Assembly (NCBI GenBank): GCA_964658305.1
Contig: OZ210885.1
Coordinates: forward strand, 15,314,001 to 15,378,000
Direction of reading: 5' to 3'
Length of the DNA stretch: 64,000 nt
DNA from: Leptogorgia sarmentosa
Taxonomy: Eukaryota
Shown: piece after piece, positions 1 to 64,000 of the stretch
Layout of the letters: the number at the start of each line of letters is the position of its first letter
Position numbering within the stretch: the first letter of the stretch is position 1
Made by a program: the position numbers and the translations under genes
The notes under the pieces: model-generated
Told to the model about the DNA's origin: nothing
Databases searched by the model: none
The model's input: the letters and a program-made list of their open reading frames with translations, nothing else

Positions 1-595
1 GGTCACTTGCTAACTTCTCTAAACTATATCTGGCTTGATCCTTAGCATATTGCAAATGCGATACACGGCAAAGGTACTCCCCTTAATCAATGCTGGGGAT
101 TTATTGATGGAACAATGCGGCCAATTTCAAGACCTGTCCGTAACCAAAAGATAATGTTTAGCGGCCATAAAAGAGTGCATTGTATAAAGTTCCAGGTAAG
201 AAGAAACTAGAGGGCATTATTTTCATGCACTTGACAAAAGAGAAATTTTGAAAAAATATAATAAAGTAATCATGACAATAATTGCTTGCTTCTTTTGTCC
301 ATAGTCAGTGATTACCCCAAATGGCCTGATTGCACATTTATATGGTCCTGTTGAGGGGAGAAGACATGATGCTTTCATGCTTAATACTAGTGGATTGCTA
401 CCAGTACTGCAACAATTGGTTAAACCCAATGGAGAACTGTACGTCTTATATGGTGACCCTGCTTATTGTCTTACTCAAAACATCTTGGCTCCATTCAAAG
501 GGGCACAAATCACTGCAAATGAACAAGCATTCAATAAGGAGATGAGCAGAGTTCGAATATCAGTGGAATGGGGCTTTGGTAAAATAGTGAAATAT
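1..595 (+). pseudogene. PIF/Harbinger (HARBI1-like DDE) transposase remnant; exons 1-195 and 305-~595, GT-AG intron 196-304
   Basis: Spliced translation gives CWGFIDGT.RPI.RP...FSGHKRVHCIKFQ|SVITPNGLIAHLYGPVEGRRHDA...YGDPAY...FNKEMSRVRISVEWGFGKI. There is an in-frame TAG at 43-45, and similarity ends abruptly at ~595. Confidence 0.9.
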
Positions 596-902
596 CCAAA
601 CTGCCCATTCTTCCACAGATCACTGATTGAGTATTGGGGAAAATAAGTCTTTTGTTTCCATTTAAACCAAAGGGTTTTACTCCGTATAATACATATCCTC
701 TTCTTATTACTTCCACCCTCCCCCTCCCCCTCAAAACTCTTTTCTAAAGCAATAGATTCCCCAAACTCACAAATACACTCCCCACTCTTACACTTCTTTT
801 TATTACTCCTTTTACCCATACTCATACCAAACGGTATAAAATATAACTGTGTGAAAGACAAATCTAACTCGTAGTGGTACTGTACATAGGTTACAAGAGT
901 TG

Positions 903-2264
903 TTAACTAGATTTACGTTTAGAGGGGTTTGATGGTGGAAAAGCTAAGACGAAATCTTTAACAGCATTAAGATTCTGATATAATTTTGTTAATTCGTGTA
1001 CATTCTGATTGTCATCGACAGCCGCTGCCATAAGCGCACTCGTACTATCATGGCGAAGCACCTTCTCCAACTGCATGTAATATCGTGCAGTATGAGCTCG
1101 CTCCCAACCGACATGACCCATAATGTCCGCTAGCGCTGAGCCAGCAAGAGCAAGAGTTACAGCACACCCGGAACGAAAACTATGCGCTGTCTCACCGTCA
1201 TCTAAGCCAGCCTCCCAAAGGTAAGTCTTTAGTCTAGCGTTCATTGCTGCTGACGACACTGCCGTATCGGCAATCTCTCCTTGAGCCGTAGTAGGCCGGA
1301 ATAAATAACCTCCGGTGAGATCGATTTGCAAAGTCTGAGAAGTCGCTATATAGCGCTCAATCGCCGCGACCGGACATATCTTGACATTAGCACATCGTTT
1401 AATGCCAAACAAATTCGAGCTACCGTCGCGAAGTGTCTTGCCCCATGTGTGATTAAACAGTAGACCATCGTCATTTGGGAACCGCAGAATTCCATTTGTC
1501 CTTACAAGAGCAAGGTCTCCAGGCCGATCACCGGAAAAAAACAGGCTCTTAAAATACGCCTGATCGCGGGACAAAATATATGTTTGGAGTGGAGTATCGG
1601 TAGTAGTAGCCTGCCGTCCATCAATATGATCCGCCAAACAGGCCAACTTATCCACGAAGAGAGGAACTGCCTGGATGGCAACGATGCCAGCGGCCGCCTG
1701 CTCTTCTTTCACACATTTTAGATACTGTTTTACCAGCAACGATGCTGCTGGGTTACCTAAACCAAAACTCTCTTCCCAATCGCCCGTGCGATCATATTCC
1801 TTGAAAATAGCGCGCAATTTTCCAATAAGAGAATCGACAGTGCCGGCAGCCAAACGTGAAGGACATATACATGAAAAAACACCTTTGAGACCGCGATTAG
1901 GGCAAAACTGATCATGAACGCAAGTCTTTCCAGCCGTATCCTTCCAGACCAAAAATCTCACCAAGTCTAATGGTGTTGCCGACAGTAGATCCGGATGCGA
2001 AGGAAGGGAGGCTAGAAACCGAACGAGAAGATCTGATAGGCGAGATTTCTGACGGTCATAAGGCGACTCGCGATCGAATAGGTAAGATATTCTCGCATCA
2101 ATGGCTGTGAGATCAAAATCCAAACGTTCCGTTTGTTGCAACGGTACACAAAGACGTCTGGCATAACCACACTGCTGGCAAAACCGAAATGTATGGTCGT
2201 TTGGATAGGAACACTGAGGGCGCGCAACGGCAGGCAGCCATATGCGCGGAACAACGCGAAGAGG
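903..2264 (-). CDS. Tyrosine recombinase (YR) coding exon of the retroelement, with N-terminal zinc-ribbon-like segment
   Basis: The frame is open from an AG acceptor at 2266-2265 (PLRVVPRIWLPAVARPQCSYPNDHTFRFCQQCGY...). Catalytic motifs: SGDRPGDL (R), GKT (K), HSFRSG (HxxR), HVGW, and RYY (Y). Confidence 0.9.
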   Translation of the reverse strand, partial: PLRVVPRIWLPAVARPQCSYPNDHTFRFCQQCGYARRLCVPLQQTERLDFDLTAIDARISYLFDRESPYDRQKSRLSDLLVRFLASLPSHPDLLSATPLDLVRFLVWKDTAGKTCVHDQFCPNRGLKGVFSCICPSRLAAGTVDSLIGKLRAIFKEYDRTGDWEESFGLGNPAASLLVKQYLKCVKEEQAAAGIVAIQAVPLFVDKLACLADHIDGRQATTTDTPLQTYILSRDQAYFKSLFFSGDRPGDLALVRTNGILRFPNDDGLLFNHTWGKTLRDGSSNLFGIKRCANVKICPVAAIERYIATSQTLQIDLTGGYLFRPTTAQGEIADTAVSSAAMNARLKTYLWEAGLDDGETAHSFRSGCAVTLALAGSALADIMGHVGWERAHTARYYMQLEKVLRHDSTSALMAAAVDDNQNVHELTKLYQNLNAVKDFVLAFPPSNPSKRKSS

Positions 2265-2352
2265 CTAGGAAAACAAAGATCACACAATTAACTTTTTTTT
2301 TTTTCTTTTTTTTTTTTTTTACATAGTATACATGGCCTCAAGTATAACACAA

Positions 2353-2836
2353 TCACGGGTAACAAAGTTCAAACGCCCACAAGTCGAATGGAATTGGTCC
2401 ATAATCCACATAACCAGACTTGGTAGGGCGACGGAGAACATCAACTTCACCTTTTTTTGCCAAGCACTTAAGTGTGACACACTCGGCACTGAGAATGGGC
2501 CACCAGTACTGTCTCGGATATCGGTCTGGGACAACAAGAGTACAGTACGCCTTATGTTCCCTCAAAAAACACAACATAGACCCCACAAGTGAAAACGGCG
2601 GAAAAACGTAACAGTGACGAAATGTTGGATGAAACGATGCAGAGAGGCGATGAGCAAACCCATTTACACCTAACGAGTTAGGAGTAGGAAGTAGAGTAAA
2701 ATGAGGGAGTGGATGACCTTGGAGATCACATTGGACATTGGAATCCGTCGCCATGAGATCACACGTATGACCTTCAGGCCCCCCAAATACACTTTGAACG
2801 ACCGACCAGACTCGAGGAGTAAGCGCACAATCTAAA
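2353..2836 (-). CDS. Adenine-methyltransferase-like C-terminal domain of the YR-element pol (fragment)
   Basis: DLMATDSN...GVNGFAH...YVFPPFSLV...TLVVPD..RQYWWP matches the MT-like domain that follows RNase H in DIRS-group elements. Confidence 0.75.
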
Positions 2837-3063
2837 TTGTGATTCAAAACTGCACAATTAACATTTACTCACTAAACTTCTTGAATTTTATTCTTTAATC
2901 GATCGCAAAGACGTTTTTAACTGTTGAAAACTTCAATTCCGGCTTCGCTCTTTCTGCCATTTTGTTTGTTTTTCTCTACTAGCAGGATATGAGCTAATAT
3001 CCTGCTGGTAGGGAGCCAATCACATTGCAGAATAGCTCATATCCAGCGCTTGTGTATATAATA
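2837..3063. repeat. Unrelated non-coding repeat fragment occupying the site of the deleted RT C-terminus and RNase H
   Basis: RT homology stops at LPFGWKLSPF (~3064) and pol resumes at LDCALTP (~2836). The intervening AT-rich piece has a hairpin (agcaggatat-gagcta-atatcctgct, 2981-3006). No YxDD or RNase H is present. Confidence 0.6.
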
Positions 3064-3866
3064 AAAGGGGATAGCTTCCATCCAAACGGAAGAACATTAT
3101 TAACGAACCACCATCCTCCCCATTGAAAACCCATCCAGGAACGACTTTCGTCATCCATTAACATATGGTCGTAACCAGATTTATCGTCAAGCTTCGTTTG
3201 ATAGTGATTCTGGCCAACATACCGAGTCAAATCAATAACGGAATCAAGACGAAAAGGCATATGTTTCATCCAACAATTAAGATATTGTTGGTCCTGACAT
3301 AGGCGGGGTTTAGTTGGTTCTACAGTTAGTGGCATAACTAAAAATGGTGGAGGACATTCACCTACTTTCCCTAGCACACCAACAGCACCGACCTCAATGC
3401 GTTGAAGAATCGTACGGCCAATAAAATCCACATGTGGCGCACAGGAATGATGATTATGAAAGATCCTGGAAACTGGTACATCCGAATCATATGCCCTACC
3501 CGCAAATTGCCCTTTAAAATGTTGCACATACTGTTGGACCGACACCCGGTTACGAATCCAACCCATAATCTCCGTCCGGTTTGGGAGATTGCAAGATAAC
3601 TGATCCCACACGTGTGAATGGTTATGGATCTCTCCCGCGACGAAGCTATCAGGATCCCGGACGAGGCAAGGCTCTCCCGACTCAACAGAAATGTTGCTTG
3701 TAATTGCTTCCGATACCTCTACGGCCCCTGGGACGGCTGCCCTCGAACTGGTCTCCGGGAGGGTTTTCCAACAAAATTTTCGAGTACGGAAAGATTCACT
3801 AGCAGCAAGTGGGTCAAACTGCGACGTGACAACAAATCTCTCCCCACAAAGTCGCTTGGGAGATGG
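3064..3866 (-). pseudogene. Reverse transcriptase N-terminal part of the YR retroelement (truncated before YxDD)
   Basis: RDPDSFVAGEIH...PLTVEPTKPRLCQD..YLN...KLDDKSGYDH...LPFGWKLSPF (RT motifs A and B); candidate splice acceptor at 3868-3867. Confidence 0.85.
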
Positions 3867-4329
3867 CTGTAATAAAATAGGAGTGGCTGAGCATAAAGCA
3901 AGAAGCACGATCACCCACCAGGGAAAACTAACCCCCCAGAGAACCAGGGAGAGCAACAGTCCCGGCACAACTGCAAGAGTCGAGCACAAAGAGCCTTAGA
4001 TAGCCCTGGGAAAGTTGACCCCTAGCCTAGGAGACCTACAACGTTCAAGATTAAATGGGTCTACCTCCCGAAGTTATAGGAAGAGAAACACAATACAACA
4101 AACATCGCCTGTACTCCATCATTGTTTTGTTTGTTTTTCTTTCTTTTATTAGAACAATAATCATAATAAAGTATAGAAAATTGTACATTAACACAATGAC
4201 ATTAGGATATGGTTATACCTTCAGTCCTACTGTAGCTTACATATCCATTGGAACATTCCTCATACCCAGTAGTAATATTTCAAATTACAGATTATTAAGA
4301 CAGTATTTTCACACAAATTTCGGGGACAA

Positions 4330-6313
4330 TTATTTTTTATCTGACCTCGGTAAGTTTTGGCAGTCACGAGCGAAATGCCCAATGCCATTACAATTAAAAC
4401 ACCTTGAAGTTCGAGGATATCGAGGTGAACGGAAACGATTGTAAGGCACTGGATAAGGCCTATCACGGGCCTGGGCCACCATTGGAGGGACAGCTGTTGG
4501 CCGCATAACATTCAACGGCAGAGTGGACTTGTATATCTTAGAGACCGTTTTTGCCACTTCACGCTCTACTTCCTCTCCTAATACTTGAGTGACGAAATCA
4601 CCCATTCGAGGAGTATGCGGCAACTTTTTACAATTTGATAGAACAGCCGTAAACTTCTTTATATCCGCATGACCTGAGCGACGGGCAACATCTTCTAAGT
4701 TTGCCAAAGCGCCAATTAAAGCATATGCATCAAACACTTCTGGAGGACGGGCTGCAAATTGTCGAACCAACAACAAAGCCTGGTCCACTGACGAGGCGGC
4801 CGTGTTGTTTTGCAGCAGGTTCAGTCGAGCTTGTAGCTCTTGCACTTGAACCTGGAAGCAAGCGGGGATAAAATAAGGATAGAGTATGATAATTCACTAG
4901 AACTTGTCAGCACTCACTCAACAGTATTTACCACGTGAATTCAATATGTCGGAACGTCATCGACTTCGTTTATACATTTTCTCTGGTCGGAACTGCATCG
5001 ACATTTCATATCTATATCTGGTCGGAACTTCATCTACGTCACATATTTATATCTGGTCGGAACTTCATCGACATTTCATATCTATATCTGGTCGGAACTT
5101 CATCGACGTCACATATTTATATCTGGTCGGAACTTCATTGACATTTCATATCTATATCTGGTCGGAACTTCATCGACGTCACATATTTATATCTGGTCGG
5201 AACTTCATCGACGTCACATATTTATATCTGGTCGGAACTGCATCGACGTCACATACCTATATCGGGTCGGAACTGCATCGACACATCTCCCTAAACGGCT
5301 ATACTGTTTACGATCATATAAACTTCAATTAAACTGTCGAAACGTCACCGAGTTTTCTTAGATCTAATATATCGAGATGTGATCGACTTTGCTTATGGGC
5401 TATATGTATATATAAATATCATATATAGTGTCGGTACTTCATCGACAACGCTCATTTCATGAGCCGAATAAATCGGAGCTTTAATTGATTTCGCTCATGT
5501 TCAAAGCATGGCGGTACTTCATCGACAAATATCCCTTTAGACCGACGATATGTCAGAAATTATGTTCGACTTGTAATTTATGTAAATATCGTGTTGGTAC
5601 TTCGTAAACAACGAACAAATTGACGTTAAAAGTTTTAAGTTCACTTAAGTGCATTACATTGTGTGTCTTTTGTCTGAATGTATGCCCACGCTCATTTCGC
5701 TAGTGAAACCGGGCTCACGTATATATCATATTATATACAAGGTAATTTGCCCAGTAAATACAAACGCATTACTCCTTCATCAACACGCCTCCTTTACCGT
5801 AATTGAGATTATACAGAACGAAAAGAAGCTATAGCAGACTTAACATGTCTTAAACCGTTTCGATACGCCAGACGTGCGACGGTTCACGATAAGTGGTGTC
5901 ATCGGAAATGAAATCTACATGTTAATACAACTCTGTATGGACGAAGTACTTCCATAATGGTAGGGCATATCGAGTAACACATGTTATATATATGATATAT
6001 CTATAAGACATTTCTATAAAACGCACACGGTCAAAACTGGCAGAATTAGATACACTCGGCCGAAAGTAGAATAACGAACGCTAAACCATGCCGGCCATAG
6101 GGCGTAATAAGGACAGGAGAAGCAATACAACGAACATATGCTACACAAATGTTAAAACAATTAACGCAAATACAGACAACAAAAGCAATTCACCTCTAAA
6201 TTCGGGGCTGGTGGTGGCCCAGCTGGTGGAACATCAGCAACCGGTTCATCTACAGGTTCAGGAATAATCGGCTCTACAGGAGCAGCCGCCGGACGAATTG
6301 GTCTTTGAGCCAT
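4330..6313 (-). CDS. Spliced gag-like protein: exon 1 6313-6194 (40 codons), intron 6193-4852, exon 2 4851-4330
   Basis: ATG at 6313, donor GAG|GTGAAT and acceptor cttgcttccAG|GTT are both phase 0. The join reads MAQRPIRP...PAPNLE|VQVQELQARL... and ends in the zinc knuckle CFNCNGIGHFARDC. Confidence 0.8.
4948..5285. repeat. 35-bp minisatellite, 9 good copies plus degenerate flanking copies, inside the predicted gag intron
   Basis: The core ctggtcggaact recurs at 4983, 5018, 5053, 5088, 5123, 5158, 5193, 5228 and 5263 (variant). Two unit variants (acatttcatatct / acgtcacatattt) partly alternate. Confidence 0.95.
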
Positions 6314-6370
6314 GTAAGAAGTATAGAACTGATATTGGAACGCCAAACAACTTGTCTTTATTTCACTTAG

Positions 6371-9300
6371 AAGTAAAGCGAAGGAGAAGCAAAAGACGTA
6401 GAAAAAAACGACAAGAAGAGCGAAAGCTTTCCTCAAAAATCTTAAAGAAGAAAATGCGAGAAAGATACAAGATGGAATTTGATGAAGCAAAGACTAAGCT
6501 TGTCCAGGATTTGAGTATTGAACGTAATCGGGCAAACGAAAACAATCGAAAAGCTGAGCATCTTTGGAGAGCGTGGCGCAAAGAAAAAATACGTAAACAA
6601 AAAGAAATGTAAGTTTTCAATGTTTTGACAGACGAAATACATTTTACATTGCCTGATTTCAATGAATGTTATTGGTAGCAAAGCTGTATTTTTAGTAATA
6701 TATTGCAGAGAGGGCCACTTTCCCCCCAGGCCATTCAAGTGGGGCACCAATGACAGGAACTGGCTCACCACTGCATGGACCCTTGCAATAGTAACATACA
6801 ATTAGACAGATTTGGTCCATTAAATAATCTAGTTATACATATCATTTTTTTTACATTATATTTCATTGCATAACATCAACAATTGCGGCAAAAGTTCACC
6901 TCGGCTCCCTACATACAATAAGATCCAGTGTTTCAAGTGAAGGCCCTTCATTGAGGTTTAGGAGTAGAGGTCCTTTGCCGTGGTCACTAATTTGCAAAAA
7001 TGGGCCTATGCTCAAAAATTTGAATTTGTTAGTTTCATTTAGATAGTGAGTAGAACTTGATTGGTAGCTGATATAATCAGTATATTGTCTGATAATATAA
7101 GGTATTTTCTCAGAATATTGTGATTAAAACCAGTGGTGGTATTTTGCAAATAATTTTCCACGTTTACGTAAACGATTCAAACAGCTTAATGCACTTCTTT
7201 TTTAGAAGGAAGGGATAGAAGCTACCCTTTATAATTATATTTCAGCCTTTCATGCAATATATTATTATTAAATAGTTGGCATTAGTCTAAAATGCTTTTA
7301 CCATCCATAGACAATTTATTGTAACATAAGGCAAAACAAATGTGATCCAAATATCATCATCTTGTAAGAGTTGAGTTATTCAAAAACAAGGTACAAAATT
7401 CTGGAGATATTTCAACATTAATGCAAAGTGATTGTCAAAAATGTTGTCTCTTGTTTTTAAATAACCCAAATCCTCAGTTCACAAGACGATATTTGGATTT
7501 GTTTTGTCTTATATTTGGTATGTTTTTGGCTATCTTGCAGACAGCTTCGCCACATCAATAAGGAAAACATCAAAGATACTTCAAGCAAGGAAATTATTGG
7601 CGATGGGGTTTTTGGTGTGTGCAAAAAGATGTTCTACCGTGGTAAAACAGTTGCGGTGAAATTTTTCAACGGAAAAGTAACATCTGAAGCTGTTAGGAAG
7701 GAGGCTGGCATGATGAATGCCCTTGACCATGATGGTAAGTTTTCCGCTCTCATTACAGAAATCCAGTTATTATATTATTACTGAAGTGAGTCATGACTAC
7801 AATGGCTAATATGCAATCAATTCAGTGGCAAGGGTTCAGATGTACTTAAGTTGGGCATACATTCTCTCACCTGGAAACACCATGTCCAAGTAAAGACCAA
7901 ATCCCAGTCACTATAGAGTATAGTGAATTTCCCTTTGGAGCTAGGGATTGGATTTGCAAAGCCCTGGGAAATTAGAATTTTCTGATTTTCTTCATTAATG
8001 ATTGCTACCAAATAGTGATTAGCCCATATCCATACTCCTGTGCATAGTCGAAGTCAGTTTACTGACTGACTTTACAGACAAATGGGCTGTCACATCACAT
8101 CTTATGGTACTATATTATGATTATGTAAAATCTTTATTTAAAAAGTGTGTTCTAATAGGCACTATATTTTACCAATTTTTCTTTCTTTTCATAACAAACC
8201 AAAATGTAATTTTTGTAAAATAGCTTTGTAGTATTTTCAAGATATGAAATATTTAGTCTTAATTTCCAATTCAACCCATTGCTTAAGGCAGTGATCCTAT
8301 TCATGATTTCGTATTACTTGAAATATTCATTTCTAAAACAACAGAAGACTGATTGACCTCAATGGAACATATCCCATCATTTTCTAAGGTTACTGTACTG
8401 TACTGACAGGAACAGTCACTCACTATAATTTAAAACTTATAATATGTAACTACAATATTATGATACAAGTACTACAGGGTGTATCAAAAAAAAGTTTACT
8501 TTGGGAAATATTCCCAAAGCTAACGAGCGCACGAAATTTGTGAAAACATTCACTTAAACTAGGTAGATTACCACCCTCTGGTACATCTAGTACTGAGTTT
8601 ATTTAAAAATCTATCTTTTTTAGACTAGGAAATATGTTGTTGCAAGGCACTTAAGAAATGACTTGCGCGCAAAAACTAAGCTCTTTTAACGGTATCTGAT
8701 TTAATCGAGTCAAAATATGGAGCATGCTGTACAAGTTATTAAGGTTTCGTGAAATTTGGTGCACTCAGAGTCAACAAAGACATGTCCGAAAACTGGATTT
8801 TGCGTTCTTTCTTGCGTGATTACCGATTAATTTATGCATAATTGGATATTTGCAATAATTACCAATGCAAATTGCAAGCTAATTCCCAAAGGTCCGTAAT
8901 TACGCGTAGAAATTGCGAAAAATCCAGTTTCCGGACATCGCACGTTCGTCTCAGCGTGCACCAAATTTCTCAAAACTTGAATAGCTTGTATATCATACTC
9001 CATATTTTCATCCGATTAAATCAAACTGTGTAAAGAAAACTTATTTTTTCTGCACAAGCCGTTTTTAGTGGGCCTTTCTGTAACCACATTTCCCATTCTA
9101 AAAAAGTTTGTTTTTAAAATAAACTTAGTGCTAGATGTTCCAGAGGGTGTTAAACTACCCAGGCTAACCGAAAGTTTTTGGAAATTTTGAGCGCTCGTTA
9201 GTTTAGAGAATGTTTTTCATGAGTAAACTTTTTTTTTATACACCCTGTATAGTTAAACACTAAGCAAATTTTTTTTCAGGTTTACCATATATATTTGGAA

Positions 9301-9836
9301 TCAATACAGAATCCACACCATATTTTATTGTTATGGAATTCTATGGAATACATGGCAAATCCATGAATTTTGCAGAAGCTGTGAAGACCAGGTTATTTTC
9401 AGATGAAAAAGACTGGGCTAGGATGTTACTAAAATGTGCTGCAGCAATTCATCACCTTCATGAAAAGAACTACATCCACTGTGACTTGAAAGGCGACAAC
9501 ATTGTTTTGACCGAAGTTCATCAGGAGTTTGTTCCAGTCATAATAGATTTTGGTAAAATGAAACAAGTCTCCAAAGCAAAGTTGAAAAAATTGTCAGTCA
9601 AAGAGCAAGACAGGTATTCAAAATATCATAAGCATATTGCACCAGAGATTGTTCGCGGAACCCATCCCCCATCAAAAGCAAGTGATGTTTATGCTTTTGG
9701 TCTGGTTATTTCTCTCCTATGTTTTTACCAAAGGATTGAAAATCTGAGACTAATTGCAGTTTCATGTATCAATGGAACACCTGAACGCAGGCCTACCATT
9801 GAACAAATAATTACCAAGCTTAAGGCCCTTGAGTAG
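6371..9836 (+). CDS. Protein kinase gene, 5'-incomplete; exons 6371-6608, 7541-7734, 9280-9836
   Basis: All GT-AG junctions are phase-consistent. GDGVFG, VAVK, HCDLKGDN, DFG, APE and SDVYAFG are intact, and the first exon is a basic coiled-coil. No start exon was found upstream. Confidence 0.85.
8475..9247. mobile_element. Foldback MITE, Tc1/mariner-type, in kinase intron
   Basis: TA|CAGGGTGTAT...ATACACCCTG|TA with TA duplication (8473-74, 9248-49); imperfect inverted symmetry runs through most of the element. Confidence 0.9.
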
Positions 9837-12800
9837 TTTAAAAGCAATTTTTAACAAGCAGCAAAGGTTCTACTCAGATTCGGCATTCCAAGCAAAGGCC
9901 CTTCTCCCGGAGTTATTCTCACTCTCTAAATTACTTGACCTGTCTGTATTGTTAACAGTACACAGGTTGTGAAGAGATCCTTTGCTGCTTGTTGATGGTG
10001 ATGATTTACATTGAGATGTTCAATAACGTATGCACATGATTAAATATCATCATGAACTATAGCAAGCGTAAAAATCTGTCCGCTATTAGTCCCGTTTGCA
10101 TGGCACCAAACAAATTTTTGTTGGGAAGAAAAGTTTGACATGTATCGTTCGTTTCGTTTGAATGCTACCACCCGAAAATTGTGTAGCAGAATTTCAAAGT
10201 TTCTCAGAACAGAATTTCAACAGATGATCAACTTGTCCCAATAGGAGATTTCGTTTGACGGCAAAGGCAAACAAATTATCTGGTCTCATGTAAGGGGGGG
10301 ACACACAAAACCTGTATCATTTATATACAACTAGAGTAATCAAAAGATAAGTGGAATGATACAATCATGTTCAGCCACACTCCACTGTCACTAGAGAAAA
10401 GGCCTACAAAATGAAGAAACAATGTACCTTTCTTCGTCTTCTTTATTTTTGACCATTGCAAGAGAGCAATGCGTTGAAATCCTTTGGATTGGTAAGAATC
10501 TAGAAGGTCCTCCAGGTAAGGTGCAATTCTTCTTCACTACCATTAGTGGATTAAGTCCGTTATAGATGGTGTCTTCTGAGTTCGTGTACCAGGTGACACA
10601 AGCGAAGCAATATTTCTTGTATTCTCCATCCAACAACAGGGAATGCATGAAATAAAAGTCAACCGATCCAAAAGCCATGCTCACCGTCTTTTCATTAATT
10701 TGTCCATCATTTTGGGGCCAAGACGCAAGAACTCCAGACATTTTTTGACTTCTGTACTCTTTCTTGGAGCCATATTGCACGCCAAATATATTTAAATTGG
10801 TGTACATTTTGATGATTCTGCTAAGATGAGAGGATAATATATTGGCCTTCGGAAACATTATTTTATAAACTTGCATAAGGATATTCAGATCGTCGTTGTC
10901 AAAGCTTTGTTCTTTGTACTTTGTAGGTAGGCTTACTGCTGAAATGTTATCCCAGTTATTGTTAGAAAGAGGCAACGTCGTATCCATTTTGAAATATTCT
11001 AAATGTGTACGAGTGTTGCTTTTGCTAGGCTCTTCTGACCGATGTTTCATTTTCACCAGGTAGATCAATAGAATTTAAAGCTTGTGAAATATTAAGCTTT
11101 CGCATAAGCTGTAACTCTACTGACCGATTGTTCGTAGGCATATTTCCCAGAATACCATTATATCGTTCAAAACTAAAACACCAAAAACTATGTATGGGAC
11201 CTAAATCCAAAATACACTCTTTCAAATGACAATGGAGATGCATATTTGGTGTAACAGCTTTCTGACCATACAGGGATTGGAATTCCCTGCAAAATTTAAG
11301 TAATAGTCCGTCGGCCTTGATAATATCTGCTTCTGTTAATACAGCCTTGCACATGTACCTACATCCTAGAACGAACGATTGCCGCCAGCATTTCAAGTGT
11401 CTCTCTTCGATAATTCCTTTCAAGGAGAAGAGGGAGTATAAGTTCGTCCAGTTCTTCCACTGTTCAGCAGTGTATGACCCAAAGTTAGACGATATCTTTT
11501 TCGGTAGTCTACCAATATGCGATGGAACCTCCATTACTTCTATACGGGCTTCGATCTGTTGTAACTGCTTAGAAGTAAGGTGATCCTCTGCAACCCAATA
11601 CTTAAACACATACTTCGCAGTCCCGAGAAACAAATTATGCATTGGATCGATTGCACAAAAGCGAATAATGTCAAAGTACTCCAAATCTAAAAGACACGAA
11701 TAAAAGTTTATTCCATACTTTTTTGAAATCTTCGCAGCTTTGGTTTTTGTTTTACACCGTTTGATTTTCTTTGCTACTCTTCTGTGATTATCGTTTGTAC
11801 GCATCTGCCACTGGTTGCGATTGAAACCTGAATAGTCTCGCTTTTCCCCAAATGCACCTGGGATTTTTTTACAACATTTCGAAAAAACCCACCTCAGCGC
11901 TGTGACTTTTCATGCCGCAAAGTTTTCGGGATGCTGGTATGTCAGATGACGTGCAAATTAATGCTGCTCGAAACTTCAGTGGTATGGTACAAAGACTATT
12001 CTTCAAGTGCAATCCATTCCACAACCCTTGGAATTCAGAGATGGCAGGCTTCAGAAATTCATTTAACAACTTGGGCTCTTTTTCCATATTGGGAATAATG
12101 CGAATAACAATAACATTTTCCCATTTGAAACGTTCAGACCTCGGTAAGTTAAGTAAGACCAAATACAAAACTCCAACAGAATAGTCTTTCCGGTGTTTCA
12201 TAGGTTGAAAAAAATCAAAATTCAACATTAGTCCATAATTCCTTGGAGCATTTAAAAAATCTTTACCGTCAATTTCCATAAAATCTTTCCACAATTTTCC
12301 ATCATAGACATGTGTCATGCAGTCACCATTTTTCACAGCTTTCAGGCACTCCTTTTCTCTTTAGAATTTCTTCAAGAGGGTTAATAACACCATTGTAGCA
12401 ATAGTACATAATTGGATAAAACTTTATCTGGTTATCCTTTAAAACAACCTTTTTTACCAGCTTGGCATTGCATCGCACTGACTTTCTTCTTGCAAATGAC
12501 AGACTTGAACACAATTTAGCCACTGTCCTTCCATGAACCTTCTTCAAGCACTCATTGTAATGGTAGCATTTGGTACATTTGGGACAAACCACATATTTTG
12601 TAAAGTTATCTCTGTCCACACTAAGGTATTTTCTAGCCATATAAAGAGAGCAAGGAAATACAGCCACAAGTTCGGCAAAAACTTCATTTGGAATGTGGAC
12701 ATTTATTGCTTCTAGAAAATAGAATATCATCTGCAGCAGCCATATTAGGCCATTATCACTAAGGTGTGTTATGCTTTGCCAGATTAAGAGACAATATAAA

Positions 12801-13250
12801 AACCATTGCAGAAGTGAATGCACCATGTTCAATTTTCTTTGTTTTGGAGCTGGTTCAGATATTGGTGGTGCAGATAAAATATCTTCATCAAGAAGATCAG
12901 AAGACGTCTCGTCCCAAAACTCACTACCATCACTTTCAGTTTCTGTTTCACCTGAAGTTTCAGTATATTCACTCTTGTCAACATCACTTTCTACACCGGC
13001 CACATCACTATCCGGATTCTAAAAAATGCAGATATAAAACAAAAATATGTTCAGCACTAACTACAACTATTTTTACATGTTAACTTAATTCATTTCATTA
13101 TTCAATATTAGATATAATATACAATATTCTGTACAATAATGCTGTGACAGCTGATCAACATATATAGTTAGATGAATACATGTAACATAAGGTAAGATGG
13201 CATGCACTGTACACAGGAATGACAATCAAATAGAGTACTATATTACAAAT

Positions 13251-13500
13251 TGTTCTGATCCTTCGTGCCTCGTGGTCCAGAGCCCCTTCATCAGCCTTGT
13301 AACCAGGCGACACATAGGTTTTAAGATGTTTTATTTAGTGAGTCGCGAGGTGAGAAAACTAGTGCTCTTACAAGAATACAAAAAAACAACGAGTCCGCAA
13401 ACGCCACTGTCTTTCCCCCCCCCCCCCTGTCCGTGCGCGAATAGCCAATGAGGGTTGGAGAAGCGTTTGAAGCGCGGGAAACCGCACGTGGGACAGAACA
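13251..13500 (-). repeat. BEL 3' LTR
   Basis: TGTTCTG...CAGAACA; direct repeat of 19825-20078 with about 8 substitutions and a few indels. Confidence 0.95.
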
Positions 13501-13589
13501 CTCCCCGCCTGGTAATACATTACCACTACAATATAACGTAACAAATAAGAATGAATCAATAACATGTTCGCTGGATACTTAATGTTCCT

Positions 13590-16500
13590 TGTTCAGTTCG
13601 TCTGCAGACAGGATGAGCATGAATTCGGTAACGGGCCGGTTGTAGTGCCGTTTCGACCATTCTCTCGCCATTGTCACTTCGATCTTCCTCACTTTACCGT
13701 CTTCGCCTGGGAATACCTTTGTGACCAGCCCAGTTGGCCATTCGTTCCTTACGATCTCTTTGTCTTTCAGAAGAACCAGGTCCCCTTCTCGCAGGTTTGG
13801 TTGGTCTTGCGTCCACTTCCGTCTCGCCTGAAGTAAAGGGAGGAATTATCTTTTCCATCGGGCCCAGAAAACGTTGGCCAGGTACTGCACCTGTCTCCAC
13901 TGGGCTGTGTAGAGGTCCTTTGCTGTGAACTTTCCTGGTGGTGGTGGTAAGGGTGAAGGTTTCTGTGTCAGGATCATGGAGGGGCTTAGTATCTTTGGAG
14001 CTTCGGGGTTGGTGGATACCGGAACGAGGGGTCTGCTGTTCATTATGGCCGAGACCTCTGCCATCAAGGTGGTAAGAACTTCGTGAGTTAGTTCCTTTGT
14101 AGGCAATTCGTGAAGCATGGTGTCCAAGACTTTCCGTGCCATCCCAATCATCCACTCCCAGATGCCTCCCATGTGTGATGCGTGCAGAGGGTTGAATACC
14201 CATTTGCATTCTTGTCGCGCCAGGTACGAGGTGATCTGGTCGTTCTTCATCTCCTGCAGCGCCGCTGCTAGCTCTGTCTGAGCTCCTATGAAGTTTGTTC
14301 CACAGTCGGAGCGAAACTGTGCCGCGGGCCCCCTAAGGGCGAGGAATCGGCGGAGGGCGTTGAGAAAGCTGGACGTATCCATCGCTTCGATGATCTCGAT
14401 GTGGACCGCTCTAACGGTCAGGCAAGTAAATATAACAGCCCAACGCTTGCTCCTGGCGGACCCTCCCCTTGTGCGTCTTGTGGCGACTTGCCAGGGCCCG
14501 AAAACGTCCAGACCGACGTAGGTAAACGGTGGGCTCGGGGTAAGGCGTTCTCTCGGCAAGTCTCTTGGCATGCAAGCCTTCCTCTAAGCTTCCTACAAGG
14601 AACGCATTCGTGGATGATTGTGTTGGTCAGGCGTTTTTCCCCAATAATCCAATAGCCAGTGGCGTGTATACGGCCGTGAGTAAAATGCCGGCCTTGGTGT
14701 TTAATCTGCTGGTGGTGATATCTAACGAGGAGGGTGGCAACGTGGTGTGATCCTGGCAGGATAACAGGGTGCCGCTCTTTGTCGGTCAGATCGGCTCGGC
14801 TCAACCGTCCCCCAACACGTACGAGACCATTCTCGTCGACTATCGGGTTGAGCTTGGCAAGGGGTGACCCCTCTTTTCGTTTGGTGATCAGCTCTATCTC
14901 GTCAACGAAGGCCCCGTGCTGAACGCTTCTGATGATCAGATTTTCTGCTCGTTTTCTTAGGGCCGCGGCTCCCCCTGGTCTATCGGATTTGTCATCCTCG
15001 GGGTTGGTCGCGACCGAGTCCTTGAGATGCTTAAGGGACTGCGCTTTCGATATTAACGCTGCGAACCCGGCGATTAGGTTTGGCCACTGCGAAAAGCGGG
15101 TAAAACGACTACTTTCGACAACAAAATTCGTTGACTTCTCGGTTGCGAAGGCCCTTACCGACGGGCGAACTTCGGGGTCTTCTTCCGTCACTTCCGTGGG
15201 CTCGCTGGCATCGGTAGTCTCCGGCTCCCTGCTGCTGCGTAGGAAATCTGGTCCTGTCAGCCAATGGCTGGTCGTCAGGCTGCTTGCTTTGACCGACCGC
15301 GTTGCGCAGTCGGCCGGGTTGAGGTGAGTAGGAACGTACCGCCAGTCTTCCGGGGACGTTGATCTTCGTATTATTTCCACCCGGTTGCTCACATATACGT
15401 AGAACCTTCTCGTTTGGTTTCTTATGTATCCCAACACGACTTTACTATCTGAATGGTAGATGACTGGGCATGGGGGGAAGACCGTTTCCCTTCGAACGAG
15501 TTCTGAGATCTCCATGGCGAGGACGGCCGCACATAACTCTAGACGTGGCATTGAAGTGGCGTGGATGGGTGCTAGCTTCGCTTTCCCGAGGACAAACGAT
15601 ACGGTTGTGGTCCCATTGGTGTCGACGGACTTTAGGTAGCACACTGCTGCGATTCCGAGTTCAGAAGCATCGCAGAACACATGTAGCTCAATGAGGACGG
15701 CCGTGTCCAAAGGTACAGTCGTATAACACCGTGGGACGGCGACTCCTTGTAGGGTCGACAGTGATGTGCACCACTCCGCCCAAGGTTGGTAAAGTTCATT
15801 TGGAAGTGGTCGGTCCCATTCTCCAGGGTGGTTACCCTTCAAGTGACAGGTCATTTGCCGGAGAAGCATCTTCCCTTTGATGACTACGGGTGCTGCTATG
15901 CCAAGAGGGTCGAAAAGGCTGTTTACAACGGACAACACTCCTCGTCTGGTGAAGGGTTTTGTCTCTTCTGATACTGTGAAGCCGAGCGTGTCCAGCTTTA
16001 GTTCCCAATGGACTCCTAGTGAACGTTGGATGTGTTTTGTGCTCTCGTTGAGGTCGAGGTTGTGGCTGTCGGTAGCGCAATCGCTACTTGGGAAGGCTTC
16101 TGTGACTTTGGGGTCGTTTGACGCAATCTTGTGCAGACGTAGGTTTGCCGTTGCGAGCATCGATTGAGTTCTTTTGAGCAGGTCGATGGACTCCTCTGGT
16201 CCTGGGAGGGATTTGAAGCCGTTGTCGACGTAGAAGTCCTTCTCAATGAACTCTCGGGCATCGGAGCCAAATTGGGTTTCGGCTTCTCGTGCAGTTTTCC
16301 TCAGGCAGAACGTGGCTACCGCTGGCGAGGATGTATTGCCAAACAGATGAACGTTCATCCTGTACTCGACGATCTCCCCGTCCGGATTGTTTCCCTCGTA
16401 CCACAGGAAACGCAGGAAATCACGATGCTCAGGCTCGACGTGGAAGGCGTGAAACATTTGTTCTATGTCTGCGACGAACGCTGTGACGTGCCGACGGAAA

Positions 16501-19500
16501 CGCATCAGCACTCCAAGCAAGCTGTTGACAAGGTCCGGGCCAGAGAGGAGCAGTTTGTTGAGTGAGATGTCTTCCACCTCTGACGCTGAGTCGAACACTA
16601 CGCGTATCTTGCTGGGTTTTTGTGGATGATAGGTACCGAAGTGGGGCAGGTACCATTTTGGCTTTGACGTGTGTATTTCGTTTCCGGGTACTCGCTCCGC
16701 GTGACCGTTGTCTAGTATTTTCTGCATGAACGAAAAGTAGTGGTCCTTCATCTTGGGCTTACGATCGAGGGATTTTCTCGTGGCTTTGAGTCGTTTGCGC
16801 GCCTCGTTATAGCTTTCTGGCAACCGAATGACCTGGCTTCGCAGGGGCAGTGGTGCAGTCCAGTTTCCGTATTCGTTCTTTCTGACCGTGGCATTCATCA
16901 TGTCAATGAAGGTTCGATCTTCTACTGATAGCCCCGGCCTATTGTCCGATTCGGTGCGTCGGAAAACGTCGGCGCCGAGGCCGTCCTTGTATCAGCCGAG
17001 CACGAAGTGTTCCTGGCTTCCTGTTGTTTCGCGGCCACGATTCGGTTCCTGTGAGGCTTTTACTTCAAACTTGTTGGGGCAGGGTTTGAAGATCGATGTT
17101 GGTGCCACGCTCGTGTTGAAGGTGGAAGGGGTAGTGGGTTGGTGCACGCCGTCCAGGCAGACATTGCCTAGAACGACCCAACCGAGGTCCAGTCGTTGCG
17201 CCCAAGGCATGTTACCTCTCCCATTTTTGGACTCTCTAGGAGGAGTATGCTGGCGTTGTCATCGATCTCGGGGATGTGCTTGGCAATCGGTCGCAGGTGC
17301 GGGTGGGCTTTGGCGATGTCTGGCGTAGGGATTTCGTTTTTATTATCTGGGATGGCGGTGCACTCTATCACAGAGGGGAGTGAGTAGCGTCTTGACCCGT
17401 CTGCTGTCTCGATGAATAGGTCGGTGGCGTGCCATCCTTGGGTGAGTTTAGTGCCTGCGCACGTTTTCAATGTGTAGGGGTGTTGCGCTCCGTTTTTCCC
17501 GAGGAGATCGAACAGTTCCGGTTTGGCTAAAGTGCAGTTGCTTTGATTGTCGATTGCGGTGTACACCCTTATCTTTTTCTCTGGATTTTCTTCACTGAAG
17601 ACGTTGGCGAGGCATATCTTAGAGCAAGATCGCCCTCCGGGTTTGCCAGCGCAAATCTCGGTGCAGGAAGTAGCTACTTTATTGGGTGGTGCCGATCGTT
17701 CCTGCCCTCCCCGCCATGGTCGGTCGGGGGGTCCGAGGGTTTCGTGGCATGGTCTACGTGCAAAGCCGCAAGGTGTTTGGCGCTGCCGCACTCGGAGCAC
17801 TTCACAGGGAATTTGCAGTCCTTGGCCATATGGGAGATCAACGCAAGGCAACGGAAACAAAGGCGGTATTTTCTTACGAGACTTTTCCGTTCCTCTATCG
17901 ACTTCGCGCGGAAGACACGGCACGATGTGACGGGATGTGGTTTTCCATGCAAGATACATCTGTTGGGGTTGTATTGGTCCTTTTTGCCTGGAAAGCTGCT
18001 ATCGTGGTCATCGTCCTGTAATTCGGTTAGGAAGGTCTGCCTTGGGGGCCTACTGCGAGAGGGTGGGGCGTCTTCGTTTGTGGGTCGTTCGATCAGGAGG
18101 TTGGGGTCGTTCCTCTCCAAGGACACGTCTTGCACGAACTTGGAGAACTCGGAGAATTGCGGGTAGTCCGTATGTTTTTCGTTTCTGTATCTGAAGGCGT
18201 GTCTTTGCCACCGGCCTTGGACGTCGTTAGGAAGCTTTGCTATTATCGGTCTGAGGAAGATTGGTTCGTCGAGTATTCTGAGTGCTTTCAGTTGACCATC
18301 GTCTTTAGCGCACTGCAGGCTGAGTAGGAGGTCCCCGAGCTCCTGTAGTTTTTTGCTGTCCCGGTAGCCGACTTTCAGCACGACGTCGGACCCAAATCTT
18401 TCCCCTAACTTTCTCCAAATTTCCTCCACTCCTTTGGCTGGGTTTTGGATATAGGCATTGCGGCGCTTCTGGACGAGCTTCCTCGACTCTTTGCTGGTAT
18501 ATTCGGTCAAAAGGGAGAGCTCTTCTTGAGGGGTGATATCTATGTCCTTCAGCATGGTTTTGAAGGACGTTTTCCAGGTGTGGAAGTTTTCGGGGTCGTC
18601 GTCGAACTTCTTGATCTTTTTGGTTATGACTTCTCTTCGTGCCATGAATTCTAGGCAGGATTTCATGACGTTTGGGTCGGATCCGGTTGGAGCTGGGCTA
18701 TTCGTGGGTACGAAGGGTTTGGCCGTTGGGCTCGGAAAAGGTGGTGTTCATTGGGGGTTCCCTGTGGGTTCTGGGTCGTTAGTTGGTGGCTGCTGGCACT
18801 GCCCTTCGATGAACTGCTGCACTCGCGTTTGGGGGTTGTCTACGGGTAGGTCTATAGGGTTTTGTTCATGACCGACGTCGAACCCGAATTCTTCGTCTAG
18901 GGCTTCTGCCCTGGCAACCGCAATAGCTGCCTCGTCTTCCAGGCGCAATGCTTCTAGACGGGCTTGTTCTTCTAATTTATGTTTCGCCAGGGCAAGTTCT
19001 TCACGTTGGATATCCAGGGCTGACTGCGACTCGGCGACGGAGCGCCTTTTATGCCTTTCAGCCTTCTTCAGTGCGGCGGCTGCTTCGGCGCGGGCTTTTG
19101 CCTGCAAAGTTGTCGAAGACGTTGATGAGGCGCGGGACCCTGACCCGGAGTGTATGGATTTCGTCTCTAACATGACTTCCTGTTTGCGTTGATTACCCTG
19201 TTCGATATTCTCCGAAACGAATTGTTTATTGTTCCGTGCTAGTATGTCCAATTTACTCAACTCTTCATGCATTCTCGTGTACCGACGTGGGTGAGAAAGT
19301 TTGCAAATGAATGATGTAGACCTTCGTAGGCCTTATAATCCGTATGTACCTGTGCTATTGCCTTGGTGATTTCGTCGGTCAGGCTGGGGGCATTTTGGAG
19401 CGTGGCAACGGCCCTTCTTACTTTAGTCCACGCTTTCTCAAGTTTAGAATGTTCAACATGACAAGTGTTTTCGATTGACTTCTCGGAGGGTTTTGCGTTT

Positions 19501-19664
19501 CTTCGTGGTCTGTCGCTTGTTGAGGCGGTTTCGATTCCGTTCACGCCCCCCCCGGCTTCGACTTCAGGTTCGATTACAGTGTTCTCGTCGTATACAGAGC
19601 TGTACGCTACGTTTTGTCTATTTTCGCTGGTTGCTATCGCGTTATCGAGTGGGTTGTCGCTCAC
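13590..19664 (-). pseudogene. BEL/Pao gag-pol (zinc knuckles, protease, RT, RNase H, integrase), fragmented by stops and frameshifts
   Basis: CFRCL...HMAKDC...CSECGSAKHLAALH; WYLPHF, KIRVVFDS, DIEQMF, FGNTSSP; YVDN (catalytic YVDD mutated); ELHVFCDAS, PRLELCAA, NPADCATR; GLDVFGP, SDCGTNF. Confidence 0.92.
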
Positions 19665-19824
19665 CTGTTCTTCCCCCCGAAAGACTATTCGTCACTGTGA
19701 GGTCTTTATCCGCTGCGCTTCTTTCCATGTCGAAAGACATCCCCAAATTTGACCAGATTAAATGACGATCGAAACCCGTTGAATATCGCGATTATTTCGC
19801 TGTATTTCTGAGTAGTTTTCTCAC

Positions 19825-20078
19825 AGTTCTGATCCTTTGAGGCTCGTGCCTCGTGGTCTAGAGCCCCTTCATCAGCCGTGTAACCAGGCGACACATAGGT
19901 TTTAAGATGTTTTATTTAGTGAGTCGCGAGGTGAGAAAACTAGTGCTCTTACAGAATACAAAAAAACAACGAGTCCGCAAACGCCACTGTCTTTCCCTCC
20001 CCCCCTGTCCACGTGTGAATAGCCAATGAGGGTTGGAGAAGCGTTTGAAGCGCGGTAAACCGCACGTGGGACAGAACA
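19825..20078 (-). repeat. BEL 5' LTR
   Basis: Copy of 13251-13500. On the - strand it ends ...CAGAACT and is followed directly by GTGAGAAAACTA rather than a TGG tRNA primer site. Confidence 0.95.
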
Positions 20079-21480
20079 CAAATAATATATTAATTCCATC
20101 AATATGTAAAATCTATTAATGCTCAAGATTGTCCTTTTTTGTCTACCTTAATATGATAACAAAGTATTTCCTTGTTGGATACAAAGTAGGATCATTTTAA
20201 AAATTTCATAATTTTGTGAGGTTATGGTACAGTATGTAATAATTATGCTTTTATCGCACACACTGGTGACAAATAATTATTTTGATATCCCATATTCATA
20301 ATGGAAGTCTTTACCATGATGTTGTAAAAAAGTTTCATGTAACAGTTGTGTGTCTGTGAGAGTGTAACAACATCATATCAACAATCATAACAGACTTGCA
20401 CTACTGATGTTGATTTCAATTTGTGAAATATGTTCATAGTTCATATCATGGACAGGACTCATTATTCTGGCTAACATCATTTTCCCTATTACTCCCTCCC
20501 CCGCTACAAAATTATGGTGATGACCTGGCCATCTCGGTGCAGAGCCTATGTAATGAGACAATGCTGATAAATCAAACAAATTTCCAACCCTCATTTCATT
20601 AATTAACTGTAAATCCTCAGAATTATGTCACACCAACTGCAGAATATAATATTTATCAGATTTTTATGCAGACATTAAATATGTCAAGCAAATACTTATG
20701 TGTCCAGTGTAGATAGCAGATAACATCAACAATTAAGCAACAAGGTTATAAACAAATTTGACATTTCGAGCAAAGGCCAGGCCTCTCTTTGGGAATCCAG
20801 ACTCAAAATGTAAAATCTTTGATGAGTAGAACCTTTGGTGCTTTTTGATGCTAGCACTTTATCAACCTTACATAAATATTCTACAGAAATTATCCAAAAG
20901 AGCTTAATTATGTAATCATATAAACTAATTATTAAAATCTGTGAAACAAACCTTCATGTCGTCTAATTTTCCTTCCTCTTCAGTTGAGTCCAAATTGTTC
21001 ACATTGCCAACAGACAGAATCTCCTCGTCTGAAAGCGCAAATTACTGTAAGTTAATTTGTCAAATAATGATATATATCCATTATCAACTATATTCTATAC
21101 ACTAAAAGCAAATTTGGTGAAGAATAAAAAAGAACTAAAATTAAGTAAAAAAGAACTTAAGTTAACCTTGACTTCCTTCTCTTTCGATTGATACTTCGCT
21201 CTCTGAATCTGAAGATGACACAACAACACGTTTTCGTCCATTGTTTGGTAGCGTCTTTGAATATAATATTTGATGCCTCCGAAATGTTGATTCAGACACA
21301 TTTTCATTACAATGCGCACAAAACAAATAGCCAGTTGTTGGGTTTGGATTAACAGACATTTTTAAAAGCGTGGAAAGTTTAGTGTAAGTAACCAGTGCAT
21401 CAACTCCGGAAAGCAGTAAATTCACGCCAAAAGCGTGAACTGTCGATTCGCGAAGACGGAACAAATGTTTTGAAGATGCT

Positions 21481-21813
21481 TTGATAAAATGGCAAGAATA
21501 CGGCAACGATATCATCGAGAGAAAACCTCCGAACTTTCTTCAGTTAAGAAACAAGACTCGGAAAGGAACTTGGATTCACGCTGGGGGCAAAGGAGGCGAG
21601 AAAGTGGACGAGGTTGATGGGAAAAGCCGAGAATTAGCGAAAGAAAAAGAGAGACTTTACCAGAAGCATGTGGAGGAACTCGCTGGACGCTTGATGAACA
21701 GTCTTCGCGAATTTGAAGAAATGCATGAACGCTCGGAAAGGATTGAGCTCACATTAAAACAACTAAAGGAAAATGCTATGGATAATTTGCAAGGCGAACA
21801 GAATCGTTTATAA
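21481..21813 (+). CDS. Short charged coiled-coil ORF divergent from the CACTA transposase start; function unknown
   Basis: 110-codon open frame rich in E/K/R/L; no in-frame ATG at its 5' end; no recognisable domain. Confidence 0.25.
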   Translation: MIKWQEYGNDIIERKPPNFLQLRNKTRKGTWIHAGGKGGEKVDEVDGKSRELAKEKERLYQKHVEELAGRLMNSLREFEEMHERSERIELTLKQLKENAMDNLQGEQNRL

Positions 21814-24800
21814 GAAACAATTTCGTATAGGTTTGTTTTTATCGTGGGTGTCTGTACTCCGTAGTGTTCAATTACCTTGGCAACAAGGTTACGAGGTATT
21901 TGCATCAGGGACTTTGGAAGCTTTAGGATACTTTCTAGTCTTGGAAAATTTCAAATACAGTTTTTTCAAAACATTGTTTTTCCCACTTTGAACAACACTT
22001 TCTTCTAACAAAAATTACGTAGGTTTATACGTCTTTTCTTGGTCTTCCTGGACACCCGCTGCTTCCAGTGCCCAGTGCCCTGTTTTACACCATAGTATTG
22101 CAGGCTCAATTTGTTGATGGCGGCCATTTTGTTATGGCCACGCAACTTATTTTTATAACAACTGGAGCAATTCTTCACGAATCTTCGATAATTTTGCTTG
22201 ATATTTAGTCCTTACTGTTAGTTGAGCAAACAAGAGAGTTCTGACATTATTTTTAGTTAATAAAACTATAAAATAAAACAAAATATACTGATAGAATGTA
22301 TAGGCTAAACACAACCAAGGCCCGCAATCTACATACCATAGTGTGACAGCCAGGGGCGTGCATTTGAGGAATTTCTGGGGTGTGGGGCCGGGGAGGGTTA
22401 GGGCCTTTGAGGACCAACTTTGCAACATTCAAATCTCACGAAGCGCACTCTAGACTGCCAACAGCCATTTCAGATCTTTAAATCACCCGTTTTTAGGTAA
22501 ACTCATTCATTCAAACATATGACAATAGATCATAAAATCTTAATTTATGGAAAAGACTGTTAAAGAGGGATTAAACAGGCAATGCTTAGCTTTGTAGAAA
22601 GATTTTGAAAGTGTGTCCATAGTCTAAATGGAGACATAATCTGATACTTCAAAAAACATAAAAATGAATAAGCATGACGAATAATCTGCATGAAAATGAT
22701 GAAATGCCAGTACTTTTCCGTGATCCTCTGGGTATAAAGCAGAGTCTAAAATATTCTTTCAGATTTAAATCATTTTGCGACATCTTGAGCATTTGATACA
22801 TATGTTTTAAAAGTAGATTTTGTTATCGCTAAAACCTTTTCGATTTGTATCTCGCGTCTAAGTATATACATAAAAATAAAGCCATGCAGCATGCAAAAAA
22901 AGCCATATGTTGTTCACCCGGTTTCCGTGCACGTTGTTGTAAAGAGGGTGTTGTTTGAAAGACATGTTTTACCAGCTTAAACCCGTTGTCAGGGATCCAC
23001 AATGTTTGATCGGTCTAGCCGATTAGCTATACATTGATCAGCAATACGAGATCATCGGGATTAAGATAATTATTACAATTCCTAAATGGGCCCTAAAAAG
23101 CAAAAATAAAACTGTAGCAGCGTAGCTAATCACACTAGTTGGACCACGTTTTATGCATAAAAATGTGATCATGATCACTCGAAAAACATGCATTTTTTCA
23201 AAACTATATAGTTCAATGATTTGGCGAAAATGAATGTTCAAATCTTTCTTGACCATTTTCAACTTTTTATTTGTACTTTTTGGGAAAATAATTTCCGCCA
23301 TTGAAAATTCGATATTAAAATGCGTTTTTAAAACGACCAATAGCCGAAAAACGGGCTTTATAACCACGTTTCACGCGACACAAAATCCGCCATGATGATG
23401 ATAACAATTAATCTTTCTTTAGATAGGACGACCCAACACTTTTTTTCACATTTGACAAGAATAAATTTATTGTAATATTAATGCTCACGCCAAACTAAAA
23501 AAACTCGTTTGAAAAGAAAATATGACTACGAAATCCGTTCAAAATTTTCTACAAAACAACATGGCGACGGCAACAAACGTTTTGGCGGGAAAATATTCAG
23601 TTTCGTTCTTATATTATACTCCCTCAACTCAACTCAAAACACTAGCGAGCGTTGAATAAGTTTGTACGAGAAATATACTATCTATCTATTAATAATATTC
23701 ACCAAAGAACTAGCGAAGCAAATTTTCAAACAGAGAATACGATGCGAATAAAAACCTCAGCTAAAAGTCTTCATTTTGGTGATTTGGATAAATTTTTCTT
23801 CACAATTGAACATAGATAATCATTGCATTCAATTCATTTGTGAACACATTTCATTAGTTTTTCTCGTGAGTGAAATATTGCTTGAAATTTGACATTTTCT
23901 AGTACAATTTGTTCATTCATTTTAAAGGATTATAGTCATTACCACATGTAGTAAAATGAAATCGAAATATGACCCTATATATACAAGAAAATTTTCATTC
24001 GTATCTATATCTTTACTATCCAAATTATTCTTAATTTTACAACTTATGTTTTATTCGTCAGGAGGTGTTAAGGCAATAGCCTGCCTAATATAGCAATTAA
24101 TATATGTATTTAAACTGATTCTCAACTTTTCGTTAAATATATTTAACGAAAGGTCTTCTTGCCTTCTTCGTGATGAAATTGATTATTTAATAAAAAAAAT
24201 TCAGACAAAAGATCTGAGTTTTCGGTATTCTACTATATCTTTTGACTACTGGCAACATTTCTTAATTAGTTATCTAGATTTTTCCTTGTCAAAAATATGT
24301 TGCCTACTTGGAAATTTGAAGATTAATTTTAAATATGAATTTTGTTTAGGTTCGACTTACCTATTATACCAAAGTGTCTCATAAGAATTTCAATTTCAGT
24401 CAGTAAATGTCATAGCTCTTCGAATTCGTTTCGACTTCGTTTCGACAAGCCAAATCACATTTGTAGATGTATTATAACGTAATATATATTGCTTCTTTCG
24501 CAAGGAACGTTCAACTTCCATTTTAGTTTTATCATTAACAATGAAGGCTTAAACGAACAACTTAAAATGTTTGTTGCTCTTTTGCACGCTTCCAATGCTT
24601 GCTTCGCTTTCAACATTCAACGACTATATGTCATATTGCTTGCAAATACAGCGTATTTATTGTAAATCTTTCTTCAACCCTATATCAACCAAAGGTGTAA
24701 AGCTTGAATATCGCTAAAGTTGGCAGCCCTAATTGAAATTGTATCGCATAAAGAAACGTTGTTTTCCAAAAGAAGTAAAAAAGGTTATTTTTTGTTGTTG

Positions 24801-26282
24801 TTCATCTTCTTCATGCCCATGTCAATTTTTCACAAACACTACAGGCTTCTAACGGCGAAAAAATTTAGGTACAGTACAATTTAACACAACTTCGTATTGT
24901 CACTGACTCAGTATTTAATCCTCCAAGAAGATATAGTCTACCAGTTTATAACTTTGTTGCAATATTAACCTTATAACTCCAATATTCTTTCAACATATAA
25001 CCCATCTTCTTTACAAAAGACAAATTGAATATTTGCTAATCGTCAGTAAACCAGAGAAAGTTGTCGCGAGAGGATTATTCTCAATGCAAAACTTTTCGGT
25101 GACGGTGTGTTTATCTGCATGGTGTAAGATAATTTGAGGTTGCAATGTATATGGATTGGTTAAATGGGTGAGTTTGAAATCGTTTCAAGGCCCTCAACGT
25201 TTTGCAATAAAGCCAAGTCGTTTGCTTTCATATACAAAATTTAAAACGATCAAGCATTGTGGCAGAATATTACAGACCTATGTGAATGTAGTTACATTGA
25301 TTCTATGCTATAAATTTAATGAAGAATAAGTATAGTTTGGTGTCTATAAGGTTGTATGGATTATATTAACGGCTTCCCACATTATTTATCGATACAAGAG
25401 TTTTAGTTACATAACTACGAAGTCTGTAGTTTTTATTTCTATCAGGAGTTTGAAATCACAATGGCCGTTGAAGTTGTCAGTGTAGCTACTCCGTGGCGAT
25501 GTTTAAGTTTCAACCGTTCTGAAATTCGGGCGAATTGAATTTTCTTCAGAAATAGAATAAATGAAAATGAAGTCATTTTTTTATTTCAGAATTTAGATTA
25601 TGTAGTTGAAATAGACTGTCAGCTATGATAAAAACTAAAGGCGTTTGCACTATGTTCCGTTTATTATACTTCCTTTAAGGTGTGGCCATTGCGTCGAATC
25701 TATATGGCTGTAATAAATTTCTTCATTTCACAATAACATTGTCTAAAGGGATATATTTTCTTACCATTGTAGGTGCAAACATTATAACCCAACTTATAAC
25801 TGTTTATTATGTGTATTGCAATAAGAACAGTTAGAGAAAGGGTAAAATTTTTTTTAAAAAAAAATTTATCAAGATGAGACAAATTTTTATTCCATATCTG
25901 GAACTTTCATGATGTAGGTGGAATGTGAGACTGTCACTAGAGATAACTATGCTTGCCGAATCACTAATATACAAGCATTTTAACTATATAATGGGAGTGC
26001 TTTCGCAAGCCAAAGTGTCTAGACTTTAACACACAGGGACGAGCATGAAATTAAGACAAAAAAACATTTATATTGGAACAGCAAATTTTGAATTCAAACG
26101 ATGGCGTGATGTTGGAAAATGTAAACAGTGACCAACCTCACGCGATTTCGAGTGCGGCCATAAGCACGTAATGACAGGTTTGCCAAACTTGTGAAACCTT
26201 CACATGAGAAAAATCTACCCCCTCGATTCGCTTCGTTAAACACAAGGGAATAAACTCATGGGAATTTATCACATGTGATCAA

Positions 26283-26396
26283 CACGCAGCAAAAGTTCCA
26301 CTCACTCCCTACAGGATACACAAAACGTTTCGAACAATAGCTCTTCGTTGAATCTGTCTGTATCGTTTAGGAAGTGGGTAGAACTTTTGCTGCTTG
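26283..26396. mobile_element. Small MITE-like inverted-repeat element
   Basis: cacgcagcaaaagttc ... gaacttttgctgcttg followed by TA; a related half-copy lies near 28165. Confidence 0.6.
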
Positions 26397-29300
26397 TACA
26401 TGTTGTTTTCCGCTACCTACACTGGCCACATATTGAAATTTATACCTGAGTTTGATTTGCAATGCTTTTCTGAATTGCTTTTCGCATGTAAGAAGTCGTT
26501 CACAAGAGAGAAATATCATTTTTCCCGGTGTAAAATGGCCACTGTTAAATGAACCGAATTAAGGCGTGTTGCGAACGAAGTTCCCCTCAGGGCAAGGGCT
26601 AGGTTCTCAGCTACTGTTTGCAAGGGAAAACAGGGATGGTTGAGACTATTAAGTACCAGCAAGAGGGGTTAGTTTGTTTTCACATCATGTCAAAAGAAAC
26701 AAAATTGAAGAGCCAGGCCAACTTGAAGCCTGAGTTGTTCTCGTGAGAAGATATAGCCCCTTGGCTTATTTGGCCGCCTCACTACAAATTCTTTCCTAAC
26801 GTTTTCTTGTGTTGACAACTTGAAGTAGAAAAGTGATTATGAGTCATGGAAAAGTTTTTGGGTGGATTAGTACTATAGTTGTGTGAAGTTAGCAAGTAGG
26901 AGTTGGATTGGCATGTCAATGACATGTTGAATGTTTGTTGAATAAGACTTGAACTCATATACAGACATATATGAAGGAGTGTTAAATTTATCTACAATCA
27001 AAGTTATAGACAGCTAGAACTTAAACCTTTATTACTACCCGTCTGGTGGGATGCAAAATTAGCAGTAATTTTATTTTCAGAGGCTAGCCGTTTAGCTTGG
27101 CAAAAGCCTAATGCATCCTTTGCCAAGAACGCCATTCAAGGAAAATTGTAGGATGTGTTTAAACATTCAAACGAACTTTCAAGGTCAAAGCTATCGAAAA
27201 GCATGCACTAATTTCTTTCTATATGAAGAGGAAGCATTAACGTCAAGAGCAAACAAATTATCGCATTAGTTTTTCCGCGCCTGTTGCAATAAACCTCAAC
27301 GATTCGGAGCCATTAAGGATCGTTCAATCGAAAATCTCAAAGGTTGTCAGTTCTGACACTTGACATAGTCAAGTCTCAAGTGGTCAGCCACCGGTTTATG
27401 GTAATCTCTTGGTTCGCTCCTTCAAATATTCGTCCGTCCACCCTCAAATTCCCACAATTATCACGATAATTAAAGTTTCACAATCCTTCCTTGAGCATTT
27501 TTCCTTCTTCCTTTTGAATCTGGGTCCGGAAGAGGCCAAAAATTGTGTAATAGGGCACAGCCAAGTCACCATGCAACCGTCACCAGCATTATTGTGGGGG
27601 AAGGGGGGTGGGGGGGAGGCAGGAGGTTTAGTGGAACGAATGGTATTTAGTACCCATGCATGTCTTTTACCTCCTTATCTGTGAACAATATGAAGATTTT
27701 TGAAACGCAGGTGCACAAAGTTGTGTGATTTTAGTCGGCAAATTTATGATCAACTGAATGCAGTTTGAATCGAATAAAATCACTAGTATATTCTGAGAAA
27801 CAAACTGACTGTGTTAGATTCACGCCATGCATGTGGTTTATGATTGTGTATCAAAGATATTATGGTGTGTCAAGCCAGAACTTCAACAACATTAAGGAGA
27901 GAATACAGAGGTGTTTGGTAGTAGATATATTCATATACAGCGTGTACTGTGTTAGTTTTTTAAATCTTAATGCCAATCCTTGTCGCGAATTGACACGAGA
28001 ATGGCATGAAGACACCAGTGACTTGAGTGTCGAAACGTTGGGCAGTAAAGGCAATCAGACTTGTTTGATATGAACGAGCAATCTTTATATACTGCATGTG
28101 TTTACATTGTCTAACAAACTTCAATATTTACCAACTGTAGGTGGCGGATAATACCACCTAAATACATAAAAAGTTCCACTCCCTAACTACACGATGCAAC
28201 AAGATTGTACGTTTCGATATCCCTTTCGTGGACTTGTCTTTTTCTTTTTCTCTGTAATTGTCCCTGTATACAAGGAAAATGAGATAACTGCAAATTAAAA
28301 AAAAAAAAAAGTTTTTCACACGGAGCAATTGACTTCCTTATCAGACCAACAAAATGGCAATGTTATAGGCTATTTCTAAGTCTGATAAAATCTTCAGTCA
28401 GGAATAAAAGTAATTCAGAGTGATGGAGTCTTGCACAAAAGACGTTCGTGCCTATAATGAATGATAATAATGAGGGAAATGGATGCATGGCTGACCGTTA
28501 ACAGGATTACCTCTTCATGAAAGAATAATCACTCATTAATGAAAAATAGAAGAATGCATGAAAAAAGCGCAATAAAGCACATAATTGCTTAATGGGTTAC
28601 GGTAATGCATTCTTCTCAATCCATTCATATGCATCCAAATTTTCTAATTACATATTTTAATGCTTTGTAACTTATATACTTTCAACAAATGAACCTTTCA
28701 TGTATTCGTGTCAGGTGTGTTGCAACTATTTCTTGGTGGTTTTTAAGATATGTAAAAATTTTTAGGCATTCACGACAAACATGGAATATAGTGCTCAATA
28801 GCGCACACAATTGCCAAGTTTTCGTTTTGTTGTGTGTTTCAATTCGTTGCCGGAAGCCGCGTCAATATCATCCCTTGTTCATGCTCCGTTCTCACACAAA
28901 ACCGAGTTGGATTCGATCAATTACGGCAATGAGAACGCTTTGAACATCGGAAATGGAAAATTACGATGCAGACGAGCTCTGAAAGTGCGAACAATGAAAG
29001 TGCAACAATATCACGCTGTTAAAACAGAGTATTGTTTCGTTCCCAAGTACAAACATCCGCGGGGCGTGTTGTTTTTTTTTAAAGGAATTGCACTTTTAGA
29101 CGAGTTATAATTATCGCAATGTCATGCAGTGATTTCGTAATGTGTTGAAATTGCTGGATGCTCTTCTCGCACAAGATGTAATCTTGTCCCATGGAAAGCC
29201 CAAAGATCTTTGTTCCGTTGACTAAATACTTATGTATACGACAAACATCGGTGGGGGGAAGGGGGTAATTTGTGACCAGCGGCGCAACTGTTGGAGTTAG

Positions 29301-31138
29301 GCGGGGGGAAAGTGGAGAGGGTGTACACCCTACACAACACATTTATGAAAACATCTCAAGAATTATAACTATTGCAGTTAAACTTAAACGCTTCGATAGC
29401 ATTCTGCCAAATTTCAAGTATGAGTCTTGACAGATATTGGTTTCTTCACCTTGATAAATGTAAATGACAAATGTAAATTAGTTTTCAAAAAGCACATCCC
29501 TGCGACACATGTACTTTTACTGATAATTAAGAGATGTGCTTGCCTGACAAATAGTTCTCGTCCAAGTAACATCCTTCTCTTTGATAAACACCCCTGTTTT
29601 CATATTTTCATCTGAATCAGAACTTTTCTTTCTAACACACTAACCATAAACCTATACATCTTTCATACATCTCCATTAATTTAACCGGTCTCCCTCTAAT
29701 TCAGCCATCTCTCTCTTTTTACCTCTCTCTCCATGTCTATCTCTAATTAACACGACCCTCTCCAATCCAATGACCTCATTTCTCTCGAATTACTTCTCCA
29801 ACATCTTTCTCTCTAACTCACTCACTTTCTCTCTTTCCAGCACGATTCGAACTCGTTTAACTCCGCCGCTGTAAAGTACTCAAAAATATTTTGTGTGCTC
29901 AATGAGTAGCTACAAATCATCTTTGAGTCGAATGGTCAGGAGATAGTATGATGGTTTAATATCTCCTTTTTGTCTGTGTCAATAACTTGTTCAATTGGGA
30001 AAACAAAGTCAATTCTCTGATGATTTGTTGTCTTTTCTACATATATATTTGCATGCTATATACAGTCTTGTCTATTGTTCTTGTCTATAATATGTGTGAT
30101 ATGTGCATGAGAGTTGATGTTTTAAGATGTTGGAGGTCCGTTCAGATGATTCACCACTTTATGGTAAATGAAAACGACATGTTGGACATAATAGTCACGT
30201 CGTCAGCTTTTATAGCTAAAATTTACGTTCGCCTTTCTTGGGAAGCAGTGCTATATATGCACCGAAGGAATACCGAATTCAAATAAATGTTAAAAAGATC
30301 GACTGCATGACGCTCCAGAATATTGCATCTCTGATAGAAACCAAACGCGCATTTCTGGCTCCTTTTTGTGCAATATCATCGCACACTCCGTCTGCAAGAA
30401 ATGCTGAGAAAAGCCACCAGCGTCGTCGAGTCTGTTACTTTTCGCCCCCTTTAATTGTTTATTCGCCCGATTAAAGATTATGTAATTTAATCGCTAGCTC
30501 AAAGGGCTTAAAGACCTGTTTACTAAATATAAACTTTTTACTAAACACGATTAAATCTATTATGGCAGCTTTAACGCGCTTTAAGAAGGTCGAAAATAGG
30601 TTTTAAATCTAAATCGCCCTATAATCATCTTTAAATTAATATATACCCACATTTAAGCAATGCGGACATATAGTTGTTTTAATCACTAATGTAAAGTGAT
30701 TAAAGGTCCATTTACCAGATATAATATTTTTTTAAATGCGATTAAATATGGCATTTCGTCCTGTGTGATAAGCAGCTTAAGCACTGATACAACAATATTG
30801 CAGCATGGCAGAGCCTATCCTGCACGCGAAAATGCTTTCACATGGGCATCTCTATTAACACACACTAACCTGTTAGATTAGTGATAATTTATGCATGATT
30901 ATGACTAATTGACTATCATGTGGTCGCATGACATGTGCTTGAGTTTGTTCGTTACATTTGTTGTACGTTGACAGTATGTAGTCCACAACTACATTTATAT
31001 TTTCCTACCTAATATTAAAGAAACAATTCTACAAGTCCAGTGGAGTGATTTCTAATACAAGCCTCGATTTTCGAGCTGTATTCAGTGTATTGTATATATA
31101 TATATATATATATATAATTATTTATTTAGTGAATTTGT

Positions 31139-31184
31139 GGTTGCTACTCCGAGTTTCACACGCTAAGGCGATCGTCAGGCTACC
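31139..31184 (-). ncRNA. Minimal type I hammerhead ribozyme in Penelope A 3' region
   Basis: - strand ggtagc CTGACGA t cgc-ctta-gcg tgt GAAAC tcgga GTA gcaacc: both core boxes, a short stem II, and stem I with one mismatch. Confidence 0.65.
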
Positions 31185-31279
31185 AAGCAATTTGGTAAAA
31201 TTACACTCCATTTACATCGTGATATTAGGTGTCAAGTTTCATGTCTACATTTCGTAAATAGTTCTGTTCGTTTGTTTAA

Positions 31280-33341
31280 AGTGCCCCTGTCATAAAATTA
31301 GAATTCGAATTTTTGAAATCTATGGTATAAAATATGGAGATATCTGAAAACCGAATCAAAATTGCATTTTTAGTTTAGAAGTTATTGCCGTTCAAACTTT
31401 GAATTTTGCTTTTGAAAAATCTGAAAACCGCGCAAAAGAGACTGGAACTAAATGACGCGTTTGACGTAATAGTAGGAACTCGTCTGACGGAGTAATATAG
31501 AAATACTATTGCGTGCGCTAATATATAGAAGGCTATAGCGCATAAAAATGTCACAAAACTGAACAAAATGCAGAATAGATGTGCAGTAGGATGTTGTTCT
31601 AACATGTCTAATGTCAGTTATATAAAGAAAGCCATTTCACTTCAACTTATGCACTCTAGACAAGAGACACGAAGCGACCAAGATACAAGCCTAACTGTTC
31701 CTTCCTGTGCTTTAAAATAGACTTTAAACACGAACCAGCGCGTCAGCGTTTGTTACACATTTTGCAAAAGAAGATCTCACTGGGTTTTTATAGCTATAAA
31801 AACCGCGTTTGCTTACGGACAATATTTATACGGCTGCGACTCCGAAAAAACCCAAATACCCAACACTGCTGATGACTTAAATTTGTCTGCGAGGGGCATG
31901 ATATGGATGCATATATCAAATGCGAATTTTATTATCTAGTTAGTTACTTGTAATAAATATGGCGGAATCTATATCACAAATTTGTATACATATTATGTTA
32001 AAAAAGAAGCATATTTGATATAGTCAATCGACGCTAAGGGTTGGCTAACGCAAGTATGACTATCATACAAAATGTCAAAGAAAAAATGTAACTGAAGTAT
32101 ACAATATCAATGACATGGACCAACAGCGAGCCGCCGGGTTCGCTAACTCATGTGAATCATTATACTTATAAATGATAAAAAACTCATACAACATTAAAAT
32201 AGTTGCACATAAGTTTATTGATAAATTACAATAATATTAACGAGCTATCGCTTTATAACAACAACGAATCAGTAAAATTGCATTGCATAAACTGTCTTCG
32301 ACCTTGATTTCTCATGTGCGCAACTGCGCAATTTAAGTTGAGGATAACAAATTTCGATAGCTGCATGAATACTATAGCAACTCTATTTTACTATTAAGGA
32401 GCAAAATTATTCCTAAACTATATGTGTTCATAAATATAAACTTTATTCACCTTCCAATATAAATATATGTGCTTGTTTCGGGTCAGTCCTGTTTTTTTTA
32501 CGTAATTTCGTAGCAGCTAAATGCGAAGGTTAACCCAGAATGCTTGATTATCTGAAGCATCAGAGCGTTAGGCGCACAGAATCGACGCACTTATTTCCAA
32601 GCAAGATCAAGGCATTACGAAGCACTGCAGTTTAATGTGACAGTACATTATATATTTCTATCAGCTGCAATATATACTTTGTAATTTAACCTCCGCGTAA
32701 CGACGCGAAACCTTAGATAAATAATATAAGTCACGCAACCAAACCAATGTCAAATATTATGTCTGTTCATATATCTTCATAGGTGTTTAATTCATTCTTC
32801 TGAACCACCAAGTCTTCATTATGGTTCCTCAAAAAGCTTTGTCGCACGAAATCTTTTTTCTCTAGTATAATTGTGCGTAGTTCACATATACTGTATAGCC
32901 AATGTGCTGATCATGATCTCAGCTTCATGACTGCGCTCCACTGCTGTTTTGACCCATATTACTGCTTTCTTAATTTTGTATGACCACAAATATGAATCAC
33001 GGCGGAGTCATTTACATCGGTAATTGTTATTTTTCGTGCCTGAACTCAACGAGGACATATTTTTACTGATTTTAACTAGCGTGATTGTGATTCTCCCATA
33101 GTAATTACATACTTTGCGCTTGGTCAATAGGCCAACGAGTTCCTACTATTACGTAGTAGTCACCAGTTTCCCACCTTCGCGGTTTTCAAAAACTTTTGCC
33201 GTTAAAATTTGAAAATTTCAAATTTCAATCCCTTTTTTCTCCGTGAAAACGAACTCAATTTTAATTCTGTTTCCTATTTTCGTAATCTACGTCTCAAGGA
33301 GATTTCAATGATGTAAACTCCCATTTTGTGACAGGGGCACT
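31280..33341 (+). mobile_element. Non-autonomous Kolobok-type DNA transposon (TTAA TSD) with decayed THAP start, inserted in Penelope A
   Basis: TTAA|AGTGCCCCTGTCATAAAAT ... ATTTTGTGACAGGGGCACT|TTAA. Penelope sequence is continuous across the site. MQNRCAVGCCSN (THAP-like start) occurs at 31568. Confidence 0.85.
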
Positions 33342-35043
33342 TTAAAAGTTCCCGTTCTTTTGCTTCATGATGATTAGTTTTTTTCTTGAGCCGGCTTTAT
33401 AGGCGGGCACCTTATTAATCAGTGACCACTTGATGGCAAACGATCTCTTAGCATCCTTCAATTTCCAGATGTGTTTGGAAAGTTCCGTTTCTGTCACGTA
33501 TTTCTTGTTCCTGAAGGATTGCATGTGGTTTCGGTAGCGTGGTTTGAATTTGTCGGCGGTAACTCCGATATATGTGGCAGTTGTATTGTCGTCCGTGGTG
33601 GTGACTTCGGCTTTGTATACCACGCTTTTTGTTAGGCATTTACCTTCTGTCGGGCACTCGTTTGGTTTTCTGCAGTTACACTGTCACATATTGTTTGCGT
33701 TGTTGTTAGTTGGTTTGTTGTGTTTGTTCAGGATTTTCTTGTTGTGTCTGTTTATGAACGTTTTCATGTTGTCAAGACAGCTGTGTAACTAATTCGTACG
33801 TTATGTTGGTTGAAGATTTTGTGTAGCTTGTTGGACGTTATGAAGTGTTTGTCGATTAGTTGTAGGAATCGCTGCCCAATGTTCGTTTTAATGTTTTTAC
33901 TGTAAGGGGGGTTGTACCATATCATGTTACATTGTCTGTTTCGTCTCTGTGTTCCGTTGTCGGTGTTATCCTCGTTAGTGATTTGTTCGTATGTTAGGGT
34001 TGTGTCAAAATTACTTTGTTTTAGAGTGTTGTTGTACAGGGGGGCTGTTGCGTTGAATGTTTGTTTGTTGCATGACAGTTTGTTGATGCGTTTGTTGATG
34101 GCTGAGGGTAGTTGTCGTGTAATGGCAGGTGGGTGGTTTGACAATCGGTTGATGTGGAGGGGGTCGTCCTTTGGGTTTCTGTAGGGCTTGTATGTTCCAT
34201 CGGTCAGGTCGAGGGTCACGTCTAGGAAGTTTACCCGCTTCAGGTTAGCCGTTGTGACGATCTTGAGGCCAAACTTGTTTAGGGTTTCTATCAATTCTTT
34301 TCTCGATTTATCAGCCAGTCTTCCGGATGTTGTTGATGGCAGCCAAGCCGTCGTCACGGTATAGACCAACGTTGCTTCCGAAGCGTTTTTCCAAAGTGTT
34401 GAGGATGTACAGCCCGACAAGTTCACATATCTTTGCACCGTCAAAGCTGCCCATGGTTACATCGAATGTGTTTACCGAGTTCTTCTTTGCCCAGAATAAA
34501 TCGAATGATAAATTAAAACGAACATTGGGCAGCGATTCATACAACTAATCGACAAACACTTCCCAACGTCCAACAAGCTACACAAAATCTTCAACCGACA
34601 TAACGTACGAATTAGTTACAGCTGTCTTGACAACATGAAAACGTTCATAAACAGACACAACAAGAAAATCCTGAACAAACACAACAAACCAACTAACAAC
34701 ATCAAGTGGTCACTGATTAATAAGGTGCCCGCCTATAAAGCCGGCTCAAGAAAATGCAACCTATGTCTCGAGAAAAAACTAATCATCATGAAGCAAAAGA
34801 ACAGGGAACTTTCAAACAAACGAACAGAACTATTCACGAAATGTAGACATGAAACTCAACACCTAATATCACGATGTAAATAGAGTGTAATTTTACCTAG
34901 TTGCTTAGTCGCCTTAGCGCGTGAAACTTGGAGTAGCAACCGCAAATTCACTAGATAAATAATTATTATTCGCTCTACCTATGGTATTGAGCGCTCTTAT
35001 ACCTTTCGCCAACACTGTGACTACTGTGTTACAGCCGATTCCT

Positions 35044-35080
<37 letters not shown>

Positions 35081-35155
35081 CAATTTTATTGAATTATCTT
35101 AAAACAAATTTATCGCTACTTAAAGTTTCATGCCAGTATCTCTGACAATCATCAG

Positions 35156-36176
35156 GGGCCGGTTGTACGAAAGGCGTTTAACTTAAACGGCGTTTAAGCA
35201 TTATCCAACGTATAAATTTCCTATCCAGCGGTAGTTAACTAGCGGATAAAATCGTGTTGCACGAAGCCCGTTTAGGATCGCGTTTAACTATACGATGGAT
35301 AAACTTAAATTTACCCGCAAAAACCGGATTTTCCAGTATTTGTGCACCTCAACTTGGTACTTGGGGGAACTTGAGGGTAAAATGTTGCAGATTTCACACT
35401 CGTATAACATCACGCTTCATGAAATTCGAAAACAACGGTTATTTTTAATTAATTTTACAACAACTTCAACATTTTATTCCTTGTCCTTGACCTTGAATTT
35501 TGTTGAAAACAATTTTTCGAACATTTTCTGTCATGTTTTGATTGGCTTAACAAAGTCGCACCGAGCGAACAAAGTTCTTTTCGAATTTTGGGCTTTTGGC
35601 GTCTTTTTGTTTGTGTATTTATGTACGTTATAATATTTGGTCGTCTACAGCGATTGTTCATTCAGAATGGCTTTAAGTTGGAGTTTTACAGCTATTATTA
35701 AACACGATATAATAAGTCTGATTGTCTGGAGCGGGAAAGTCAAAGAATATAACGTATAAACACGCTGGAAACTCGTGCGTTATGAAAATATAGCAAAGTC
35801 GCAGCCTTTTATTCATTTTCGAGGTTACTTCAGTTTACCTCAAGACAAGTTAGACAACAAAAGTCGATGGTGAGTGTTCACTTGACTTCTTTTTGTCCAT
35901 TGTAGTAAAGACAGTCCCCCCTTTCTGTCACAATTCTCCTTCGTTAATCCGAAATCCTCATTAGTATGTTTTGAAATGTTAATTTATCCGCCGGATAGTG
36001 AGTTAAACGGTCTCATGAGACCGTTTAACTTTATCCATCGTTTAGCCAAAATTTAACCAGTGGATAGCGCTAAACGGGCTTCGTACAACGCAATTTCTCA
36101 ATCGTTTAAATTTTATCCGGCGGATAGCGAGTTAAACAGTGTATAGCGACTTAAACGCCTTTCGTACAACCGGCCC
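35156..36176. mobile_element. PIF/Harbinger-type MITE (copy 1)
   Basis: 26-bp perfect TIR GGGCCGGTTGTACGAAAGGCGTTTAA; 3-bp TSD CAG (CWG type) at 35153-55 and 36177-79; subterminal ggatag/ctatcc repeats. Confidence 0.92.
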
Positions 36177-36380
36177 CAGGCGATTAAAATTCAGTTAAAT
36201 ATGATTACGTGATGAGTGAGTTTAAAAAGGTTAAGCGCGTAGATTGAGTTATCGATTGCGCGCGCAGATTGAATTATGGATTGCGCGTGCCTAAATGGGG
36301 AGCTAAGACGGAACGGAGATATGCGAATTGGTTGTCTATTCATCTTAGATAAGCTTTCAGAAAAGCTTGGTAATGAATAT

Positions 36381-36953
36381 TGTTATATCTCGCTTAGCCC
36401 TCCTGTTTCAACGCAACGTTTTACAAAACTTTCAGAGACACACTACCAAAACTTTTTATTTTGCTTCCTTATATACAAGTTACACACCAAATTTCACACC
36501 ATAATTACAATAATAATACAATATATACATACATAATTACTCTTAATAGCACGCAACATCACTCCCCCTCCAAAATGTCTTCGACCCGAAGACATTCCAA
36601 CAGTCTTCCTAATTAAACAAGTTCCAATCTATCAGGGGGTCGTCTGTGTCTCTTACTCCTCCACAAATTTGATTGTTCTAATATTTCTTCCTCTGGTATT
36701 TGCTCCACATGCGACATTGAACCACCAACAGGTTGTCTTTCAATAACCTCGCTAATTTCGGGTTGTTGGTCTACTGGGACTTCATACTCGGTTGGGCCTG
36801 AAACTTTCAACCAGGTTTGAGGATGTTGTCCAATGTATTTCCGCAAACGATTTCGATGAACCGTAGTAGGTTTACTACGGGCTCCCGACTGAAGTTTATA
36901 AACAAGATCATTAATTCTCTTTACTACGGTAAACGGTCCCTTCCAATAGCGTT
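36381..36953 (-). mobile_element. Duplicated Gypsy 3' LTR (36381-36558) plus integrase C-terminal fragment, created by the tandem duplication
   Basis: Same sequence as 39893-40465; truncated at the duplication junction. Confidence 0.93.
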
Positions 36954-38555
36954 AGCGTCTTAGCATCCTTCAATTTCCAGATGTGTTTGGAAAGTTCCGT
37001 TTCTGTCACGTATTTCTTGTTCCTGAAGGATTGCATGTGGTTTCGGTAGCGTGGTTTGAATTTGTCGGCGGTAACTCCGATATATGTGGCAGTTGTATTG
37101 TCGTCCGTGGTGGTGACTTCGGCTTTGTATACCACGCTTTTTGTTAGGCATTTACCTTCTGTCGGGCACTCGTTTGGTTTTCTGCAGTTACACTGTCGCA
37201 TATTGTTTGCGTTGTTGTTAGTTGGTTTGTTGTGTTTGTTCAGGATTTTCTTGTTGTGTCTGTTTATGAACGTTTTCATGTTGTCAAGACAGCTGTGTAA
37301 CTAATTCGTACGTTATGTTGGTTGAAGATTTTGTGTAGCTTGTTGGACGTTATGAAGTGTTTGTCGATTAGTTGTAGGAATCGCTGCCCAATGTTCGTTT
37401 TAATGTTTTTACTGTAAGGGGGGTTGTACCATATCATGTTACATTGTCTGTTTCGTCTCTGTGTTCCGTTGTCGGTGTTATCCTCGTTAGTGATTTGTTC
37501 GTATGTTAGGGTTGTGTCAAAATTACTTTGTTTTAGAGTGTTGTTGTACAGGGGGGCTGTTGCGTTGAATGTTTGTTTGTTGCATGACAGTTTGTTGATG
37601 CGTTTGTTGATGGCTGAGGGTAGTTGTCGTGTAATGGCAGGTGGGTGGTTTGACAATCGGTTGATGTGGAGGGGGTCGTCCTTTGGGTTTCTGTAGGGCT
37701 TGTATGTTCCATCGGTCAGGTCGAGGGTCACGTCTAGGAAGTTTACCCGCTTCAGGTTAGCCGTTGTGACGATCTTGAGGCCAAACTTGTTTAGGGTTTC
37801 TATCAATTCTTTTCTCGATTTATCAGCCAGTCTTCCGGATGTTGTTGATGGCAGCCAAGCCGTCGTCACGGTATAGACCAACGTTGCTTCCGAAGCGTTT
37901 TTCCAAAGTGTTGAGGATGTACAGCCCGACAAGTTCACATATCTTTGCACCGTCAAAGCTGCCCATGGTTACATCGAATGTGTTTACCGAGTTCTTCTTT
38001 GCCCAGAATAAATCGAATGATAAATTAAAACGAACATTGGGCAGCGATTCATACAACTAATCGACAAACACTTCCCAACGTCCAACAAGCTACACAAAAT
38101 CTTCAACCGACATAACGTACGAATTAGTTACAGCTGTCTTGACAACATGAAAACGTTCATAAACAGACACAACAAGAAAATCCTGAACAAACACAACAAA
38201 CCAACTAACAACATCAAGTGGTCACTGATTAATAAGGTGCCCGCCTATAAAGCCGGCTCAAGAAAATGCAACCTATGTCTCGAGAAAAAACTAATCATCA
38301 TGAAGCAAAAGAACAGGGAACTTTCAAACAAACGAACAGAACTATTCACGAAATGTAGACATGAAACTCAACACCTAATATCACGATGTAAATAGAGTGT
38401 AATTTTACCTAGTTGCTTAGTCGCCTTAGCGCGTGAAACTTGGAGTAGCAACCGCAAATTCACTAGATAAATAATTATTATTCGCTCTACCTATGGTATT
38501 GAGCGCTCTTATACCTTTCGCCAACACTGTGACTACTGTGTTACAGCCGATTCCT

Positions 38556-38592
<37 letters not shown>

Positions 38593-38667
38593 CAATTTTA
38601 TTGAATTATCTTAAAACAAATTTATCGCTACTTAAAGTTTCATGCCAGTATCTCTGACAATCATCAG

Positions 38668-39688
38668 GGGCCGGTTGTACGAAAGGCGTTTAACTTAAAC
38701 GGCGTTTAAGCATTATCCAACGTATAAATTTCCTATCCAGCGGTAGTTAACTAGCGGATAAAATCGTGTTGCACGAAGCCCGTTTAGGATCGCGTTTAAC
38801 TATACGATGGATAAACTTAAATTTACCCGCAAAAACCGGATTTTCCAGTATTTGTGCACCTCAACTTGGTACTTGGGGGAACTTGAGGGTAAAATGTTGC
38901 AGATTTCACACTCGTATAACATCACGCTTCATGAAATTCGAAAACAACGGTTATTTTTAATTAATTTTACAACAACTTCAACATTTTATTCCTTGTCCTT
39001 GACCTTGAATTTTGTTGAAAACAATTTTTCGAACATTTTCTGTCATGTTTTGATTGGCTTAACAAAGTCGCACCGAGCGAACAAAGTTCTTTTCGAATTT
39101 TGGGCTTTTGGCGTCTTTTTGTTTGTGTATTTATGTACGTTATAATATTTGGTCGTCTACAGCGATTGTTCATTCAGAATGGCTTTAAGTTGGAGTTTTA
39201 CAGCTATTATTAAACACGATATAATAAGTCTGATTGTCTGAAGCGGGAAAGTCAAAGAATATAACGTATAAACACGCTGGAAACTCGTGCGTTATGAAAA
39301 TATAGCAAAGTCGCAGCCTTCTATTCATTTTCGAGGTTACTTCAGTTTACCTCAAGACAAGTTAGACAACAAAAGTCGATGGTGAGTGTTCACTTGACTT
39401 CTTTTTGTCCATTGTAGTAAAGACAGTCCCCCCTTTCTGTCACAATTCTCCTTCGTTAATCCGAAATCCTCATTAGTATGTTTTGAAATGTTAATTTATC
39501 CGCCGGATAGTGAGTTAAACGGTCTCATGAGACCGTTTAACTTTATCCATCGTTTAGCCAAAATTTAACCAGTGGATAGCGCTAAACGGGCTTCGTACAA
39601 CGCAATTTCTCAATCGTTTAAATTTTATCCGGCGGATAGCGAGTTAAACAGTGTATAGCGACTTAAACGCCTTTCGTACAACCGGCCC
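38668..39688. mobile_element. PIF/Harbinger-type MITE (copy 2, from the tandem duplication)
   Basis: Same TIRs and CAG TSD as 35156-36176. Confidence 0.92.
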
Positions 39689-40124
39689 CAGGCGATTAAA
39701 ATTCAGTTAAATATGATTACGTGATGAGTGAGTTTAAAAAGGTTAAGCGCGTAGATTGAGTTATCGATTGCGCGCGCAGATTGAATTATGGATTGCGCGT
39801 GCCTAAATGGGGAGCTAAGACGGAACGGAGATATGCGAATTGGTTGTCTATTCATCTTAGATAAGCTTTCAGAAAAGCTTGGTAATGAATATTGTTATAT
39901 CTCGCTTAGCCCTCCTGTTTCAACGCAACGTTTTACAAAACTTTCAGAGACACACTACCAAAACTTTTTATTTTGCTTCCTTATATACAAGTTACACACC
40001 AAATTTCACACCATAATTACAATAATAATACAATATATACATACATAATTACTCTTAATAGCACGCAACATCACTCCCCCTCCAAAATGTCTTCGACCCG
40101 AAGACATTCCAACAGTCTTCCTAA

Positions 40125-43100
40125 TTAAACAAGTTCCAATCTATCAGGGGGTCGTCTGTGTCTCTTACTCCTCCACAAATTTGATTGTTCTAATATTTCT
40201 TCCTCTGGTATTTGCTCCACATGCGACATTGAACCACCAACAGGTTGTCTTTCAATAACCTCGCTAATTTCGGGTTGTTGGTCTACTGGGACTTCATACT
40301 CGGTTGGGCCTGAAACTTTCAACCAGGTTTGAGGATGTTGTCCAATGTATTTCCGCAAACGATTTCGATGAACCGTAGTAGGTTTACTACGGGCTCCCGA
40401 CTGAAGTTTATAAACAAGATCATTAATTCTCTTTACTACGGTAAACGGTCCCTTCCAATAGCGTTGGAATTTTGGTGATAAACCTTTCCTTTTCTGAGGG
40501 GTGTACAACCACACATTGTCTCCTACTTCAAAGCAAACTTTCGACGAATCAATGTCATACTGGTTTTTCATTCTCTCGCTTGATAAACGAAGCCGGTTTC
40601 GTGCAAATTGATGAGTTAACTCCAAGCTTTCTGTTAATTGTTTCGCAAACTTGGATCTATAGTTGTTCTCACATTCCGGTGGTTGTCCATACATCAAGTC
40701 GACTGGTATCCGCAACTCATGGCCCATCATCAACCTTGCAGGCATCTGCCCCGTTGACTCGTGAACAGCCGTTCTGTATGCCATCAACACCGTGTGTAAA
40801 TGCTCGTCCCAATCGCTGTGGTTTTCATTCACGAACATAGAGAGTTGGGTAGCCAACGTACGATTATATCTTTCAACCATCCCATCGGATTGGGGATGGT
40901 AAGGAGTGGTTCTTGTTTTATTGATTCCCAAAATTTCACATATTTCTTTGATCAATTCTGACTCAAAATTACGACCCTGGTCAGAATGTAGTTCTAATGG
41001 TGTACCAAATCTGCATATGAGTTCTCGTACAAGGACGGTGGCCACTGTTTTAGCTTCCTAGTCCGGCAGCGCATAGGCTTCTGGCCACTTGGTAAAATAG
41101 TCCATTGCCACTAATAGATATCTGTTACCATGGTTCGTAACAGGCAACGGGCCCATTATATCTACAGCAATTCTTTCCATTGGAGCTCCTACATTATACA
41201 ATTTCAGAGGACCCTTTGGCTTTCGCTGTGGACCCTTCTTCACAGAACACTCGTCGCAATTTTCACACCATTGCTTCACATCAAACCAACAGCTAGGCCA
41301 ATAAAACCTCTGCTTTAGTCGCTGTAACGTCTTGCTAACACCGAAATGTCCAGATGTTTCTGTACCGTGTAGTTGTGCCAACACTTCATCTCGAAGTCTC
41401 TTTGGAATAATTCATTGATAACGAGACTCGGCTGCGGTCATTCCTTCCCACAACCGATATAAGCAACCTTCATGAACTCGTAAACTATCCCATTGGGCCC
41501 ATAAAATCTTTGTATTTCTACTGCAGGGTGCTACCACAGACCAATCAGGCCGTCCATTCTGGCTCTCAATCCAACCAAAAATTACACTGAGATCTTCATC
41601 CAGTCTTTGAAATTCCTCAATACCACCAAACTTCGGGATATTTTCCTGGGCGGGACTGTTTCCTTTGTTCAACGTAGCAATACAAGTTTGAAGCATGTTC
41701 TGTTTCTCTCCAATTGTCACTAGGTCTGTTGCATTTTCTTCATCGAGCTTTTGGCAGGCTCTGCAACCGGATAATAAGCAAGGTCAACGTGACAAAGCAT
41801 CAGCATTCAGGTGATTTTTCCCTGCTCGGTGAATTACATCAAAGTCATATTGCTGCAGCTTTTGTAACCAACGTGCAAGCTGACCTTGTACATTTCTGAA
41901 TGACATCAGCCATTGTGAAGCCGAGTGATCAGTTCGGATTACAAATTTTTGTCCATATAGGAGTAGTTAAATTGTTCGGTTGCAGCAATACGAGCGAGAA
42001 GTTCTTTACGTGTCACGCAGTAATTCTTTTCAGCTTTACTCAACGATCTACTGAAGTAACCAAGAACACGCTCTTGACCATCCTGTACTTGTGATAGCAC
42101 AGCTCCCAATCCCGTGTTCGATGCGTCTGTATCCAAAATAAACACTCCCCCCGGACAGGGATATGTGAGTACTGGTGCCGACGTCAGACGTTCCTTTAAA
42201 GTATCGAACGCGGTCTGACATTCTTCACTCCATTCAAACGGAACTCCTTTAGTCAATAGTTGGTTTAGTGGGAAAGCTATTCGAGCAAACAATTTTACAA
42301 ATCGTCGGTAATACGAACAAAATCCAAGAAATGATCTTACTTCTGCCACGTTTCGGGGAATAGGCCACTTTTCCACCGCTTCAGTCTTGCTTGGGTCGGT
42401 CTGAATACCATCTCGGCTGACTCTATGTCCAAGGTAGTTCACTTGTCCTTGAAAGAGTAAGCATTTCTTCGCGTTTAATTTCAGGTTAGCGCCCCGTAAG
42501 CTACTGAATATTTCTCGAAGACGATCGAGTTCATCCTGAAAGGACTGTGCGTGCACAATTATATCATCAAGATATACTAAGCATGTTGTCCATGGCAGTC
42601 CAACTAGCACCTGCTCCATAAGCCGTTCGAAGGTTGCGGGAGCGTTACTTAAACCAAACGGCATGACGAGAAATTGCCAAAGGCCTTGCCCGGTGGTAAA
42701 CGCTGTTTTCTCCTTATCTTCGGCATCAATTTCCACTTGCCAATAGCCACTCTTAAGGTCTAAGGTGGAAAACCACATTGATCCGTAAAATGATTGTAAA
42801 GAGGTGTCCACTCGGGGAAGGGGGTAGGAATCTTTCTTGGTTATAGCGTTCAGCTTCCTATAATCTACGCAGAAGCGAGTGCCTCCATCCTTCTTGCGTA
42901 CCAACACTACTGGTGACGCCCAAGGACTGTGCGAAGGTTATATAATACCCTGTTCTCTCATTAGTCAAATCGTGTTTGCAGTTTCTTCTCTCCTCGCCAT
43001 TGGTGTGACTCTTGTTGGTTGTCGTATAGGCGAGCTATTTCCAACGTCAATCTTGTGCTTCGTTAATCCTGTCCGTCCTAAATCACTGTCGTTTTTGGAA

Positions 43101-43946
43101 AATACATCCTGGAATTCCACCAAAAGATCTTTCAACTGGTTTTGCTGAACATCATCTAGATTACTTTTGCTGCGCTCAAATAAGTCCTGTAGATGCATGG
43201 GAATGTTTGACTTCTCTTCGCTCAAACTTGCGTTCTTTTCGGATTGTTTATGTCCTTGTTCTGCACCAACAACACATTCCACAGGCTCTACACTTGCTAC
43301 TTCCATTCCCTTCCTCACTCTTCTCGACTGATTAGAAACGTTCATGACTCGAACTGGAACGCCATCCGCCGATCTCAAATCAACAAGTGTTCCTCCAACT
43401 AACACATTCTGCAGTTGGTTTAATTTCTGTGCAGGACCAACCGTTCCCCATGTTGAAGATACTTCTTCATCTAGTTTTCCAGGAATCAGAAACTCACTTC
43501 TGGCAGGAATAACTACTGTGTCCGCAGCAACCACTCTACAGCATCTCTTCTCTCCTTTGGTAGACGCCCGAACCAATGGAATTTCCTGTGACCCAATGCG
43601 CACAGTACCGCCGGCTATGTCTACATGACAGTCATGTGCCATTAGAAAGTCCAAACCAATAATACATGGGTCCGCTATTTCAGCAAGCCATACTTCTTGA
43701 CTTGTTTCAAAGAACCCAAGACGTTTGTTCTATAGCCGTTCCAGCAATAACGTCCGGTCTAACTATCGTAATGTTCGATCCAGTGTCTATAACGAGTTGA
43801 CAAGGAATGCCTTCTATCTTTCCATTCACTTGCAGGCTGTCTACCGATGAGTACATGTTTCCAGTCTTTAAAACGAACGGCAGGGCCTCTTTAGCTATCG
43901 TTCCTGCTGATGTTCGCCCCCTAACATCAGCTTCTTCCCGTTTCCC
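40125..43946 (-). pseudogene. Gypsy pol (protease, RT, RNase H, integrase), broken by stops and frameshifts
   Basis: VIDTGS; FCVDYRKLN, LDLKSGYWQ, MPFGL, YLDD; LDTDAS, NYCVTRKELL; H...GHFG...CDEC; DIMGP, HSDQGRNF, YHPQSDGMVER; split over at least 6 ORFs. Confidence 0.93.
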
Positions 43947-45400
43947 GAATCTCCAAATGGTGATTTGCTCTGTTCTTTCTTCGGCTGTACATCTTTTTTC
44001 GACTTTCTCGGACTTCGAGGTGGTGTATTTTGAGGACAATCTCTTCGGAGGTGCCCGGGTTTGCCACATCTCCAACAGCCACTCTTCCCTTTCTTATCTT
44101 GTTGTCTTCGACGCCGACCCACTGCTACTCTGAAGTCATTCACGCATTCTCGTAACGACTTTTCAAGGCGTTCTAATACTGCATACAACGGCTGGACTTC
44201 TTTCTCCTCCTTTGGCTCCAATTGTTGACCCGCTCGACTGTCTTCGAATTTCGTTTCCGGAGCCATCCTGTATTGTCGTTGATTGCTCGCTAACTGGAAA
44301 GACTCTAGTTCCATTGCCAGTTCTAGGGCATGTTGTAACGATTGTGGTCTTTCTTGCTTCACCCTCAATCGCATATCAGCGTCTGGGAGTCCATCAATAA
44401 ACTGATCACGACTCAACACATTCTGCAGGTTACCAGGTGCTTCGGGGTAAGCCAATCTACCCAGCCTTTCAAGGTCTTCAGCCATCGCTGCCAGGCTTTC
44501 ATCTTTCTGCTTAACTCGATGCTTAAAACGGACACGTGCCAACTCCGTCCGATGTGTCGAACCATACCGGGTTTCTAACGCAGCCACCAATTCTCCATAA
44601 TTTTGACGGCAATCAGCAAGTAAATTTCCCAAGACATTCAACGCTGGTCCTTTAAGGCTCGTCGCCAAATACGCCGCTTTTTGCTGCTCATTCTAGTCAT
44701 TTAATTCTGCCGTGATCTCAAACTGTGCGTGATATGACTCCCAAAGAGAATCTCCGTTATACGTTCCTGGTCGTTGTACTGGTCGCGACGTTTCTGTAGC
44801 TGTCTTTCCGTCTACGGCGGTAGAATTAATTCTCGGTAAACTCGGTAATCTCCGACGACTGTCGACAGGCGTTTCAGGGGAAACTCCTCCAGTTCTAACA
44901 CACTGTGACTGTTTGGTTTGGACTCCGAATTTCGGTCCGTCTGCTTTAATATATACGCTTTTCAATATATGCAAATCACTTCGCTGTTGTGCAATTTCAC
45001 GCTTGAGAAATTCAGTATCTTGTTCAAATTTGTCCTGCATTTCGCGACTCACTTCTGTAAGAAGTTCGGTTAGCACTGTCTGATACCTTTCTAACGATTC
45101 CCACATATGTGTACGACTTTCTAATGCATTTAAACGTTTCTCGAATTCAACAGTTAACGACTCTACTTTATCTAATCGCACACACACTTCGCTCAATTTA
45201 TCTTCGACTAGAACATGATGTATTTCAGCCCGTTCCGCTTCCTTCGATTGTGCTACTCTCTGTTCGTTAACTGTCGCTTGCAGCTCATCAAACTTTTGAT
45301 AGATTGGTTCCATCCAAGCTAAATCATCGTCCATATCGACATCCCGTGGATATTCATCGCCTCTCCCTACTCGAACGCCTATTTCAATATCATTATCGCC
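43895..45400 (-). pseudogene. Gypsy gag with one in-frame stop (44693-95)
   Basis: PGTYNGDSLWESY..QFE, RDQFIDGL, CWRCGKPGHLRRDC; slippery G GGA AAC at 43946-43940 in the gag/pol overlap. Confidence 0.88.
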
Positions 45401-45452
45401 GTGTACCGACATTTCAAAACGACTGGTACAACAATACTGTCTATTAACACGA

Positions 45453-45469
45453 TCCTGGCGGGGTCGCCA
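45453..45469 (-). other. Gypsy primer-binding site, tRNA-Arg-like
   Basis: - strand TGGCGACCCCGCCAGGA lies 2 nt inside the 5' LTR boundary. Its complement TCCTGGCGGGGTCGCCA resembles a eukaryotic tRNA-Arg 3' end plus CCA. Confidence 0.75.
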
Positions 45470-46829
45470 AATGTTATATCTCGCTTAGCCCTCCTGTTTC
45501 AACGCAACGTTTTACAAAACTTTCAGAGACACACTACCAAAACTTTTTATTTTGCTTCCTTATATACAAGTTACACACCAAATTTCACACCATAATTACA
45601 ATAATAATACAATATATACATACATAATTACTCTTAATAGCACGCAACAATATGTTGGTCTGTACCGAGACGATGGTCTAGGTTTGATAAAAGGCACAAA
45701 CGGACGTAACACTGATATCACTAGAAAGATGCTACATGATGTTTTCCAACAAATCAGCTTAAAAATTACAGCACAAGTCAACCATCAACTAGTTAACTTC
45801 TTGGATATCACATTAAATTTAAACAACGGTAGTTTCACTCCTTTTAGAAAAGCAAACCACAATCCACTATATGTAAACAACAAATGAAAACACCCTCCCT
45901 CCGTAATAAGACAAATCCCAAAATCAGTTAACCAGCGACTCTCCCCACTCTCATCCGACCAGCAGTCCTTCGATTCATGTAAACCATTTTACGAACACGC
46001 ACTTACACACAGTAATTACAACTTTTCTTTGGAATACTCCAATTGTAACCCCACAACAATATCATCCACCACGAAACGCAGACGCCAAAGGAATATCATC
46101 TGGTATAATCCACCATTCAGTAAATCTGTAAAAACAAACATCGCACGAAGCTTCTTACAACTCCTCGACAAGCACTTCCCAACCGCAAATCTTCTACACA
46201 AGATGTTTAATCGTAATACCGTAAAAGTTAGTTACAGCTGTATGCCCAACATGAAGAGCATTATATCTCGACACAACACAAAATCCTATCAAAATCCAAA
46301 ACAACACCAAACCAGAATAATTGTAACTGTACAAAACCCTCTGAGTGCCCAATGAACAGAAATTGTTTATCTGCTAGCATCGTTTATAAAGCCGAAGTTT
46401 CAACTTGTGATACTGGAGATAGGAAAGAATACATCGGAATGACGGCAAATTCGTTCAAGGAAAGATTCAATAACCACAAGAAGTCATTCAACAATGAAAA
46501 ATATGAAAAGGAAACGGAATTGTCGAAGTATATATGGAAATTAAAGAAAAACAAAAAAGATTACTCAGTTTCGTGGTCCATATTGAAGCGTGCACCTGCC
46601 TTTTAACCTGGAAGAAAGCGATGCAATCTTTGCATTGAGGAGAAGTTGTGCCTGATGCAAGGTAATGCAACCAAATTGTTGAAGAAACGATCAGAAATCT
46701 TCACGAATTGCCGCCACCGCAAGAAGTTTTGTGCAGGAAACTTCAGGCACGCGCAATCCATTACTCGATCTGCGGGCGCTTAACCTTTTTAAACTCACTC
46801 ATCACATAATCATATTTAACTGAATTTTA

Positions 46830-46878
46830 ATCGCCTGATGATTGTCAGAGATACTGGCATGAAACTTTAAGTAGCGAT
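46830..46878 (+). ncRNA. Minimal type I hammerhead ribozyme in Penelope B 3' region
   Basis: atcgc CTGATGA t tgtcag-agata-ctggca t GAAAC tttaa GTA gcgat: intact core, stem I atcgc/gcgat, stem II tgtcag/ctggca, tiny stem III. Confidence 0.85.
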
Positions 46879-46977
46879 AAATTTGTTTTAAGATAATTTA
46901 ATAAAATTGTTAAATAGCTCTGCTAAATATTTTTGGTATTGAGCACTCTTGTATCTTGTACGAAAAATCAAATAAAG

Positions 46978-47024
<47 letters not shown>

Positions 47025-47102
47025 GATAAAGTTTTGGTTAACAAAACGCCAAAAGAATGCTCGATACCATATAGATAGGGCAAATAGTATAGTTTGGCCT
47101 CA

Positions 47103-47367
47103 AAAAGGTGCCACTACAGCCTGTTTCATCCAAAAGGAATCATCAGATGGCTGACAACTTTCGAAAAGTTTGCTGCGTATAAGTGTTAAGCATCCTGTGC
47201 TGGTATAGGAATGTTTTTCAATGAATAGTCGAATCGAAATTGTCTCATGTTTTAAGGTGAAATGTATATTCCGAAAACAACAGTGCACAACCGATATACG
47301 GGTGATATAACCGATATTCCTTTTGGATGATTCCTTTTGGATGAAACAGGCTGTAGTGGCACCTTTT
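47103..47367. mobile_element. MITE-like element with ~42-bp terminal inverted repeats
   Basis: aaaaggtgccactacagcctgtttcatccaaaaggaatcatc at 47103 and its reverse complement ending at 47367. Confidence 0.7.
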
Positions 47368-47458
47368 ACAAGTATATTAATTTTACGATAGTCCGGACGA
47401 ATTACTTTAGGTTATAAGGAAAATCGTACCTACAATACCAGTAGGATGGTCGAATAGT

Positions 47459-47672
47459 TGAAATAGTAATCTTCAAAACAATTGAAGTTGTATCACAGGT
47501 ATAATATGTTTTCACAAAAGATCTCCATGATATATACATGTACCCTTGTCAATCGGTATGTGTGTGTTTGTATATATCGTGACAAGGGTACATGTATATA
47601 TCACGGAGATCTTTTGTGAAAACATATTATACCTGTGATACAACTTCAATTGTTTTGAAGATTACTATTTCA
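47459..47672. repeat. Near-perfect palindrome, 93-bp arms, 28-nt spacer
   Basis: 47459-47551 is the reverse complement of 47580-47672 with one mismatch; it abuts a (TA)n tract. Confidence 0.93.
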
Positions 47673-47778
47673 TATATATATATATATATATACATATACT
47701 GAATCTATAACAATAGTATATAATACATTGCCCTTACTTGGACCTTGGTATATATTAATATATTAGTAAGATGTGTAC

Positions 47779-48042
47779 CTTCACGATTTCAATTTTCTTG
47801 TCCCTTTTAATTTTACTTAAGCGTTCATTTTTCTTCCTTTTAATATTTTTGAACGAGGATGTATCAGCATTGTAACTGCTTCCACCGGCTTCACTCTTCT
47901 TCTCTAAGTACTCTTTAAAACGTAGCGGTTGCTGACCAGTTGAGGACGAAGGCAAAGATTTATTCTCTGACACACTTGCTCCAGAACTCTTGCAAAAATT
48001 GGCATTTTTGTCATTCTCTTGCCCACAATGCAAACAAATCAT
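47779..48042 (-). CDS. Orphan first exon encoding a zinc-ribbon-like N-terminus
   Basis: MICLHCGQENDKNANFCKSSG (CxxCG...FCxx[C]G, last Cys lost); 88 codons, then donor AAG|GTACAC; no downstream exon found. Confidence 0.5.
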
Positions 48043-48534
48043 CTTCGTCTGTTTATTACCATGTGGCGGAATATTATAGCTCAGTGGCCGGAACAGAAAT
48101 ATCTCTGATAAAACCGATCGCCCTCATTCGTTTTGGACGTTACCATACCATATGTTATGTAAAACTAATGTAATGATGAATGTTCTAACGTTTGAATTTT
48201 GTATGCGTGTATTGAGTTTTGTTTGCGTGTATTGAGTTTTGTATGCATGTATTTGAATTTGTGTGCATGTTTGTACTGATGGGCCACTGTGTGTTTATGC
48301 CATCCGAGGAGAAGTGACCCTGGTAAAATATGTTGAACATTCCAAGATTCTTGGAATCTTATCGCATGCACCGTAGAGTCAAAGTATGTTGCTGACTGAA
48401 TTCAGTGCTGGCATGTATGAACTTTTTGCATTGATATTCACATTGATTCTTTTGATGTTTTCTTTCTAAATTTTTAGTGAATTTTAGTAGTTTACGCTAA
48501 CAATATTTAATAAATATGTTCGAACAATTTACAA

Positions 48535-48969
48535 ATGTATCTCTGACATAACAAAATTCTCAAATGGGTGACATTGTATCGATCAAAAGGTATGTGAGGG
48601 TACTATTTTTTTCCAGCTCTGGTGCTCTGCCTGCAAACAATTGATAATACACTGTAAACATTTAATAGATGATTATCATGTACAATTTATCTTCTGAATA
48701 ATAACTAACTATACACTTACATATACACTATTAAATATAAAAGCAAAAGGACAGCAATTTCTTTTACATTGTGGATTATTATAAAAATATGTAGGTGTAT
48801 AATTAGTTATTATTTAGAAGATAAATTGTACATGATAATCATCTATTAAATGTTTATATTATCAATTACGTTTGCAGGCAGAGCGCCAGAGCTGGAAATA
48901 GTACCGTCACATACCTTTTCATTGATGCAATGTCACCCATTTGAGAATTTTATTATGTCAAAGATACAT
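48535..48969. mobile_element. Foldback element with ~190-bp imperfect arms
   Basis: atgtatctctgacataacaaaattctcaaatgggtgaca... mirrors ...tgtcacccatttgagaattttattatgtcaaagatacat. Confidence 0.85.
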
Positions 48970-49320
48970 AGAATATTTGCTAGCAAATAGGATTTTTATG
49001 CATTCCGGTCTTGTGTCTCAATGGATAAAAATAGTGTTGGGCAAAGCCATTAAGAAAGTGTTAAGAATTACGATAAGAGTATTAAATCGAGGTGTAAAAA
49101 TGGAAAAGAATGGCATTAGAACACTTAGATGTTCTGCAAAGCCGGACAAGGAGGAGGAGCCTTGATAAGTGCACTGATATTATAAAGCAACATGCTTGGC
49201 AGATGAAGACAGCCGCTGAAGCCATCTATCCATTGCAGCCGACGTTCTTCCACACGCAATGCAACCATAGCTTCCCAACTGACTGCGACTGCTCAGACAC
49301 CACGTCCTGTCAACATACCA

Positions 49321-50324
49321 GTGGATCCACAACAACAGTCTGCTGTAATTCTACCACCTGACTTGATGGTATCCATCGCTTCCACCGTTGCAGCTGAGGT
49401 TAACAAGCACCTGGCTGCCAGACACCATCCAGAAGTTCCTCAGCTTTCTACATTGTTACCTGAAATCAGCATGACACAAGTGGTAAACGATGCAATAAGT
49501 GAGGCTCACTCTTGTATTACAGGTGAACCCCATTTATTGCCTAATTGTAACATAACTCAGCCCGTCGTTTCCCAACCAAGTTTTTCTTTCTTCCACTCTG
49601 CCGATTGATTCTCACCTCTCGGCCAAAATCAAAGGAAAAATTTTGGAACGAGGAGTACTCGATTTCGGTGTTTTACTGAGCAATCCTCTTACTGACAAAT
49701 ATCAGCTTTCCTTACAAAACTCCGGTGCCAGGGTTCCGGCTTCCCTTTGTCTTGAAAGCCTAAAAGAATTCTCAACATCGACACATGGCAACAGGCATTT
49801 TATATCTTTGTTGGAGTTTACACCCAAAAATACCTGCATGAGGCCCCCGCACTCATGAAATACGGGCAAACTATTCGTGATTTGGCTGTCTGCGGTCAGA
49901 ATTGGATTTTCTATGATGAAAACTTCCGCTGTCATGGGGGGCAATTCACAGGGAATTGTGGCTTCGTGCCCAATCGGCCCCAAAGGCAGCGCCACCCAGT
50001 CCAAACCAGGGTAATTCAAGAACAGGGCTTGCTTCAATTCCCTCAGGTTTTTGTTTTAAATTCTATCGTGGACAGTTTTGCTTGGGTAATTGTGGTTTTC
50101 ACCATACGTGTTTCAAATGCAAGGGTGCTCACCGTCACACTCAGTGTAATTTTTGCCCCCTACTCATAAAAATCTCAAATTTGACCGCCCAGCCAAACCC
50201 ACTGCCCACGCCAGTAAAACTCCCACCTCTCGTTAAATTTCTTTTGGGTTACGACCCCGATGCTGTTCGAATTTTAACTTCCGGATTTTTGCATGGTTTT
50301 CCTATTCATTTTGATAAAACCTGA
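49321..50324 (+). pseudogene. Ngaro-like YR-retrotransposon gag remnant plus start of pol
   Basis: Across frames: KIKGKI...DFGVLL, NIDTWQQAF.IFVGVY, LMKYGQTIRDLA...WIFYDENFR, CFKF...C...CGFHHTCFKCKGAH, LPTPVK...GFLHGF. Confidence 0.7.
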
Positions 50325-50379
50325 TCGTCTTTAACGGCGAATAACTTGCTTTTTGCGTTGCAAAACCCACAAGCTGTCG

Positions 50380-51410
50380 GCATGTATAAAGATGTATCAT
50401 CGAATCCTTATTCCCCTTCAAGACCAACATGTACACTGATTCCTGTGGAGGGATTTGGAGATTCATAAAGCACCAGACACTTACATTATGAACGTCCTCA
50501 CGTTTGGAGATATACCGGCACCAGCAACGGCTCAAGTTGCGTTGTGAAAAACTGCAGAAAAGGGGAACATGAGAATCTGCGAGCAGCGCAAGTTATAAGG
50601 GAAAATTCCTGAAGGATGACATCCTAGATTCAGTTACAACAAATGAAGAAGCAACTGATTTGACACAAGCAATTGAGGGCACCCTTGAGAAAGGGCGATT
50701 TCAAGTAAAGGGATGGCAGTCAAACGGCCATTTGCACCAGACAAGAAAAGAGAAAGGAGATTGACGTGCCGCAAGGAAAACCAGATGCAAAGGTACTCGG
50801 CCTAGTTTGGAATACTAAAGATGATCTGTTGAAATACAAAGTCGAAGTGGAAATGTGTGAAACCCAGCAGCCAAAGTCCACCAAGAGAAAAATCCTCAGC
50901 CAGGTCGCCAGAATCTATGACCCCATAGACCTCGCAGCACCTTATCTGGTAAGTGCAAAGATCAGTTTGCAAGACGTATGGCAGAAACGATTTGACTGGG
51001 ATGATGAACTGTCCCCAAGTGAACAAACAAAATGGTCAGCATATTTTAAGGAAATGGAGCAGTTAAGCCAAACGTCGGTTGAAAGATGTCTATACCCAGA
51101 AATTGCTACTGATTGTTCGGCGATGGAGTTTATTCAGACGCTGCGAAGATTCTTTTCGATACATTAACATCCAGCCGAAATCCTGAGCAACAATGGTACC
51201 CAGTTTGTTGCATTAACTGAACTGCGTCAGATGACCCAAAGAGCACACAAGAGGGTTCTAAAGGACTACTGTGCTGAACGAGGAGTTCAGTGGAAGTTCA
51301 ACACCCAGCAGCGCCCCTTCAGAACGGATGCGTGGAGGGACGTGAAAAGCTGCAAACTGGCCCTGAAGAAAGCAGTTGGTGAGCATGTACTAACCCCTTT
51401 GGTCTTTGAG
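50380..51410 (+). pseudogene. Decayed BEL/Pao pol fragment (second family)
   Basis: DDILDSV, KVLGLVWN..DDLL, TKRKILSQVARIYDP, FIQTLRRFF, SNNGTQFV, with large deletions. Confidence 0.8.
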
Positions 51411-51690
51411 CTGTTCAATCATGCTTTGAAGCATTGCAGGAGCTTTTCCAAAATCAACATCAACGTGTTGTAAATATCGATTTAGCTGCGAATACTTCCT
51501 GGAATAGGAATGCGATCTGTTATAACACCCACTAATGTTTGCAGCACCCTCATACGTTTGGGCCACTAACTTATCAAACGACACACACCAAGGGTCTTGA
51601 AAATCAGGTTGTACAGCTCCATTGCTGTTGTGCCAGCAATGGTGTATTTTCCAACCTACTAGCGATGTAGAAAATCTAACATCCATTCAA
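51411..51690 (-). pseudogene. hAT (Tip100/ZMYM1-like) transposase fragment
   Basis: KLVAQTYEGAANISGCYN resembles the family motif AQxYDGAxNMSGxxN. Confidence 0.55.
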
Positions 51691-52689
51691 ATTTGCGATT
51701 TCAAATTATTCTTCGACGTCTAAAATTTGTACCACATTGAAAATGGTCAAATAGCTGGTAACATACAGATTTTAGCTTTGGTAAGTGGTGGATGAACAGA
51801 CTGTAAAATTGTGTTATTTTTGTTTTTGAATATTACTATAATAGATATCAAAATTGATGTAAATTTACTTTTACTTTTATTACACAGTGTGATTCTGAAC
51901 GCTGATGTCTTACAATTAGAGTGAAAATAAACTCTGTTTGCATAGATGTTTTTGAATTTGGGATTGGCTTCTTAATGTACAATTTAGTCACACAATATAC
52001 ACTATTTATACCATTGCTGTTCTGTAGTCTGTAAGAATGGGTTGTCACTTATTTCTATCTACTAAACTGACATGTCATTTTATCCTCTAATCAAACCCCT
52101 AAACCTACCCCTTACATCAACCCAACCTTAACCACAATCGATTCAATGTTAATAACCATAACCTAATAAAAATTGAAAAAAATCAATTCTGAAAATGATG
52201 TGAAAGCATGGGAATCGCACAACAAATGGATAATGGCCCATGCTTGTACATATTCAGTTGTACAATTCTGGATACTTCTCTGGGGTGCTTTGAAGAAAAA
52301 TACACAAATTGAATGACAATGTTCACACTTTCAAAAAAATGCAAACAGTGCAACATACAAATACAATAACATCATAAATATACATGTGACTTTGACTGAA
52401 ACAAACTTCATGCAAAAACTTCTGAAGGTGGGGAGCTTCTATTTCGAAAGAAATCTACTGGCGTAGAGTGAAATTACATATATTTATTGCCAAGAAATGC
52501 TTGGCCAATTCGCAGGCTTAATACCCAGACAATGTAAGGCATTCGGGTTTAACTGCACATGTGTGCCCGTTGCCATAGAAATACATACAAAATTACAAAT
52601 ACAATTTCAAAAATCAAAATTTCAAATTTTTCAGAATTTCTCAGTGTGTTTAAATGTGGGTTTTTTCGTTAAACTTGTGAGTCGTGATG

Positions 52690-53947
52690 TAAGATCAATT
52701 TGAACTTTTTGAGACACTTAAAGAAGACCTCGGAAAACATGATATTGAAATAACCAATTTGGTCGGATTTGCTGCGGACACAAGCAACATGATTTTTGGT
52801 GCAAATAACAGTGTTGCCAGTCGCATAATTGCAGCCAATCCACATTGTCTTACCATTAAATGTGCATGCCACTCATATGCTCTCATGGCAGTCACTCATA
52901 CCTGTTCCACGTTGCCCAAAAATATAGAGCAGGTTGTCAAAGAATGCCATAATTATTTCGCATTTTCAAGCAAGCGAAGCAATGAATTCCAGAATCAAAA
53001 TTTCAAATTTCACAGAATCAAAGCAATATCGTATGCTACAATTCTATGACATTAGATGGCTTTCCTTTGGTTCATGCGTTGAACATATTGTGTTGCAGTG
53101 GGATGCTCTAAAGCTATATTTTACTTCTCAGTATCTAATTGATCGCCTGCAGGCTTCACACTTCCTATTTGAGCAGTAATCAAATCTCATCATTAAGTTC
53201 TATTTAGCTTTCCTGAGCTATATAATTCGTTTTGTTAACAAGCTGAACGTAATTTTCCAGTGCAAGTCGCCATCTATTCATAACTTATACTCGAATTGCA
53301 TATCACCATACAGAGCTATCGTAACTTGCTTTGTAAAGCCAGTCCTGCTGAAGGGTAACATAGCATTGATTGACCCTTCGAATCCTGCAAATCACTTACA
53401 ATTGACGCAACTCTACATGGGAGAAACAGCATATTATTGGCTTCTCAAAGCTTCAAGCAAGTGGCCAAAGAGAAGAAGACAGCTGTCAGAGATCTAAGCA
53501 GTTTTTGATTGAGCTTTGTTGCCAACTCAAGAAAAGATTGCCTCACGATAATCTTGTTATTCAAGATTTAAAGTTCATGAATCCATAGACAGCCATGACT
53601 GGAACAATTGCAAGCATTGCTGGCGTGGCTGCCAGATTTCCTAACGTTGTTCTGGAGTCTCAGTTGCAGAGCCTGGACCAGGAGCGCAGACAACTGATCT
53701 TCGACGAATAAATATCTGATCTAGATGATAGTTGTGCAACATCTCCTGCAGAAGAATTCTGGGGAAGTGTCAGTTAACGAGAAGTACAAGATCTTGGGTA
53801 CTTCGGTCGAGGCAATCCTATGCCTGCCTGTGAGTAATGCCGATTGCGAACGTGTGTTTTCTCAAGTAAATTTGATTTAAGACTGAACACAGAAACCGGT
53901 TTTCCACAGAAGGCGTCGCATCGGTCAGTTTTGTGAAAGAGAGGGAA
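52690..53947 (+). pseudogene. hAT transposase remnant (3' two-thirds)
   Basis: VGFAADTSNMIFG, CACHSYAL, IRWLS, QWDALKLYF, LPVSNADCERVFSQ (C-terminal dimerisation motif); many stops and frameshifts. Confidence 0.85.
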
Positions 53948-53951
53948 TTAA

Positions 53952-56620
53952 AGGCACAGTAGTGCCTGTTAAGCGATGTATTTTAGTGAGATTTTACACG
54001 GGCGCACACTAGCAAAATGGTGGAAAGCATGGAGTTAGCGGCTGAAGTATCTGCTGAGGATTTCGGTTCTATTTTGGACGATAGTCACATAATTTCAAAG
54101 GGGAACTCCACTCCAATAACAAATTAGGTTTAAATGGAAGATAATACCTTAAATATATTGTTCCTGAAGTTTCTCGGCCCAAATCATTATAGTACAGTAG
54201 TAATCGTTCGGCAAAGTTCGCGATTTTTTCATATTTTGACGCCATGTTGTTCTTTCTCGTGCAGGCGCAAATTTGGTCAGCGTCATAATTTTTGACGTCA
54301 TTGAGTGCTTCGCGATAGCGCGGGAAATTTAAATACATACTGCGCCCCGTAGATCATTTTTCAAAACAAAGTTTCAAAGTTTCCTTTAAGCAAAATGCCA
54401 CATTGCGCCGTACCTTCATGTACAAATGGTAGTCGAAAGACCCAAGGGACAGATATTAGCTACCACAGATTACCAAATGGGCCGCTCAAAAGTGTTTGGC
54501 TGCGAAATATACGCCGCGAGAATCCTCGTCAGCGCTCGAATACATTTGTGTGCAGTGCACATTTTACGCCAGATAGTTTCGAGCCATCAGTGGAATTAAT
54601 TCCTGGCTTGAAGAAGCCAAAAAAGCTAAAACCATCAGCAGTGCCAACTTTATTTGCCTTTCCAAGTAAGCTCAACGAAGTCAAAACAAGACCATCCAGT
54701 GAAAGACAAATAAGAAATCGAGCAAGGCAGGTTTGTACTCATTCAATTTGTTATTTTAAAATGATGCTGCTTGACATTTTGCATTGATAATGCAATATTT
54801 ATAACATTAAATACAATATTTTAAGCATTGGTTGCTTGACATGACCTACAAGTTGCATGAAATAGTTAAAGTACAGTCAACTCAGCTGTATTATGCAAAG
54901 AACACTTAACAAAGACGAAAATATGTTACAGGTTGCAAATTTGGAAGAAGACGAGGATGTGGATGATCCCCACATGGGTGAAGTTGGTGAAGCCACAAGT
55001 GCTGACTTAATAGCAATGGAAGCTACCTGCAGTTCAATTTCTAGTGAACCTATGCATCTAGATAAAGAGGTCCAGGTCCAGCCACAAATTAAGATGTTTA
55101 TATCTGTTGGAACCCAAACTGAAAAACGGCCCAATAAACTCAGCAACACAAAAATCCATCCTCATGATATTAACGAACTATGCCATTTAGAAGACCATAA
55201 TTACTCCTTGGGGCCATGTCAAAATCCTTCATTGGACAAAAATAGAGAAATGATGGAATCATGTCATTGTGCAGAATCATCTATACAGGTCTTTGATGAA
55301 CAAATGCCACTTGCTGTACATGATGATGTCCAAAATGAGATTGTTGTAGAATCGACAAATCACAGTTCTTCACATGATCCAGATCACAGTTCTTCACCTG
55401 ATCCAGATCTTGGTTGTCTGAGTGACGATGATAGTGATGATCCTTCATATTGTCCTCCAGTGTCTGATGACTCTGAAACAGATGAACATTTAGTTAGTAC
55501 TACACATGCCGAAGAAAAGAAGTTTATAGTGTTTGAAAGCCAGCTGAGTAAACTATTTACAAGATGTCAAAATTGCAGTGGGATTCTGGATAGAACGACT
55601 CAAACAATTGTGGGCAGTATGGTGAGAATCACTACTGACTGCATTAATGGGCACCAAGTATCTTGGGAATCTCAACCACAGATTGGTAGAACTGCAGCAG
55701 GAAACCTGTTAATACCAGCTGCTGTGCTGTTTAGTGGCAACACATACCAACACATTGCAGACTTCGCAAAGCACCTAAATCTGGAATTTGTTAGTTCTGC
55801 CCATTATTACAGTGTCCAGAAGACTACCTTGTTTCCTGTGGTGCAACACACTTGGGTAAATGCTCAGAAAGCAGTGGTTAAGCAGCTGAAACAAAGTCGC
55901 AGTGTTGATTTATGTGGTGATGGACGGTGTGATAGTCCTGGTCATTCAGCCAAGTATGGCACATACACTCTAATGGATGAAAAAACCAAACTGATGGTTG
56001 ATTTTAACATTGTCCAAGTGACAGAGGTTACATCATCTAATGCCATGGAATATGAAGGCTGTAAGAGAACACTTAATGCAACAATCAAGAAAAAGGTTCC
56101 CATTCGTTGTCTAACAACAGATCGCCACACCACCATCACAGCAAAGATGAGAACCAACTACGCCAAGATCGTCCACCAGTATGATGTTTGGCATCTCAGC
56201 AAGTGGGTCACCAAGAAATTGACAAAGAAGGCAAAAAAGAAGAGCTGTCAAGAGTTGCTGCAATGGATCCAGAGTGTGTCAAATCACTTCTGGTGGTGTT
56301 CTGCAACATGTGAGGGGAATGCTGATACACTGAAGGAGAAGTGGTTGTCCTTGCTGTTTCATATCACTGGGAAGCATCGATGGAAAGCATCCAAGGAGTT
56401 CAAGAAGATCAACCAATGTGCACATCCTCGACTCGCCACAAAACAACAAAAGTCTACTCTTTGGCTTGAAAATGGTTCCCCAGCACATGTTACTTTAGAA
56501 GAAGTCATGACCAACAAGAAGTTCCTCAATGATTTGGCAAGGTTGACAGAGTTCCATCACACTGGTGAGTTAGAGTCCTATCATTCCCTTATGACAAAAT
56601 ATGTGCCAAAACGTCAACAT
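53952..56620 (+). mobile_element. Kolobok-type transposon, left end present, 3'-truncated
   Basis: Begins TTAA|AGGCACAG where hAT similarity ends and encodes a THAP-DDE protein; no matching right TIR seen. Confidence 0.7.
54395..56620 (+). CDS. THAP-domain Kolobok-type transposase; exons 54395-54730 and 54932-~56620; C-terminus lost
   Basis: THAP MPHCAVPSC...VCSAHF...AVPTLF; phase-0 intron 54731-54931; GDGRCDSPGHSAKYGTY, TTDRH, QYDVWH, HTGELESYHS; uninterrupted until YVPKRQH. Confidence 0.85.
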
Positions 56621-56858
56621 TACGTCCTCCGTTACGATGTGCTGCTGCCCACTTGCATTCAATGCTGTCTAACATAGTTGTAAGTTATAGTAGGGGCCTG
56701 TACTGAATAGTTGGGGCCTGATGAAACATAACTACGAGTTTTCAACGAAAAACCAAGGGCAGGGCCCGGTGATAATTGGCAATCACTACGGCCCAGGCAT
56801 TCACACAAAACATTACTATAAACCCGGGTTTTGCCAGTACTACACGCAATACAATTCG

Positions 56859-56917
56859 TTTTAATATAATTCCTTTTAATATAATTCCTTTTAATATAAT
56901 TCCTTTTAATATAATTC
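56859..56917. repeat. 15-bp tandem repeat, about 4 copies (ttttaatataattcc)
   Basis: Directly visible; explains the KRNYI and NIIPF repeats in spurious ORFs. Confidence 0.95.
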
Positions 56918-57290
56918 ACTTTACTACAACCTTCCATCCTACCATAACATTCAACCCCATCCACCATCAAACTCCATGGTGTCACCCATCAATCCACAAC
57001 CTCAATGAGGACACAGCTATTTGAACCACAGTCCAGGATCCGAATACCTGCATAAAAAACACTGTATTATTTAACAACCACCACAAAACGAAAAAAAGAC
57101 GAATGTAATATCTTACAGTACTTTCATCTTCAGGGGGTTATTGTAGATAGTTTTTTCATGTTTTAAACTTGTAGTCATAAGTCATTACGTTTGCGTCCTG
57201 TTTATACTAATAAAACTATACAATTTTATATATCGTCTATAATTTTCTGTATATGTATATTATTCAATACGTTTTACGCTTGTATCTTAC

Positions 57291-57715
57291 CAGACGCATA
57301 GGTTTTCAGAGGCCTAACAAGATACGTTTCTACATATTCGTCCATATCGATGTTATGACCCTGTTTTCCATTAAGGTTGACTGACACGTTCCTCTTCATC
57401 ATTTCTCTAAATGCCAATGGCCATAGGGAGGTAAAATTTACAACGTGTACAAATGCTTCTGTCCAGTAGTTTCTAAAATTCAGCTGTGCGAAAATTGGCA
57501 GCAACAGAATCCAAACCGTTTCCCGGAGAAGTCCATCTCCTTCTCTACTTGCAGTTATGTACATGTCTAATAGCGGGCACCAAACATTGAAAACATTTGT
57601 TGGTGATATTGGTGAGAATCATCACAATCACCACAAACCTTTAACCACTTCTTGAATTGGCTCAGCAAAACAGCATTATGATTTCCATACTTTCGCAGAG
57701 CTGCAGTCAATTCCC
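57291..57715 (-). pseudogene. Fragment of a second, diverged Academ-type transposase
   Basis: LRKYGNH...FKKWLK...AQLNFRNY..EAF.HVVNF...W...VNLNGKQGHNIDMDEYVE..V.PLKTY.SG aligns with the translation of 61780-62190; ends at donor G|GTAAG. Confidence 0.8.
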
Positions 57716-57884
57716 TACCTCCTCCGCAGGCGTTTACGTTTGGTGTTTAGTTCCAGTCCCTTGTAGGAGGGGCGCACGCGAAATATGATAAGCTTAGCCG
57801 AAGAAGTTTCCGGGCGCACGTTTGCGGGTGGAGGGAAATTGCGGGAAAGCGGGAAGGAAACGCCTGCCGACTAATCCATCCAAG

Positions 57885-60830
57885 ATGGCGGAACGTTCCC
57901 TTGAGAAAAGTTACACGCGTTTGGAAAAGCAGTTTATCGAAGAATCCTACGTAGGTAGGGTCTTTCAACGAGGGAAAGAAGACGGGAAAGTCATTTGTCA
58001 TGATATATATAAATGACGGCAGTATTAACTTCTTTACCGCGAGTGGAGTGGATTACCATTACCGTCGAGCTCACAAGAGGCTTTCTTTTAAATCTGAAAA
58101 TTCAACCAAGCTGTTTAACGAATTGTATTTCAAAGAGAGTGTCCACTTCGTTAATGAGTTGTCGAAATTCAGGTGTACCAACAATTCTTCCCTGGATTTA
58201 TTTGAAGAGTATCTGGTAAACTGTGAACATTTGCAGACAACCATATTTGCCAGGAGTAAGAAAGAGAGTGCTAAACTCGCTGGATTAGTGCTCTCACATG
58301 GGAACTTTGTCAACACACTCTCCTCAAATGGATACCTGGTATCAGTAGCGAAGAATGAGAGTATGTTTGATTTTGATGAGAAGTTTCTCGTTTGGAAATC
58401 ATCCGCAAAAATATATGTTGAAGCTGTTGAAATGAGAGAGGTAATTATAAATGAGTTGCACTCAAATTAAACTTGTATATATTATATACCACAATTTCAT
58501 CATTTATTTTCATCGTTTCTGTACTTTTTCCATTCAATCTGTTTTTAACCAATTCAGTTTGTTTACTACATGTAGATGCCAGTTCATGGATTCAGTGAAG
58601 ATCCCCTGCAAGGGATAAGTTCCCATATGAACAAGGGTAGTGATGTTAATCTATCAGGTAATAATCACAATTTAATATTATTAAAATAGCACTGTCACTG
58701 AAAACTTATATTTTAAAAATTCAGGAGTATTTCTCAAGGTAAGGTAAATATCATAATTATAAGTGTTGTACCAGTATTGCAGAGACTTGTTTGTGAACTT
58801 CTGTAATGAAAACTTTGTGACACCATGACAACTGCTTTCAAATATAATCTACCCCTAAATAAGTGGTGTCACAAATCATTGAATTTGCATATTTGTGAAA
58901 CTGAATATCACATGAAAGGACAAGGTACCAATAAATTGAAAATGATGTAATGGTTTATCTTGAAAGGATGTTTTATTCGAAAAATTTTTCCATAACAGTG
59001 GCACATTAATTGCTTTACCAGACAGATTCAGTGGAGTTCCCCCTTGTTAATAAACTTGTCTGGTGTTAGACAGAGTAAAATTGACTTGTGCTACTGTAGA
59101 TGGAGTAAAATATAATAAGTTGCCATATTGTAACACTACCGGTGAATGTGAAACCTGTGTTTGACTTGTTGTGTATTCATATACATGACATGTTTAAAAA
59201 TGTTTCATATATCTACCAGGTTACCAAACTCCAGAAGAAGTTCTCCAGAAGGTGTTTGGGTTCTCATCATTCAGACCTGGACAGACCGAGGCAATAGATG
59301 CCATACTGAATCACAAAGATGCTGTGGTTGTTATTCCTACTGGTGGTGGAAAAACTGTTACATACACCATACCAACACTACTCATGCCTGGCATAACAGT
59401 GGTGATCTCTCCCCTGTTGATGCTAATGCATGACCAGTTGCTAAAGCTGAGAGAGAAAGGCATCAGCACATGCTATATTAACTCTATACTCACAAGAGAG
59501 AGTCGTGAAGCAGTTGTGGCTAACTTGTCTAGACCTGACAGTGAGTATAAAATACTACTGACAAGTCCTGAAGTAGTGCTGAGCTCAACAATGCAGACGT
59601 TATTACAAAAGCTTAAATCAGAAGGCCGACTGAACTTTTTTGCTGTTGATGACTGTTGATGAAGCTCATTGTATTGACACTTGGGGGATGGACCTTCGTC
59701 CACAATATCAAGAGCTTGGAGGTCTCAAGAAATATGGGGTTCCCATTATGGCACTGACAGGAACTGCTACTCCAATTACAATTAAACAGATCATGGAAAC
59801 ACTTCATCTTTGAAGCCCTGAGTTGATTAAGTTGCCATTTTTTAGAGAGAATTTGATTTTTGAAGTTCTACCCAAAAAGCCTGGTTTTTCAGCTGCAATG
59901 AAACAAGTGGTGGAAATAATCAGTACAAGATTTAGTGGCCAATGTGGAATTGTTTATTGCAGCCACAGAGAACACACTTTACAGCTAGCCCTGGAATTGA
60001 AAATGAGTGATATTTCTGCCATTTATTTTCATGGTGGTATTGCTGATCCACATATGAAATTGAAACATGCAAATTTGTGGCTTGAGGGGAATGTGGATGT
60101 TACGTGCGCAACAAATTCTTTCGGGATGGGTATTGACAAACATGATGTACGTTTCATTATCCACCTCACGTTTCCATCCAGCTATGAAACATACTTTCAA
60201 GAGTCAGGAAGAACTGGCAGAGATGGCTTAGATGCACACTGCATTATCTTGCACAGATTTGAGGACAGAAAATTTCATTTGCACAACACTACATCTGCAA
60301 CCTCATCTGATGCAAAATCCAAACGCCTTTCATCTTTAAACAATTTCTCACAATATTTGGTGGACAAGGTCCAATGTTATCAGCAAATGGTTGCTGAGTA
60401 TTTTGGCAGCTCCTTGGAAGAGAAATGTGGACGATGTGGAAACTGTGTCAACTCTGTTATACCAGTAGTACAGAATCGGACATTACATGCAAAGCAGCTT
60501 GTTACTTGTTTGCAGCAAATGCAGCTACTCAAGAACAAAGTCAGTGTTGATGAATTGGCATCAACATACATCGGTTCAAAAGCAGCCATAGTCAAAAAAC
60601 AAAAATTTGATCAAGTGGCAGAATATAGCAAGGGTAAAGGTCATTTTAGGTCAATAAGTCACCTTACTGGTTTTATTAACCACCTTATTGTAAATGATGT
60701 ATTTATAGAGAACTTACAAGATGAATATGATAGAGTGAAATCTGCATATTTATCCTTAGGGAGCATTAGAGACATTTTAAATATGAGCCTTGAAATAACA
60801 TACTATTTTTTTTGTAATAATATATTATAA
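57885..60830 (+). pseudogene. RecQ-family (SF2) helicase with unknown N-terminal domain, multi-exon and disrupted; probable AcademH helicase
   Basis: FRPGQ, PTGGGKT, VISPL, DEAHC (frameshifted), ALTGTAT, GIVYC, ATNSFGMGIDK.DVRF, QESGRTGRDG, RQC-type C...YFG...CGRCGNC. ATG at 57885, donor at 58441, helicase exon from 59220. Confidence 0.88.
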
Positions 60831-61086
60831 AATGGTTAATAAACCTTACCATTATTCACAAACCTTACCATTATTCACTTTCCACCAAATGACCTTGTTT
60901 TCATGTTGGATATTTGCTCATATTTCCACTACAATGTAAACTTTGATTGAGCTTTACAGTAGCTCAACATTAACAAGCTCATACAGAAAAGGTGAGAACA
61001 TAAACACTTTACAGTACATGTACTTGCTGATCTTATAAAAGCAAACAGGCAAACAAGGCCATTGAGTCAATAAAATTAATCAGTAA

Positions 61087-61235
61087 AGGCCTGATTCCAC
61101 TGAGAAAAATTTTCGTGCGAAATATATTTCTTTTGTCCAAATTCAAAATATTTCGTGTAGTTCCATTTCACTCATTTCGTAGGACAAAAGAAAAGCTCAG
61201 TTTGAGTGAAACATTTTCTCAGTGGAATCCGGCAT
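61087..61235. mobile_element. 149-bp Harbinger-type MITE
   Basis: TAA|AGGCCTGATTCCACTGAGAAAA ... TTTTCTCAGTGGAATCCGGCAT|TAA. Confidence 0.8.
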
Positions 61236-61409
61236 TAAGGTCTATATTCTACAGTATCTATACACGGTCTAAGGTCTTGTACAGATAGCAAATTTGTTTC
61301 CTATGAAATTACATTTAGAAGAACTAGACAAAGCTAGTGTACCTAAGATATTCATCATTGTCAAACTTGCGTGCCAGAACAACTCTATACTGAATAATTT
61401 GAAAGTCAG

Positions 61410-64000
61410 TCAATCATTACTGACTAGAAGGTTGTACCTTAAGTCTGGGAAACATTCATACAACTTAGTCTTCATGTCCCGTTCGATTATTTCTACACCC
61501 TTTTCATATGAACTAATAACTTGGCTTGACAGTTTATCCAAGGATGCACCCTTTTCCACATGAACAACTTGGACATATTTTCTTCCTTTGCTGACAAAGA
61601 ATTCCTTAGTCAAGCAAAACCATCCAGCCTTTAATTGGTCCAAGAAAGGTGTCTTTTCTGAGTGACGTGATGTGTGATGCACATCAAAGCTTTCTCTGCT
61701 TTTATATGCTGCACGACATGTCTTTAGTAGGTCGATATTTCCCATAATGCGTTGGCAATCTTAACAGTTGTATGCCCACTGATGTAGGTTTTGAGTGGTT
61801 GCACAACTTCACTTTCAACATAGGCATCCATCTCTATCCCCTTTCCTTCCTTTCCTACCAAGTTCACACAGCAGTTGTCCTGGAGTATAACCCTGGAAAC
61901 TTGTGGCCACTTTGCACTGAAGTTGACAACATGTCTAAAAGTTTCCTGAAAATAATTTCTAAATCCTAATTGTGCATACACTGGCATTAAAAGTTTGTAC
62001 ACAACTTCTCGTGATTTTCCGTCACCATATCTAATGCAGTCATCATACAACTTCATCAATGGACCATAATAACAGAATGCACTAGAGTGATGTTTGAATG
62101 CTACATCATCATTGGAGCATTTTTTCAGCCATTCTTTGAATTTGTGTAACATGATTTCAGAGTGGTTACCATGTTTCCTCATTGATTGTGCACATTCTGA
62201 ATTTGTAGGAAAAAATCTTGACTCACCAAATTCAATACAAGCAGCCAAACAGTACCCAAAGCACACATCACGGTTTGCTTCTCGTATTTGTAACAGGAAA
62301 TTTTCCTGAAATTTTCCTGAAATTTCCTACTTTTGAATGCTTCTGCAGTCAGCTTTTTGCGTTTTAAAACATCATGAACAATATGATGGAGTCCTGATTG
62401 ACCATGTTCTTTAAAACATGCTTCACTTAGGTATCCCTTATTATGCATGTCTCCAACACAGATTCCCATCCAATCAAAAGAACACGAGCGAGCTTTAACA
62501 GCATTATTTGTTTTGCATGTTCCAACATCTCCTACCACATGGGTGACAAAACCGGCAGCTTTCCGACCAACAGCATGCTCATCATCAGGTACAACTTCGG
62601 TCTGTTTGCACATTGTTCTGTCAATAATGGCAATAAGATCATTTTCTTCATCAGATTCATCATCTTTAGTGCACATAGCATCCAGTATGTCAGTTTGATG
62701 CAGTTTTTCAGCAACTGCTTGTGGAGATGGGATACTAGAAAACATTGGACCATTAAATCTGGCATTTCTTTCAATTAAAAAATGTGCCATTGAGGAATTT
62801 TCACTGATGATTGCTAAGTGTAATGGTGTAAGCCCACATCCTTCCTTTGTATTTACATTAAAGCCACTAAAAATCAGTGATTTAGCAAGTTGGTTGTTTG
62901 ATTTTTCAATGGCAATATGTAACAATGACCTCTTCAGATGATCTCTCTGTTCTTCTAATTTTTCTGTAGCCATGGAGTTAATTGTTTCTAAAAACTCTTC
63001 ATCATTGTTATGGATACAAGAAACAAGCCTATTGTAGTTATCCCAAAATGACTCATCTTCCTTTCTAAACCTTCTTCGCTCACTTTCCAATGTACACTGT
63101 GTATATGTAGTTTGTGGACTATCATCACCTGTGGTAATTTCATCAGCTGTGTTCAATGTATTTGATGTTTCAGTTTTTGACATGTCATTCATTACAATAC
63201 CATCCAGTTCCACTTCCCGGCCTTGTAACAATTCCTCAAAATTTGCCATACCAGTAACATGCCTCTCTTGTGAAACAATATATTCAAAATGTGAACGTGC
63301 TTGATTTTCATCAAATGTCTGATGTAGAGTATCATATGGCAGCATTTCATGGGTTGTTCCTTTTGAATATAAGTTAAAGTCAGTTTCAAACTCTTCCAAA
63401 ATAGCAGTTGTGCCAGTGATTGTAGCGTTGTCTTCAAGTGTCAAGGGTAACACAACAGCACAAGTTTTTCTTGAACTGTTCCCCATGTTTAGAGTGTCTT
63501 CAATATTCGGAATTTTAAGTTTGAATTTGTTGGTTTTGGGTTTTGAAAAGTCAGACTTTGCTAACTAGGGATCAATCTCAGACTCTGTCATCTTACCAAG
63601 ATTCTTTTTACATGTTGGCAAGCCATTATATACCATGTCCATTGCTGACAAAATGTAATTATCACAATAGTTCTCAAACACTTTATCCTGTTCATTGTCC
63701 TTGTTGTATAAAATGTCAGATGGGACAAGCTTAAGTACATCTTTTTGACTTTCTGTTGCTTCTTTCTTATTGTGCATTTTCGACTTCACATCTTCAGACA
63801 GAAAAGGAATTATTACTGCTCTTCCAGTGAAGTTCCACATTGATGGAGTAAACTCCTTAAAAATTCTTAAATGCTTCTGTTTTCCCTTATAAATGTTAAT
63901 GTTATCCATGAGTAATATAATAGCGATGTCTGGTGGGGTGAGTTGTTTAATGTGCTGCTGCATCTTTTTCATTCGATCATCCATAACTTGCATTGCTTTC
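61410..64000 (-). pseudogene. Academ/AcademH-type (DUF6589-like) transposase with internal ankyrin repeats; frameshifted; 5' end beyond window
   Basis: LMDNIN, VVGDVGT, VGDMH, FRNY, VNLVGKEGKGIEMD..VE resemble DUF6589/Academ motifs. Ankyrin repeats SLLHIAIEKSN..LAKSLI.SGFNVN and GLTPLHLAI...MAHFLIERNA. The gene is convergent with the RecQ helicase. Confidence 0.72.

What the first reader, a model, noticed from the sequence alone, without database searches (positions are those of the whole stretch)
903..6335. YR retrotransposon may express gag, RT and recombinase from one leader exon through three alternative in-frame acceptors
Seen: none of the three - strand ORFs has an ATG ahead of its conserved region; the first Met of each is deep inside. 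A 40-codon Pro-rich exon (ATG 6313 to donor GAG|GTGAAT at 6194/6193) ends in phase 0. Each ORF is preceded by a pyrimidine-rich AG that is also phase 0: cttgcttccAG|GTT (4851, gag), cctattttattacAG|CCA (3866, RT) and ctttgttttcctAG|CCT (2264, YR). At YR the acceptor TAG is itself the in-frame stop bounding the ORF. An Inr-like TCAGTT lies at 6332-6327, just before the ATG. Established: DIRS-group elements typically use overlapping ORFs, and retrotransposition through spliced RNA should purge introns. Inference: a shared leader tags all three proteins, acceptor choice sets their ratio, and an unspliced RNA is the one reverse-transcribed. Introns may already have been reported in some YR elements, so novelty needs a literature check.
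Basis: partly seen in the sequence, partly recalled or inferred. Interest (0 to 1): 0.9.

Follow-up and report, generated by a model that had tools for sequence, protein, structure and literature searches.

The report
One-start, three-gene spliced jumping gene
This is a broken copy of a marine-animal jumping gene whose relatives keep one short first exon and three in-frame splice sites, so the element likely makes its coat protein, copying enzyme and recombinase by splicing one start onto three alternative ends, a strategy our paper searches did not find described for this class.

Summary
The element (581-6791, minus strand) is an ALOG-type DIRS-order retrotransposon. This copy is dead: a 224-bp high-copy repeat replaces about 978 bp of pol. 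In 83 related loci, a YAG acceptor sits in phase 0 at the recombinase start in 32 of 35 families, and 31 of 35 lack a Met before the zinc ribbon. The best-scoring acceptor before pol is in phase 0 in 25 of 34 loci. A low-complexity ATG leader ends at a phase-0 donor in 18 of 21 loci. One locus has the leader joined to gag exactly at the predicted junction. New here: poly(A) signals follow gag and pol (15 of 18 and 16 of 23 families, 2.2 and 3.9 expected), and a covarying three-way RNA junction lies before the pol acceptor. No RNA data were available, so leader-to-pol and leader-to-recombinase splices remain inferred. This scan noted similar schemes earlier in Ngaro-like elements on other DNA.

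The parts
581..6791 (-). Whole ALOG-type DIRS-order retrotransposon copy, defective; ends inferred from the CTATT junction core
   Evidence: Terminal A repeats of relatives begin with or just before CTATT in L081, L013, L024, L070, L083, L018. The window has CTATT at 6791 and CTATTTT at 587-581. Other contigs leave the window sequence at 583 and beyond 6794. The 6-bp core AATAGT stands at both ends.
6327..6332 (-). Inr-like TCAGTT, 19 nt before the leader ATG; use as start site untested
   Evidence: TATA-like boxes lie within 160 nt of the leader ATG in 12 of 19 loci (2.5 expected), but none in the window by that pattern.
6194..6313 (-). Leader exon: ATG plus 40 codons rich in Ala/Pro/Val/Glu/Asp, ending at a phase-0 GAG|GT donor
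   Evidence: Equivalent 39-70-codon leaders in relatives; indels among three related leaders are 9 and 3 nt.
4852..6193 (-). Intron 1 (1342 nt) with a 35-bp minisatellite at 4982-5282
   Evidence: Intron 1 holds tandem arrays of unrelated units in L009, L010, L039, L044, L081, L082. It is absent at the exact junction in L002.
4330..4851 (-). gag terminal exon (173 codons, CCHC knuckle), phase-0 CAG acceptor
4145..4150 (-). AATAAA after the gag stop, likely poly(A) signal of the gag mRNA
   Evidence: AWTAAA in 15 of 18 families against 2.2 expected.
3941..4025 (-). Predicted three-way RNA junction between the gag poly(A) signal and the pol acceptor; proposed packaging or priming signal
   Evidence: Folds at -31.3 kcal/mol, z -2.4; the opposite strand z -1.0. 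Same fold at the same place in relatives. Covariation in the outer stem of another subgroup.
3060..3866 (-). 5' part of the pol terminal exon (RT N-terminal half), phase-0 CAG acceptor
2836..3059 (.). 224-bp very high-copy repeat (MITE-like, 21-bp inverted repeat at 2973-3014) replacing about 978 bp of RT C-terminus and RNase H
   Evidence: joint 2835-3060 with 978 other letters in all 3 runs; summed contig depth 11,000-52,000 against about 100-300 on the rest of the element. pair I12.
2353..2835 (-). 3' end of pol: methyltransferase-like domain and stop
   Evidence: tblastn hits to the end of pol in relatives; alignment; AlphaFold model pLDDT 90; best fold match a cap-specific adenosine methyltransferase, E 3.8e-3, TM 0.65.
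2265..2352 (-). pol-to-YR spacer (88 nt) with an A-run; no AWTAAA in this copy
903..2264 (-). Recombinase terminal exon (zinc ribbon, ALOG domain, tyrosine-recombinase catalytic domain; 453 codons), phase-0 TAG acceptor
305..580 (+). Flank: fragment of a DDE_Tnp_4 (Harbinger-type) transposase into which the element appears inserted
   Evidence: Pfam PF13359 1.2e-15; junction.

Best explanation
The element is an ALOG-type DIRS-order retrotransposon whose gag, pol and recombinase frames lack a shared start, and it likely expresses them as three alternative last exons spliced to one short ATG-bearing leader exon. Shown from sequence: leader, phase-0 donor, three phase-0 acceptors, separate stops, poly(A) hexamers, and one natural leader-gag join. 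Inferred: (1) splicing to the gag acceptor and cleavage at the hexamer behind gag gives gag mRNA; skipping to the pol or YR acceptor gives pol or recombinase mRNA, so acceptor choice together with poly(A) choice would set the protein ratio, without frameshifting. (2) The unspliced RNA codes only for a short leader read-through peptide and would serve as genome alone. (3) The three-way junction lies after the gag poly(A) signal and before the pol acceptor, so it would be missing from all three mRNAs and present only in unspliced or intron-1-spliced read-through RNA. It is proposed as the packaging or priming signal that keeps introns from being purged. The window's own copy cannot make a whole pol.
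For: YR: YAG at the same position in 47 of 59 anchored sequences, 6 nt further on (still phase 0) in 9, none in 3; by family 29+3 of 35; Met in the first 21 codons in 4 of 35, one of these frame-broken. pol: best AG chosen without regard to frame is phase 0 in 25 of 34 loci, and in 23 of 26 whose frame is open; exactly 204 nt before the anchor in four families besides the window. gag: best AG in phase with the knuckle in 11 of 25 (7 of 10 with an open core); by eye it opens straight onto the gag N-terminal heptad in 15 of 25. Leader: phase-0 donor at the end of the low-complexity tract in 18 of 21 loci, 15 of them GAG|GT. L002: leader in frame with gag, similarity to the intron-bearing sibling L082 starting at the AG. 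No conserved phase-0 donor near the end of gag (22 loci) or pol (26 loci). AWTAAA in 15 of 18 gag-pol and 16 of 23 pol-YR spacers, in all 15 pol-YR spacers of 137 nt or more. Three-way junction as best fold in 21 of 28 loci by eye; fixed-window z <= -2 in 10 of 22 before pol, 2 of 22 before YR, 1 of 9 before gag; 8 of 11 outer-stem pairs with double changes, 0 of 500 shuffles as high.
Against: No leader-pol or leader-YR join was seen in 83 loci, in the top 120 and top 150 recombinase homologues or among 16 leader hits, all of which read into the intron; these sets are mostly genomic gene calls. Five of 13 pol frames checked have a Met within 11 codons of the acceptor in families L003/L009, L005, L040/L070 and L071 (six rows), so some could start internally. 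The window's pol acceptor is weak. The leader search required a phase-0 GT, and valine codons enrich such GTs, so the donor count is biased. Loci are degenerate and include siblings. The reverse hexamer TTTAWT is also common in these T-rich spacers (11 of 18, 7 of 23). Several families have no room for a pol poly(A) site. The covariance model from one subgroup did not find the window's junction, so the structures are matched by place and shape, not by sequence. The role of the junction is untested.
Confidence: 0.8

Rival explanations
1. The leader serves gag only; pol and recombinase are made as fusions by donors inside gag or at the end of pol.
For: Deposited gene models use the same YR acceptor but join it to pol (P0041, P0047, P0054, P0146) or join gag to pol (P0131). 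An earlier scan note (e1-7142852) reports a post-gag donor spliced to YR in another DIRS-type element; not checked here.
Against: Those four models use four different donor positions, as expected of predictions. No phase-0 donor recurs near the ends of gag or pol; the one recurrent pol site (-65, in 6 of 26 loci) is phase 1. gag and pol end in stops followed by AWTAAA.
Confidence: 0.1
2. The unit is an operon-like pre-mRNA: the acceptors take a host non-coding spliced leader, or follow internal promoters, and each protein starts at its own downstream ATG.
For: Stop, poly(A) signal, short spacer and strong acceptor resemble operon spacers (recalled from nematodes and trypanosomes). Some families have a Met shortly after an acceptor.
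Against: 31 of 35 YR families lack a Met before the zinc ribbon, and the window's first Mets lie at 83, 101 and 341. A non-coding leader would not need phase 0. L002 shows the element's own leader at the gag acceptor.
Confidence: 0.05
3. The splicing model holds, but the three-way junction regulates use of the pol acceptor (or is a cDNA-stage signal) and has no role in choosing the genome RNA.
For: It ends about 25-130 nt before the pol acceptor, often shows CTAA in a loop like a branch-point motif, and hides a competing AG in the window.
Against: No such fold before the gag or YR acceptors. G-U variants in the outer stem (19, against 1 A-C) favour the sense strand but do not tell the roles apart. 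The single intron-less copy keeps to the packaging prediction but is one case.
Confidence: 0.35
4. The AGs and the leader are chance features; proteins start at non-AUG codons or by re-initiation.
For: Prokaryotic gene callers start many homologues at GTG or TTG just after the acceptor (P0029 and P0034 against L006 and L001).
Against: Fixed YAG position with a pyrimidine tract (81% C+T) across 35 families; the in-frame TAG in most; the precise intron loss in L002.
Confidence: 0.02

Closest known systems
ALOG-bearing DIRS1-like retroposons (Iyer and Aravind 2012, PMC3537659)
   Same: Gag with zinc knuckle, RT and RNase H, methyltransferase-like domain, recombinase with zinc ribbon, ALOG and catalytic domain, direct repeats, marine animals.
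   Different: The text read (parts 1-3 of 5) says nothing of a leader exon, splicing, poly(A) choice or an RNA structure, and treats all metazoan copies as inactivated. Here several relatives have open 724-750-codon pol frames when read from the acceptor. Relatives show split direct repeats.
PAT-like elements of the DIRS order (PMC4157794, PMC3266345)
   Same: Split direct repeats A1-B1-A2-B2 (complete in L081) together with a methyltransferase-like domain.
   Different: ALOG domain; non-overlapping frames separated by introns; no tree was built to place this family among PAT elements.
Dictyostelium DIRS-1 and DIRS1-like elements (PMC7192593, PMC3266345, PMC9210276)
   Same: Retrotransposition with a tyrosine recombinase; marker introns are removed on retrotransposition, though unspliced cDNA also forms (PMC7192593 passages).
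   Different: Inverted repeats with an internal complementary region and frequently overlapping frames; no natural introns mentioned in the passages seen.
Foamy viruses (PMC7828637)
   Same: [quoted passage not shown]
   Different: There the upstream exons described for env are non-coding and Gag comes from full-length RNA (recalled for Gag). Here even Gag needs splicing, the leader carries the only ATG, and each exon has its own likely poly(A) site.

Membership tests
ALOG-type DIRS1-like retroposon | Recombinase with N-terminal zinc ribbon, ALOG domain and catalytic domain | tested here: met
   ALOG_dom 3.5e-24; Phage_integrase 5.8e-06, 26.6 bits against a cut-off of 27.1; PHROG integrases; R, K, HxxR, H, Y motifs in order. 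One ribbon cysteine is Arg in this copy.
ALOG-type DIRS1-like retroposon | Gag with CCHC knuckle | tested here: met
   zf-CCHC 1.8e-06, above cut-off.
ALOG-type DIRS1-like retroposon | RT plus RNase H | tested here: met
   Window: RT N-terminal half only; RNase H lost by the replacement. Four relatives: RVT_1 1e-07 to 4e-06 and weak RT_RNaseH 0.004-0.04, below cut-off.
ALOG-type DIRS1-like retroposon | Adenine-methyltransferase-like domain after RNase H | tested here: met
   No sequence-library hit. The model (pLDDT 90) matches SAM-dependent methyltransferases in nearly all listed rows, best 6irv, E 3.8e-3, TM 0.65. Activity not tested.
ALOG-type DIRS1-like retroposon | Terminal direct repeats | tested here: inconclusive
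   Present in relatives L081, L013, L024, L070. The window copy shows no repeat between its ends; only the junction core remains at both.
PAT-like (DIRS order) | Split direct repeats plus methyltransferase domain | tested here: inconclusive
   Full A1-B1-A2-B2 in L081; B pairs also in L066 and L083; not in the window copy.
PAT-like (DIRS order) | RT phylogeny with PAT reference elements | not tested
   No reference sequences were at hand.
DIRS1-like sensu stricto | Inverted terminal repeats with internal complementary region | tested here: not met
   No terminal inverted repeats in the window; relatives have direct repeats.
Ngaro | No methyltransferase domain | tested here: not met
   A methyltransferase-like domain is present.
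Known Rfam RNA families | Match of the three-way junction to a curated model | tested here: not met
   No match at E <= 1 in six loci; in the window only a sub-threshold miRNA hit on the repeat's hairpin.

The most novel reading that the evidence does not exclude
A whole clade of animal YR retrotransposons runs a retrovirus-like but stricter programme: one coding leader, three alternative last exons chosen by splicing and polyadenylation, a genome RNA that codes for nothing, and a conserved intronic three-way junction that marks only that RNA for packaging or primes its reverse transcription, which would supply the unknown cis-signal of DIRS-order replication.
Probability: 0.35. Interest if true: 0.92.

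Novelty: new variant of a known kind. Interest (0 to 1): 0.78.

Why it matters
How YR retrotransposons translate their second and third frames, and how they start cDNA synthesis, is open (PMC7192593 states that no primer is known for DIRS-1). This family gives exact junctions, poly(A) sites and an 85-nt structure that can be tested with existing coral RNA data and simple reporters. It also explains why annotation pipelines mis-start or fuse these proteins, and shows one way a retroelement can keep introns through an RNA stage.

Tried and rejected
No whole genome is held. No RNA holder listed; the three runs laid are contigs of one sample, of unrecorded kind, and show no splice joints, which says nothing on expression. 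Viral contigs held no relative. The search for spliced leader fusions among proteins found none: top 120 of 252 YR hits, 11 gag hits, members of 10 clusters, top 150 of 5742 representatives, of which 33 N-terminal extensions were read, and 16 leader hits. A single alignment of all 18 junction sequences was too poor to use, so covariation was counted on one subgroup of 10. Model R1 found siblings and two weak outside hits (L035, L083), not the window. I first took 6332 for the element's 5' end because contigs stop there; rejected, since the CTATT core and a diverging contig place it near 6791. The Lys/Glu/Arg-rich plus-strand frame at 6268-6612 is the mirror of a T/C-rich 5' region, not a gene. 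Ten paper searches found no report of this scheme.
Full report
Observation. On the minus strand a 40-codon ATG exon (6313-6194) ends at GAG|GTGAAT, and AG dinucleotides precede 4851, 3866 and 2264. Read in phase 0 these open frames of 173, 290 and 453 codons, with first Met at 83, 101 and 341. Pfam gives a zinc knuckle, part of an RT, and ALOG plus integrase.

What the element is. The domain set matches the ALOG-bearing DIRS1-like retroposons of Iyer and Aravind (PMC3537659; parts 1-3 of 5 read; its Additional file 1 was not opened and may annotate introns). The stretch 2835-2353 folds as a SAM-dependent methyltransferase. The host is not given; the closest named protein is from an octocoral at 67% identity, so a cnidarian is likely. 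The copy is defective: contigs of the same organism join 3060 to 2835 with 978 other letters, while 2836-3059 is a repeat of very high depth. The pol lengths with that allele add to 2268 nt, a multiple of three, close to the 724-750 codons of six open pol frames among 13 relatives checked. The ends lie at about 6791 and 581, where the family's CTATT core recurs. L081 shows full split direct repeats; the window copy lacks them.

Recombinase acceptor. 83 related loci were fetched. A zinc-ribbon anchor was found in 58 of them plus the window; 25 lacked it or began too close. YAG ends exactly 63 nt before the anchor in 47 of 59, 6 nt later in 9 (one lineage, still phase 0), and is missing in 3. 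Clustered at 80% identity this is 32 of 35 families. Among 16 loci read by eye, mostly unanchored ones, 12 more show an in-frame YAG and one an AAG. The tract is 81% pyrimidine. Only 4 of 35 families have a Met in the first 21 codons. Database proteins that begin with Met here include GTG and TTG starts of prokaryotic gene callers (P0029, P0034 against L006, L001).

pol and gag acceptors. A matrix built from relatives' YR acceptors picked the best AG without regard to frame. Before pol it is phase 0 in 25 of 34 loci, 23 of 26 with an open frame; the loci include siblings. The window itself is a miss on this test, but its 3866 site sits 204 nt before the anchor as in four other families and matches L021. 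Before gag the best AG is in phase with the knuckle in 11 of 25, 7 of 10 with an open core, and by eye opens on the gag heptad in 15 of 25; frameshifts in old copies explain much of the gap. Against the model, six of 13 pol frames have a Met within 11 codons.

Leader. Low-complexity ATG frames of 39-70 codons were found upstream of gag, or after the recombinase in tandem arrangements, in 21 intron-bearing loci. 18 end at a phase-0 donor, 15 at GAG|GT; three are frameshifted or unclear. The search demanded a phase-0 GT and valine codons add such sites, so this count is biased; the sharp change to T-rich sequence, the in-frame indels and TATA-like boxes in 12 of 19 loci are independent of that. 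Leaders of different families barely align. The donor matrix used recalled consensus frequencies.

A natural spliced join. In L002 a 66-codon leader runs straight into gag. Similarity to the intron-bearing sibling L082 starts at the acceptor AG and not before; the leader resembles that of L045, which ends at GAG|GT, and the downstream part is gag. Whether L002 is a retro-copy, a circle or a transcript cannot be told, but the join is a precise splice. It is the only such ATG-started join in the loci; L062, cut at its start, may be a second or an intron-free lineage.

Which donor feeds pol and YR. No phase-0 donor recurs near the end of gag (22 loci) or pol (26 loci). Instead gag and pol stop and are followed by AWTAAA in 15 of 18 and 16 of 23 families, against 2.2 and 3.9 expected from shuffles. 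All 15 pol-YR spacers of 137 nt or more carry it, 1 of 8 shorter ones; in the L024 family the YR acceptor lies 14 nt inside pol. This is the layout of alternative last exons. No leader-pol or leader-YR join was observed anywhere.

An RNA structure. Between the gag hexamer and the pol acceptor, divergent sequences fold into one tight three-way junction in 21 of 28 loci by eye, median about -40 kcal/mol against about -23 for the same search before YR acceptors (20 loci; base composition differs). A fixed window gives z <= -2 in 10 of 22 against 2 of 22 and 1 of 9. In one subgroup of 10 sequences, with siblings, 8 of 11 outer-stem pairs show double changes, against 1-3 for slid controls, and G-U variants favour the sense strand. 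In 5 of 6 pairs folded the sense strand is clearly more stable. It matches no Rfam family, and the subgroup model does not reach the window's version. Its place excludes it from all three predicted mRNAs, which suggests a packaging or priming signal; a role in pol splicing is a live rival.

Literature. Ten searches gave no report of leader splicing in YR retrotransposons. Passages only were read of PMC7192593, PMC9341512, PMC9004415, PMC6681497, PMC4157794, PMC8547959, PMC3266345, PMC9940879, PMC3783388, PMC13465315, PMC9210276 and PMC7828637. The reviews by Poulter, Goodwin and Butler and the Repbase entries were not seen and could mention introns. Earlier notes of this scan describe similar schemes in Ngaro-like elements with mixed outcomes; none resembles this recombinase by sequence and none names the structure. 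They are not counted as support.

Verdict. A known class of element with an expression design that our searches did not find in print: about 0.95 that the three acceptors are real, 0.8 that the one leader feeds all three, 0.35 for the full model with the junction as genome signal. Interest 0.78.

Noticed in passing
L002, L003, L005, L009, L010, L045, L051, L056: The leader (and often gag) reappears after the recombinase, and L005 closes on itself: head-to-tail arrays or circles of these elements are common.
   Followed up: partly
window 4982-5282; L009, L010, L039, L044, L081, L082 intron 1: Intron 1 carries a minisatellite in every family looked at, with unrelated units of about 30-141 bp.
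   Followed up: no
window 2353-2835: The methyltransferase-like domain's best fold match is the cap-specific adenosine methyltransferase (6irv), not a DNA Dam enzyme; weak E-value.
   Followed up: partly
window 3827: Two of three runs carry an in-frame 15-nt insertion here that encodes a short motif also seen in relatives, so the conserved part of pol starts about 13 codons after the acceptor.
   Followed up: partly
L062:1-720 and 3500-3560: Divergent family: gag is preceded in frame by a low-complexity stretch at the contig edge, and the recombinase starts at a phase-0 TAG but lacks the zinc ribbon.
   Followed up: no
proteins P0340, P0295: Gene models in which a shared N-terminal domain of about 130-150 residues is fused to the ALOG recombinase; possibly a longer leader in another lineage.
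   Followed up: no
window 49200-50330 (+): Frameshifted fragment resembling the gag and RT start of a second YR retrotransposon (Ngaro-like by recalled motifs; no Pfam hit).
   Followed up: no
window 13700-19700 (-) and 40100-45500 (-): Two decayed LTR retrotransposons, BEL/Pao-like and Gypsy-like by recalled motifs.
   Followed up: no
window 7461-9836 (+), 54353-56677 (+), 59198-60830 (+): Protein-kinase fragments split by an inverted-repeat element (8473-9249); a THAP domain next to a long transposase-like frame; RecQ-like helicase fragments (recalled motifs).
   Followed up: no
window 33764-34456 and 37276-37968 (-): Two identical RT-like fragments 3.5 kb apart, Penelope-like by recalled motifs.
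   Followed up: no
L081-L083: Three of these animal-type elements sit in bacterial MAG assemblies, likely host contamination.
   Followed up: no
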